Positions 1-64,000 of a DNA stretch of 64,000 bases are shown one piece after another. The position numbers were made by a program, and so were the translations under genes. Source of the stretch: Thermoplasmata archaeon (GTDB taxonomy: Archaea; Thermoplasmatota; Thermoplasmata; Lutacidiplasmatales; UBA184); NCBI GenBank assembly GCA_049300255.1, contig JBAQJJ010000031.1, positions 20,647-84,646 of the forward strand, read 5' to 3'. Under the pieces are notes generated by a model. The model was not told the DNA's origin, made no database searches, and was given only the letters and a program-made list of their open reading frames with translations. Position 1 is the first letter of the stretch; every line of letters starts with the position of its first letter.

Positions 1-1191
1 TTCTTTGCTAGCGGCCGTGGGGCCTACCTCGAGGACGTCGATGGTCGGAGGTATCTCGACCTGCTCAGTTCCTGGGGCGCGAATCTCCTGGGAAACGCTC
101 CGCCCGGAATCGTGGCAGCGGTGCGGCGGGCCGCAGACCGAGGACTCACGTTCGGCGCCCCCTCTCCGCTGGAACACGAATTAGCCGAGCCGCTCCAACG
201 AGCCGTCCCCGCGATGGAGCGACTCCGATTCGTGAGCTCTGGCACGGAGGCCGTCATGAGTGCCATTCGGGTCGCCCGCGGATTCACGCATCGAACGAAG
301 ATCGTGAAATTCGAAGGAGGATACCACGGACACTCGGACGGACTGCTGGCGCGCGCGGGTTCCGGAGTGGCAACTCACGCCCTGCCCGATTCCGAGGGGG
401 TTCCGGCGACCATCATCGGCGAGACCCTAGTCGGGCGGTACAACGACCCTGATGGACTCTCGGAGCTGTTCGAACGTCACGGACCTTCCATTGCCGGGGT
501 CGTGGTCGAGCCGGTCGCGGGTAACATGGGCGTCGTTCCGCCTCGCCCCGGATTCCTCGAATCGATCTCCGCGCTGGCACATCGACACGGCGCCCTGGTC
601 ATCGCTGACGAGGTGATCACCGGCTTCCGACTGCGACGCGGAACGGTCCACGAGACCCTCGGGCTCTCGGCCGACCTCGTAACCCTCGGAAAAGTGGTGG
701 GCGGCGGCATGCCGATCGGAGCCTACGGGGGCCGCCGCAAGATCATGGAATTGGTCGCCCCCGTCGGGCCGGTCTACCAGGCGGGAACCTTATCCGGTCA
801 CCCCCTCGCAATGGCCGCTGGCCGCGCGATGCTCGACCGGCTCACACCGGCGGTCTACCGAACCCTGGAGAGGAACGGAGTCGCGCTCGAGGCGATGCTC
901 GCACGACTCGCCGATGAGGAGCGAATTCGTGTGTTCACGCTGCAACGAGTGGGTTCGATGGTAGCGTTGTTCTTCGCGCCGGGTCCGATCGTCGACCTCC
1001 GTGGTGCGGAGAGGACGGACCGGGCTCAGTACGCGCGATTCTTTCACGCCGCCCTGGATCGCGGGGTCTATCTCCCGCCATCGGCGCTCGAGACCATGTT
1101 CGTCTCGGCCGCGATCCAACCGAGCGACCTCATCCGGGCCGAGGCGGCCTTCCGGGCTGGATTTCAATCCGCCCGCCGGAGATGGCGATGA
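1..1191 (+). CDS. hemL: glutamate-1-semialdehyde 2,1-aminomutase, 5' partial (frame open from position 1)
   Basis: Translation from position 1 reads FFASGRGAYLEDVDGRRYLDLLSSWGANLLGN, followed by ...SGTEAVMSAIRVARGFT... and GGYHG. These are typical HemL class-III aminotransferase motifs. Stop at 1191. Confidence 0.85.
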   Translation, partial: FFASGRGAYLEDVDGRRYLDLLSSWGANLLGNAPPGIVAAVRRAADRGLTFGAPSPLEHELAEPLQRAVPAMERLRFVSSGTEAVMSAIRVARGFTHRTKIVKFEGGYHGHSDGLLARAGSGVATHALPDSEGVPATIIGETLVGRYNDPDGLSELFERHGPSIAGVVVEPVAGNMGVVPPRPGFLESISALAHRHGALVIADEVITGFRLRRGTVHETLGLSADLVTLGKVVGGGMPIGAYGGRRKIMELVAPVGPVYQAGTLSGHPLAMAAGRAMLDRLTPAVYRTLERNGVALEAMLARLADEERIRVFTLQRVGSMVALFFAPGPIVDLRGAERTDRAQYARFFHAALDRGVYLPPSALETMFVSAAIQPSDLIRAEAAFRAGFQSARRRWR

Positions 1192-2228
1192 GGCGCGATC
1201 GCCTCCAGCGAGCGCTCCGCGGCGAAGAGACCGATACCACTCCGATCTGGCTCATGCGTCAGGCAGGTCGCCACCTGCCCGGCTACCGGAAGCTCCGGGA
1301 GGAGCATCCGATCCTCGAGATTGCCCGCGACCCGGAGCTCGCGGTTCAGGCCACTTTGGAGCCGGTTCACAGGTACGACGTCGACGCGGGTGTTGTCTTT
1401 GCCGATATCTCCCTCCCGTTCCTCGGCCTGGGAGTTCCCTTCTCGATCGATCCTGGTCGCGGGCCCGTCGTGTCGCACCCAATCCGTACGCGAGCGGACG
1501 TCGAGGCGCTGACTCCCTTCGACGCCCGCGCTTCCGTGCCGTTCGTGGGAGAAGCGATCCAGCGGTTCCTAGCCCTCGAATCGGAGCGGCCGATCATCGG
1601 GTTCGCCGGGGGTCCGTTCACGCTGGCGGCGTATCTGATCGAAGGAGGCGCTTCCCGGGAGTACGTCGAAACGAAGCGTCTGCTCTATTCGGATCCGGCG
1701 ACCTTCGATCGCCTCATCGAACGGCTCACCGAAATGACCGTCGACTATCTGCGCTTCCAAGCGGAGAGCGGGGCGGCCGTGCTACAAGTATTCGACACCT
1801 GGGCGGGTGCGGTCTCCTCAGGAGTCTTCGAGGCGCATCTCCTCGAGCCCTTGCAGGCGCTCTTCGAGGAGTTGCGCACCTTGAGTCGCCCGACGATCTA
1901 TTTCTCCACGGGCTCGTCCCATCTCCTCGAACTGCTGGCGGATACGGGGGCGAGCGCGTTGGGCGTCGACTGGCGGGAGCCGCTCGGCCGCGTGCGGAGC
2001 CGGATCGGTACCCACATGGCATTGCAGGGGAATCTCGACCCCGGTGCACTGCTCGGAACGAGCGAAATCCTACAGCGCGAGGCGGGTCGGGTCCTCGACC
2101 AGGTGCCGGAGGGCCGGGCTCACGTCTTCAATTTAGGCCATGGGGTCCTGCCAGAGACCGATCCGGACCGAGTGCGAGAATTGGTAGAGTACGTGCACGA
2201 GGTCGGAAGAGATCGGAGGAAACGATGA
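1182..2228 (+). CDS. hemE: uroporphyrinogen decarboxylase
   Basis: 348 aa starting MAMRRDRLQRALRGEETDTTPIWLMRQAGRHLPGYRKLREEH, the HemE N-terminal signature. Overlaps the hemL stop. Confidence 0.85.
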   Translation: MAMRRDRLQRALRGEETDTTPIWLMRQAGRHLPGYRKLREEHPILEIARDPELAVQATLEPVHRYDVDAGVVFADISLPFLGLGVPFSIDPGRGPVVSHPIRTRADVEALTPFDARASVPFVGEAIQRFLALESERPIIGFAGGPFTLAAYLIEGGASREYVETKRLLYSDPATFDRLIERLTEMTVDYLRFQAESGAAVLQVFDTWAGAVSSGVFEAHLLEPLQALFEELRTLSRPTIYFSTGSSHLLELLADTGASALGVDWREPLGRVRSRIGTHMALQGNLDPGALLGTSEILQREAGRVLDQVPEGRAHVFNLGHGVLPETDPDRVRELVEYVHEVGRDRRKR

Positions 2229-3277
2229 CGCTGACTCCGTCCCGAGCCGGCACGGCCGTCCTCTTGATGGGTTACGGCAGCCCGAACGGAGCCCATGACC
2301 TGCGAGAGTTCTTGGCCGACGTGTTGCACGGAGGACGCCCTTCGGAGGCGATGGTCGCGGAGTACGTCCGTCGATACGATCGGATCGGAGGCTCGCCGCA
2401 GAACCAGATCCTCGCTTCGCTGCGAACGAAGCTCGAGCGACGGCTCGACTCGGAGTGGCCCGGAGTTCGCGTGTTTCTGGGGGTCAAGCATGGACATCCC
2501 GCCCTGCGGGATGTCATCCCTGAGGCCGCTCGAGCGGGGTACCGCCACCTTGTCGCGGTGCCGCTCTCGCCGTATGCGTCCACATGGATCAGCGTCCCGT
2601 ACCAGGAGGGGGTCGCGGAAGGGATCCGGGCCGCGCCCGTCCCCATGGAAGTCGACGTCCGCCTCGGGTGGCATCTGGATCCCAACTGGATCGGTTATTG
2701 GAGCCACGCGATCCAGGAGGACCTCGCGCGGCAGGGAGATCCGCAAGGGGCGGTGTTGCTCTCCGCGCACAGTTTACCGCAGCGGATGCGCGACCAGGGC
2801 GACCCCTACCCCGAGATCCTCCACGAGACCTGCGACGCCATCGCGCGACACGCCCGGCTCGCGCGCTGGTCATTCACCTTTCAGAGCGCCGGGAACACGA
2901 CCGAATCTTGGCTCGGCCCGGACATCACCGAAGTGATGCTCGATTGGAAAAGGCAGGGAGCGCAACGTCAGCTCGTCGCGTCGTTCGGGTTCGTCTTTGA
3001 CCACCTCGAAGTCCTCTACGACCTCGATGTGGTGCTCCGCGAATTCGCCGAGGGTCACGGAATCGAGTACCGACGGGTGCCCATGCCCAACGATTCGGCG
3101 GCGGTCGTCGAGGCGTTGGCGGAGCGGATCCTCGGGCCTTCCCGGGGATCGCCCTCTCCCCGCGCTCGAAACGCCCGCCCTTCCTCCCATGCGTCGTCCG
3201 CGCCCGCCCGGCGAGACCCACGACCGAGGTCTTCTCCGAAGCAACCCGCCCGCCGGGCCCACGGACCGGGTAAGTGA
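2225..3277 (+). CDS. hemH: ferrochelatase
   Basis: In-frame ATG at 2225 inside the long 1001..3277 ORF. Reads MTLTPSRAGTAVLLMGYGSPNGAHDLREFLADVLHGGRP...LSAHSLPQRM, the ferrochelatase fold. The C-terminal tail is low-complexity. Confidence 0.75.
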   Translation: MTLTPSRAGTAVLLMGYGSPNGAHDLREFLADVLHGGRPSEAMVAEYVRRYDRIGGSPQNQILASLRTKLERRLDSEWPGVRVFLGVKHGHPALRDVIPEAARAGYRHLVAVPLSPYASTWISVPYQEGVAEGIRAAPVPMEVDVRLGWHLDPNWIGYWSHAIQEDLARQGDPQGAVLLSAHSLPQRMRDQGDPYPEILHETCDAIARHARLARWSFTFQSAGNTTESWLGPDITEVMLDWKRQGAQRQLVASFGFVFDHLEVLYDLDVVLREFAEGHGIEYRRVPMPNDSAAVVEALAERILGPSRGSPSPRARNARPSSHASSAPARRDPRPRSSPKQPARRAHGPGK

Positions 3278-3337
3278 CCCGACTGGTTGGGCTTGCGCCG
3301 TAGGAATTGACCGCGGCCGAAGGATTCCGAGGACCCG

Positions 3338-3913
3338 TTACGTTCCCTCGATGTAATTCTGAATCCGCGAGAGGTTGACGCTCGGTTCCTCGAGACCATC
3401 GACCGTCAGGATCGGTTCGTCCCACGCGATATATTCCCGTTCGACCACCTCTTGCCAGGTTGGCTTCGGCAAAGGAGGCGTCGGCGGCTCTCGCGATTCC
3501 ACCCGGCGACGGTGCTCGGCGCGGTCCGAGCAGGTGACTTCGACCACGTAGCGCCGGGCGTGCTCTTCGGCGGCCAGCTCCCGCCACATCTGGCGGGCGG
3601 GTTCGACCCCGTTGACCGCGTCCACAATCGCATCGTGGCGCAGCTGGAGGTGGTCCCGGGCAATGTCACACGCCGCGACATAGGCGGCCAGGCCCGTCTC
3701 GAAGGATTGTTGGATTCCGGCTTTCAGGAGGGAGGCTTCGATCGTATCGACCCGAAGCCAAATCGCGTCCAGTCTTTCGGCCAAGAGGCGCGCCAACGTG
3801 GATTTTCCGGTTCCCGGAAGTCCCGCGAAAATGACGAGCTTCGGCGATGCGGACCGATCGGAAGATCGACGGTTCAAGGGACGCTCGCCGTCGGCAAGGG
3901 CTCGTTCGCTCAT
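3338..3913 (-). CDS. P-loop NTPase / predicted kinase (AAA_33-like)
   Basis: Internal start MSERALADG. Walker A motif GLPGTGKSTLARLL. The upstream 178 codons of the track ORF are Arg-rich low-complexity and overlap nothing conserved. Confidence 0.55.
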   Translation of the reverse strand: MSERALADGERPLNRRSSDRSASPKLVIFAGLPGTGKSTLARLLAERLDAIWLRVDTIEASLLKAGIQQSFETGLAAYVAACDIARDHLQLRHDAIVDAVNGVEPARQMWRELAAEEHARRYVVEVTCSDRAEHRRRVESREPPTPPLPKPTWQEVVEREYIAWDEPILTVDGLEEPSVNLSRIQNYIEGT

Positions 3914-4027
3914 AATCCATCCGAATCCGGTCGGCGAGCCTTCCTGATATCGGGCACATCGGACGGCCCGTCCCGGGGTGCGCACTTTTATCGGTGACCT
4001 CCTCTCCCATCGGCGAGGATCCCGAGA

Positions 4028-4318
4028 ATGCAGGCATCGACCGTTCGTTTGCCGAGCTGGTACCGTGCCCTGACCGCCGTGGTCGGACTGATCGCGATCG
4101 CGTTGGCGTTCGTGCTTCTCGCCTATCCGGGCATCGCTCTGCTCACGTTGGTCTTCCTGCTCGCGTTCGCGCTTCTCGTCATTGGGATCGACCGCCTCAT
4201 CGCGGGCATCACGGGACATCCGTTTGGATGGATGCCCGGGGCGGCCGGAGGATGGATGGGCGGGCCTGCGTCGGGAAAGCCCTCCGACACCGATCAAACG
4301 CCACCCTCGCACCCGTAG
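4028..4318 (+). CDS. small membrane protein (HdeD/DUF308-like, 2-3 TM)
   Basis: 96 aa with hydrophobic repeats LTAVVGLIAIALAFVLLAYPGIALLTLVFLLAFALLVIGI. Confidence 0.4.
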   Translation: MQASTVRLPSWYRALTAVVGLIAIALAFVLLAYPGIALLTLVFLLAFALLVIGIDRLIAGITGHPFGWMPGAAGGWMGGPASGKPSDTDQTPPSHP

Positions 4319-4380
4319 CCGATCGGATCCTTTACCCCCGATCTTTGGTGTCAGGTACCCCGCCCTCGAGCAAAGTACCC

Positions 4381-5079
4381 ATGCCTTCCTCCGACGTTTC
4401 GGCGCGTCGCGATCGCGAGCCGCTCCCCCGTCCCAGCGCCGTCGCATTGGCGTTGACGGTCGTACTGATCGGCGTCTACGTTGTGTTGGACATCATAGTG
4501 CAGTTGCTGCCGCCCCACTATAGTGCGATCACCCAGGCGGAGAGCGACCTGGCGGTAGGCCCGTACGGGTTTGTGATGACGGCCAACTTCGTCGTGCGCG
4601 GGATATTGTCGCTAACCTTCGTCTACGGACTGACGAAAGCCACTGCGCTCGGCCGCCGAACCCCTCTGGGGGTAGGGCTTCTCGCAACTTGGGGCGTGGG
4701 GGCTTTCATTCTGGCTGCCTCGCCTACCGACGTAGGAAGCGGTTCACCCACGCTGCATGGATTGATCCATCTGGTCGTGGCGGCAATCGCATTCCTCGCG
4801 GGCGCGATCGGGGAGCTCCTGTTGTCGCGAAACTTTCGGACGGAAGGGAGGCTGGCTGCGTTCTATGACCCTGCGTTGCTCCTCGCGGTCATTGCGACGA
4901 TCGTGTGCCTGGTCACGTTTGCGGCGACCGGTGCCCCTCGCTTCGTCCTCGGCGCCTACGGGCTGGTCGAACGGATCTTCCTTGGACTCATCCTCCTCTG
5001 GATGCTGCTGGTCGCCCTATTCCTCCTGCGCGAGAACCCACAGCCGGCACCTGGCGACCATCGGACGACCCGTGCCTAG
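4381..5079 (+). CDS. DUF998-family polytopic membrane protein
   Basis: In-frame ATG at 4381 (MPSSDVSARR...). At least 6 hydrophobic segments. The N-terminal part of the track ORF 3994.. is low-complexity. Confidence 0.5.
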   Translation: MPSSDVSARRDREPLPRPSAVALALTVVLIGVYVVLDIIVQLLPPHYSAITQAESDLAVGPYGFVMTANFVVRGILSLTFVYGLTKATALGRRTPLGVGLLATWGVGAFILAASPTDVGSGSPTLHGLIHLVVAAIAFLAGAIGELLLSRNFRTEGRLAAFYDPALLLAVIATIVCLVTFAATGAPRFVLGAYGLVERIFLGLILLWMLLVALFLLRENPQPAPGDHRTTRA

Positions 5080-5187
5080 CCACACGGGGCGAAGTCGAGT
5101 AACCGCTTGACGCGGGCCGTCGATCATCCCCTGGTCTCTGACAAGATTCTTGAACGGCTGCGCCTACCGAGGTCCGGTACGTTCTCC

Positions 5188-8115
5188 ATGGTCCAGATCA
5201 CAGTGGATGGTCAGCCGATCGAGAGTGACGCCTCAGCGACCATCCTCGAAACCCTGAATCGCATCGGAGTGGAAATCCCCCAGATTTGCTTTCACCCCGG
5301 GCTCGGGGCTCTGCAAACCTGTGAAACATGCCTCGTGGAGGCCGACGATCGTCTCGTCCGCGCCTGTGCGACGCCGCTCAAGGAGGGCCTGCGCATCACG
5401 ACCTCCTCGGACAGGGGGCGGGCCGCGCGCCGGGTCGCCCTCGATCGGGTGCTCCGGGATCATCAGCTCGTTTGCACGGTTTGCGACAAGAATGGGAATT
5501 GTGTCCTCCACTCAACGGTGCTCAAGGAGCGGATCCCGACCCAAGCGTTCCGGCCCAAGCCGTACCCGGCCGACACTTCCAACCCGTTCTACGTCTACGA
5601 ACCAAGTCACTGCATCCTCTGCGGCCGGTGCGTGGAGGCGTGCCAAGATGTCGTCGTCAACGAGGTCATCACCATCGACTGGAAGCGCAATCCTCCGAAG
5701 GTCGTTTGGGACCATGACGCGCAAATCAATCGCTCCTCTTGCGTCTCGTGCGGTGCCTGCGTCTCGGTGTGTCCGGTGGACGCCCTGATGCCCAAATCGA
5801 TGCTCGGAGAGGCGGGCTTCTTCACCGGGCTCGCGCAATCGACCAAAGATCAGTTCACGCAGACGGTGAAGGAGCTCGAACCGGCGATGGGGGGTTTGCT
5901 CCCCATCCTCGCCGCGAGCGAGGTCGAGGCGCAGCTGCGGAGCTCATTGGTCCGCAAGACGAAGACCGTGTGTGCCTTCTGTGGCGTCGGCTGCTCCTTC
6001 GATGTCTGGACCCGGGGTCGGAAGATCCTCCAGATCCAACCGCGGGCCGAATCGCCGGCCAATGGGATCGCCACCTGCCTCAAAGGAAAGTTCGGGTGGG
6101 ATTTCGTGAACAGCCCCGATCGCCTTACCACCCCGCTCATCCGCCGGGGCGAGCGATTTGACCCGGTGAGCTGGCCCGAGGCGATCCGATACATTGCCGA
6201 CCGGATCCAACAGATCCGGGCCGCGGACGGACCGAACGCGATCGGGCTTCTCGCGAATTGCACGGGGAGCAACGAGGAGGCCTACCTGCTGCAGAAACTG
6301 GCCCGCGGCGTCATCGGGACGCACAACATCGATAATTGCGCACGCTACTGCCAAGCTCCGGCGACCACCGGTTTACTCCGGACGGTGGGAATCGGGGCGG
6401 ACGCCGGTTCCTTCGACGACATCGCGGGGGCCGACCTCGTCATGACGGTCGGCTCGAATACGGCCGAGTCCCACCCCGTGCTTGCGGGGAAGATCAAGCG
6501 GGCCCAGAAGCTCCACGGCCAGAAGTTGATCGTCCTCGACCTCCGCATGACGCCGATGGCGCGTCGCGCAAATCTCTTCGTACGCCCGAAGCCCGGAACC
6601 GACCTGGTCTTTCTCAACGCGGTCGCGCGTTACATCCTGGCGCAGGGATGGGAGGCAAAATCGTTCATCGAAGCGCGCACGGTCAAGATTGACGAGTATC
6701 GGGCCGCGATCGAGCCCTTCACGCTCGAGAAGGCCGCGGAGCTGACCGGCGTACCCGCTGAGCAGATCGTGCGGACCGCCACGATGATCCACGAGGCCAG
6801 CAGCGTCTGCATCCTGTGGGCGATGGGCGTGACGCAACACCAACCCGGGAGCGAAACCTCGACCGCGATCTCCGACTTACTGCTCGTGACCGGGAATTTT
6901 GGCCGCCCGCATTGTGGCGGCTATCCGTTACGCGGGCACGCCAACGTGCAAGGAGCGAGCGACTTTGGCGCATTACCGACGTTCTGGCCCGGCTACGAGC
7001 CATGGGACGATCCCGCTGTTCGCTCGCGGTACGCCACGGCGTGGGGGGTTCCGATTCCCACCACGAAGGGCCTCACCAGCACCGAGATGGTCGATGCGAT
7101 TCGTGCGGGGTCGCTCAAAGGGATGCTGATCTTCGGCGAGGACAAGGTTCTCGCCGACTCCCATCACGCCGACGTCGCGGCGGCACTCGAGAAGCTCGAA
7201 CTGCTGGTGGTCTGCGAACTGTTCCCCACGGAGACGACCCGGTACGCCGATGTGATCCTGCCGGCCGCCAGCAGCCTCGAGAAGGAAGGGACCTTCGTCA
7301 ACACCGAACGACGGATCCAACGATTCCACCCCGCGCTCCCCCCCCTCGGGGAATGCCGAACGGAGCTGAGGATCATTCAGGACCTCGCCCGCGCGCTGGG
7401 CGCCGCCTGGGAGTATCGAAGCTCGGAGGAGGTCATGCGGGAGGTCGCTGCCTTAGTTCCGTATTTTGCGGGGGTCCGCTACGACCGGCTCGAGGGGTAT
7501 CAGAGCCAGCGGTGGCCGGTCGCTGCCGACGGAACCGAATCTCCCTACCTCTACGCCGACCGTTTCCAATTTCCCGATGGAAAGGCGCGCTTCTACCCGC
7601 CCAAGTGGATCCCGCCCCTCGCCTCGGATGCCGAGTTCGACCTCTATCTGAACAACGGGCGCATGCTCGAGCACTTTCACTGGGCCAACTTGACCTCCCG
7701 CAACGAAGGGATCATGTCCAAGGTCCCGGAAATGTACATCGAGGTCGCACCGGCATTGGCCCAGGAGCGCGGACTGCGCGACGGGGACTCGGTGCGCCTC
7801 CGTTCCACATCGGGCGCGATCCGCGCGCGCGTCGTGGTCACCGATCGGGTCCAGGGGAAAGTGATGTGGCTCGGGATCCACGACCGCGGCGAGAACGCGG
7901 TGAATCGATTGACGCGCAGCGAGCGCGACCCCACGACCAAGACGGGGGCGTACAAGGAACTCCCCGTCGCGATGGAGAAAATCCCCTCGGACGACGAGTC
8001 ACCCGCGAGCCCGCTGTCACTCAGCAATCCCCGTCGGTATGAGGGCGTACCGCAACAGGGCGTTCGGGTGGAGGAGAAGTGGAAACGCCCGGAATACGCC
8101 CCGCTGGTCGAGTAA
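5188..8115 (+). CDS. fdhA: formate dehydrogenase alpha subunit (molybdopterin oxidoreductase) with N-terminal 2Fe-2S and 4Fe-4S ferredoxin domains
   Basis: Start MVQITVDGQPI. Cys clusters CETCLVEA, CILCGRCVEACQ, CVSCGACVSVCP and CAFCGVGCSF, then the MopB catalytic domain and a C-terminal molybdopterin dinucleotide-binding region. The track ORF begins at TTG 5107. Confidence 0.85.
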   Translation: MVQITVDGQPIESDASATILETLNRIGVEIPQICFHPGLGALQTCETCLVEADDRLVRACATPLKEGLRITTSSDRGRAARRVALDRVLRDHQLVCTVCDKNGNCVLHSTVLKERIPTQAFRPKPYPADTSNPFYVYEPSHCILCGRCVEACQDVVVNEVITIDWKRNPPKVVWDHDAQINRSSCVSCGACVSVCPVDALMPKSMLGEAGFFTGLAQSTKDQFTQTVKELEPAMGGLLPILAASEVEAQLRSSLVRKTKTVCAFCGVGCSFDVWTRGRKILQIQPRAESPANGIATCLKGKFGWDFVNSPDRLTTPLIRRGERFDPVSWPEAIRYIADRIQQIRAADGPNAIGLLANCTGSNEEAYLLQKLARGVIGTHNIDNCARYCQAPATTGLLRTVGIGADAGSFDDIAGADLVMTVGSNTAESHPVLAGKIKRAQKLHGQKLIVLDLRMTPMARRANLFVRPKPGTDLVFLNAVARYILAQGWEAKSFIEARTVKIDEYRAAIEPFTLEKAAELTGVPAEQIVRTATMIHEASSVCILWAMGVTQHQPGSETSTAISDLLLVTGNFGRPHCGGYPLRGHANVQGASDFGALPTFWPGYEPWDDPAVRSRYATAWGVPIPTTKGLTSTEMVDAIRAGSLKGMLIFGEDKVLADSHHADVAAALEKLELLVVCELFPTETTRYADVILPAASSLEKEGTFVNTERRIQRFHPALPPLGECRTELRIIQDLARALGAAWEYRSSEEVMREVAALVPYFAGVRYDRLEGYQSQRWPVAADGTESPYLYADRFQFPDGKARFYPPKWIPPLASDAEFDLYLNNGRMLEHFHWANLTSRNEGIMSKVPEMYIEVAPALAQERGLRDGDSVRLRSTSGAIRARVVVTDRVQGKVMWLGIHDRGENAVNRLTRSERDPTTKTGAYKELPVAMEKIPSDDESPASPLSLSNPRRYEGVPQQGVRVEEKWKRPEYAPLVE

Positions 8116-8117
8116 CC

Positions 8118-8606
8118 ATGGCGAAGGCGCTCCCGCCTGCGATCCCTCGATCCTTGGGCCTCGATCTGGACGATGCCGACGCCCTTACCCCCGAGCTCCA
8201 GCGCGAGCTCGTCCGGCTGGCCCGCGGACTTCACGAGAGCGGCGCGCTCGCCTTCTTGGTTGCGCTCGCCGAGGGTTCGGGAACGGTCACGACCGAAATG
8301 GCCGAATGGATTCGTCTTCCGGGGAATCAGAGGATGCTCCAGAATCTCGGCGCGATCTACAGCTTACTGCAGCAGATCGATACAGAAGTGCTGATGACGG
8401 TCGCCCACGCGCTCCAGGAGGGTTTGGTGGAGGCTGGTCGCGCCCGCCGGTCCGGGCGGGTGGCACCGGCGCCGAAGCTCCCGTCGCTGTGGCGCGAGGC
8501 AAGCGACCCGGACGTGCGACGAGGTCTTCTGATCGTCTTCGGATTTCTGCGCGGGGTGGGTCGCGCGCAGTCCCTCGACTCGCCGCAACCGCGCCGGCCG
8601 AGCTAG
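8118..8606 (+). CDS. DUF1641 domain protein (FdhA-associated)
   Basis: Internal ATG MAKALPPAIP. Conserved position immediately downstream of an FdhF-like gene, as in the Bacillus yrhD/yrhE arrangement. Confidence 0.55.
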   Translation: MAKALPPAIPRSLGLDLDDADALTPELQRELVRLARGLHESGALAFLVALAEGSGTVTTEMAEWIRLPGNQRMLQNLGAIYSLLQQIDTEVLMTVAHALQEGLVEAGRARRSGRVAPAPKLPSLWREASDPDVRRGLLIVFGFLRGVGRAQSLDSPQPRRPS

Positions 8607-9448
8607 ACCGCCAGTCGTTGCGGACCGGCGTAGACATTGTAGCGACCTTCCCGAAGGAACCCGACAAGGGTCATGCCTTGATCACGGGCTAGCTCCACGG
8701 CGAGCGAGCTCGGAGCTCCAATCGCCGCGAGGAAGGGGATGCCGGCCACCGCCGCCTTCTGCACAAGTTCGAAGCTGGCACGGCCGCTCACGAGGAGCAC
8801 GGTATCGGAGGCGGGAAGTCGCCCGGCCAAAAGCTGTTGGCCGACCACCTTGTCGAGGGCATTGTGGCGCCCCACATCCTCGCGCAGCACGAGGAGCTCC
8901 CCGGCAGGGTCGAACAGCGCCGAAGCATGGAGCCCCCCCGTGCGGTCGAATAATTTCTGATCGCGCAGTGCACGCTCCGGAAGCGATTCCAACAGCGCCG
9001 AGGCAAGGCGGAACCGCCCGACCGGCGCCCGGCTCACGACCGTGCGGACGTGCTCGAGGGTCGCTTTACCGCAAATCCCGCAACTTGAACTGGTGAACAC
9101 GTTGCGCCGGAACCGGTCGAAGTCGACGGGAACTCCGCGCCGCAGATGGACGTTCACTTGATTGAACTGCTGGGGGTGAGCCGGGTCGGTACAGTAGGCG
9201 ATCTGCGCGATCTCCTCGCGCTCACGGAGGAGCCCTTCCGACAGCAAAAATCCCGCCGCCAATTCGAAATCGTGACCCGGCGTGCGCATCGTTACGGCGA
9301 TCGCTCGGGGCTCACCCGCATCGGGCACAACCACTCGAATCTCGAGGGGTTCTTCGGCGGCGACCTCATCGTTCCGTTCGAGCAATCGGGCCGCGCGGAC
9401 CTCGCCGACCCGGATACGAGTTGAAGACCCTCCTCGGGATGCGCTCAT
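8603..9448 (-). CDS. fdhD: formate dehydrogenase accessory sulfurtransferase FdhD
   Basis: 281 aa with ...FTSSSCGICGKA... and a C-terminal GAPSSLAVELARDQGMTLVGF, both FdhD hallmarks. 4-nt overlap with DUF1641. Confidence 0.8.
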   Translation of the reverse strand: MSASRGGSSTRIRVGEVRAARLLERNDEVAAEEPLEIRVVVPDAGEPRAIAVTMRTPGHDFELAAGFLLSEGLLREREEIAQIAYCTDPAHPQQFNQVNVHLRRGVPVDFDRFRRNVFTSSSCGICGKATLEHVRTVVSRAPVGRFRLASALLESLPERALRDQKLFDRTGGLHASALFDPAGELLVLREDVGRHNALDKVVGQQLLAGRLPASDTVLLVSGRASFELVQKAAVAGIPFLAAIGAPSSLAVELARDQGMTLVGFLREGRYNVYAGPQRLAV

Positions 9449-9511
9449 TTCGCCGCCCCGGCTACTTCGCTCGGGCGTAAATAGGACCCGGGCCGCGTGC
9501 GTCGTTCTCGC

Positions 9512-9781
9512 TTAACGAGATGCCCGGCGAGTCCGTTCCGTCGCGATGGCCGATCCAAGCGCAACGAACTGTGGTCCCGGATGCGCTGCCTCCGTCGGCC
9601 CGACGTGATACTTCTCCAGGAAGTATCGGACCCCTTTCCGCAGGATGGCTTCGTACTCGTCCTGGGCTTCGGCCAACAGTGCGGCGGGGGCGCAAGTAAG
9701 ATGGTAGCTTTGCGGGCCCGATCGGATCGCGGGCCGTGGATCGGAGCCGATCACCGCGCCGCAGTCCGCGCAATTCGTCAT
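9512..9781 (-). CDS. small Cys-containing hypothetical protein (possible Zn-binding)
   Basis: Internal ATG MTNCADCGAVIG...YHLTC. The upstream 62 codons are Arg/Ala low-complexity and overlap the mobA tail. Confidence 0.25.
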   Translation of the reverse strand: MTNCADCGAVIGSDPRPAIRSGPQSYHLTCAPAALLAEAQDEYEAILRKGVRYFLEKYHVGPTEAAHPGPQFVALGSAIATERTRRASR

Positions 9782-10722
9782 GGCGGCGTCGATCCTCCGG
9801 GCCGCGGCCCCACGGGCGGAGGCAAGAGATTCGATCGCTTCCACACGCGATCGGATCGCCCTACCCGCTGTTCGGGCGGTGTGGATTGGGCCGGACGGGG
9901 ATTGATCCACATCGCATCCCGCATCGCGTGCGACGCGAGGAGGGGGAATCCCGCGCGACCGTACCACTCAGACTCGAGAACGAAGGTTTGGCGCGCGCGT
10001 TCGTTCTCCCCGATCGACAGGAGATGATGGGCCGCTCGGTAGTGAACTTTCGGCTCTCCCACGACGAGCCGCTCGTCGCGAGCGGGGCCGGGCCGACCCC
10101 GGAACCGGGGGCGCGCTAGGTCGGAGGGGCGAGTGACGTGGGCGAACGATAGCGGCCGTCGCGTGAGCCGCGAGATGGGAACCAAGAGGGTTCGGGGAGC
10201 GGCGCGTAAGAACTCGGAAGCGCGAAGGTTGGTGGATCTCGGACTTCCTCGGGGAAGATACTGGGCGCTCTTCGCCGCATCCCGATGCCATTGGAGCAGA
10301 TGTTCCGTCTCGCCACTCTCCCAGCATGGGGCGGCAACGTCATTCTCGGTCGCCGTTGCGCGGTCCAAGAATTCCGCGAGCGCCGCCGTTTCAATCCATG
10401 GGATGTCCCCCGGCACAAAGAGGACCGGTCCGGACGGAATCCGCGCGAGCCCCGTGGCGATTGCGCCGCCCGGTCCGGCTCCCCATTGTTGGGGCTGGTC
10501 GATCAAGAACTCGGCGGGCTCCGGGAGGAGCGGTCGGAGGTCCTGCGCTCGCTGTTCCGAAACCACCGCCACCGCGACCCTCGTCGCCAGTGGAGCGACG
10601 CGCTCCATCACGCGGCGTAGGACCGGGGTTCCCTCGATCGACGCGCGGAGCTTATCGCCGCCAAATCGGCGAGATTCCCCACCCGCGAGGATCACGACGG
10701 TGGGCGGGAGGTGCTCGGTCAC
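9778..10722 (-). CDS. mobA: molybdenum cofactor guanylyltransferase MobA-like, with ~120 aa C-terminal extension
   Basis: N-terminus VVILAGGESRRFGGDKL...GPVLFVPGDIPWI is the MobA nucleotidyltransferase fold. The ORF continues without a stop to 9778. Confidence 0.6.
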   Translation of the reverse strand: MTEHLPPTVVILAGGESRRFGGDKLRASIEGTPVLRRVMERVAPLATRVAVAVVSEQRAQDLRPLLPEPAEFLIDQPQQWGAGPGGAIATGLARIPSGPVLFVPGDIPWIETAALAEFLDRATATENDVAAPCWESGETEHLLQWHRDAAKSAQYLPRGSPRSTNLRASEFLRAAPRTLLVPISRLTRRPLSFAHVTRPSDLARPRFRGRPGPARDERLVVGEPKVHYRAAHHLLSIGENERARQTFVLESEWYGRAGFPLLASHAMRDAMWINPRPAQSTPPEQRVGRSDRVWKRSNLLPPPVGPRPGGSTPP

Positions 10723-10819
10723 GTGCGGTTCCTTGGGCTCGTCTCTTTCCTCGTCGAGGCGGGCCCTCGGTTACGCCGACACGAGCCGCAGATTGCGCGA
10801 TCGGGGGCGTCGCGAGGGC

Positions 10820-11551
10820 TTAGCTGTCCTGATGGTGGAAGGCGTTCGGGGCTTTCGCTTTCCGGGCAGAATCCTCGGCGCCCACGAATTCGTTGGCCCG
10901 CACGATGCGTTCCAACTTCTCCGCAAATTTCGCGAGATGATCTCCGCGAATCCCCAAGACCATCTTGTCCATGCCGAGGTCGGTGTAGATCCGGGAACCC
11001 GTACAGGCGAGCGATACCGCGACCGGCGCACCTTGGTTCATGATCGGCATGATGGCGCACATCGGGCGACCGTTCATGGGAACCGGCGCCGCGTCGGGGC
11101 CAGATCCCGCCGCCTCCAAGGCCAACATCGCGGATTTGGGATTGACGAAAAGGAGCACGCCCGTAGGCGGCATCGCAAGGGAGCCCAGGGGGCCGTACGC
11201 CACGAAGTTCGGCGCTTGCGCATTATGCGGCACCCTCGCTTCTTCCCCGGGGTTCAGATACCCCTCCTTCTGCATTGCCCCGATCGTGGACATGAGGCGG
11301 GCCCCGATATCGCCCTTCGGAGGAATACCGAGTACGAATGCTCCAATCTCACAATCCTCGTGCTTCGGTAGCCCCGCGTAGAACGGCTTTTCGGTGCCGA
11401 GCGCGAAGAATGTACAGACGGAGGGAACCCCTCCCGGATGCTCGGCAATTCCCATCGGCCGTTCCTCGAGGTAGGAGACCTGCACCGGGGGAGTATCCAA
11501 TCCCAGTTGCCGAACGAGTTGGTCTGCGATCGCTGCGTTAGTTTCGGACAC
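10820..11551 (-). CDS. DUF169 family protein
   Basis: 243 aa. Read-level resemblance to COG2043/DUF169 (~250 aa, Cys-containing). No other domain recognised. Confidence 0.5.
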   Translation of the reverse strand: MSETNAAIADQLVRQLGLDTPPVQVSYLEERPMGIAEHPGGVPSVCTFFALGTEKPFYAGLPKHEDCEIGAFVLGIPPKGDIGARLMSTIGAMQKEGYLNPGEEARVPHNAQAPNFVAYGPLGSLAMPPTGVLLFVNPKSAMLALEAAGSGPDAAPVPMNGRPMCAIMPIMNQGAPVAVSLACTGSRIYTDLGMDKMVLGIRGDHLAKFAEKLERIVRANEFVGAEDSARKAKAPNAFHHQDS

Positions 11552-11881
11552 GGACGGACCTGAGCACCCGAGTTTTCTGGGCTATAGAGGCTTTCCCTGT
11601 GGTCGGCTCGCTTCCAAACTCGCTCCTGCCCGGATCGGCGGGCACCCACCCGGAAACCGGTCTTTGGGCAAGCGGATTGGGAGGGAACGAAACTCTTAGA
11701 GCGGCGAGTACGCTCCGAACGAATCGATGGCTCGACGCAATGTCGCTCAGTTCCGGGTCGTATGCTTCTACCCATTACCAGCGTCGCCGGTGTTCCGGGC
11801 CGTCGTGGAAGAGCCAACTTCTTCGTTGCGACGCCGAGGATCGCAATGGGAACCAGGGAAACGGGAGGCGATGTCCCTCGC

Positions 11882-12811
11882 TTAGGGCTCAGTCCTCGTC
11901 GCCGACTGGGACGGAGGCATAGCCATGGTACGGAGGAGTTCCGGCATGCCGACTGTGTAGCTCGCGAATCGAGGTGCCCATCCCAACTTCTTCAGTTTCG
12001 CATTCGATGCCCTACGGCTGGCGGCGATGAGATCCGCCACCTCGGCTCCCCATTCCCGACGGGCCGCTTCCCGTTCAAGAGTTCGCGGAGGCGGCGACCC
12101 AATCCGGGTGGCGACGAACGTGGCGAGTTCGCGACTGGTGACTGGAGCATCGTCGACCGCCAAGTAGGTCTCCCCGGGGGTCCAACGCTCGCACACCGTA
12201 CGGAACGCCTCTCCCGTGTCCTCCAGGGATATCGGCGACCAATAGCTCGATCCGTCCCCGATGTACTGATACGTGCCCGCCCGAAGCTCGTCGACCATCT
12301 CTCGGAACCATGACCCGTTACCATAGACCATGCCGGGGCGTACTACGACGGCTTCGATTGTTCCGGCCCGGGCGGCGTGCCGCGCGACCTCCTCGGTCGC
12401 GAAGTTGATGCCGGGCATCCCGGTCGGTTGGATCGGGCTTTCCTCCGTGAGCATAGCGGGGGAATCGCGATAGAGCCAGTAGCCGGAGCCGATCACCACG
12501 TGGCGAACACCGGCACGCTCGGCTGCAGAGAGGAGCGCTTGACAGCCGAGAACTCGGGGCGTATGCATCTCAGCGGGAGTCCCGCGCGACCGCGTCGCGA
12601 GGTGGATCGCGACCTCACAACCCGCGATCGGTGCGCTGAGACTCTCGGTCACGCAGATGTCGCCGAGGACAGGTTGACCGCCGGCCGAGGTGACCCGGGC
12701 AAATTGATCCGAAGACCGAACGAGCCCTCGGACTTCGTGTCCGGCCCGGGCGCAGGCACGAACCACGGACTCTCCCAAGAATCCGGCGGCGCCTACGACG
12801 AGTATCCGCAT
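11882..12811 (-). CDS. NAD-dependent epimerase/dehydratase (SDR family)
   Basis: MRILVVGAAGFLGESVV is a Rossmann GxxGxxG motif. 309 aa. Confidence 0.75.
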   Translation of the reverse strand: MRILVVGAAGFLGESVVRACARAGHEVRGLVRSSDQFARVTSAGGQPVLGDICVTESLSAPIAGCEVAIHLATRSRGTPAEMHTPRVLGCQALLSAAERAGVRHVVIGSGYWLYRDSPAMLTEESPIQPTGMPGINFATEEVARHAARAGTIEAVVVRPGMVYGNGSWFREMVDELRAGTYQYIGDGSSYWSPISLEDTGEAFRTVCERWTPGETYLAVDDAPVTSRELATFVATRIGSPPPRTLEREAARREWGAEVADLIAASRRASNAKLKKLGWAPRFASYTVGMPELLRTMAMPPSQSATRTEP

Positions 12812-12971
12812 CGCCTCGGGATGAGACCCCGCGTTAAAGCTCCACGCGACCGGAATGCCGGCCCTGTCAAGCCTGCGGATGAATCGGTACTGCGCGGCGA
12901 GAGTACCGACACAACCGCCGGTAGTGCGCCCGGAGACGTAACACCGGGACGCCGGCTAAATAGCTCCCGAC

Positions 12972-13256
12972 GTGCTGCGCCGTGGTATGCAACTCCGCCA
13001 TCCAGAAACGAACGATCCCATCGGGAGGGCCCTTCAGGTCGCAGAGCGCTTCGCCCAGGACGGAACCGAGGACCATCCATTGACCCCGGAACTATTTTGG
13101 GAAGACCTCAAACGAGACGGTTTCTTTTTTCCGAACGATCCGCCGGGGAGCGGTGAGCACGGTCGCTTCTTCGCGCACCTTGTTCTGGACCACGCAGTCG
13201 CCCTTCAGCGAATCACGGGCAACACGGCGCTGCATCACTACTGGGCGATCCGCTAG
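12972..13256 (+). CDS. hypothetical small protein
   Basis: 94 aa of non-repetitive sequence (…ELFWEDLKRDGFFFPNDPPGSGEHGRFFAHLVLDH…) in the gap between two minus-strand genes. GTG start. Confidence 0.3.
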   Translation: MLRRGMQLRHPETNDPIGRALQVAERFAQDGTEDHPLTPELFWEDLKRDGFFFPNDPPGSGEHGRFFAHLVLDHAVALQRITGNTALHHYWAIR

Positions 13257-14032
13257 CCCGTTCCGGCGGCCCGACCGCCCGGCAAGCTGCCTTCGCGGGT
13301 CGGGCGGCTACCCTCGACCCGAGCCCAGATCCACGTGATCGCCCCTCCCAGGGAGGCGACTCGGCGAATGTCGACGAATCCGTTCGATTTTAGGGCAAGG
13401 AGGATGCGGTCCTCCCAGCCCGACCGTTCCGCCACGTCGGCGAGAAACTCGAGGAGTTGCCGCCAGTCCACCTGCAGCCCCCCGCGGTGACGGCCGAGCC
13501 AGGGGAGCACGCGATTCAGGTACACCTCATAGAGGCGACCCACGGGCGTACCGCGGCGGGGCGACGAAAAATCGTAGCCCCCGATCCGCCCGCCGGGCAC
13601 CAGGACTCGGCGCACTTCGCGGAACAGCTGGTCCAAATCGACGTACTTGAACAAGTAGCCGGCAGTGACGACATCGAACGTGGCGTCGCGGAACGGGATT
13701 CGCTCCGCATTCGCTTGGACGAGACGTCTCACCCGCGAGGTTCGTCGGGGTTGGGTGAGCATCGTCCGATTCGGATCGAGACCCGTGACCGACGACCTTC
13801 CCAATTGGCGGCTGAGCCGATCGAGCACGAGACCCGTTCCGCATGCCAGGTCCAGCGCCCGATCTCCCGGTTGCAGTGGAAGTCGGTCGATCATGGTCCG
13901 TTTCCACCGAAGGTCCTGGCCGAGAGAATAGACGAGGAGCGCTTCGTCGTATCGAGGGGCGAGCGAGGAAAACAGCTCGCGAACGAAGTGACGATCCGGA
14001 ACTAGCGTCTTGGACGAGCCCGAGAGCGTCAT
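13253..14032 (-). CDS. class I SAM-dependent methyltransferase (UbiE/MenG-like)
   Basis: Internal ATG MTLSGSSK. LDLACGTGLVLDRL is methyltransferase motif I. The 488-aa track ORF reads through two genes. Confidence 0.7.
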   Translation of the reverse strand: MTLSGSSKTLVPDRHFVRELFSSLAPRYDEALLVYSLGQDLRWKRTMIDRLPLQPGDRALDLACGTGLVLDRLSRQLGRSSVTGLDPNRTMLTQPRRTSRVRRLVQANAERIPFRDATFDVVTAGYLFKYVDLDQLFREVRRVLVPGGRIGGYDFSSPRRGTPVGRLYEVYLNRVLPWLGRHRGGLQVDWRQLLEFLADVAERSGWEDRILLALKSNGFVDIRRVASLGGAITWIWARVEGSRPTREGSLPGGRAAGTG

Positions 14033-14700
14033 CGCGCGCCGACCCACACCAGCAGCAATAGCACCCCCGCGGTGAGGGCACTCCCTGCGACGAGCAGTTG
14101 AAGCGCTCGGTCCGAACTTCGGTACGAGGAGTTTCCGGCGGCTCGAGGCACGGGGCCCTCCTCCAGTCCGGCACGAGCCGCGGACCGGCGAGCGCGGGAG
14201 ATCCGAGAGAGATGGATCTCGAGCGCCGCCGCCGCTCCGCAGGCGGCGGCGCTCAACCCGGCGAGGAGCGTGAGCGAGCCGTCCTGGGCGTAGAAACTCG
14301 TGAGCAAGGGAAGGGCCCCCCACGAAATCGCGAAGAAGGTGTCTCGATGGAAGATCCCTCGAAAGACAGGGGCCAGGGGGTATCCTAGGGCGGCGAGTCC
14401 CTGCACGACCACGAAAATCAGGAACGGCGCCCCGAGCGCCACCCAAGCTCCCACAATCCCAATCCCGACTCCTATTCCGACACCGGCGAGGCCGCCCACC
14501 CACAGCGCCCATGAGGGCCAATGACGGACGTAATGGGAACCCATTCCGGGAATCTGGTCGAGAAAATGGGCGCCCACGCCAAGACCCGCGAAGTAGGCGA
14601 GTAGCGTCGCGCCATAGACCACGGTCGAGAATCGGGGAGCGATTGCCGCTCCGATCGTGACGAAGCTGAGGACCATCAACGTGTACGGCGGGTGGAGCAT
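14029..14700 (-). CDS. polytopic membrane protein, ATGA-coupled to the methyltransferase
   Basis: 223 aa with ~6 TM segments. 4-nt overlap with the downstream methyltransferase start. No clear UbiA motifs. Confidence 0.45.
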   Translation of the reverse strand: MLHPPYTLMVLSFVTIGAAIAPRFSTVVYGATLLAYFAGLGVGAHFLDQIPGMGSHYVRHWPSWALWVGGLAGVGIGVGIGIVGAWVALGAPFLIFVVVQGLAALGYPLAPVFRGIFHRDTFFAISWGALPLLTSFYAQDGSLTLLAGLSAAACGAAAALEIHLSRISRARRSAARAGLEEGPVPRAAGNSSYRSSDRALQLLVAGSALTAGVLLLLVWVGAR

Positions 14701-14949
14701 CGTCCAAAGGTCGCCCCAAAAGCTGTCGCCACCGGCGTACCAGACCGGTTTTACAGCGTTCGTCGGGGGGACAGGAGCAACCAGCGGAATATCGACGTAT
14801 GCCGACTCCCTCCGATATCCCTTATCGAGGGGGAGGCCTCGACAATTGGCCCCGAGGTCGGTCCCGGGAGACGCCGCCGGCGGATGACCGTCCGATGGAC
14901 CTCCGGCGGGAATGGTTTAGGTGGCCGTGCCTGTGGGAGGAGGGCCTGT

Positions 14950-15087
14950 ATGGCCGAGGAAGCGTCGTCCATCCGTTGCCCCCGCTGTCATGCAATCGCC
15001 CCGGTCCCTCCCGAGTGGCGAGTCGTGCAATGCCCCGGATGTGGCCTTCCGATCACTCGGATGGAGGCGGACCCGAGTTACGATTGA
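14950..15087 (+). CDS. zinc-ribbon micro-protein (~45 aa)
   Basis: MAEEASSIRCPRCHAIAPVPPEWRVVQCPGCGLPITRM carries two CxxC pairs. The rest of the track ORF is low-complexity. Confidence 0.3.
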   Translation: MAEEASSIRCPRCHAIAPVPPEWRVVQCPGCGLPITRMEADPSYD

Positions 15088-15174
15088 AGGCAGTGGTCGA
15101 CGATCCGGGCTCCCCTTTCCACGAGTGAGCGCCTACGGCCCGCCCCTTAACTAGACCGAGCATTTAGACCGGAT

Positions 15175-15960
15175 ATGCCGCCCGATCGGGACCCTCTTCC
15201 ATCGATCGTTCGCGGAGATGGAAAACCGGTGGTTTTTCTCCACGGGTATCCGCTCAATCACCTGACCTGGAAGGAACAACTCGGTCCCCTTTCCGTTGGC
15301 CACAAGATCGTGCTGCTGGATTTCCCGGGATATGGGATGGCGGTCGGTCAATCGGTCCCCACGACCTTGGCCGGGTTTTCAGACTCCGTTCATACGACGC
15401 TCGAAGCGCTGTCGTGGACGCCCGCGACCATCATCGGCCACTCCTTCGGCGGCTACGTAGCCCTCCAACTGTATCGAGACCATCCCGACGATTTTCGCGC
15501 CCTGGGGCTGGTCAGCACCCGTGCCGAGGCCGACGCACCGGATGCTCGGGCCACGCGCCTCGCCACGGTCGAGCGCTTGCGCCTGCCCGGAGAGACGTTG
15601 GATATCGAAGGAACCGTCCGAAGCCTCGTCTCCGCGTCGACGGCGCGGCAGCAGCCGGCGATCATCCAGGCTGTGCGCGAGATCATCCAATCCGCGCCGA
15701 CTCACGCGATCATTCCCACGCTGCAGGCGATTGCCGACCGGCCGGATCTAACTTCGGTCCTCTCGCGGATCCAGGTGCCGACCTTGGTGCTCTGGGGGGA
15801 GAACGACGGACTGATCCCGAAAGCCCAGACGCAGGTGCTGGTCGAGCGCATTCGGGGCGCACAGGGATCGGGCTTCCCGAACTCAGGCCATCTCGCGTTC
15901 CTCGAGTCTCCGGAGGCGTTCAATCGCGTCGTACGGAGCTTCCTCGACGCGCATCCCTAG
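15175..15960 (+). CDS. alpha/beta hydrolase
   Basis: HGYPLNH...IGHSFGGYVAL is the nucleophile elbow GxSxG. Confidence 0.75.
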   Translation: MPPDRDPLPSIVRGDGKPVVFLHGYPLNHLTWKEQLGPLSVGHKIVLLDFPGYGMAVGQSVPTTLAGFSDSVHTTLEALSWTPATIIGHSFGGYVALQLYRDHPDDFRALGLVSTRAEADAPDARATRLATVERLRLPGETLDIEGTVRSLVSASTARQQPAIIQAVREIIQSAPTHAIIPTLQAIADRPDLTSVLSRIQVPTLVLWGENDGLIPKAQTQVLVERIRGAQGSGFPNSGHLAFLESPEAFNRVVRSFLDAHP

Positions 15961-16100
15961 GAGGGCGCACGCGCGCCCCCCGCCGCGACGGCGGCGAACT
16001 AGCCCCCATCTGACGAGCCCTCGCGGGTTGTAGCAGAAAGTAACCACAACGGTTTATCATCGCCCGGCACGCCTAACCTATCGACAAGGCTGCGGGGGGA

Positions 16101-16928
16101 ATGGGAATGGAGTGGAGAGACTTACTTACCGCGTTGAACCGGTTCGGCATTGCGGAGCGCGAGGCGAAGCTGTACCTCCTTCTCTTGAGCCGGGGACGCG
16201 CCACCGCCCGGGACCTGACTCGGGAGTCGAACGTCGATCGCGTCCTGACCTATCGCACGCTCGATGCGATGCGGGCGCGGGGCCTGGTGCAGGTCACGGC
16301 GGAGCGGCCGCGGCGGTACGTACCCCTCCCTCCGCGCGTCCTCTTCGAGCGGAGCTTGGTCGAGCGCCGCCTCGCGCTCGAGGAGGATGCCGCGCTCGCG
16401 CGTGAACTTTCCGAGCGGCTTCCCGAGCTCACGACCGCGCTCACCGACGGGGCCCCGCGCTTTCAGGTGATCACCGGAGCCGCCGCCATCTATCCCTATC
16501 TGCGCGAGATGGTCCGACGTGCCGAACGGGAGGTCCTTGTGATGATCACGTCGAAAGCCCTGCGGGAGTCGGCTCAGTTGGGGCTGTTCGGCCAACTCCC
16601 GGCGTTCGGGCGCCGCGGGGGTCACTTCCGGCTGGTCGTCGAGCCGGACCCCCGGATCGCCAACCTGCTCCGTCGATTCGCGGGCGCTCAGCGTCGGTTC
16701 CCGAACGCCGAAGTGCGGTCGACCACTCCGCAGCGGGCGCGGGTCACGATTATCGACGAACGCGAGGCGCTCGTCTTCCTCGTCCCTGACCCGGGGGTCC
16801 CCGGGGTCGAGGAGATCGCCGTCTGGACCGACACTCCCGATTTCGTGAAGGCGCAATTAGCCTACTTCCGCGCGATCTGGGACCGAAGTACCCCGGCCTT
16901 ACCAGTACCGCGTCGGTCGAAGCGATAG
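16101..16928 (+). CDS. TrmB-family transcriptional regulator
   Basis: N-terminal wHTH LTALNRFGIAEREAKLYLLLLSRGRATARDLTRESNVDRVLTYRTLDAMRARGLV plus a C-terminal TrmB effector domain. Confidence 0.75.
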   Translation: MGMEWRDLLTALNRFGIAEREAKLYLLLLSRGRATARDLTRESNVDRVLTYRTLDAMRARGLVQVTAERPRRYVPLPPRVLFERSLVERRLALEEDAALARELSERLPELTTALTDGAPRFQVITGAAAIYPYLREMVRRAEREVLVMITSKALRESAQLGLFGQLPAFGRRGGHFRLVVEPDPRIANLLRRFAGAQRRFPNAEVRSTTPQRARVTIIDEREALVFLVPDPGVPGVEEIAVWTDTPDFVKAQLAYFRAIWDRSTPALPVPRRSKR

Positions 16929-17032
16929 TCGACCGCGGGTAGATCGTCGTCAGAAACCACGATCTGTGGGTCGTAGGCGATCCTTCGGTGGAGTCGAGAA
17001 AGGAAAAGGAAAGGGTTCGACCGTGGGGGGGA

Positions 17033-17191
17033 TCAGGGATGCTTTTGCATCGCCATGACTTCAGCTTCAGTGACTTTCTTGCCGTGGGAATGTTCCACGT
17101 GCCACTGCGTCAATGCGACCAGTTCGCCCTGGTTCTTCGTCACAACTTCAAATCCGTCGTCGCACGCGACCTTCATCCGGCCACATCCCAT
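17033..17191 (-). CDS. DUF1059 metal-binding micro-protein (52 aa), absent from the ORF track because it is shorter than 60 aa
   Basis: Reverse-complement translation gives MGCGRMKVACDDGFEVVTKNQGELVALTQWHVEHSHGKKVTEAEVMAMQKHP, the DUF1059 pattern (C.D.GF.C.FE...H...H). Confidence 0.5.
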   Translation of the reverse strand: MGCGRMKVACDDGFEVVTKNQGELVALTQWHVEHSHGKKVTEAEVMAMQKHP

Positions 17192-17280
17192 ATTGTTCTC
17201 CCTCTGCCGCATCGCGGCAGTTTTCGGACCGCGGGGCGGGAGATGAACCGTTGTGGACTACAGAAGTTACAACAGAACGG

Positions 17281-17868
17281 TCACGGGGCGAGGGGTCGGC
17301 TCTTCAAGCGATCGACGAAGTGTTTGCGGAACTTCGCGACCTTCGGCGCCACGACCATCTGACAGTACGCCTGCGCGGGATTGCGGGCAAAGTAGTCCCG
17401 ATGATACTCCTCGGCCGGATAAAATTCTACGAACGGGGCCAGCTGCGTCACGTACTTCCGGGGCCAAAGTCGGGCGGATTCTAGCTCCCGGATCGTCGCT
17501 TCGGCCGTCTTCTGCTGCTCGGGCGAGTGGTAGAGAATGACGGAGCGGTACTGCGTGCCGGCATCGGCGCCCTGTCGGTTCAATGTCGTCGGGTCGTGGA
17601 CGCTGAAGAACACGGTGAGCAGATCGTGGTAGGATAAGACCCGGGGATCGAACGTGACCTCGATCACTTCCGCGTGCCCGGTCGTGCCGGTACAGACCTC
17701 CTCATACGTCGGCCGGACCGTGTGACCCCCGGCATATCCCGGTACGACACGTTCCACCCCTTGGAGTTCCGTGAAGACGGCCTCGGTGCACCAGAAGCAA
17801 CCGCCTCCGAGGGTCGCTTCTTCTCGGGATGGAGTCGACGGGGGAGAGGAACCAGCGGTTGCGGACAT
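17281..17868 (-). CDS. msrA: peptide-methionine (S)-S-oxide reductase
   Basis: GGGCFWCTEAVF active-site motif. Confidence 0.85.
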   Translation of the reverse strand: MSATAGSSPPSTPSREEATLGGGCFWCTEAVFTELQGVERVVPGYAGGHTVRPTYEEVCTGTTGHAEVIEVTFDPRVLSYHDLLTVFFSVHDPTTLNRQGADAGTQYRSVILYHSPEQQKTAEATIRELESARLWPRKYVTQLAPFVEFYPAEEYHRDYFARNPAQAYCQMVVAPKVAKFRKHFVDRLKSRPLAP

Positions 17869-17955
17869 CGTCGTCGGTTTGTCGCCGGTGTTTATAGCGT
17901 GCGTGACGCCCGAACGGGCCGCAACGGGAGCGACTCCGAGCGCGGCGTTCGATCG

Positions 17956-19599
17956 CTAGCCGCCGACGAGTAGCGCATCGAGCAACCCGATAGGCGGGCA
18001 GCCGAATCCCAGCAGGGTGTCGTGGAACGTTTGCAGCGACCCGTGGAATCGGGGCTGGAGATGTTTCGACCGGACGTCCAAGATCGCGAGCTTCCCCAGG
18101 GTGTAACAAAAGTACTCGGGGTTGTACGTTCCTCGGATCGCTTCCCGCTCGGCCGGCAGCTCCTCGAAGAAGGCTTCCTGTTGGAAGAGCTTCGTGGCTT
18201 GGGGCAGCGTCATCCCTTGTGTGTGCAGACCGACCGAAGCGATCAGTCGGCAGTCGCGGAGGAGCGCGTCGTGCAGTTGCGCGACCTCCGCTTCCACGCG
18301 GCCCTGTCCGAGCTTGTGTTCGATCGCGAGCTGCTCGGCATAGTGCGCCCACCCTTCGCAGAACGAAGAGGAAAGGTAGACCTTTCTCGTCAGGGAACCG
18401 GCAGCTTTGCGGAAATGCAAGAACTGGAGGTAGTGGCCCGGGTAGACTTCGTGGATCGTGATGTTACGGAGCATCGACTCGTTGAGGGAACGCAGCCATT
18501 CCTCCTGCTTGGTCGGAGTCCAGGTCGGGTCGACCGGCGTGACATAGTAGATGCCTTCGTCCCCGACCGTATCGAAGGGTCCCGGCGGGTTCATGCTGGC
18601 AGTGGAGAGAGCTCGTCCGTAGATCGGCGTCTCCTCGACCCGGCACACGGCCGGCGTCGGAATCGTGGCTAGGTGCTCGTCTTCCACAAACGTACGCGCC
18701 TCCTCGACGAATCGTTGGGCGGTTGGGATCAGGGTCGTGGCCGAAGGATGGACTGTATAGAGTCGCTCGAGCAGTTGCGGAACCGTGACTCGCTCGGCTC
18801 GCGCGATCTCTTGGAGACGTGCTTGGTTCCGCCGCAGGTCGACTTGGCCGGCGGCTAGGACCTCCGCGAAGGGGGCTTCGATCCCTTCCCGCACCCAGAG
18901 CAGACGTTGGTAGTGGGCCGGTCCCAGCGCGAAGGCGTCGTTGGCTTTTGGAAGGTACTCTTCTTTGACGCGGCTCAAGAACTCGGCGATGGCAGCCTCG
19001 GCGGCGGGTCGCGCCGCCTTGACGCGGTCCCCGAGGGCCGGGGAAGCCCGACGGGCAAAGGCCTCGGCTTCGCCAAAATGGGCGGGAAGTCCCCCGCCGA
19101 TGGACAAGGTTAGCTGGAGGAACGTTCGCGGCACGGATGACTGGAGTCGCTGACGGCCCGCTGTGAGGAGCGAAGGAACTTGCTCCAGGACGCGAAGGAT
19201 CGCCTCGGTGCGGCGCGTCGCGGGGGCGTAATCTCGTACCATATAGGCCGTCAACGAAAAGATGGTCACGTACGTCATCGGATTCCGCTCCAAGTCGAGG
19301 GAGTCGCGGAGATCGAACAGTACGCTTTCGAGCAGCAGTCGCAGCATCATAGAATCCATGCGGCGCGCCGCGGAGAGTCGCTCCGGCGGAATAGCAGTCA
19401 GGTCGCGCAGGAGCCGATCGGCCCGGGTCGCCCACACGTCGGTCGCACTCGTACGAAGGTCAGGGAGGCGTCCGTCGTAATCGTGCAAGCCGAGCAGGAT
19501 GGCGTAACTCGGTTGGATCGTGAAGAAGTGCTCGATGATCTCTTGCTCGACCGAAGTTAGCGCGTCGGCCACCGAAGAAGGGCGAGGGTCCATCGACAT
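17956..19599 (-). CDS. DUF885 family protein
   Basis: Internal start MSMDPRPSS. HEVYPGHYLQ motif characteristic of DUF885. Confidence 0.6.
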   Translation of the reverse strand: MSMDPRPSSVADALTSVEQEIIEHFFTIQPSYAILLGLHDYDGRLPDLRTSATDVWATRADRLLRDLTAIPPERLSAARRMDSMMLRLLLESVLFDLRDSLDLERNPMTYVTIFSLTAYMVRDYAPATRRTEAILRVLEQVPSLLTAGRQRLQSSVPRTFLQLTLSIGGGLPAHFGEAEAFARRASPALGDRVKAARPAAEAAIAEFLSRVKEEYLPKANDAFALGPAHYQRLLWVREGIEAPFAEVLAAGQVDLRRNQARLQEIARAERVTVPQLLERLYTVHPSATTLIPTAQRFVEEARTFVEDEHLATIPTPAVCRVEETPIYGRALSTASMNPPGPFDTVGDEGIYYVTPVDPTWTPTKQEEWLRSLNESMLRNITIHEVYPGHYLQFLHFRKAAGSLTRKVYLSSSFCEGWAHYAEQLAIEHKLGQGRVEAEVAQLHDALLRDCRLIASVGLHTQGMTLPQATKLFQQEAFFEELPAEREAIRGTYNPEYFCYTLGKLAILDVRSKHLQPRFHGSLQTFHDTLLGFGCPPIGLLDALLVGG

Positions 19600-19732
19600 A
19601 GGAGTAGGCCCGCTGTGAGCGGGAGAGATACAAAAGCGTGGCGTTCCTCTCCTCGAAACGACGGCTCGGAACGACGTGGCTCGCGCCCGGAAAACGCACT
19701 TATCCACTCGAAACTTGAAGGGCGGATACCTT

Positions 19733-20149
19733 TCACTCGACCCACGTCATGCGACATGTGGGGCAGGTCTCGCCTTGTAGGTCGGTTCCGCAGATGAAAC
19801 ACTGCCGAAACGGACCGCGGGCGGGAGCGCTCGTCGGCGCCATCTCCGCATCTTTCTGGGGCAAGGGGGGAGGCAGGGGCGCGGTTTCTGTATGCGGTTC
19901 GGCGACCGGCGGGGACGAGGCGGGCGCCTCCGCGGGGGACACGCTCGGAGCAGGAGCGGGGTCCGGAACGGGAGCGGTGGTCGTGCCGGAAGGCGCTTCC
20001 GTGGTGGGAGAGGCGGAACTTGTGTCGGAGGGCGGCGAGGCCGCCGGGGTTGCGGGTGGCGGGGAGGTTGACGGCTCGGCAGCTGATTTCGATAGAGTGG
20101 ACTCGGAAGGGGACTCCTTCTCTTTCCGCTTTCTCCGGAAGAATGCCAT
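19733..20149 (-). CDS. Pro/Thr/Ser-rich protein with C-terminal zinc ribbon
   Basis: Internal start MAFFRRKRKEKES. Ends CFICGTDLQGETCPTCRMTWVE. Starting here avoids overlap with ridA. Confidence 0.3.
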   Translation of the reverse strand: MAFFRRKRKEKESPSESTLSKSAAEPSTSPPPATPAASPPSDTSSASPTTEAPSGTTTAPVPDPAPAPSVSPAEAPASSPPVAEPHTETAPLPPPLPQKDAEMAPTSAPARGPFRQCFICGTDLQGETCPTCRMTWVE

Positions 20150-20245
20150 CCTCCTGCGGAACTCTTCTGGAACTTTACTCCTACGGTCTTCGGGCGCCGG
20201 ATTCACTCGGGATATGCTTTTGCGGCCCCTTCCTTTCGCCGGGGC

Positions 20246-20710
20246 ATGACCGAGCGACCTTCGGAGCGACTCGCCGCCCTCGCTCTCACACTGCCCCCGC
20301 CGCCGCAACCCGCCGGTTCGTATGCCCCGCTGGTCGTGCATCGCGACCTGGCCTGGGTTTCGGGACAGATTGTTACGCAAGACAAGAAGGTGGTCTCCCC
20401 GGGAAAGGTCGATGCGGACGTGCCCTTCGAAACCGCCCAGCAGCTCGCGCGCCGTGCGACGTTGCAGGCGTTGAGCGCGCTGGCGAACGGTCTCGGATCG
20501 ATCGACCGCGTCCAGCGCATTCTTCGGGTCGGCGTGTACGTCGCCTCCTCTCCCGGTTTTGTTCGGCAGCACGAAGTCGGAAACGGCGCCACGGACCTGT
20601 TGATCGCCGTCTTCGGGGAATCGGGACGCCCCGCTCGCGCGTCGGTGGGAGTTCCCTCGCTCCCCCTAGATGCGCCGGTGGAGATCGAGCTTTGGGCCGC
20701 CCTCGCGTGA
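20246..20710 (+). CDS. ridA: RidA/YjgF family protein
   Basis: 154 aa. The GQI...VKVTVYL-like core is well conserved. Confidence 0.75.
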   Translation: MTERPSERLAALALTLPPPPQPAGSYAPLVVHRDLAWVSGQIVTQDKKVVSPGKVDADVPFETAQQLARRATLQALSALANGLGSIDRVQRILRVGVYVASSPGFVRQHEVGNGATDLLIAVFGESGRPARASVGVPSLPLDAPVEIELWAALA

Positions 20711-20719
20711 CGGGGAACT

Positions 20720-21376
20720 GTGGAGCGCGCGGAGTGGCCCGGGGTCTATCGATCCGGTCGGGATCTCTTCACGCGCAACGCGACCCCCGGGGTCCGGGTC
20801 TATGGAGAAGAATTACGCGCCGAAGGAACCGCCGAGTACCGGCAGTGGGATCCGTTCCGTTCCAAATTGGCGGCCTATCTGTTGCGAGGCGCGCCGCCGG
20901 ACCTCCTGGCGGACGTTCGATCGGTCCTCTATCTGGGAGGCGCGCATGGCACCACGGCGAGCCACCTCGCCGACCTGCTTCCGGACGCCCGCATTTTCGT
21001 AATCGAAAAGAGCCCGACCTCCTTCGCGCCCCTGCTCGCGCTCGCCCGCCGCCGAGCGAATCTCCTTCCCATTCTCGCCGATGCTCAGCTCCCCGAACGG
21101 TACGCCGCCGACGTCGGGATCGTTGATTTTCTCTACCAGGACGTCGCGCAGCGGGCGCAGGCCGGGATCTTCCTCGAGAATGCCCAGGCCTGCCTGGCGA
21201 CGGACGGACGGGGACTCCTCATGCTGAAGGTCCGCTCCGTGACTCAGCGTCGATCCGCTTCAGCGATCGTAAACGAATCGCGTTCGATCCTCGAACGCGG
21301 CGGCTGGCGCGTCGATGGAGGCGTCTCCCTCGTCCCGTTCTCGAAAGAGCACGTGGCGCTGCACGTGGATCGATAG
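20720..21376 (+). CDS. flpA: fibrillarin-like rRNA/tRNA 2'-O-methyltransferase
   Basis: VYGEELRAEGTAEYRQWDPFRSKLAAYLL...VLYLGGAHGTTASHLADL...LADAQLPERY...VDFLYQDVAQRAQA. GTG start. No nop5 is adjacent. Confidence 0.8.
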   Translation: MERAEWPGVYRSGRDLFTRNATPGVRVYGEELRAEGTAEYRQWDPFRSKLAAYLLRGAPPDLLADVRSVLYLGGAHGTTASHLADLLPDARIFVIEKSPTSFAPLLALARRRANLLPILADAQLPERYAADVGIVDFLYQDVAQRAQAGIFLENAQACLATDGRGLLMLKVRSVTQRRSASAIVNESRSILERGGWRVDGGVSLVPFSKEHVALHVDR

Positions 21377-21446
21377 CCAGCCCTTCATCTTCCAGAGTTC
21401 GCTAGTTGCTCGGAGCGCAAGTAGCCCCGCGCAGCTCCGAGGGTGA

Positions 21447-23732
21447 ATGAATGGGCGGTACCGCGATGCTACTCACCTCCGCGCGCTGTTTCGACACCAG
21501 TCCGAGAAACCTCACCAGGCTCGTTGGGTCGGCCTGATTTTTCTCGTAGGGCTTCTCCTTCCCGCTCTCGGGATTGAGCCCGTCGCCGCCGGCACGGACG
21601 CGGCCGGGGTTGTTTCGGAGCAGCAAGCGACCTCGACGGCCCGATTGGCCGTGGAGCCGAGCGACTGGTTGATGGAAACCGGGAGTTCCGCCTCCTTTTC
21701 GGCGGCTTGGATTGGCTTCTCCGGAGACTGTACCCTGGTCGGCGCCTGGTTCTTCTGGAACGAAAGTCGCTCGTTTGTAGGAGGATATCTGAATAGCACC
21801 TCTGGGTCGAGCGTCCAGCTCAGCGCCGCCTCCGCGATGACGGGGGTGATGAACCTCACCGTTCGCTCGGCTGCCCAGCTTACTTGCAACAATCAATCTC
21901 GCGCGGTTCAAGGGTTCGCCACGGTTCGAATTACCGTCGTGGCCCCTCTGGTGGTGTCCCCGCTCGCCTCGAACGTCACTGTTCTGACTCCGGGAGCATC
22001 CGTTGCCCTCCACGGTTCAGTCGCTGGTGGCCTTCGCCCATACTACGTGCGGGCTTCATTCGGGGACGGTTCCGAGACGAACCTCACGGTGGAGGCTCCG
22101 GGACCGTTCTCCTTGGATCACACCTATTCGAACGGGTCCTATCGGCCCGAGGTCACCATTGATGATAGTGGGGGCGCGACCGTCTCATCGTCTCTCCCGA
22201 TACCTCTGAATGTCTCGGAAGGTCCGGCCATCGCCATCCATTCCTCCGTGACCGCGGCAGAACTGGGCCGCCCGTTGACCCTTTCCTCCGAACTTCTCGC
22301 TATCCAAGGTGACCTCGAATACCAGTGGTCCGTCGGGGGACATGTATTCGCCACAACTTCCAACGTCACCTTCGATGACCCGTACCCGGCCAACTTCACC
22401 ATCTCGCTGGAAGTCCTTCGCGTGGTTCCTCCCCTGTACCTCGTGACCTTCGTAATCACGACCGCCCTGACCATTTCGGTCGATCCGTTGCCGAGCGCTA
22501 CTTGGGGGCCCCTACCGAGTCAAGCGGAGGCAGGTGGGCTGGTTTCCCTCGGCGTAGCCGTCGACGCTGGGACGAGCCCGTACGAGCTGCGCTGGCAGTT
22601 GGTTCCGAGCACTCTGGCAGGGAATCTCTCCTTGCCCGTTCCCGGAACGTACTTTCTGCTCCTCGCGCCCTCCACCCCCGGCGATTTTCACCTCGATGCC
22701 ACCTTGACCGACGCGGATGGGGGCGAACTCCACCTATTCCTGCCGTTCCCGGAGGTTGAACCCCCGCTCGAGCTGTCCGTGGATGCGAATCGATCCACGG
22801 TGATCGGCGGAGTGCTCCAGACGCTTCAACTAGCGATCTCGGGAGGAGTGGGTCCGTTTTGGTGGAACGTCGTTCCGAGCGGGGCTCCGGTTTCGGCGAG
22901 TCCGCTCGAAGGAGAAGCGGACGGAGATGGTACGATGGTTTGGTCCGGCCTGTTCCAAACGGTCGGTAACGTTTCACTTTCCATTTTCTTTCTCGATAAC
23001 ACCTCGTACTCAGTCTCCGCCTACGTCGAGCTACCGGCGCTGCCTACGCTGACCGCCTCGTTCTCGGTCCAGGTTGAGAACGGCACATCAGGTCCGGTAC
23101 TGAATGCGACTGTCGCGTTGGAGGGCGGCCTTCCCCCGTTTCACGTCGCGCTCGGCACGAACGGGAGCCCGTGGGTATCCTCCTGGGTGTCCACAGACGG
23201 GAGCTACAGTTGGACTGATCGTGTCAATCAATCCGGATTGGTCACGGTTGGCCTTCAACTGAGTGATTCGGCGCTGGAAACGCTGTGGGAGAACCGGAGT
23301 GTGGTCATACCGCCCAATTCCACGGGCGGACCCGCCCCACTCCCGCCCAGCGAACTGCCGACTTCCATCACTGCGACCGGGAACAATCCCTGGGCGTTTC
23401 CCCTGGCGATCCTGACCGGGGTCGCAGTCGGGGCGATCGCGTTCGTCGGGCTGCGAGCATACTTCTCCCGGACGCGGCGAGGTCCTTCCCCACCGCCGAC
23501 CCCGGCGGTGGATGCGAGCGAAGTGCTGCGGCGATTAGTGACGGCGGGAGATGGAATCGAACGCGGCAGCCTCGAACTGTTGGCCGAAGATGCCGGTCTT
23601 TCACTGTCGCAAGTCCGCGCGACGATCGACCGTCTGGCGCTAGACGGCGTCTTGCGCACGGAGCTCGGCGTTGACGGGGAAGAGCTTCTCACGTGGGTCG
23701 GAGCCCCGCCGGGGCGGGGGAACGCGCCGTGA
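21447..23732 (+). CDS. large secreted surface glycoprotein (Ig-like repeats, many N-x-S/T sequons, C-terminal TM anchor)
   Basis: 761 aa. N-terminal hydrophobic signal, repeated beta-rich segments, C-terminal ILTGVAVGAIAFVGL plus a basic tail. The stop overlaps the next start as GTGA. Confidence 0.55.
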   Translation: MNGRYRDATHLRALFRHQSEKPHQARWVGLIFLVGLLLPALGIEPVAAGTDAAGVVSEQQATSTARLAVEPSDWLMETGSSASFSAAWIGFSGDCTLVGAWFFWNESRSFVGGYLNSTSGSSVQLSAASAMTGVMNLTVRSAAQLTCNNQSRAVQGFATVRITVVAPLVVSPLASNVTVLTPGASVALHGSVAGGLRPYYVRASFGDGSETNLTVEAPGPFSLDHTYSNGSYRPEVTIDDSGGATVSSSLPIPLNVSEGPAIAIHSSVTAAELGRPLTLSSELLAIQGDLEYQWSVGGHVFATTSNVTFDDPYPANFTISLEVLRVVPPLYLVTFVITTALTISVDPLPSATWGPLPSQAEAGGLVSLGVAVDAGTSPYELRWQLVPSTLAGNLSLPVPGTYFLLLAPSTPGDFHLDATLTDADGGELHLFLPFPEVEPPLELSVDANRSTVIGGVLQTLQLAISGGVGPFWWNVVPSGAPVSASPLEGEADGDGTMVWSGLFQTVGNVSLSIFFLDNTSYSVSAYVELPALPTLTASFSVQVENGTSGPVLNATVALEGGLPPFHVALGTNGSPWVSSWVSTDGSYSWTDRVNQSGLVTVGLQLSDSALETLWENRSVVIPPNSTGGPAPLPPSELPTSITATGNNPWAFPLAILTGVAVGAIAFVGLRAYFSRTRRGPSPPPTPAVDASEVLRRLVTAGDGIERGSLELLAEDAGLSLSQVRATIDRLALDGVLRTELGVDGEELLTWVGAPPGRGNAP

Positions 23733-24127
23733 TCGACGCACGCTTCTCGGCCCCGCTGGGCGTGGTCATCAGCCTCGTGGTCGTCTTCGGAGGAAGCGTG
23801 CTATCGCCGGTGTTCGGCGAGCGAGTCGGCCCCTCAGCCAACACGGCGGACGGTCGGTCGGTCGTCGACTCCCCGCAGAACAACAGTGCGGTGGGAAATT
23901 TTTCCGCCTCCATCAATCGGCTGGTCCTTCTACTCGGAGCCGCCGGGAGTGGGTTGCTCGCTCTCGTCTGGGCCCGCGTCGCGTTGAGCTGGTTCTCGAA
24001 CGACGTCACGAAAAAAATCCAGGCAAAGGACCGCGCTCGGGATGCGCTCATCGGCACATTGCTGTTCACGGCCGCTATCACAGGGCTTGCCTGGGGCCTG
24101 GCGCACTGGGTGCTCACCGGCTCGTGA
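23729..24127 (+). CDS. VirB2/TrbC-like pilin (CedA1/TedC-like)
   Basis: GTG start overlapping the upstream stop. N-terminal signal-like TM, then two C-terminal hydrophobic helices separated by KKIQAKDRARD. Confidence 0.45.
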   Translation: MIDARFSAPLGVVISLVVVFGGSVLSPVFGERVGPSANTADGRSVVDSPQNNSAVGNFSASINRLVLLLGAAGSGLLALVWARVALSWFSNDVTKKIQAKDRARDALIGTLLFTAAITGLAWGLAHWVLTGS

Positions 24128-24130
24128 GGG

Positions 24131-25276
24131 GTGGGCTGCATGGACCTCGGCTCGATTCTGCAGGGGATCCTTTTCGCGCTCTTCGCGCTCCTCAGTGCGA
24201 CCCTCGCGGCGATTACGGGACCCACCTACGACAATCTGCTCGTTCCGGAACTTTCGAGCTCGGCGCTTTACCCCGTCCTCTCGTCCTCTACTAGCTCAGG
24301 TACGTCGTTCCTGACACGCGCTGCCGAATTTAGCACGTACCTTTTGGAGAACCTCGTAGACCCCGCGATCGCGCTGCTAGCAATCGGCGTCGCGCTGGTC
24401 TACCTGGCGCGGCCGTTCGTCGGTCGATGGACCGGTTCTCCCGAGCCGCTGCTCGGTCGCCTGGTCGTCGCCGTTGTGTTGGCGAATTTCACCGTTCCGG
24501 TTGCCGGCGCCCTCCTCTCCCTGGCGGGCGCGGCGTATCCCACGATTGCGGGGTTCGATGGTGGAGCCTGGCAGCACTGGGTCAACCTGGCGGGTTACGG
24601 AGAGCTCTCATTTTCCTGGGACAACGGCGCGCTGACCTTCGTGCTTTCCTTCGTTCTCTTCGTCCTTGTGTTCCTACTGACGCTGGCGATCGCGCTCCGC
24701 GACGCCATGTTGGGCGTCCTTCTCGTTCTGTTGCCGGTCTTTACCCTCGTATGGCCGTTCCGGCCCCTTTCGACACTCGCCCGGCGAGGCTGGCTATTGT
24801 TCGTCGAACTCGCTTTCCTTCCCTGCGTCACGGTCATTCCGCTCGAGCTGGCGGTCGGCAGCCCGACCATTCTGCTGCTCGTGGGCTACCTGGCGGTCGC
24901 GGTCGCGTCCCCCTTCTTACTGTCCCTCGCGGGGACCAACTTGACGGCGTTCGGGTTCCCCGGCGCGACAGGGATCGCGGCAAGCGCATCGCAACGGGGT
25001 CTCGGGTCTACCTCAAGCGCCGGGGGGAGCTACTTCAACGCTGCCGCGGAACATCTGCGCGGAGTGCGACCCGGCGCGGGGGCCGCGGCGGCCGTCCAAC
25101 GCCTCGGACAGACGGCTCCTCCGATGACAGCTCCGCTGTTGGTCGCGGACTTTCTCGGTAGAGGGACGACCCACCTCATCCAGCACCTCCGGACCTCGGG
25201 AACCCGGAACTTGGCGCGGGGGCCTCAATTTCCGGGGGTGAAGGGCGGCAATCCGGCCGCTTCCGGGCATGAGTGA
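24131..25276 (+). CDS. VirB6/TrbL-like polytopic membrane protein (CedA/TedA-like)
   Basis: 381 aa with 7 or more TM segments. Positioned between the pilin-like gene and the ATPase. Confidence 0.45.
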   Translation: MGCMDLGSILQGILFALFALLSATLAAITGPTYDNLLVPELSSSALYPVLSSSTSSGTSFLTRAAEFSTYLLENLVDPAIALLAIGVALVYLARPFVGRWTGSPEPLLGRLVVAVVLANFTVPVAGALLSLAGAAYPTIAGFDGGAWQHWVNLAGYGELSFSWDNGALTFVLSFVLFVLVFLLTLAIALRDAMLGVLLVLLPVFTLVWPFRPLSTLARRGWLLFVELAFLPCVTVIPLELAVGSPTILLLVGYLAVAVASPFLLSLAGTNLTAFGFPGATGIAASASQRGLGSTSSAGGSYFNAAAEHLRGVRPGAGAAAAVQRLGQTAPPMTAPLLVADFLGRGTTHLIQHLRTSGTRNLARGPQFPGVKGGNPAASGHE

Positions 25277-26042
25277 CTTCCTCCCACCTTCGGTAATCTT
25301 GCCCGAACGGCTCGATCGGCCCATGCGGCTCGGGCCCTTTCCCTCCGCCCGCTCGGCGCTCAAGTTCGTCACGTACTGTGCGGTTGGGGCACTTTTTGTC
25401 CCTATCGCGGGTGGCTTGGTCTGGCTTCCGTTCCTCCTCCTCGGGCTGGTGGTATCCGTCCATCGAACCGGGGAGAAGGGCCCGGACGAACGGATCCTCG
25501 ATTTCGTGCTGTACCGGCTGCGACAGCACGGCGCGTTTGCGACGAATCCGGGTCGGATCGTTGGGCAGACCCGTGGCCCGCTCATCCGTCTTCGTTCGGG
25601 AAGTTACGTGGCAATCGTGGAAACCAGGGGAAATCCCATCCTCCACCTTCCCCCTCGTGAAATCGAGGACCTCTTCTCGCAGTATCGTGACTTCTTGCGC
25701 GCGCTCGATGGCGGGTGCGCCTTCGTAGCTACGGTCGCGCCCCTGTCCGCCGTGGCGTGCGAGCCTCCCCGGCGCAGCCGCCCGGAGGGCTTGGCCTCCG
25801 AGGCACAAACAGGGTACGATGAGCTCGTTCGCCTTCTCTGCCGTCGGCGATTCGTCCGGCGCATCTTCTTCGCCTTCGGGAGCTCGAATAGCTCGCCGAC
25901 GGCCGTCACGCAGCTCGAAGCACGAGTGGCGATGTCGATGGAACGATTCCAACGGCTGGGCGTTGGGCCCGTGCGCCTTCGCGGACGCATGCTCAAGGAG
26001 GCCGCGCACCGATTCGACTGGCCCGTGCGCGAGGTCGTATGA
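25269..26042 (+). CDS. membrane-anchored hypothetical protein (VirB3/VirB4 N-domain-like position)
   Basis: One or two N-terminal TM segments (FVTYCAVGALFVPIAGGLVWLPFLLLGLVV), then a soluble domain. 8-nt overlap with the upstream gene. Confidence 0.4.
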   Translation: MSDFLPPSVILPERLDRPMRLGPFPSARSALKFVTYCAVGALFVPIAGGLVWLPFLLLGLVVSVHRTGEKGPDERILDFVLYRLRQHGAFATNPGRIVGQTRGPLIRLRSGSYVAIVETRGNPILHLPPREIEDLFSQYRDFLRALDGGCAFVATVAPLSAVACEPPRRSRPEGLASEAQTGYDELVRLLCRRRFVRRIFFAFGSSNSSPTAVTQLEARVAMSMERFQRLGVGPVRLRGRMLKEAAHRFDWPVREVV

Positions 26043-26416
26043 ACGCCTTGCGTCCGCGAGATGGGGGCCGCGATCGAGATCTCCTGTCCGTCGGGGCCGG
26101 ATTGGCGGTGATCGCCGGCGGATTGGCCGTTGCGCTACCCTACTTGACTGGGCTCACCCTCGCCATGGCCTGCATCGTCTTCGCCGCGTGGCTGGTAGGA
26201 TCGTCCTCCCGACCGGTCGACATCCCCGGGGATCTTCGAAGGCATCCAACCAAGGCCTGGTTCTGGATCTCGGTCGCACTCTTTGCGGGAACGCTCATCC
26301 TGTATTTCGGTGCACCTTCCTCACTCGCCTCGCTCCGAGGGCCGGCCCTCGCGGTTTCCCCCGTGGCCTGTTGGTGGAGTTCGGTCTCCGGGATCGTGCG
26401 GAGATCGCCGACATGA
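26039..26416 (+). CDS. small membrane protein
   Basis: 125 aa, 3 TM. ATGA overlap with the ATPase start. Confidence 0.4.
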   Translation: MNALRPRDGGRDRDLLSVGAGLAVIAGGLAVALPYLTGLTLAMACIVFAAWLVGSSSRPVDIPGDLRRHPTKAWFWISVALFAGTLILYFGAPSSLASLRGPALAVSPVACWWSSVSGIVRRSPT

Positions 26417-28134
26417 GGATTCGAATGCCCTCGGCATCTCCCGGGCCCAAGGAGGGTCGCGGGTGGATTCGTCGATCGCACCGATTCCTCGCCCCGCTGC
26501 TACCCGGAGCCCTGCCACACGAACTATCCGTGACGGCGATGGGGCAAACACTCCGCACCTCGGAGGCGACCGAACTGCATCTCGAACTATTTCGAATTCC
26601 ACCGGATCGAGCTCTGGCGATGCTACAGGAAGCTCGCAGCGTCGCGAGCGCAGAACTTGCCCGTCAGGGGGACAGGGTGGGTGCTCCTACCTCGGAATTG
26701 GAGATCGAGGAGGCCAGCGCCGGGGCGCTCGGGGCCCGCATCGCCCAGCGTGAACAGGATCTGTGGCACGTTGGGATCCGCTTCTCCTGCTTCGGGCGGA
26801 ACCCCGGCGCCGCCGAGCGACTCCGGGATGTGATCTCCCGCCGACTCGCCGCGCTCGGATTTCGCCCCCGGATCCCCATCTATCAGGCGGCCCTCGCGGC
26901 CGAGGCGGTTGATCTCTCCGGTCGGCAGCCGCGTCCCCCGGGGTATTGGCACATGCTGCACACTGACGGAGTGGCCGCGTTCTACCCCTTCGTCGACGAA
27001 ACCGTCGCCGAACCGGGGGGGATACTGATGGGCCTCCAACTCGACGATGCCACTCCCGTGTTTCTGGATCGCTGGTCCCATTCGAGTTATTCGTGGGGCC
27101 TGTTCGGGACGACCGGCGCCGGGAAGAGCTTCGCCTCGGCGCTTTTCCTACTGCGCACGCTTTGGATGCGACCGGAGACGAAGGTTGTGATCCTCGATCC
27201 TCTCGGGGAATTCGGTGAATTCGCGCAGGAATTGGGCGGGTCCGTCCTGACGCTCGGCGCCCCGAACGCGCCTCGGCTCAATCCCCTGGACCCGGCGACG
27301 ACCGGCGGCGATCGGTCGGAGAAGGCCGGTCGCGTCGGGACGATGCTGCGTGCTCTGTTTCCGAGCCTGCGCGATGAGGAGACCGCAACCCTCGACAGTG
27401 CCGTCACTCGGCTTTACGACCGCGGACCCGTCGTTCCCACGTTAAGCGACTTGATCGCAGAGGTGGGTGAAGCCCCTCGTCTTTCGGAAAGGCTACTGGG
27501 ATTACTCGAGGTTTTTCGCACCGGATCGCTCCGGCATCTCGACGGACCGAGCACGCTCCTTCCGGAGCGCTCCCCCGTCGTGGTCGACCTGGAGGGGGCG
27601 GACGAAGAACATCTCCCGTTCCACCTCGCCTACTTACTCGATTGGGCGTACGGGCAACTTCGAACCCAGGTCGGGCCCAAACTGCTGCTCGTGGACGAGG
27701 CGCATGTCTTGGTACGGCATGCGCCGACCGCCCTCTTTCTGGACCGGATCATCCGACATGTGCGCCACTTCGAGGCGGGCGTGATGATCGTCAGCCAGAG
27801 CCCGGAAGATTTCCTCAAGGACGATTCGGGCCGTTCGATCCTTCGAAACTTGCGCGCCACGCTGCTCTTGCGCCTGGCCCATGCCCGCCCCGAAGTGCAG
27901 GAGTTCTACGGGCTCACCGACGCCGAGCTCCAATGGTTGACCCGGACCCGCCTCCCGAGGGAAACCGGCTACGCGGAAGCGCTCCTGCGCGCGGGGTCGT
28001 TCCACCTCCCCCTGGGGATCGTGGCATCGACGCCGGAATACGATTGGCTGCAGCGCCGATTAGGACGGGAACGACCCGATCGACAACCGGCCCCACCCGA
28101 CCCCTCCAACGCCGGTCCAACACCACGTTTATGA
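26413..28134 (+). CDS. VirB4/TrbE/CedB-like transfer ATPase (DUF87/HerA-FtsK superfamily)
   Basis: ATG at 26413. Walker A GTTGAGKS, Walker B LLLVDEAH. 574 aa. The 771-aa track ORF adds a spurious N-terminal extension. Confidence 0.7.
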   Translation: MRIRMPSASPGPKEGRGWIRRSHRFLAPLLPGALPHELSVTAMGQTLRTSEATELHLELFRIPPDRALAMLQEARSVASAELARQGDRVGAPTSELEIEEASAGALGARIAQREQDLWHVGIRFSCFGRNPGAAERLRDVISRRLAALGFRPRIPIYQAALAAEAVDLSGRQPRPPGYWHMLHTDGVAAFYPFVDETVAEPGGILMGLQLDDATPVFLDRWSHSSYSWGLFGTTGAGKSFASALFLLRTLWMRPETKVVILDPLGEFGEFAQELGGSVLTLGAPNAPRLNPLDPATTGGDRSEKAGRVGTMLRALFPSLRDEETATLDSAVTRLYDRGPVVPTLSDLIAEVGEAPRLSERLLGLLEVFRTGSLRHLDGPSTLLPERSPVVVDLEGADEEHLPFHLAYLLDWAYGQLRTQVGPKLLLVDEAHVLVRHAPTALFLDRIIRHVRHFEAGVMIVSQSPEDFLKDDSGRSILRNLRATLLLRLAHARPEVQEFYGLTDAELQWLTRTRLPRETGYAEALLRAGSFHLPLGIVASTPEYDWLQRRLGRERPDRQPAPPDPSNAGPTPRL

Positions 28135-28739
28135 GGCGCGGTTGGGCGAGTACGCTCGTGGTCGACGAGCTCCCCGCCTCTGCCGACCAACCGGCCCGGA
28201 AGAAAACCAGCTGGTCCCTGAAAACCATCGTGGAGGACGTAGCGGGACGTCCCATCGACGAACTGCAGGATCCAGAACGACCGCAGCATCCGTACCTCCG
28301 AGTAAAAGCCGCGTGGGCGCACCCTCCGAACGGTACGCGATCGAACGCAGGTACCCCGGCGCAGGTTGCCTCCTCAGGGGAACAAACTCCCGAACTCGAT
28401 TACGACCCGATCGACCAAATTTACCCGCCGCTGGTGGGGGAAACCGGACGCTCGTATCACGGCCCGTCGTCGGAGCATCATCACGAGACCCTCCGGAGCG
28501 TCGCCGGTGGCGCCGAGACGCCGACGCTGGGGAATCGACCACATCCCCCCGGTCCGTCCCGCCGACCGGAGCGGATCTACCTGCACTATCTGCTACTTCA
28601 TCTCGACCGCTTGAGCGACGCGGCGATGCGGTATCTCAAGCATGCCGTCGACGAGGAACTCGCGCACCGGGAGTCGGGGGCGAACGGTGGGAAGTCCGCC
28701 GAACCACCGGCACCACCCGCTCCGACGTTGCCTTCGTGA
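28131..28739 (+). CDS. hypothetical protein, ATGA-coupled to the ATPase
   Basis: MRRGWASTLVVDELPASADQ... is non-repetitive. Converges on and overlaps the methyltransferase 3' end by ~100 bp, which lowers confidence. Confidence 0.3.
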   Translation: MRRGWASTLVVDELPASADQPARKKTSWSLKTIVEDVAGRPIDELQDPERPQHPYLRVKAAWAHPPNGTRSNAGTPAQVASSGEQTPELDYDPIDQIYPPLVGETGRSYHGPSSEHHHETLRSVAGGAETPTLGNRPHPPGPSRRPERIYLHYLLLHLDRLSDAAMRYLKHAVDEELAHRESGANGGKSAEPPAPPAPTLPS

Positions 28740-29496
28740 TCAAGCCGGCAAAGGCGCGCCGGTCGGTCTCCACTCCGACCGCGTCGCGACCGAGATGGAC
28801 CGCGCTCCAGAGCGTTGTGCCGGTCCCGGCGAACGGATCGAGTACGGTATCCCCGATGACGGAGAACATGCGAATCAACCGATCCGGAATCTCGGGGGGG
28901 AACGCCGCGGTGCGGTTCGGGCCGAGCCCCTGCCGGGTTCCGCGGATGTCGGACCAGATCTGGCTGAACCAGAGGTCCCGCTCCCTTCGCGTGTATCGAC
29001 TGGCTTCTCGCGCGGCGTCGCGCCGGGGGAAACTTCGCAGATTTCCCCTTCGAAAGAGCAGGATGTACTCGCAGTCGAGCGTGATGTAGGCGTTGGGGGG
29101 GAGAAAGCCCGACCCCAGAAAGGCGTTCGGCTTGTTCGTCGGTTTCTTCCACAAGAGGTGCGGAAGGGGACGCAGCCCGACCGACGTCGCATCCACGAGA
29201 ACCGTCGCGTGATTCGGCCACAGCTGAAACTTCCCGTCCAGGGAACGGACCGCATCGCCGATGTTCACGGCCAAGATCCCTCCCGGGACAAGGACCCGGG
29301 CGCATTCGGCCCAAGCGCCCCGGAGAATTCGGTGCATGGCGGAGTAGCCCCGGGCCCCCATCGACGCGAAGAGCCGATCCCACTGGGGAATCATCGGATA
29401 CGGCGGTGACGTGACGACCAACGCGATTGTCGCGCTGTCGATCTCCGTGAGATGGCGCGCATCGCCGTGGATCAGGGTCAGCGCCCCCAGCCGCAC
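28636..29496 (-). CDS. site-specific DNA methyltransferase (N4/N6, beta-class)
   Basis: VVTSPPYPM (motif IV) precedes DPFAGTGTTLWSA (motif I). No restriction endonuclease is adjacent. Confidence 0.75.
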   Translation of the reverse strand: MRLGALTLIHGDARHLTEIDSATIALVVTSPPYPMIPQWDRLFASMGARGYSAMHRILRGAWAECARVLVPGGILAVNIGDAVRSLDGKFQLWPNHATVLVDATSVGLRPLPHLLWKKPTNKPNAFLGSGFLPPNAYITLDCEYILLFRRGNLRSFPRRDAAREASRYTRRERDLWFSQIWSDIRGTRQGLGPNRTAAFPPEIPDRLIRMFSVIGDTVLDPFAGTGTTLWSAVHLGRDAVGVETDRRAFAGLITKATSERVVPVVRRTSHRSPPTPGARVPRRRHA

Positions 29497-29558
29497 CTGT
29501 GGTCCTCCGGCAATCTATCCGAGGGACAGTTAATACTGGACACCCCCTTCTTACCACG

Positions 29559-30863
29559 ATGCGACTCGACCACCCGGTCCTCCAAGTCGCGCTCGATTTC
29601 GAGAACCTCTCGCGGGCGCTCCAAGCCGCGCGGGAGGCCGTCGAAGGGGGCGCCGAGTGGATCGAAGCCGGCACGCCCCTCTTGAAGAGCGAGGGCCTCG
29701 ATTCCCTCCGGGAGCTCAAGAAGGCGTTTCCCGGGCACCGCATCGTGGCGGACATGAAGGTGATGGACACCGGAGCGTTCGAGGTCGAGATTGCGGCGAA
29801 GGCCGGAGCCGATGTCGTCACCGTGCTCGGAGCCGCCGATGACGACACGATCGCGGATGCCGTCCGCGGAGGCGACCTCTATGGGGCTGAGGTCATGGTC
29901 GATCTGTTGAACGTTGCCGACCCGCTCGCGCGCGCCCGAAAAGTGGGCGAACTCGGAGTCGCCTACGTCTGTTGGCACGTGGGGATCGACATGCAGATGC
30001 AAGCCAAGACCCCCTTCGCGATGCTCGAGCAATTGGCACGAGTCTCTCCAATCCCGGTGGCGGTCGCCGGCGGCCTTAATTCAGAAACCGTCGCGCAAGC
30101 GACCCGGGCCGGCGCGTCGGTGCTCATCGTCGGCGGGGCGATCACGAAGAGTCCGAACATTCGCGAGGCGACCGAGCGAATTCGGACCGCCATTACGACT
30201 CAGCGCGAGGTCGCCACGGAACACTTCCACCGGTATAGCTCGGGCGAGCTCCGTGAAGCCTTCCTCAAGGTTTCGGCGCCCAACGTGACCGATGCGATGC
30301 AGCGCCAGGGCGCGATCCATGGTCTCCTCCCGCGGCTCAAGGATCACACGGTCAAGATGGTCGGGCCGGCCGTCACGGTGGTCACGCGGGACGGGGATTG
30401 GGCGAAGCCGGTCGAGGCGATCGATCGGGCCGGCCCGGGCGATGTCATCGTCGTCGATGCCGGAGGAGGAACGACGGCGATGTGGGGCGAGCTCGCGACG
30501 TGGAGCGCCCATGGGCGGCAGGTCGCGGGCGTCGTGATCGATGGGGCGGTCCGCGATCTGGATTCGATCCTCGAGCTCGGGTTCCCGGTCTTCAGTCGAA
30601 GCGTCTCCCCGAATGCGGGCGAACCCAAAGGGCACGGCGAAATCGGGGTGGAGGTCACCGTCGGCGGTCAGAAGGTGCGACCGGGGGATTGGATCATCGG
30701 AGATGCCAGCGGCCTGGTCGTGGTTCCCCGGGAACGCGCTCAAGAAATCGCGAACCGGGCGCTCGATGTCATGGAGCACGAGAATCGAGTACGCGAAGAG
30801 ATCCGGCGCGGCAGCACGCTCGGCACCGTTCAAAAACTCGAGCGTTGGGAGCGCGTCGGCTAA
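29559..30863 (+). CDS. 3-hexulose-6-phosphate synthase fused to an RraA-family domain
   Basis: N-terminal half LQVALDFENL...ADMKVMDTG...VAGG is the OMP-decarboxylase-like HPS fold. C-terminal half ...VVVDAGGGTTAMWGELATW...GVVIDGAVRD is the RraA/MenG-like fold. Confidence 0.65.
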   Translation: MRLDHPVLQVALDFENLSRALQAAREAVEGGAEWIEAGTPLLKSEGLDSLRELKKAFPGHRIVADMKVMDTGAFEVEIAAKAGADVVTVLGAADDDTIADAVRGGDLYGAEVMVDLLNVADPLARARKVGELGVAYVCWHVGIDMQMQAKTPFAMLEQLARVSPIPVAVAGGLNSETVAQATRAGASVLIVGGAITKSPNIREATERIRTAITTQREVATEHFHRYSSGELREAFLKVSAPNVTDAMQRQGAIHGLLPRLKDHTVKMVGPAVTVVTRDGDWAKPVEAIDRAGPGDVIVVDAGGGTTAMWGELATWSAHGRQVAGVVIDGAVRDLDSILELGFPVFSRSVSPNAGEPKGHGEIGVEVTVGGQKVRPGDWIIGDASGLVVVPRERAQEIANRALDVMEHENRVREEIRRGSTLGTVQKLERWERVG

Positions 30864-31672
30864 GACTCGTGCCCCAGCCGCTCTCGCTCTTCCGGGATGC
30901 TTGCGAGCACGTGCGCCCTACTCCACAATCCCCGTCGCTCGTGCTCGAAATACCGGGTCTGATGTCGGCTGGGGCCCGTCCATACGTGGGTCCAGGGAAA
31001 CGGGTACCGAACCTCCCAGAGGACCAAGGGTTCGGGGTCGGCTAAGGGAAGCGTGAGTCGGGTCTCTCCCCGAATCGCGGCCGTCAGTTGGCGAAGCGAT
31101 AGACGACCGGCATCGACTTCGCGCAACGCCGCCACGATCTTCCGGACCATTCCCCAGACGAACGAGGGCGCGCGGATCTCGAGCGCGATCCCCGCCCCGA
31201 CTTTACTCGCTCGTACGGCATCGATCGTCCTCCACCGAGGCGTGCCCGATGGAATGGCGCGCCCGAAAGAGCGGACGTCGATCTCCCCTTCGAAGAGTCG
31301 GGCGGCCCTCTCCCAACGGTCGCGCGCAGTCTGCCGCGTAGCGTGATAGTACCGGTAAGTTCGATCGATGGGACGACGAACCCGCGCTGCCTCGGCCATC
31401 GGTGCGATGGCGCTAAAGAAGATCTCAGGAGCAATCCCATTTAGCGCCCGGAGCAATCCCGCCGGGGGCAGCGTGGAGGAGATGCCGAGCGCATTGGCAC
31501 GCGCGCTCACGCCGGCGTCGGTCCGGCTCGCCACCTCGATCCTCGCGCTCGCTAACGAGTCGATAATGCCGCGGCCGAGCGCGCCGATCCGGATCTCCTC
31601 CTCGACGGTCCGAAAATGGGGTTGGCGGGCCCAACCGCGGAACGCGGCCCCGTCGTATCCGAACCGAACAAT
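30860..31672 (-). CDS. truA: tRNA pseudouridine synthase A (start codon uncertain)
   Basis: RFGYDGAAFRGWARQPHFRTVEEEI...ASRTDAGVSA. The conserved N-terminus extends upstream of the GTG used by the ORF track. No in-frame ATG/GTG/TTG lies before the YDG motif. Confidence 0.65.
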   Translation of the reverse strand: MVRFGYDGAAFRGWARQPHFRTVEEEIRIGALGRGIIDSLASARIEVASRTDAGVSARANALGISSTLPPAGLLRALNGIAPEIFFSAIAPMAEAARVRRPIDRTYRYYHATRQTARDRWERAARLFEGEIDVRSFGRAIPSGTPRWRTIDAVRASKVGAGIALEIRAPSFVWGMVRKIVAALREVDAGRLSLRQLTAAIRGETRLTLPLADPEPLVLWEVRYPFPWTHVWTGPSRHQTRYFEHERRGLWSRAHVLASIPEERERLGHES

Positions 31673-31741
31673 GTAGCGAGGCGTGCGCCCTCCACCGACC
31701 CCGAACCTAAGAGCGCCCGGCCCGCCGGAGCCACGAACGAA

Positions 31742-31815
31742 CGCCCTCGCGAAACAGTGTCATATATCTACCTATTGTGAAATATACATTCTAAATTAGA
31801 TTTCTATATATCCCG
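31742..31815 (+). promoter_or_regulatory. AT-rich promoter island upstream of pstS with several TATA-like boxes
   Basis: tcatatatctacctattgtgaaatatacattctaaattagatttctatatatcc is a ~70 bp AT-rich segment in a ~68% GC context. Confidence 0.4.
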
Positions 31816-32056
31816 CGTTTCGTTAGAGCGGTCGATGGGACGTACGATGCGACCAGCCGCGGCCCTACGGGGCGAATGGGCGATCGAGGTCGGAGAGGTC
31901 TCGTTGGGGGGGGCAGTCGTTGACCACCGTGAAGGTCGCCCACCGTCCTTATCGACTCCGAATTTGGTTGGTCCTCGGCGACGTTCTCTCCGACCGGCTT
32001 CCATCGGATTTCCATCGTGACTTCGTGAAAACGAGAACGCAGGAGAGGAAAGAGAA

Positions 32057-33280
32057 ATGCAAAATAAGAACGAAAGCAGCGCCGCACCGCCGACCGAACC
32101 GACGATCCAGCGCTCAGGAGGGAGTCGAACTGGACTGTACGCCTTGGCCGCGGTCGTGGTGATAGTGGTCATCATCGTAGTCGCCGGCTTTGGGCTAGGC
32201 TGGTTCAACACCTCGACCAAGAGCGCAACCGGCAACGGCTGCACTCTCCCGGGCTCCGCCCCGATCAACGGTGCAGGATCCACGCTGGTCGCGCCGTTGA
32301 TGTTCCAATGGGCATCCGTCTACACGGCCAGCAGTGTCAGCTATAACAGCATCGGCAGCGGTGGGGGTATCACTCAAATCACGGCGAAGACGGTCGATTT
32401 CGGTGCCTCGGACGCCCCGCTTAGCCCGACTCAGGCCGCCGCGATTCCGTCGCCGGGAGTGCTCACAATCCCCGAATCGATCGGGGGTGTCGTACCCATC
32501 TACAACCTTCCGGGGCTATCGGCGACGTTGCACTTCACGGGGCAGATTCTGGCGGAAATGTTCCTCGGCACGATGACGAACTGGAACAATTCGCAGTTGC
32601 AAGCGATCAATCCGGGGGTGGTGCTTCCGAACGCGACGATCATCATCGTACATCGATCGGACGGCAGCGGGACGACGTTCATCTGGACCAGCTTTTTGTC
32701 GGCGGAAAATGCTACGTGGAAGAGCACGGTGGGCTATGCGACTTCGGTCAATTGGCCCGTGGGCGTGGGCTCGAAGGGCAATGCAGGAGTCACGGAGACG
32801 GTTAAGTCCACTTCGGACGCAATCGGATACGTGGACATCAACTATGCTCTGACCGATGCCGTTTCCTTTGGTGCTGTCGAGAATCCGTCCGGAAACTTCA
32901 TCCTGGCGAATATCACCAACATCGCGTCGGCCGTCACCGATTCGAACCCGACCTTCCCTGCGGCCGCGGACACGGGGCCCTGGTACAACCTATCCGTACT
33001 GAACGCACCTGGAGCCCACGACTACCCGGTCGCGTCGTTCACTTATGTCTTCGTGTATAAGGACCTGGGCGCAGCCTACGGTTCTTCATACACCAAGGGC
33101 GACGCGCAGAACCTCGTGGACTTCCTCGCATGGATCGTAACAGCAACGGACGGGCAAAGCTACGCGGCAGAGCTCTACTACGTCCCGTTGTCGGCAGCGG
33201 CGATCAGCTTCGACCTGGCGGCAATCGACACGATTACGTACAACGGAGGAACACTCATTCCCTGTATACCAAGCTCGTAA
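32057..33280 (+). CDS. pstS: phosphate ABC transporter substrate-binding protein
   Basis: GAGSTLVAPLMFQWASVY...GSGGGI. Confidence 0.85.
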   Translation: MQNKNESSAAPPTEPTIQRSGGSRTGLYALAAVVVIVVIIVVAGFGLGWFNTSTKSATGNGCTLPGSAPINGAGSTLVAPLMFQWASVYTASSVSYNSIGSGGGITQITAKTVDFGASDAPLSPTQAAAIPSPGVLTIPESIGGVVPIYNLPGLSATLHFTGQILAEMFLGTMTNWNNSQLQAINPGVVLPNATIIIVHRSDGSGTTFIWTSFLSAENATWKSTVGYATSVNWPVGVGSKGNAGVTETVKSTSDAIGYVDINYALTDAVSFGAVENPSGNFILANITNIASAVTDSNPTFPAAADTGPWYNLSVLNAPGAHDYPVASFTYVFVYKDLGAAYGSSYTKGDAQNLVDFLAWIVTATDGQSYAAELYYVPLSAAAISFDLAAIDTITYNGGTLIPCIPSS

Positions 33281-33317
33281 GGTGCGCACGATCGGAACCT
33301 GACTCGGGTGAGCCAAA

Positions 33318-34304
33318 ATGATCCCGAGGAACCCTTTCCGTCGCTCCAGGGTCCCGAAGACCAAGCATCGAGGACGTTGGGGCGACCGAATTTTCGCCGT
33401 GCTGACTGGGTTCGGGGCCGTTGCCGTCGTGGGCATCGCCGTCCTCCTCGTCGTCGTCCTCTACTATGGTGCGCGTCCCACAATCCAGCTCTTCGGCTTT
33501 TCGTTCCTTTGGATAAAAATCTGGAGCCCAGCTGGGTCACCCACAAATCCAAACGTTTACGGAATCGTTCCCTTCATTATCGGCACTCTCGTCACTAGCT
33601 CCATCGCGCTCTTGATCAGCATTCCCCTTTCCTTGGGGGCCGCGATTTTTCTCACTCAACAGGCCCCCATGTGGCTCCGCCGACCGGTCGGCCAGGTGAT
33701 CGAGCTCCTCGCTGCGATCCCGTCGATCGTCTACGGATTTTGGGGTCTCGTCGTCTTAGTCCCTATCATGCGCCTGGAGATCGAACCGACTTTGGAACGG
33801 TATCTCTGGTGGACGGGTCTCTTCAGTGGGACACCGATAGGGCTCGATGTCCTGACGGCGAGTGTCATTCTTTCCATCATGACCATCCCGACCATCACCG
33901 CCATCAGCCGGGATTCGATGGCGGCCGTCCCGATCAGTCAGAAGGAAGCAGCACTGAGCCTCGGGGCCACCAATTGGGAGGTCACGTGGAAGGCGGTGGT
34001 CCCGTACGCCCGGACCGGCATTATCGCGGGGATCGTGCTGGGCCTTGGGCGCGCGCTGGGAGAAACGATGGCGGTTACGCTCGTCATTGGAAACAGCAAT
34101 CACATTCCGACTTCCCTCTTCTCCCAAGGTCAGACGATCGCCAGTCTTATCGCGAATCAGTTCACCGAAGCCAGCGGTCCGCTCGAACTTTCGGCTCTGA
34201 TCGAGGCCGGCCTCATCCTGCTCGTGCTAACGTTGGCAATCAACATCGCCGCCCGGGGGATTCTCTCGCGCTTCGAAAAGGGACGGGGGGTGGGCGAAGA
34301 GTGA
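33318..34304 (+). CDS. pstC: phosphate ABC transporter permease PstC
   Basis: EAA-loop permease with 6 TM. Confidence 0.8.
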   Translation: MIPRNPFRRSRVPKTKHRGRWGDRIFAVLTGFGAVAVVGIAVLLVVVLYYGARPTIQLFGFSFLWIKIWSPAGSPTNPNVYGIVPFIIGTLVTSSIALLISIPLSLGAAIFLTQQAPMWLRRPVGQVIELLAAIPSIVYGFWGLVVLVPIMRLEIEPTLERYLWWTGLFSGTPIGLDVLTASVILSIMTIPTITAISRDSMAAVPISQKEAALSLGATNWEVTWKAVVPYARTGIIAGIVLGLGRALGETMAVTLVIGNSNHIPTSLFSQGQTIASLIANQFTEASGPLELSALIEAGLILLVLTLAINIAARGILSRFEKGRGVGEE

Positions 34305-35181
34305 AGTTCGATCGGCACGCCCGGCGCAAGTTACTGAGCCATACGTTCACAGTCCTGACCGGTCTGGCAATCGTTGTCATCTTCATCCCGCTGGCCGCGA
34401 TACTCTACGAAGCGGCCAGCTTGGGTGCCCCGTCCTTTTCGCTCGGACTCTTCACCCAGGGCCTTCCCGTTCCGTGCGCTCCGCACGCCGGGATCAGTTG
34501 TCCGAAAGGAGGTCTCGCGTGGCCCATCGTGGGGACCCTGACTCTCTTGGCTTTAGCGTCGTTGGTGGCCGTGCCGATTGGAATTGGCGGCGCGATCTTC
34601 AGCGTTGAATACGGCGACCGGTTTGTCGCAGCGCGAGTCGTAGGGATCGTTGCCGACGTACTCTCGGGGGTGCCGTCCATCGTGGTAGGCGCATTCATCT
34701 ATGCGCTGATTCTCTATTACGCTCCGACCATCGTCTTCAGTCAGATCTCGGGCTCCCTGGCCCTGGCCGTGCTGATGACCCCCATCGTGACGAGAACGAC
34801 GGAGAACGCCTTGCGAGCGATCCCTCGCTCGGTTCGCGAGGCCGCGCTGGCGCTCGGGATCTCCCGTTGGAAGATATCAATGCGGATCGTCATGGTCGCG
34901 GCTCTGCCGGGCGTGATAACTGGTGTCCTGCTCGCGATCGCACGGGCCGCCGGAGAGGCGGCACCCCTGTTACTGACCGATTCGAGCCTTCGGCAGTGTA
35001 TAGCCCTCGATCAGCCGTGTGCGGCGCTGCCCATCATGATCTTTACATTCGCGGACTCCCCCTATCCGAATTGGATTAGCCTGGCTTGGGCTGCCGCGCT
35101 CATCTTAATCTTGCTCGTTCTCGCTCTGAGCGTACTCTCTCGGTTCGTGCTGGAGCGGACGGCGAGGAGGATGAGCGGCCG

Positions 35182-35185
<4 letters not shown>
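34301..35185 (+). CDS. pstA: phosphate ABC transporter permease PstA
   Basis: GTG start overlapping the pstC stop (GTGA). [21 protein letters not shown]... Confidence 0.75.
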
Positions 35186-35948
<763 letters not shown>

Positions 35949-35952
<4 letters not shown>

Positions 35953-36746
35953 CCGAAGACCCATTAGCGGGGTCAGGTTCCCCCCGAGGTTACGACCTCG
36001 AAATCCGGCAGCTTAAGGATCGAGCGGTTCGGATGGGAGATTGGGCCCTTGGAATGGTCCACGATGGTTGGCGAACTTATGATCAAGGCGACCTCGTCGC
36101 GGCGCAATCCGTCCTGGATCGGGACACCCAGCTCGATCGCTTTGATGAGGACATGGAGCATGCCACCATCGCTTTCCTCGTTCTGCGCCAACCCGCGGCC
36201 GTCGACCTCCGCACCGCAGCCGCCTTGCTCAAGATCACGACGCATCTCGACCGAATGGGCCGTCTTGGGTTCGATATGGCTCGCATCACGACGTCCGATC
36301 CAGCAAGAGAGCCGTCCGATCTGCGCACTCTCCTTCAACGGATGGACGATACCGTCGAGTCGATGATGCGTCAGTCCATTGACGCGCTGAATCACGATCA
36401 GGTCGAACTCGCCCGACAAATGTTCCGCCGCGACGATGCTGTGGATCGAATGCATCGCGAGGCAAACCAATTGATCATCGAGAGCTTGGAAAAGGATCCG
36501 TCATCGGCCCGGCGCCTTTCGGGGGACCTCCTCGTGGCCCGTCACTTCGAGCGGATCGCGGACAACGCGTGCAAGGTCTGTGAGAAGACGATCTACGCGC
36601 TTACGGGTCAGCGGAGGTCGGAGTACTTGCCACGGCATCCGTATCGGCCGTACGTGCTGGAGACGCCGCACCGAGATCGCCCCAGCGGCCAACCGAGCGC
36701 TCCTGCGAAGGGCACGCCACCCGCCCCCGATCCGCAAGCTCCTTAG
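35949..36746 (+). CDS. phoU: phosphate transport system regulator PhoU
   Basis: Two PhoU repeats. Overlaps the pstB stop. Confidence 0.8.
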
Positions 36747-36774
36747 CGCTCTAGACGCCAGCGCGTCGCCACGG

Positions 36775-36819
36775 GTCTCCCGAGTTTACTCCGGTCAAGG
36801 ATTCGGGGCCTTAGAGCCC
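36775..36819 (+). pseudogene. decayed partial copy of the tRNA-Glu 5' half (acceptor, D-arm and degenerate anticodon arm)
   Basis: gtctcccgagtttactccggtcaaggattcggggccttagagccc aligns with gctcccgtagtctagtccggtcaaggattcggcgccttcgacgcc of the tRNA-Glu 450 bp downstream. Its anticodon stem does not pair. Confidence 0.4.
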
Positions 36820-36913
36820 AACTATTCGGCCGGAAGGCGTGTGCGTGACTTTGGACACGGTGCACCCTCCATCACCGCGGGAAGCACAATCGGACTAGAA
36901 AGGTAGACGAGTC

Positions 36914-37249
36914 ATGCCCTTCAAGAATAGGGAAATTCGGCGCGGATACAACATAGCATACCAACGGGTCTGTTATCTTTGCCACAAGCCGGCTTGTATC
37001 GAAAAGTATCACGTTCGAAAAAAAAGCTCGGAAGTATCTCGAGTGCTAGAAACGAGGTCACCCATCTGCAGTCGGCGGAGGGTCGGATTTTCGTTGCCGA
37101 GACTTTCATCATACGCGGGGGCAGGCCAAGGTGGCAAATCTATCCCGTTTGGCAACAGATGGTGCCACCGTTGATACGTTGAACGCCGAACTCCAAAATG
37201 CATCGTGCTGTGCAGGAACTGCCACGCGAAGGAACACTTCAAGCAGTAA
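36914..37249 (+). pseudogene. HNH endonuclease remnant (frameshifted)
   Basis: The 86-aa ORF ...CYLCHKPACIEKYHV... is followed in the +2 frame by ...KCIVLCRNCHAKEHFKQ*, an HNH C-terminal motif. The local GC is clearly lower than the surroundings. Confidence 0.45.
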
Positions 37250-37268
37250 AGTGGTTCACCGGTCCGAT

Positions 37269-37343
37269 GCTCCCGTAGTCTAGTCCGGTCAAGGATTCGG
37301 CGCCTTCGACGCCGTAACGCGGGTTCGAATCCCGCCGGGAGCA
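37269..37343 (+). tRNA. tRNA-Glu (anticodon TTC), CCA not encoded
   Basis: GCTCCCG/CGGGAGC acceptor stem, D-arm GTCTAGTCCGGTCAAGGAT, anticodon stem CGGCG/CGCCG with loop CCTTCGA, T-arm GCGGG TTCGAAT CCCGC. Confidence 0.8.
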
Positions 37344-37380
37344 TCCGGCTACCGGACTGGGTCGTAGGGGGCTCCGCTTT

Positions 37381-37836
37381 TCAATCACTTAGGAAAATCG
37401 ATGACAGGTAGCCACCCGAGTAGTCCACTACCTGGCTGTCCGTCGTCCCAATGAAGTTCGAGGCGAAGAACGTGTAGATGCCACCGACTGACTCGAACGA
37501 GCAACTACCGCTCGTTTCGTTGTGCCACGTGCATTGGTTCATACTCAGATCCTCCCCCGGTTCGCTGATTCCGAATGTGACCCGACCGTCGCTTTGGTCC
37601 TGCCAATGAATACTGACAGCCAGGTCAGCGGGGAGCAACTCAGTGTGCACAAACTCGGGGCATCCGTAGATGCAATCCCTGGACGGAGTCACGATCTGGC
37701 CTGAGAATGTAGCAGTGACCCACGGCCCGAAACCGATCACGATCGTTGCCGCGGCTCCACTGACCAACATCACGGCGACCCACGGAGCGTACTCACGACG
37801 CGATCGAGATCCAAAGTATTGCGTTGGTGCCGTCAA
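37381..37836 (-). CDS. hypothetical membrane-anchored secreted protein
   Basis: 151 aa. N-terminal TM and Cys-containing ectodomain. Confidence 0.35.
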   Translation of the reverse strand: MTAPTQYFGSRSRREYAPWVAVMLVSGAAATIVIGFGPWVTATFSGQIVTPSRDCIYGCPEFVHTELLPADLAVSIHWQDQSDGRVTFGISEPGEDLSMNQCTWHNETSGSCSFESVGGIYTFFASNFIGTTDSQVVDYSGGYLSSIFLSD

Positions 37837-37989
37837 ACTGCCTCCGCGGACTAAATGCCAGAGGGGTACAAAGGGAATTGCGCAGAATTCGATAGTGTGG
37901 TTTGGTCCGGCCGATCTTACGACGTTGGGAACTACAGGTAGTTCACGATTTGCCGAATTACCGGGAGGTCATCGATCGATTGAACCGGA

Positions 37990-38313
37990 CTAGCGACCCA
38001 AGATCGCTGCTGGGCCGACCAGCACCTCCCACGGCTCGACGCTGGAAACGCGGAGCAGCCCGAATTGCATCCATGGATCTTCGGCGAACCGCGCTCGGAC
38101 GGTCGATTCACTCTCCGCATCCACGATCAGGAGGGCTCGATGCCTTGGCCCCCCACCGAGGGGACCGGCGAACATGATGAATCCCTCCTCGGCGAGCGCG
38201 TTCACGAAGGCCGCGTGCTCGGTCCATTTCTCCTGGTCGCGCATCGATCGGGAGGAATCCCAGGCCGGACCCTGCTCATTGATCACAACGAAGTAGACCA
38301 TTTTCCACACCAT
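37990..38313 (-). CDS. YciI-like protein
   Basis: 107 aa matching the YCII-related domain pattern (FVVINEQGPAW...FIMFAGPLGGG...LLIVDAESESTVRA). Confidence 0.55.
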   Translation of the reverse strand: MVWKMVYFVVINEQGPAWDSSRSMRDQEKWTEHAAFVNALAEEGFIMFAGPLGGGPRHRALLIVDAESESTVRARFAEDPWMQFGLLRVSSVEPWEVLVGPAAILGR

Positions 38314-38347
38314 CTTCGTCCCTCCAAAATCGGCCGATCACCGCAGA

Positions 38348-39289
38348 TTGAGTACAGGCGACCCCCTCGACAGTATATCCCACTCCCTGACTCGGTATAC
38401 CCGGCAGCCAACGAAAAATGCGAAGTCTGGAGGGAACCTTATCCACGGCGCAAGTTCTGGCTCGCGCGTGACCGCGCGGGTCACCCGCCGGGTTCGAAGC
38501 AGGGTCTTCGGGCGAGACCCGGCTGCGTTTGATCGGGCGCGCCTACGTTACCCCAAGCGAATTTACGAGATCCTGACCAGGCGCTGCGGGCTCCATCCCG
38601 GGATCGTGGCTTTCGAAATCGGACCGGGGACGGGGATTGCCACCCGAGAGCTCCTCCGTCGAGGGGCCGGACCCATGACGCTTGTCGAACCGGATCGGCG
38701 GCTGGCTCGCTACCTGCGTGGATCGCTGGGGTCCCGCGCCGGCCGAGTAACGGTCCTGACGGAATCGTTTGAAGACGTTTCGTTGCCGTCCGCGGGTTTT
38801 GACCTGGGGATTGCCGCCTCAAGTTTCCATTGGATGGCCGAACGCCAGGCGCTTCGCAAGATCGCGCGCGTCCTCAAGCCAGGCGGTTGGTGGGCCGCTT
38901 GGGGCAATCGTCATGGCGACCCGTATCGAGCAAGCCCGTTTCACGAGGCCCTCCAACCGCTGTATCGCACCCTCTCCAACGGACGTGCCGGCGGAGGCTT
39001 CGGTAAGGCGGCCGCAGCCAAGGACCGGACGGATCGGATGGCCGCCCTAAAATCGGTCGGTAAGTTCGACTACATCTCACGAGAGGATATCCGGTGGACC
39101 GTTGCCCTCCCGACTGCTCGAGTCAAGGCTCTGTGGGGAACGTTTTCAGACGTACTCACGCTCCCCCCTCAGAAGCGTAACTGGTTCCTCAACGAGCTCG
39201 CAAAGGTCGTTGACGAGCGGTTCGAAGGGCGGGTCGAATTTCCCATGCTATCGCCAATCTACACGGCGCGAAAGGTCCGATTGCTGTAA
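38348..39289 (+). CDS. class I SAM-dependent methyltransferase
   Basis: VAFEIGPGTGIATRELLRRG (motif I) ... LKPGGWW. The true start may lie downstream of 38348. Confidence 0.6.
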   Translation: MSTGDPLDSISHSLTRYTRQPTKNAKSGGNLIHGASSGSRVTARVTRRVRSRVFGRDPAAFDRARLRYPKRIYEILTRRCGLHPGIVAFEIGPGTGIATRELLRRGAGPMTLVEPDRRLARYLRGSLGSRAGRVTVLTESFEDVSLPSAGFDLGIAASSFHWMAERQALRKIARVLKPGGWWAAWGNRHGDPYRASPFHEALQPLYRTLSNGRAGGGFGKAAAAKDRTDRMAALKSVGKFDYISREDIRWTVALPTARVKALWGTFSDVLTLPPQKRNWFLNELAKVVDERFEGRVEFPMLSPIYTARKVRLL

Positions 39290-39424
39290 CGCTGCGCGCG
39301 GTTCGAAGTTTCTTAGAGGCGACGCCCTCCGGCACGGCCGCTCACTGCCCTTCGCTCGGGATCGCGGCCCGCAGGGCGCTCGCGTCGTCCCAAACGCGAT
39401 TAATGCGAGAGCAATGGGGCTGGC

Positions 39425-40012
39425 ATGCCCGATAAAACAGCCGCCCCGAGGGAGAGCCCCTTCGTACTCGACATCAAGGAAATCCGCAAGCGCGCTCGAG
39501 AGCACATGGGACGGGGCGCGGTCACCGTCGCCAACAAGACCGATCCCGGAACCGTGGTGCGCATTCTCAATGAAGCGCTCGCGACTGAGATCGTTTGCGT
39601 CCTACGCTACAAACGCCACCAGTACATGGCGGCCGGAATTCATGCCATCGAAGTCGCGGCTGAGTTCGCCCTGCACGCGAACGAAGAACAAGGGCACGCA
39701 GACATGATCGCGGCCCGGATCACCCAATTGGATGGCGCCCCCAATTTCAGTCCGGAAGGTCTGGCGACTCGGTCGCACACGGAGTACGTTGAGGGAAGGA
39801 CGCTCACCCAGATGATCGAGGAGGACCTGGTCGCCGAACGCATCGCGATCGAGACCTACAGCGAGATCATCCGGTACCTCGGCTACAACGACGCAACGAC
39901 CCGAACCATGATGGAGAAGATCCTGGCGATGGAGGAAGAACACGCCGAGGACATGAAAACCCTCCTCCAAAAGGTCGGTTCCGACGAGAAGGTCGCCGGC
40001 GCGCGCAACTAG
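39425..40012 (+). CDS. ferritin-like protein (Bfr/DpsL-type)
   Basis: EIVCVLRYKRHQYMA...EFALHANEEQGHADMIAARI are di-iron ligand spacings of the ferritin-like fold. Confidence 0.55.
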   Translation: MPDKTAAPRESPFVLDIKEIRKRAREHMGRGAVTVANKTDPGTVVRILNEALATEIVCVLRYKRHQYMAAGIHAIEVAAEFALHANEEQGHADMIAARITQLDGAPNFSPEGLATRSHTEYVEGRTLTQMIEEDLVAERIAIETYSEIIRYLGYNDATTRTMMEKILAMEEEHAEDMKTLLQKVGSDEKVAGARN

Positions 40013-40177
40013 CGAGACGCGGCTCTTCTAGGCGCGAGAGCTCCGTAGGGGGCCGTCGCGGAGGGCGGAAGTCCGAAAACCCCTTACCTCACTCTCCCTT
40101 CGTGCGCCGGAAGGTGCGGAGACACGGCCACGCGTTCCCCCGACCCGTCGACCTCGCCGCGGCTGACGTCAACCCCT

Positions 40178-42064
40178 GTGGCGAGCACGACCTCCCGGAG
40201 CTGGACTCGCTGGATCGGAGCGAGGCGACGATGGAACACCGCCGATTGGGCGAACGTCTATCGGGATCTGGCTCGCTGGGCCGTGATCGCGATTCCGATC
40301 GGAATCGTCGCCGGACTTGGCGCCGCGCTGTTCTACTATCTCATCGACGTTGTGTCGAACCTTTTCCTCTCCGAGCTTGCCGGACTGACTCTGCCTACGG
40401 AAGGGACCTCCAACCTCGCGCAACTCGTGTGGTCGAGTTCCTTTCCTCGTATACTGGTGGTTCCGGCGATCATGGCCCTGGGAGGCTTAGCCGTCGGGGC
40501 CATTGCCTGGAAGCTCTCTCCGGAGGTGGCTGGCCACGGAACGGACGCGACGATTCGTGCCTTTCACCGCGGAGCGGGAAAGGTGCGCCTGCGCGTACCA
40601 CTGCTCAAAACCCTAGCCAGTGCCCTGACGCTAGGCACCGGGGGTAGCGGGGGCCGCGAAGGTCCGGTCTCCCAGATTGGAGGCGGGTTTGGTTCGACCT
40701 GGGCAGACCTCATGGGCCTCGGGGATCGAGATCGACGAATCGCTCTTGCCACTGGTATGGGCGCCGGAATTGGGGCCATTTTCCGCGCCCCGCTGGGGGG
40801 CGCGGTGTACGGCGCCGAGATTCTCTATACCGGCGATTTCGAACCCGAGGTGTTTGTGCCGGCTATCATCGCCTCGGTGATTGCCTACTCGGTCTATTCC
40901 AGCATCTTTGGATTCCACACTCTTTTCGCGACCCCTGCCTCCCTGGTTAACTATTCATTCGACCCGAGCCGGCTGCCGCTCTATGCGGTGTTGGGAGTGG
41001 TTTGTGGGGCAGTGGGCCTCATGTTCATCACCGTGTATCGCGGGACGGAGACCTGGTTTGCCACTCGCTTGCGGTCCCCCCTCCTTCGTCCGGCGATTGG
41101 GGCGGCCTTAGCCGGAGGAATTTTCCTGGGAGCGTACTTCCTGATCCCCGAGCAGAACCACTTTGCTTCGCTCTCTTCCCTCTCGGTCGGCTACGGATTC
41201 GTTCAGGTCGCCATGCTCGGCCAGTTGGGCCAAGGCAGCTTCACGTTCGAGATCATCGCCGTGCTGCTCGCCGCCGTCTTTCTCCGTTTGGTGATGACGT
41301 CGTTCGTGGTCGGTAGCGGAGGAAGCGCCGGACTTTTCGGCACGAGCGTCGTCGTCGGCGCTCTGTTGGGCACCGTGATTGGGGGCATCTTCCATACCCT
41401 GCTACCCGGGCTGGTCCCTCTCTCGGTCGTCGCCGTCTTTTCGATTGTCGGGATGATGTCGTTTTTCGGGGGCATATCGAAGGCCCCGCTTGGCGTGCTG
41501 ATCATGGTCACGGAGATGGCGGGGAGTTACACCGTTCTCCCGGCCGCCATGTTGTCGATCTTCATTGCCTATGTTGTCACGGGCCGATCGCACATCTACA
41601 GCGAGCAACTGCCGAGCCGGATCCAAAGCCCCGCCCACCTCGACGAGTATCGACGTTACTTCCTCGCCGAGACTCCGATCGGCGCCATCGCGGCTCGAGA
41701 GTCCGAGGCCCTTCCCCCGTCGATGTCCGTGTCGGAGGCGCTCGACTACGCCACGCGTTACGGACGGTCGGCGCTGTCGGTTGAGGCCGACGGCTTTTGG
41801 TGGGGGGCTGTTCGACTGGGTGATCTCTTGGCGGTCCCCAGCGACCAGCGGGAGCGTACTCCCATCGCAGACTTGGTGCGGCCCGTCGAGCTCGTGCTCC
41901 CGAGCGACCTAACGGCGGGGGAGGCGCTTCGTCGAATGGAGGCACAAGGCGTGACAATAGCTGCGGTCATCACCGACGGAGATACTATTCGGATCGGGGG
42001 TCTGGTGACTCGCCATGGCATCAGCAACCCAGAGCTCGAAGCGACGCCTCACGCAGGACGCTGA
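40178..42064 (+). CDS. ClC-family chloride channel with C-terminal CBS pair
   Basis: GTGGSGGREGP and GIGAIFRAPLGGAVYGAEIL resemble ClC selectivity motifs. C-terminal ~140 aa are CBS-like. Confidence 0.75.
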   Translation: MASTTSRSWTRWIGARRRWNTADWANVYRDLARWAVIAIPIGIVAGLGAALFYYLIDVVSNLFLSELAGLTLPTEGTSNLAQLVWSSSFPRILVVPAIMALGGLAVGAIAWKLSPEVAGHGTDATIRAFHRGAGKVRLRVPLLKTLASALTLGTGGSGGREGPVSQIGGGFGSTWADLMGLGDRDRRIALATGMGAGIGAIFRAPLGGAVYGAEILYTGDFEPEVFVPAIIASVIAYSVYSSIFGFHTLFATPASLVNYSFDPSRLPLYAVLGVVCGAVGLMFITVYRGTETWFATRLRSPLLRPAIGAALAGGIFLGAYFLIPEQNHFASLSSLSVGYGFVQVAMLGQLGQGSFTFEIIAVLLAAVFLRLVMTSFVVGSGGSAGLFGTSVVVGALLGTVIGGIFHTLLPGLVPLSVVAVFSIVGMMSFFGGISKAPLGVLIMVTEMAGSYTVLPAAMLSIFIAYVVTGRSHIYSEQLPSRIQSPAHLDEYRRYFLAETPIGAIAARESEALPPSMSVSEALDYATRYGRSALSVEADGFWWGAVRLGDLLAVPSDQRERTPIADLVRPVELVLPSDLTAGEALRRMEAQGVTIAAVITDGDTIRIGGLVTRHGISNPELEATPHAGR

Positions 42065-42186
42065 CCGACGGATTGTATGCCGCGAGCGCGCGTGGCTTCG
42101 AGCTCTTGCGTCGTAGCCGGAGCGACCCCCGCCCCCGATGACGGAGCCCTCATTTGTCCCCGCACTATCCTTCGGCGGGTCTCTCC

Positions 42187-42834
42187 ATGAAGGTTGGAAT
42201 TCTAGGAAGCGGGGATGTGGCGCGGGCGCTGGCGACTGGGTTCGTTACAGCTGGGCACGAGGTCCGGCTCGGGACGCGCCATCCCGAGCAGCCGAAGGTC
42301 GTCGAGTGGGTTCGCGGCTCCGGTGGAAAAGGCGCCACCGCTTCCCCCGCCGAGGCGGCGGCGTACGGGGAACTCGTTGTGTTGGCCGTTCCCGGCATCG
42401 CCGTCCCCGAGGCGGTCCAATCCGCCGGCCCGGCCCACTTCAACGGAAAGGTCGTGATCGACCCCACCAACCCGCTCGCGTTTCGCGAGAACGCCCCTCC
42501 GTCACTCGCGATCAGCGGTACAACCTCTGGAGGCGAGGAACTCCAGAAGTTGCTCCCCCACTCCCGGGTAGTCAAGGCATTCAACATCGTTGGAAACGCC
42601 CACTTCTTCCGACCCAACTTTCCGGGTGGCCCGCCCGATATGTACATTTGCGGGAATGACGCGGGCGCGAAGCAACAGGTCGAACAGCTCCTCCACGCCT
42701 TCGGCTGGCCCTCGGTGATCGACCTCGGAGGGATCGAGGGATCCCGCGAACTCGAATCCCTGTGCATTCTCTGGGTGAAGAGCGCACTCAAGCTCGGGAA
42801 TTGGAATATCGCATTCAAGCTCCTTCGGAAGTAA
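42187..42834 (+). CDS. NADP oxidoreductase, coenzyme F420-dependent family (NpdG-like)
   Basis: MKVGILGSGDVARALATGF...ELVVLAVP. Confidence 0.6.
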   Translation: MKVGILGSGDVARALATGFVTAGHEVRLGTRHPEQPKVVEWVRGSGGKGATASPAEAAAYGELVVLAVPGIAVPEAVQSAGPAHFNGKVVIDPTNPLAFRENAPPSLAISGTTSGGEELQKLLPHSRVVKAFNIVGNAHFFRPNFPGGPPDMYICGNDAGAKQQVEQLLHAFGWPSVIDLGGIEGSRELESLCILWVKSALKLGNWNIAFKLLRK

Positions 42835-42881
42835 AGCGCCCCTGAGTGCAAGGGGGGTCGCGGTCCATTCGTCGACCGACG

Positions 42882-43460
42882 CTACTTAGCCGAAGGACCT
42901 CGAGATGGAGGCGCTGGCGCGAGGCGGGGAGAGTCGGATGCCGGGGCCGTCTCGGGGGGGGACCCTCCCGAGAGACGAAGCAGTAGGGTCCGGAACGTCT
43001 CGAAGTGTCGAATATACGGGTCCGGGCGACGGCGTTCCTCGAGCTCTCCAAGCGCGATCTCGAGTTGCGCTTTGGCCCTTGCATCGCCGGCTTGGGCGCG
43101 AACGAGGTACACGCATAGAAGCTGGTACGCGGGAAGGACATACGCGTCGGGGCGCGGGGTGCTCATGTCCCCCTTGCGAGGGCGGTAGACTCGGTCCAGC
43201 GGAACGGCCGCGGCGAGTGCGCGGCGGTGCGGGAACCCAAGAAAGTGGCCGGGGCCAATAACGCGGGTGAGCTCCTTCACATTGCCCCGAAGGGCATTGG
43301 CCAAGCGGTCGCACTCGAACCAGCACCAGAGACCGAAACCAAAATCTCCCTCGAGATACGCCTCCCACGCGAGGCCGTAAAGGCGGCGTTCCTTTTCCTC
43401 GGCCGACAGCTCGGGCAGTAGCTCCGCGCGCCAATCGGAGATCATGACATCAACGCGCAT
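42882..43460 (-). CDS. hypothetical protein (start ambiguous among Met31/40/47)
   Basis: Non-repetitive ...WEAYLEGDFGFGLWCWFECDRLANAL... A shorter start avoids overlap with the amidohydrolase stop. Confidence 0.35.
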   Translation of the reverse strand: MRVDVMISDWRAELLPELSAEEKERRLYGLAWEAYLEGDFGFGLWCWFECDRLANALRGNVKELTRVIGPGHFLGFPHRRALAAAVPLDRVYRPRKGDMSTPRPDAYVLPAYQLLCVYLVRAQAGDARAKAQLEIALGELEERRRPDPYIRHFETFRTLLLRLSGGSPPETAPASDSPRLAPAPPSRGPSAK

Positions 43461-43543
43461 CGTCGGAGAGAACGCAGTCATCTTCGGCGGGGCGGCAGGA
43501 GTGGCCATCGTCGCCCCGGAGGCGCTGGCACACTTAGCCCCTG

Positions 43544-45115
43544 CTACGTGTTTCTCTCGTGGGCATCGGCGCTGTACACGAGACGACCCTCCTTCCATGT
43601 CGAGGCCACCGGCAACGACCGCGGAGCCACGATGGTCGTGAGTTGCGGCGCGTCCAGCACAACGAAATCCGCGGGATTACCGGCCGCCAATCTACCGAGC
43701 TCGGGCTCTCCCAACACGATACCGCCGAATCGCGTGTAGAGTTGGACCGCCTCCTCGATCGACAGCCGCTCCGAGACCGTCGCATTCGCCGACCGTCCTG
43801 TTTCGTCCGTTCGCACGACCGCGGCGCGTAACCCGGTACTGGGGTCGAAAGATCCGAACGGGGCATCGCTCGAGCCGGCTAGGATGTGCCCGCGGTCGAG
43901 CAACGTCTTGAAAGGATAGGCCCACCGCTGGCGTTCGGGTCCGAGGCGCTGCCCCAGCCACCAATCGGCGAGCACGAAGTCCGGCTGGACGACCAGATGC
44001 GGGCGGAGGCGATCGAGGCGCGAATACATTCCCGGAAGAACCAAGGCCGCATGCTCGATCCGACGCGCGGCGGCTCGAGGCTGCTGCTCGAACGCACCGA
44101 GCGCATGCGCGAGAGCCTGATCCCCGATCGCGTGCACCGCCGACGTCAGGCCCTCAGATTCTATCGCGCCGATCAATTGCGTTAGTTGTTCCTCAGTACG
44201 CACCACTACCCCGCATTCTCCCGGTGCGTCGGCGTACGGTTCGCTCAAACGTGCCGTACGAGCTCCGAACGAGCCATCCGCGAACATCTTCCCTCCTAGG
44301 ATTCGAACTTCGGAATTCTGGGGTCGGTCCCGGAGCGGGCGGGTCGCTTCCCAGGTCGCGCCCGTCAGATAGAATCGCACGCGGGTCGGAAGGGGCCCTT
44401 GTTCGGCGACACGGCGAACGAGGTCGACCTCCTCCACCCCCACATTGAGCGAGGCCACGGTGGTCAGACCCACGCGAGCCGCATCCGCTAGCACTTGGCG
44501 GATGGCGTCTGGGGCGATCGCCAAACTTGGCGCGTCGGATCCGAATATGGGCGACATGGCCGCATCGAAGAGAATGCCGTTGGGTTCGCCGCCCGTTCCG
44601 CGTCCGATTCGACCTCCCGCTGGATCTGGCGTGCCTCGGTCGATCCCAAGCACTTCGAGCACGCGCTGGTTTACCACGGCGACGTGCCCGCAAACCCGAA
44701 ACAGCGCGATTGGCCGCTCGATAGAAATTCGGTCGAGGTCGGCAGACTCGGGATATCGACCTTCGGTGAATCGCTCGTGATCCCATCCCCTTCCGACTAT
44801 CGGCCCTCGTGGATGCTGTTCGGCCCATCGACGGGCACGATCCGTGAGTTCGGCGACGGAACCGGCGGCCCGCAAATCGACGCCCTGTCGATATTGCGCG
44901 ATGTCCATCAGGTGGAGGTGGGCGTCGATCAGTCCGGGAATGACGACCCGGTCATGCAAGTCGTGGAGCGGCGTTCCCGTGGCCTTCTGTCGGCGTACCT
45001 GCGCCTCCGTTCCGGCCTGGACGATCCGACCGCCCTCCACGACGAATCCCTCGACGAAAGCGTCGCCGGTGAACACCCGGCCTCCCACCCAGGCGCCATC
45101 GGTCGATTCGGTCAT
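43544..45115 (-). CDS. amidohydrolase-3 family metal-dependent hydrolase
   Basis: VIPGLIDAHLHL metal-binding HxH motif. 523 aa. Confidence 0.75.
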   Translation of the reverse strand: MTESTDGAWVGGRVFTGDAFVEGFVVEGGRIVQAGTEAQVRRQKATGTPLHDLHDRVVIPGLIDAHLHLMDIAQYRQGVDLRAAGSVAELTDRARRWAEQHPRGPIVGRGWDHERFTEGRYPESADLDRISIERPIALFRVCGHVAVVNQRVLEVLGIDRGTPDPAGGRIGRGTGGEPNGILFDAAMSPIFGSDAPSLAIAPDAIRQVLADAARVGLTTVASLNVGVEEVDLVRRVAEQGPLPTRVRFYLTGATWEATRPLRDRPQNSEVRILGGKMFADGSFGARTARLSEPYADAPGECGVVVRTEEQLTQLIGAIESEGLTSAVHAIGDQALAHALGAFEQQPRAAARRIEHAALVLPGMYSRLDRLRPHLVVQPDFVLADWWLGQRLGPERQRWAYPFKTLLDRGHILAGSSDAPFGSFDPSTGLRAAVVRTDETGRSANATVSERLSIEEAVQLYTRFGGIVLGEPELGRLAAGNPADFVVLDAPQLTTIVAPRSLPVASTWKEGRLVYSADAHERNT

Positions 45116-45216
45116 CCGCTGCTGCGCGAGCTCCTGCTGTGTCGGCGGGGGGGCGAATCATGCCCGGCCCTAATAGGCCCCCGTTGGGGGGCCCAGACGG
45201 CGCGACCCGTTATCGA

Positions 45217-46701
45217 CTAGACATCCAGATACCGGTAGAACTCGTACGGATGCGGGCGCAGGTTGAGTTGCAGCTGCTCCTCCCGCTTGAGCTCGTCGTA
45301 GATCTCGAGCACCGAATTCCCGAAGACGGGCTTCAGGAAGCTGTCGTCGGACTTGAGACAGTCGAGCGCCTCCGTGAGTGAGCCGGGCAGTTCTCGAATA
45401 CCGAGTTCCTTGCGTTGCGCGGGTGTCAGCTTGTAGATATCGTGGTCCACCGGAGGGGGCGGGTCGATCTTCCGGCGAATGCCATCGAGCCCCGCGAGCG
45501 CGAGCGCGGCCTCGGTGAGGTAGATGTTGGCCGCGGAGTCCGGCGTTCGATATTCGAGGCGTTTCGCCGCCGGTCGCCCCTTGAGATAGTACGGCACCCG
45601 CACGTTCGCTGACCGGTTCGCGCGGCTCCAGGCAATGAAGACAGGCGCCTCGTAACCAGGGACGAGCCGACGATAAGAATTGGTCGTCGGGTTCGTGATG
45701 GCGCACAGCGCTCGTGCATGATCCAGAAGTCCGCCGACGTAATATCGGCAGGTCTGGCTGACCTCTGCATAGCTGTCGCTTGCGTCGAAGAAGGAGTTCA
45801 CGCCCCCTGCCCAGAGCGACTGGTTCATGTGCATGCCGATCCCGTTGTCGCCGAACACGGGCTTCGGCATGAACGAGGCAATCTTTCCGTGTTGACGCGC
45901 GACGTTCTTGATCACGAAGCGCACGTCCTGAACGTGGTCGGACGCCGGAATGAGGTCGTCGAATCGGATGTTGATCTCCCCCTGACCGGCCGTCGCCACC
46001 TCGTGGTGGTGGGCGTCCATCCGAATGTGAAAGTTATCGGAGAGAATGTTACAGATCTCGCTGCGCATCCCTTCCAGCACGTCGTACGGCGCGGCGCGAT
46101 GGTAGCCTTCCTTGAATCGGATCGATCCGTGGCCGTCGGCTTCTTGCCACGGTGCTTCGCTACTTTGGATCGAGTACCCGGAGCCCCCCCAGGCGTCGCG
46201 CACGGCATCGGCGGACGGGAGGAGTTTGACCGAATCGAAAACAAAGAACTCGATTTCCGGACCCCAGTACGACCGGTCGTACCCCGCATCGGCCAGCACT
46301 TGAACGGTCCGACGCGCGATCCCTCTCGGGTCATGCGCGTACGGTTCTTTCGACCCACCGACCAATACGTCACAGATGAACCGGGCCGAACCCCCCTGCT
46401 CGGAGCCCCAAGGAATGGTCGCAAACGTGGCGGGATCCGGGCGTAGGATCATGTCGGATTCGTAGATCTCACGAAACCCCCGAACAGAGGAGCCGTCCAA
46501 CTTGGGAACGCCGGTGATGAAGGAGTCCTCTTCCAGCGCCTCCACAGGTATGTGCACGTGGTTGAATCCGCCGAACAAGTCCGTGTAGAACAGTTCGACC
46601 CAGCGAACGTGGGCCTGCGCCAGCTTGTCTAGGATCGATGAACCGCGGGTCGTTTCTTCGGAGTCGGCCGAGGCATCCGCCGGATGAATCGCTTGTGCCA
46701 T
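45217..46701 (-). CDS. glnA: glutamine synthetase
   Basis: 494 aa with GS beta-grasp and catalytic domains. Confidence 0.9.
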   Translation of the reverse strand: MAQAIHPADASADSEETTRGSSILDKLAQAHVRWVELFYTDLFGGFNHVHIPVEALEEDSFITGVPKLDGSSVRGFREIYESDMILRPDPATFATIPWGSEQGGSARFICDVLVGGSKEPYAHDPRGIARRTVQVLADAGYDRSYWGPEIEFFVFDSVKLLPSADAVRDAWGGSGYSIQSSEAPWQEADGHGSIRFKEGYHRAAPYDVLEGMRSEICNILSDNFHIRMDAHHHEVATAGQGEINIRFDDLIPASDHVQDVRFVIKNVARQHGKIASFMPKPVFGDNGIGMHMNQSLWAGGVNSFFDASDSYAEVSQTCRYYVGGLLDHARALCAITNPTTNSYRRLVPGYEAPVFIAWSRANRSANVRVPYYLKGRPAAKRLEYRTPDSAANIYLTEAALALAGLDGIRRKIDPPPPVDHDIYKLTPAQRKELGIRELPGSLTEALDCLKSDDSFLKPVFGNSVLEIYDELKREEQLQLNLRPHPYEFYRYLDV

Positions 46702-46735
46702 TGTTCTCCTTCCTGCTGGGACCGAGCGATCCCGG

Positions 46736-46815
46736 CCATATCTACTCTAGGATAAGAAAACTGGACGTATGGTTGATTTGTTGTCACTTTACGTAATATA
46801 CAGCGGTAGAATGGT
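46736..46815 (+). promoter_or_regulatory. AT-rich divergent promoter region between glnA and lrp
   Basis: tctactctaggataagaaaactggacgtatggttgatttgttgtcactttacgtaatatacagcgg. Confidence 0.4.
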
Positions 46816-46821
46816 CATTCC

Positions 46822-47316
46822 ATGGACCATCCGTCCAGCCTCGACGCCTTGGACCGGCAGATATTGGAGGAATTGAACATCGACGCACGGCGAAGTCACC
46901 GCACGATCGCGCAGCGGCTGAAGGTCTCCCCCACTACCGTCAGCTCGCGGATCACCCGTATGGAACGGGATGGAGTCATTCTAGGCTACCTCCCGCTTCT
47001 CAGCGATGAGCTGCTTGGTTGGGACCTCTGGGCCACCATCGGCATTCGGATCTCCAAGGGCAAGCTGCGCGAGGTGGAGGAGCGGCTCGCGCGCGACCCA
47101 CGGGCGTACGCCATCTACGATGTGACGGGAGACTACGACGCGCTGGTGATCGGTCGTTTCCGGGATCGAAGGGACTTGGACCGATTCGTGAAACACGCGC
47201 TCCAGGATCCCCATGTCGAAAGATCGAACACGCAAGTCGTTCTGAATCGGGTCAAGGAGGACCGCCGCGTTCCCGTGAGCCTTCGCGGGAGCGAACGCGC
47301 GGGCGGAAACGGCTAA
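46822..47316 (+). CDS. lrp: Lrp/AsnC family transcriptional regulator
   Basis: N-terminal HTH LDRQILEELNIDARRSHRTIAQRLKVSPTTVSSRI plus a RAM domain. Confidence 0.8.
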   Translation: MDHPSSLDALDRQILEELNIDARRSHRTIAQRLKVSPTTVSSRITRMERDGVILGYLPLLSDELLGWDLWATIGIRISKGKLREVEERLARDPRAYAIYDVTGDYDALVIGRFRDRRDLDRFVKHALQDPHVERSNTQVVLNRVKEDRRVPVSLRGSERAGGNG

Positions 47317-47355
47317 GTGCTGGGCGGACTCCTTAACGAACCTCGGGGTAGAACG

Positions 47356-48177
47356 ATGGATTGGGGGCTCCAAAATCGGATCGCCCGAATGTTTCCCACG
47401 CAGTCGGGGAACACGGTCATGCTCGCCGTCGACCACGGATATTTCATGGGACCCACCCGGCGGCTGGAAAATGCGCGCGCCACGATTGCCCCCTTGCTGC
47501 CGCACGCAGACGCCTTGGCTCTGACGCGAGGGATTCTCCGGACGTCGGTTCCTCCCTCGACCTCCACACCGATCGTGTTGCGCGTATCGGGCGGCGCGAC
47601 GGTCTTGAAGGATGACCTGAGCGATGAAGCCGTCACCACGTCGATGACCGAGGCCCTCCGATTGAATGTCTGTGCGGTCGCCCTCTCGGTCTTCCTGGGA
47701 TCGCCCCACGAACACGAATCGCTCGTCCACCTTTCCGAACTCGTGGACGATGGCGAGGAGCTCGGCATGCCGGTAATGGCGATTACCGCGGTCGGGAAAG
47801 AGTTGGAGAAGCGGGACGCGCGGTACCTCGCCTTAGCGTGCCGCGTCTCCGCCGAGATCGGTGCGCATTTGGTGAAGACCTATTACTGCGAAGATTTTGA
47901 AAAAGTGGTCGAGGGCTGTCCGGTACCGCTCGTGGTTGCGGGTGGTCCGAAACTCGACAGTGACCTAGCCGCGCTGGAGCTCGCCCATCACGCCATCGCG
48001 GCGGGGGCGCATGGAATCGACATGGGGCGCAATATCTGGCAATCGGACCATCCGGTTGCGATGCTGAAGGGGCTCCGGGCGATCGTCCATGAGAATGCGA
48101 CCGTGCTCGAAGCGATGGATGTCCTCGAAGGGGAGAAACGACGAACGACGAACCCGCTGCGCGCCGCTTCGGCTTGA
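47356..48177 (+). CDS. DhnA-type class I aldolase (fructose-bisphosphate aldolase / ADH synthase family)
   Basis: Start MDWGLQNRIARMF. LAVDHGYFMGP...GAHLVKTYY has a Schiff-base Lys context. Confidence 0.65.
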   Translation: MDWGLQNRIARMFPTQSGNTVMLAVDHGYFMGPTRRLENARATIAPLLPHADALALTRGILRTSVPPSTSTPIVLRVSGGATVLKDDLSDEAVTTSMTEALRLNVCAVALSVFLGSPHEHESLVHLSELVDDGEELGMPVMAITAVGKELEKRDARYLALACRVSAEIGAHLVKTYYCEDFEKVVEGCPVPLVVAGGPKLDSDLAALELAHHAIAAGAHGIDMGRNIWQSDHPVAMLKGLRAIVHENATVLEAMDVLEGEKRRTTNPLRAASA

Positions 48178-48241
48178 GTCGGATTCGGGCCAGATCCCGT
48201 TCGCGGAATACTCATATGGGCCCCGCCGTACGAGGCCCCGA

Positions 48242-48326
48242 GCGGGGATTGCCAAGCTTGGCCAAAGGCGCCAGATTCAGGGTCTGGTCTCGTAGGAGTT
48301 CGTGGGTTCAAATCCCTCTCCCCGCA
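48242..48326 (+). tRNA. tRNA-Leu (anticodon CAG), long variable arm, CCA not encoded
   Basis: GCGGGGA/TCCCCGC acceptor stem, anticodon stem CCAGA/TCTGG with loop TTCAGGG, variable arm TCTCGTAGGAGTTC. The T-arm GTGGG TTCAAAT CCCTC carries one T:T mismatch. Confidence 0.7.
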
Positions 48327-48327
48327 T

Positions 48328-48394
48328 GGAACTCGTAGATGAATCTATCGAAAAAGTGGACGGTATTCGAACCCATGGGCGGTTCAAATCCCCA
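48328..48394 (+). repeat. B repeat, copy 1 (ggaactcgtagatgaatctatcgaaaaagtggacggtattcgaacccatgggcggttcaaatcccc)
   Basis: Near-identical copy at 52328..52395 and a diverged copy at 56490..56545. Ends with a hairpin plus a partial tRNA-Leu 3' core. Confidence 0.7.
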
Positions 48395-48832
48395 GGTCGA
48401 CTCGGTGTAAACTGGGGATCTACTTTCAAGCCGACTTGAGCGATGATGGAAACGAGTCCAACCCCTGACTACGCCACTCCTCTCATGTTCGGTCACACAG
48501 GCGGTTGAAATATCGAAATCGAGAATGTCCTGAGGAACAGGGACTGTAACTCGACGACGGGAAGGTTCCAAGGAGTGAGTTTTGAGCTGATGCTCGCCTT
48601 CGGCAGGAATCGTGAGCCTGCACCGAAACGGCGCGTATAGGCTGGTCTTAGTGATCAGGTTCCATATCTCTCGATGCGTGACCAGTGACGTCGAATGGTC
48701 GGCACTCGCATCGGCCTCGGGCTGCATCGCTCGCCTCTGATCTGAGCCCCGTCCTAAGACCCTCCTTGAGCCGCCCCATAATTTCAGCGCGTCTTACCCA
48801 AATCGATTCGCCATCATGCCTGGGAGATTCAC

Positions 48833-64000: not shown

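Follow-up and report, generated by a model that had tools for sequence, protein, structure and literature searches.

A chromosomally fixed type IV secretion-like operon in Thermoplasmata, probably a third counterpart of the archaeal Ced and Ted systems

Seven genes on the plus strand (21447–28739) of a 64 000-nucleotide stretch of DNA (the window) from the MAG of a soil archaeon of the Thermoplasmata form an operon which, by analogy and with evenly balanced confidence, we take to encode a minimal type IV secretion-like machine, fixed in the chromosome, for the transfer of chromosomal DNA between cells. An entire archaeal lineage has this stripped-down relative of type IV secretion systems (T4SS) as a fixed part of its chromosome; we therefore see in the operon a probable third counterpart, as yet undescribed, to the archaeal DNA-exchange systems Ced and Ted, the latter being compared by its description. 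Ced and Ted are themselves domesticated T4SS that import DNA (PMC9905601).

Results

Layout of the operon

The genes of the operon and the methyltransferase gene next to it lie as follows in the window:

g761, 21447–23732, plus strand: type I membrane glycoprotein with a PKD/Ig-like ectodomain
g132, 23729–24127, plus strand: VirB2-type (T4SS_pilin) pilin-like protein
g381, 24131–25276, plus strand: polytopic membrane protein, candidate VirB6/TrbL/CedA/TedA-like channel
g257, 25269–26042, plus strand: VirB3/PrgI-like TM hairpin and VirB4 N-terminal-domain-like alpha/beta domain
g125, 26039–26416, plus strand: small, fast-evolving membrane protein
VirB4-family ATPase (573 aa), 26413–28134, plus strand: Walker A and B motifs, NCBIfam and PDB matches
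g202 (202 aa), 28131–28739, plus strand: conserved soluble protein without a family or PDB match
Beta-class N6/N4 DNA methyltransferase, 28636–29496, minus strand: motifs SPPY ... FAGTGTT

The initial annotation had described a same-strand operon of six genes; its open reading frames, coordinates, strand and overlaps were verified, but not its gene count, as the ATGA at 28131 opens a conserved seventh gene, g202, which had been omitted. Four of the junctions between genes are 4-nt overlaps, one is an 8-nt overlap and one a 3-nt gap. As read from the sequence, g761 and g132 share a GTGA, and g132 is followed after the 3-nt gap by g381, which in turn overlaps g257 by 8 nt (ATGAGTGA); the junctions of g257 with g125, of g125 with the ATPase gene and of the latter with g202 are all ATGA overlaps. 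All genes of the operon are under purifying selection, with dN/dS against the closest relative between 0.06 and 0.22 in six genes and at 0.53 in g125.

A VirB4-type ATPase with an apparently split N-terminal domain

The 573-aa ATPase has a short N-terminal region, carries the Walker motifs GTTGAGKS (A, aa 232–239) and LLLVDEAH (B) and shows a dN/dS of 0.11. It has at least 494 homologues, nearly all of which, where the source is named, are labelled Thermoplasmata archaeon. An important question is whether it might be a HerA/FtsK-type repair helicase or DNA pump, with the membrane proteins as unrelated neighbours, since the best Pfam single-domain match is DUF87, i.e. the HerA central domain, and HerA_C and the NCBIfam HerA model (9.5e-6) match weakly. 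VirB4 models, however, reach 90–110 bits against 24 for HerA (NCBIfam VirB4-like CD1110, 1.4e-31; VirB4_plasma, 6.6e-26; TraC, 1.4e-15), and among PDB sequences the closest is that of the VirB4 C-terminal domain 4ag5 (2.2e-12). Moreover, no gene for NurA, Mre11 or Rad50 adjoins the ATPase gene, and translational coupling and joint conservation across lineages tie the ATPase to the genes upstream, which encode, among others, a T4SS pilin and a VirB4-NTD protein. Given these profile scores and co-conserved partners, the helicase reading has a negligible probability and counts as already refuted. By its profile matches, the ATPase belongs to the VirB4 family and not to CedB/CedD: the NCBIfam CedD model (1.5e-9) gives 37 bits, its cut-off being 600. 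The cluster thus falls outside Ced by sequence, and of the ‘VirB4/CedB-like’ ATPase originally proposed only the VirB4 part stands.

The product of g257, which had been taken for just a small membrane protein, has instead a VirB3/PrgI-like TM hairpin (aa ~27–64) fused to an alpha/beta domain (aa ~99–255) homologous to the VirB4 N-terminal domain (NTD), which appears to be split between g257 and the ATPase. Between the two genes, and coupled to its neighbours at both ends, lies g125, with 3–4 hydrophobic segments, no match in family-profile searches and a mean column identity of 39% in its orthologue alignment; three distant loci (L089–L091) have a protein of 113–145 aa in this position that lacks detectable sequence similarity to it. 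The last gene, g202, evolves slowly (dN/dS 0.075), and its orthologue alignment contains the motifs RRRxSWSLKxIVEDVAGRPI, YDPVxxxYPPLVG, EHHxETL and RPERxYLHYLLLHLDRL; profile and PDB searches with the protein returned neither a family nor a structure. A homologue lies 3' of the cluster in L089 (E 1.9e-15), where the methyltransferase is missing.

Pilin, putative channel and surface glycoprotein

In g132, a variable signal-peptide-like N-terminus is followed by an invariant N-F-S/T sequon and, in the orthologue alignment, by two conserved hydrophobic helices bridged by a K/R-rich loop (KKxQAKDRARD). This is the topology of Pfam T4SS_pilin, a model that matches 16 of 36 orthologues below threshold (best E 0.0014). 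The g132 family HMM, however, finds the pilin of the distant locus L087 with 3.7e-16, and this protein clears the Pfam cut-off (27.3 versus 26.6 bits); the pilins of L089, L090 and L091 span nearly the whole model. This transitive link via the L087 pilin places g132 in the VirB2-type T4SS_pilin family, in agreement with the VirB2/TrbC-like pilin called at the outset, and together with the ATPase scores it upholds the proposed descent of the cluster from a T4SS. The weakest point of our analysis is the VirB6 assignment of g381, a candidate VirB6/TrbL/CedA/TedA-like channel. The protein is polytopic (6–7 TM helices and a disordered cytoplasmic tail), whereas the VirB6 identity earlier given to it is weakly based, with no reproducible profile match for the g381 of the window and no homologue in the plasmid collection searched.

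The large protein g761 consists of an N-terminal signal/TM segment (aa 25–50), an ectodomain, a C-terminal TM anchor (aa 648–673, nt 23388–23465) and a cytoplasmic winged-helix-like tail (aa 674–761, nt 23466–23729). Conservation is concentrated in this tail, which has weak HTH matches (E 0.05–0.09). Its description as an N-glycosylated surface protein is well borne out, as 20 of 25 Asn residues of the ectodomain lie within N-x-S/T sequons, where shuffled sequences give 4.5 ± 1.9. The ectodomain contains a PKD/Ig-like repeat (Pfam PKD_4, 0.005; NCBIfam PamR and PHROG Hoc-like matches), and dN/dS against the closest relative is 0.22. A large PKD surface glycoprotein accompanies the cluster in distant lineages as well: in L089 and L091, giant PKD proteins with a g761-like TM segment and tail are encoded 5' of the pilin (tail HMM, 1e-14 and 7e-11, respectively), and that of L090 matches g761 weakly (phmmer, 1.8e-6) without a tail-HMM match. 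Nevertheless, g761 is dispensable, being absent or reduced to its tail in 7 of 54 loci. The idea that it is a pilus-tip adhesin or sheath is disfavoured, because a type I topology, with a membrane anchor and a wHTH-like tail in the cytoplasm, fits such a role poorly.

Chromosomal fixation

The ATPase is carried by at least 161 species representatives. Among the best 80 loci of species representatives, the locus lies between the genes for fibrillarin and HPS-RraA, and the gene order of the operon is kept, in every contig that is long enough. These related loci belong to a large lineage of Thermoplasmata from soil and peat, one of them bearing the label Ca. Lutacidiplasmatales, and recognizable versions occur in other Thermoplasmata as well. 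Six of the seven genes, including that for a giant PKD protein, recur in unchanged order in three further lineages, in which the neighbouring genes differ and GC is 30–67%. The cluster is thus chromosomal, vertically inherited and fixed across a whole archaeal lineage, and is not part of a plasmid or ICE. This agrees with the original view of a chromosomal system rather than a conjugative plasmid: the flanks are housekeeping genes, neither relaxase, coupling protein and integrase nor tRNA and att repeat were found near the operon, and there was no close relative on a viral contig.

That the cluster could be what is left of an integrated conjugative element or plasmid, or cargo of one, lying in the window by chance, might be argued from the closest plasmid-borne ATPases, which occur on haloarchaeal and Sulfolobus plasmids and Firmicutes conjugative elements, and from the distant related cluster L088, which is larger and might be mobile. 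Yet identity to the plasmid ATPases is ~24%, the GC content of the operon equals that of its flanks, and purifying selection acts on all genes; with the synteny described above, this reading is highly improbable and in effect refuted.

Discussion

A neighbouring methyltransferase

In the enzyme encoded downstream on the opposite strand, an SPPY motif close to the N-terminus and FAGTGTT close to the C-terminus give the beta-class motif order; the enzyme matches Pfam N6_N4_Mtase (1.6e-29) and has a dN/dS of 0.16. Its class, adjacency and orientation were correctly described, whereas the suggested link to the marking of DNA found no support: it is not beside the cluster in any of five more distant loci (L087–L091). 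A functional part in the machine, e.g. in marking self or imported DNA, seems unlikely, even though no restriction enzyme adjoins this orphan gene, its position, tail-to-tail with g202 (104-nt overlap), is constant in every related locus of the host's order that reaches far enough, and its identity of 60–71% in more distant species and 84% in the closest exceeds the conservation of the ATPase. The whole 20-kb neighbourhood is syntenic within the order, so that adjacency is uninformative on function, toxin–antitoxin insertions separate enzyme and operon in some species, and in L089 g202 goes with the T4SS-like cluster rather than with the methyltransferase. As other lineages keep the core without an adjacent enzyme, the methyltransferase is probably a syntenic neighbour and not a component.

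A machine for DNA transfer?

Judging from homology, g257 and the ATPase would form a membrane-tethered VirB3–VirB4 motor, with g381 as the putative membrane channel, as is thought for VirB6, CedA and TedA. g132 would be exported via its signal peptide, probably N-glycosylated at the invariant sequon and polymerized into a filament of the VirB2 type or an extension of the channel. In the same membrane, g761 would expose its fast-evolving glycosylated ectodomain, which may recognize or adhere to partner cells, and would hold its conserved winged-helix-like tail on the cytoplasmic side, beside the motor. Vertical inheritance and the lack of genes for a relaxase, a coupling protein, an integrase or replication speak against a device for the self-transfer of a mobile element, and the most likely function of the cluster would be the transfer of chromosomal DNA between cells, be it import or exchange, as in Ced and Ted. 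Of the Ced/Ted-like DNA import proposed initially, the chromosomal and relaxase-less nature stands; membership in Ced does not, and import is suggested by analogy.

A tentative alternative, of appreciable probability, is that the same T4SS-derived machine has a role other than in DNA transfer, i.e. in protein secretion, in taking up or exchanging other molecules, or in contact and adhesion between cells via the pilus and the PKD glycoprotein. The operon contains no relaxase, nuclease, ParA, Rad50 or HerA gene, nor any other gene for DNA processing, and its conserved partner is a large, glycosylated, adhesin-like PKD protein, the PKD region of which weakly matches PamR, a protein of a CPR pilus system. 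There is also a precedent in Patescibacteria, where a lineage-wide, chromosomal and relaxase-less T4SS is thought to serve epibiotic growth and not DNA exchange (PMC12102498). Against this stand the Ced systems, the only experimentally characterized chromosomal T4SS-like systems of archaea, which move DNA (PMC9905601, PMC11868833), the weak signature of a winged helix, a DNA-binding type of fold, in the g761 tail, and the lack of effector-like or toxin/immunity genes linked to the cluster in the lineages examined. Two observations do not sit easily with DNA transfer by a pilus-bearing machine: conservation is higher in the mature g132 pilin than in the ATPase, an oddity for an exposed filament, and the partner g761 has been lost in some species.

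Relation to known systems

Ted of Thermoproteales (TedA/TedB/TedC; Beltran et al. 2023, PMC9905601) is, like the operon, a chromosomal, relaxase-less, domesticated T4SS of an archaeon without outer membrane, with a true VirB4-type ATPase, a polytopic protein of ~7 TM helices and a VirB2-like pilin with N-terminal signal sequence. Compared by description, the operon differs from it in its phylum (Thermoplasmatota), in being a single tightly coupled operon, in having the VirB4 NTD split onto the separate TM-hairpin protein g257, and in adding the PKD/TM/wHTH glycoprotein and g202; HerA, ParA and Rad50 are not found in the locus, whereas Ted loci often come with some such DNA-processing genes. 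Ced of Sulfolobales (CedA, CedA1, CedA2, CedB, CedD and CedE; PMC9905601, PMC11868833, PMC11823120) shares with the operon a pilin, a polytopic channel (putative in the case of g381), an ATPase of the FtsK/HerA superfamily, and a chromosomal location without relaxase. In both, the VirB4 NTD is distributed over two polypeptides, CedB and CedD in Ced (PMC11868833), g257 and the ATPase here. In contrast to CedB and CedD, previously classified as HerA-clade, the ATPase of the operon is VirB4 proper by its profile matches; g257, in contrast to CedD, lacks an ATPase domain; and the N-terminus of the pilin resembles a signal peptide, whereas CedA1 is reported to be unprocessed.

Outside Ced and Ted, the T4SS of Patescibacteria/CPR resembles the operon not only in its lineage-wide, chromosomal and relaxase-less occurrence but also in components, i.e. 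VirB4 (there MPF_FATA-related) and PrgI/VirB3-like, VirB6-like and T4SS_pilin (PF18895) proteins; it is bacterial and linked to epibiosis, and neither a fusion or split of VirB3 and the VirB4 NTD nor a PKD/wHTH partner has been reported for it (PMC12102498). MPF_FATA systems of monoderm bacteria and archaeal plasmids, with a CD1110/PrgJ-type VirB4, provide the best ATPase profile (the CD1110 model), and the nearest plasmid-borne relatives are DUF87 ATPases of haloarchaeal plasmids (24% identity over 92% of the query, E ~1e-34). These systems reside on mobile elements, whereas the operon is immobile and has no genes for replication or transfer initiation; on two plasmids that were examined, pHTUR03 and Sulfolobus pHVE14, no homologue of its accessory proteins was detected. 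Within the host's own phylogenetic surroundings, a VirB4 (arCOG04034) gene cluster of Cuniculiplasma and other Thermoplasmatales is mentioned in a single annotation sentence, with components and function unanalysed (Golyshina et al. 2016, PMC5155288). Small and chromosomal, with a VirB4 component and multipass and small membrane proteins, this cluster, compared by its description, may well be the same system as the operon described here.

A compact operon of seven coupled genes

The initial annotation had counted six consecutive genes on one strand; coupled, consecutive plus-strand reading frames are indeed present, but there are seven of them, extending from 21447 to 28739. Six are named here by the length of their products in amino acids, and the list also includes the convergent methyltransferase gene.

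Genes of the operon and its downstream neighbour
21447-23732, plus strand: g761, GTGA overlap with g132
23729-24127, plus strand: g132, 3-nt gap before g381
24131-25276, plus strand: g381, 8-nt overlap with g257
25269-26042, plus strand: g257, ATGA overlap with g125
26039-26416, plus strand: g125, ATGA overlap with the ATPase gene
26413-28134, plus strand: ATPase, ATGA overlap with g202
28131-28739, plus strand: g202, final gene of the operon
28636-29496, minus strand: beta-class N6/N4 methyltransferase, SPPY ... FAGTGTT, Pfam N6_N4_Mtase 1.6e-29

According to Pfam and NCBIfam scans, RidA and fibrillarin are encoded upstream and a bifunctional hexulose-6-phosphate synthase/RraA (HPS-RraA) downstream, and the GC content of the operon (62-66%) is no different from that of its flanks. 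Current labels of the operon genes read 'DUF87 domain-containing protein' or 'hypothetical protein'. A 771-aa open reading frame (25819-28134), in which the ATPase frame stays open upstream, across g125 and into the end of g257, was rejected as a read-through artefact of high-GC DNA; its additional portion is arginine-rich nonsense, which a naive ORF caller could mis-annotate.

A VirB4-type ATPase and its putative membrane partner

In the ATPase, Walker A (GTTGAGKS) and Walker B (LLLVDEAH) are found as originally read from the sequence. Its NCBIfam matches are headed by the CD1110 VirB4-like model (1.4e-31, 109.6 bits) and VirB4_plasma, i.e. the Mbov_0397 VirB4 (6.6e-26, 90 bits), followed by TraC (1.4e-15, 56 bits), VirB4_CagE (3.6e-13), CedD (1.5e-9) and, lowest, HerA (9.5e-6, 24 bits); since all of these stay under the equivalog cut-offs, the protein is a divergent member of the VirB4 family. 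By sequence, the best solved structure is the VirB4 C-terminal domain 4ag5 (2.2e-12), and the nearest relatives are MPF_FATA-type VirB4 proteins and, among plasmids, haloarchaeal ones with about 24% identity. The VirB4 assignment, as opposed to a HerA/FtsK helicase beside NurA, is upheld by VirB4 models far outscoring HerA, and a HerA-NurA repair module finds no counterpart here, with no NurA, Mre11 or Rad50 adjoining the operon.

In the CD1110 alignment, residue 181 of the ATPase corresponds to model position 371, so that, compared with a full-length VirB4, the protein lacks some 200 residues at its N-terminus. A VirB4-specific N-terminal domain, which associates with the membrane directly or via VirB3, is found in g257, where a VirB3/PrgI-like transmembrane (TM) hairpin is combined with an alpha/beta domain resembling the VirB4 N-terminal domain. 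Sequence searches of the PDB with profiles of g257, g381 or g132 returned nothing.

Pilin, channel candidate and accessory proteins

That g132 is a VirB2-like pilin, as had been claimed, is supported by its topology of two hydrophobic helices and a short basic loop (KKxQAKDRARD; alignment and hydropathy), with the two-helix core being 75-87% identical in most species, whose ATPases show only about 55% identity. Pfam support is transitive: g132 of the window has no T4SS_pilin match at E<=0.1 and the 16 of 36 orthologues that do match this family (PF18895) all remain under threshold, but the g132 family HMM retrieves, at 3.7e-16, a 96-aa protein of the distant locus L087 that clears the Pfam cut-off (27.3 versus 26.6 bits). 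The pilins of three further distant loci (L089-L091) cover nearly the whole T4SS_pilin model. Among g132 orthologues the signal-peptide-like N-terminus is variable and an N-F-S/T sequon invariant (alignment A2). In all lineages one or two N-x-S/T sequons directly precede the first hydrophobic helix, a pattern that suggests glycosylation of the pilin N-terminus.

The g381 protein has 6-7 predicted TM helices and then a disordered tail, and its place between the pilin gene and g257 is kept in all lineages. A polytopic membrane protein (at least five TM helices) encoded beside pilin and VirB4 genes is what characterizes VirB6, TrbL, CedA and TedA, and to this extent the VirB6/TrbL-like nature ascribed to g381 holds, whereas the profile matches are thin and in part not reproduced. 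Precomputed TrbL_3 matches on 23 of 120 homologues did not reappear with hmmscan and were downgraded; TrbL_4 scores 0.016 on one homologue, and two remote homologues found via the g381 family profile gave 8.9e-5 with TrbL_4 and 1.7e-3 with TrbL. No match for g381 or the VirB6-like protein of the distant locus L088 was obtained by tblastn against 72,556 plasmids. Evidence for putative homology to VirB6/TrbL is thus thin. A relationship between VirB2 and VirB6 has been reported by Beltran et al. (PMC9905601); an hhalign comparison of the g132 pilin with the g381 N-terminus found none (probability 1.6%).

The small, fast-evolving membrane protein g125 has counterparts elsewhere by position, not by sequence, and g202 is conserved and soluble, with no match in any library searched. 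When HMMs of the accessory proteins were run against the T4SS loci of haloarchaeal pHTUR03 and Sulfolobus pHVE14, the ATPase alone was matched.

A vertically inherited core locus

The ATPase is identical to a protein from a MAG labelled 'Thermoplasmata archaeon' and has 494 or more homologues of equal length, mostly with 55-60% identity; a scan with one genome per species detected relatives in 161 stretches. With the exception of a short contig that bears the label 'bacterium', the best 80 of these 161 stem from Thermoplasmata MAGs of soil, peat and acid-sulfate soil; the label of one is Ca. Lutacidiplasmatales. On every sufficiently long contig among these best 80 loci the gene order is invariant: DUF885 (minus strand), RidA, fibrillarin, g761 (where present), g132, g381, g257, g125, ATPase, g202, methyltransferase (minus strand) and HPS-RraA. 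In comparison with the closest relative, at a dS of about 0.6, dN/dS is lowest in g381 (0.06), followed by g202 (0.075), the ATPase (0.11), g257 (0.13), the methyltransferase (0.16) and g761 and g132 (0.22 each), and is highest in g125 (0.53).

The flanks, as known from a precomputed annotation of parts of the window and from the syntenic relative L001, contain housekeeping genes (heme synthesis, formate dehydrogenase, glutamine synthetase; pst in syntenic relatives). In agreement with what had been noted initially, neither Pfam and NCBIfam scans of the operon nor the annotated flanks within the window revealed a relaxase, type IV coupling protein, integrase or replication gene. The tRNA gene nearest to the operon lies ~8.5 kb from its end, there are no convincing direct repeats around the operon, and among 2.9 million viral contigs just three distant P-loop matches (25-27% identity) were found. 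Fixed synteny, housekeeping flanks, selection and the lack of tRNA genes, repeats and viral relatives together mean that the operon is a vertically inherited core locus. An integrated element was rejected in view of the synteny and has neither tRNA, att repeats, integrase nor close viral matches on its side; likewise, the original preference for a chromosomal system over a conjugative plasmid is borne out by the fixed position in all long-enough contigs among the best 80 loci.

Within this rigid locus insertions do occur. Some species have a HEPN/MNT toxin-antitoxin pair (NTP_transf_2 plus HepT-like) between g202 and the methyltransferase gene, and in others about 1.2 kb of extra DNA separates the ATPase gene from g202; the coordinates are ~12360-13170 in L002, L003, L016 and L018 and ~11700-12900 in L020, L034 and L061. 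Elsewhere in the window, tRNA-Leu(CAG) at 48242-48326 borders a low-GC stretch (48242-56500; 52-57% versus 62-66% elsewhere) with a phosphoesterase gene (48833-51100), several ORFs without Pfam match and a ParE toxin/DUF7557 pair. Since this stretch revealed no integrase, it may be an old genomic island.

The adjoining methyltransferase is of the beta class, as first proposed, with motif IV (SPPY, about aa 30) preceding motif I (FAGTGTT, about aa 220) and 103.9 bits against N6_N4_Mtase (PF01555; cut-off 26.7). From SPPY, m4C would be the expected modification. Its gene overlaps g202 tail-to-tail by 104 nt (28636-28739). Similar overlaps occur in related loci (109 nt in L001, 59 nt in L004), and the C-termini of both proteins are proline/alanine-rich and poorly conserved. 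No restriction endonuclease is encoded beside it, the neighbours being HPS-RraA and g202, which is without nuclease match. A convergent restriction-modification pair was rejected, as g202 shows no nuclease signature and is present without the methyltransferase in L089. Since the methyltransferase adjoins the cluster in none of the five distant loci (L087-L091), the functional link initially suggested is not supported, and judging from these gene neighbourhoods the enzyme is probably no more than a syntenic neighbour.

Distant relatives and the surface glycoprotein

The five distant loci were reached via remote g381 homologues. Three of them (L089, L090 and L091; GC 67, 30 and 64%) have different neighbours and the same order, i.e. 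a giant PKD-repeat protein (1430-1792 aa), pilin, VirB6-like protein, g257-like protein, a 113-145-aa protein and the ATPase; g202 occurs in L089 only. The giant proteins of L089 and L091 share the TM segment plus tail of g761 (tail HMM 1e-14 and 7e-11), that of L090 matches g761 weakly (phmmer, 1.8e-6), and family HMMs confirm the other homologies. L087 (GC 44%) has a minimal set of pilin, VirB6-like protein, g257-like protein and ATPase. L088 is a larger cluster in a Thermoplasmata MAG (GC 50%, 7815-21800) with, in order, 727-aa, 599-aa VirB6-like, 615-aa and 262-aa g257-like proteins, a full-length VirB4 of 721 aa, 253-aa and 443-aa proteins and one of >1600 aa; it may be a different, possibly mobile variant.

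The g761 protein has an N-terminal signal or TM segment, PKD/Ig-like repeats, a TM anchor (aa 648-673) and, in the cytoplasm, a tail of 65 aa. This tail is better conserved than the rest of the protein and weakly matches winged-helix models. Among the 25 asparagines of the ectodomain 20 belong to sequons, versus 4.5 +/- 1.9 expected. A long gene of this type is present in 46 of 54 loci of the window's order; three rows, two being the same contig, have only the tail as a soluble wHTH protein, one has an intermediate-sized gap and four have nothing. Co-occurrence outside this order was also found, in that giant PKD proteins head the clusters of L089-L091. This distribution, with its losses and its recurrence in distant lineages, identifies the PKD/wHTH protein as a conserved but dispensable partner. 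For a pilus-tip adhesin, as imagined initially, a dispensable protein with a TM anchor and a cytoplasmic tail offers no support. In L004 (7026-7337; duplicate row L007) and L084 (6984-7325) the glycoprotein gene is replaced by one for a soluble protein of ~103-113 aa, i.e. the winged-helix-like tail alone; as far as gene content can tell, this shows that the tail can work without ectodomain and TM anchor.

Proposed function

The operon is best read as encoding a minimal T4SS-like apparatus, in which a split VirB3-VirB4 would act as a membrane-tethered motor, g381 as a polytopic channel, g132 as a glycosylated VirB2-type pilin and g761 as a surface PKD glycoprotein whose tail would reach the cytoplasm. 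The core of the initial interpretation is therewith largely retained, but not its Ced label, tip adhesin and methyltransferase link. Because the locus is immobile, under purifying selection and free of relaxase, coupling protein, integrase and replication genes, its job would most likely be the import or exchange of chromosomal DNA between cells, with substrate and direction inferred by analogy: Ced has been shown to play such a role, and the same is proposed for Ted (PMC9905601, PMC11868833, PMC11823120). The main rival is a non-DNA function, for instance in adhesion, contact or secretion; functions of this sort have been discussed for the likewise chromosomal and relaxase-less T4SS of Patescibacteria (PMC12102498).

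Going beyond DNA exchange or import as such, we tentatively consider, while leaning slightly against it, that the operon represents a third, phylum-separate archaeal family of chromosomal DNA-exchange systems, the Thermoplasmata equivalent of Ced and Ted. A fast-evolving, glycosylated PKD receptor would then recognize partners in a species-specific manner, and its cytoplasmic winged-helix tail would couple recognition to DNA or to a split VirB3-VirB4 motor. In that case archaea in general, and not Thermoproteota alone, would have domesticated T4SS to exchange chromosomal genes. Extensive homologous recombination has been reported in natural Thermoplasmatales populations, and a candidate mechanism for it would then be at hand. 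With a conserved counterpart passed on vertically in 161 or more species of Thermoplasmata, which abound in soil and peat, such biology would reach a second phylum of archaea as well as mesophilic habitats; the separate TM-hairpin/VirB4-NTD protein, the PKD/TM/winged-helix glycoprotein and g202 would be new parts.

Comparison with known systems

In the searchable literature, Ced (Sulfolobales and relatives) and Ted (Thermoproteales) are described for Thermoproteota only, where, according to a 2025 paper, Ced may be common (PMC11823120); a T4SS review of December 2025 includes no chromosomal Thermoplasmata system, and a text search of the Lutacidiplasmatales genome paper found no mention of VirB, pilus or pili, conjugation, secretion or DNA uptake. 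A VirB4 has been noted in E-plasma, and a single sentence mentions a cluster of VirB4 (arCOG04034) and membrane proteins in Cuniculiplasma and Thermoplasmatales (PMC5155288). This cluster is probably related to the operon, and Cuniculiplasma, being cultured, offers a route to experiments.

With Ced the operon has in common a divided VirB4 N-terminal domain, but its ATPase is not of the HerA-clade CedB/CedD type: CedD reaches 37 bits against a cut-off of 600, in the P-loop region alone, and VirB4 models score far higher. Closest by architecture is Ted, which likewise combines a true VirB4 with a pilin that bears a signal peptide; the Ted trio of chromosomal VirB4-type ATPase, VirB6-like 7-TM protein and VirB2-like pilin with signal peptide is found here as well, a likeness of kind rather than demonstrated orthology.
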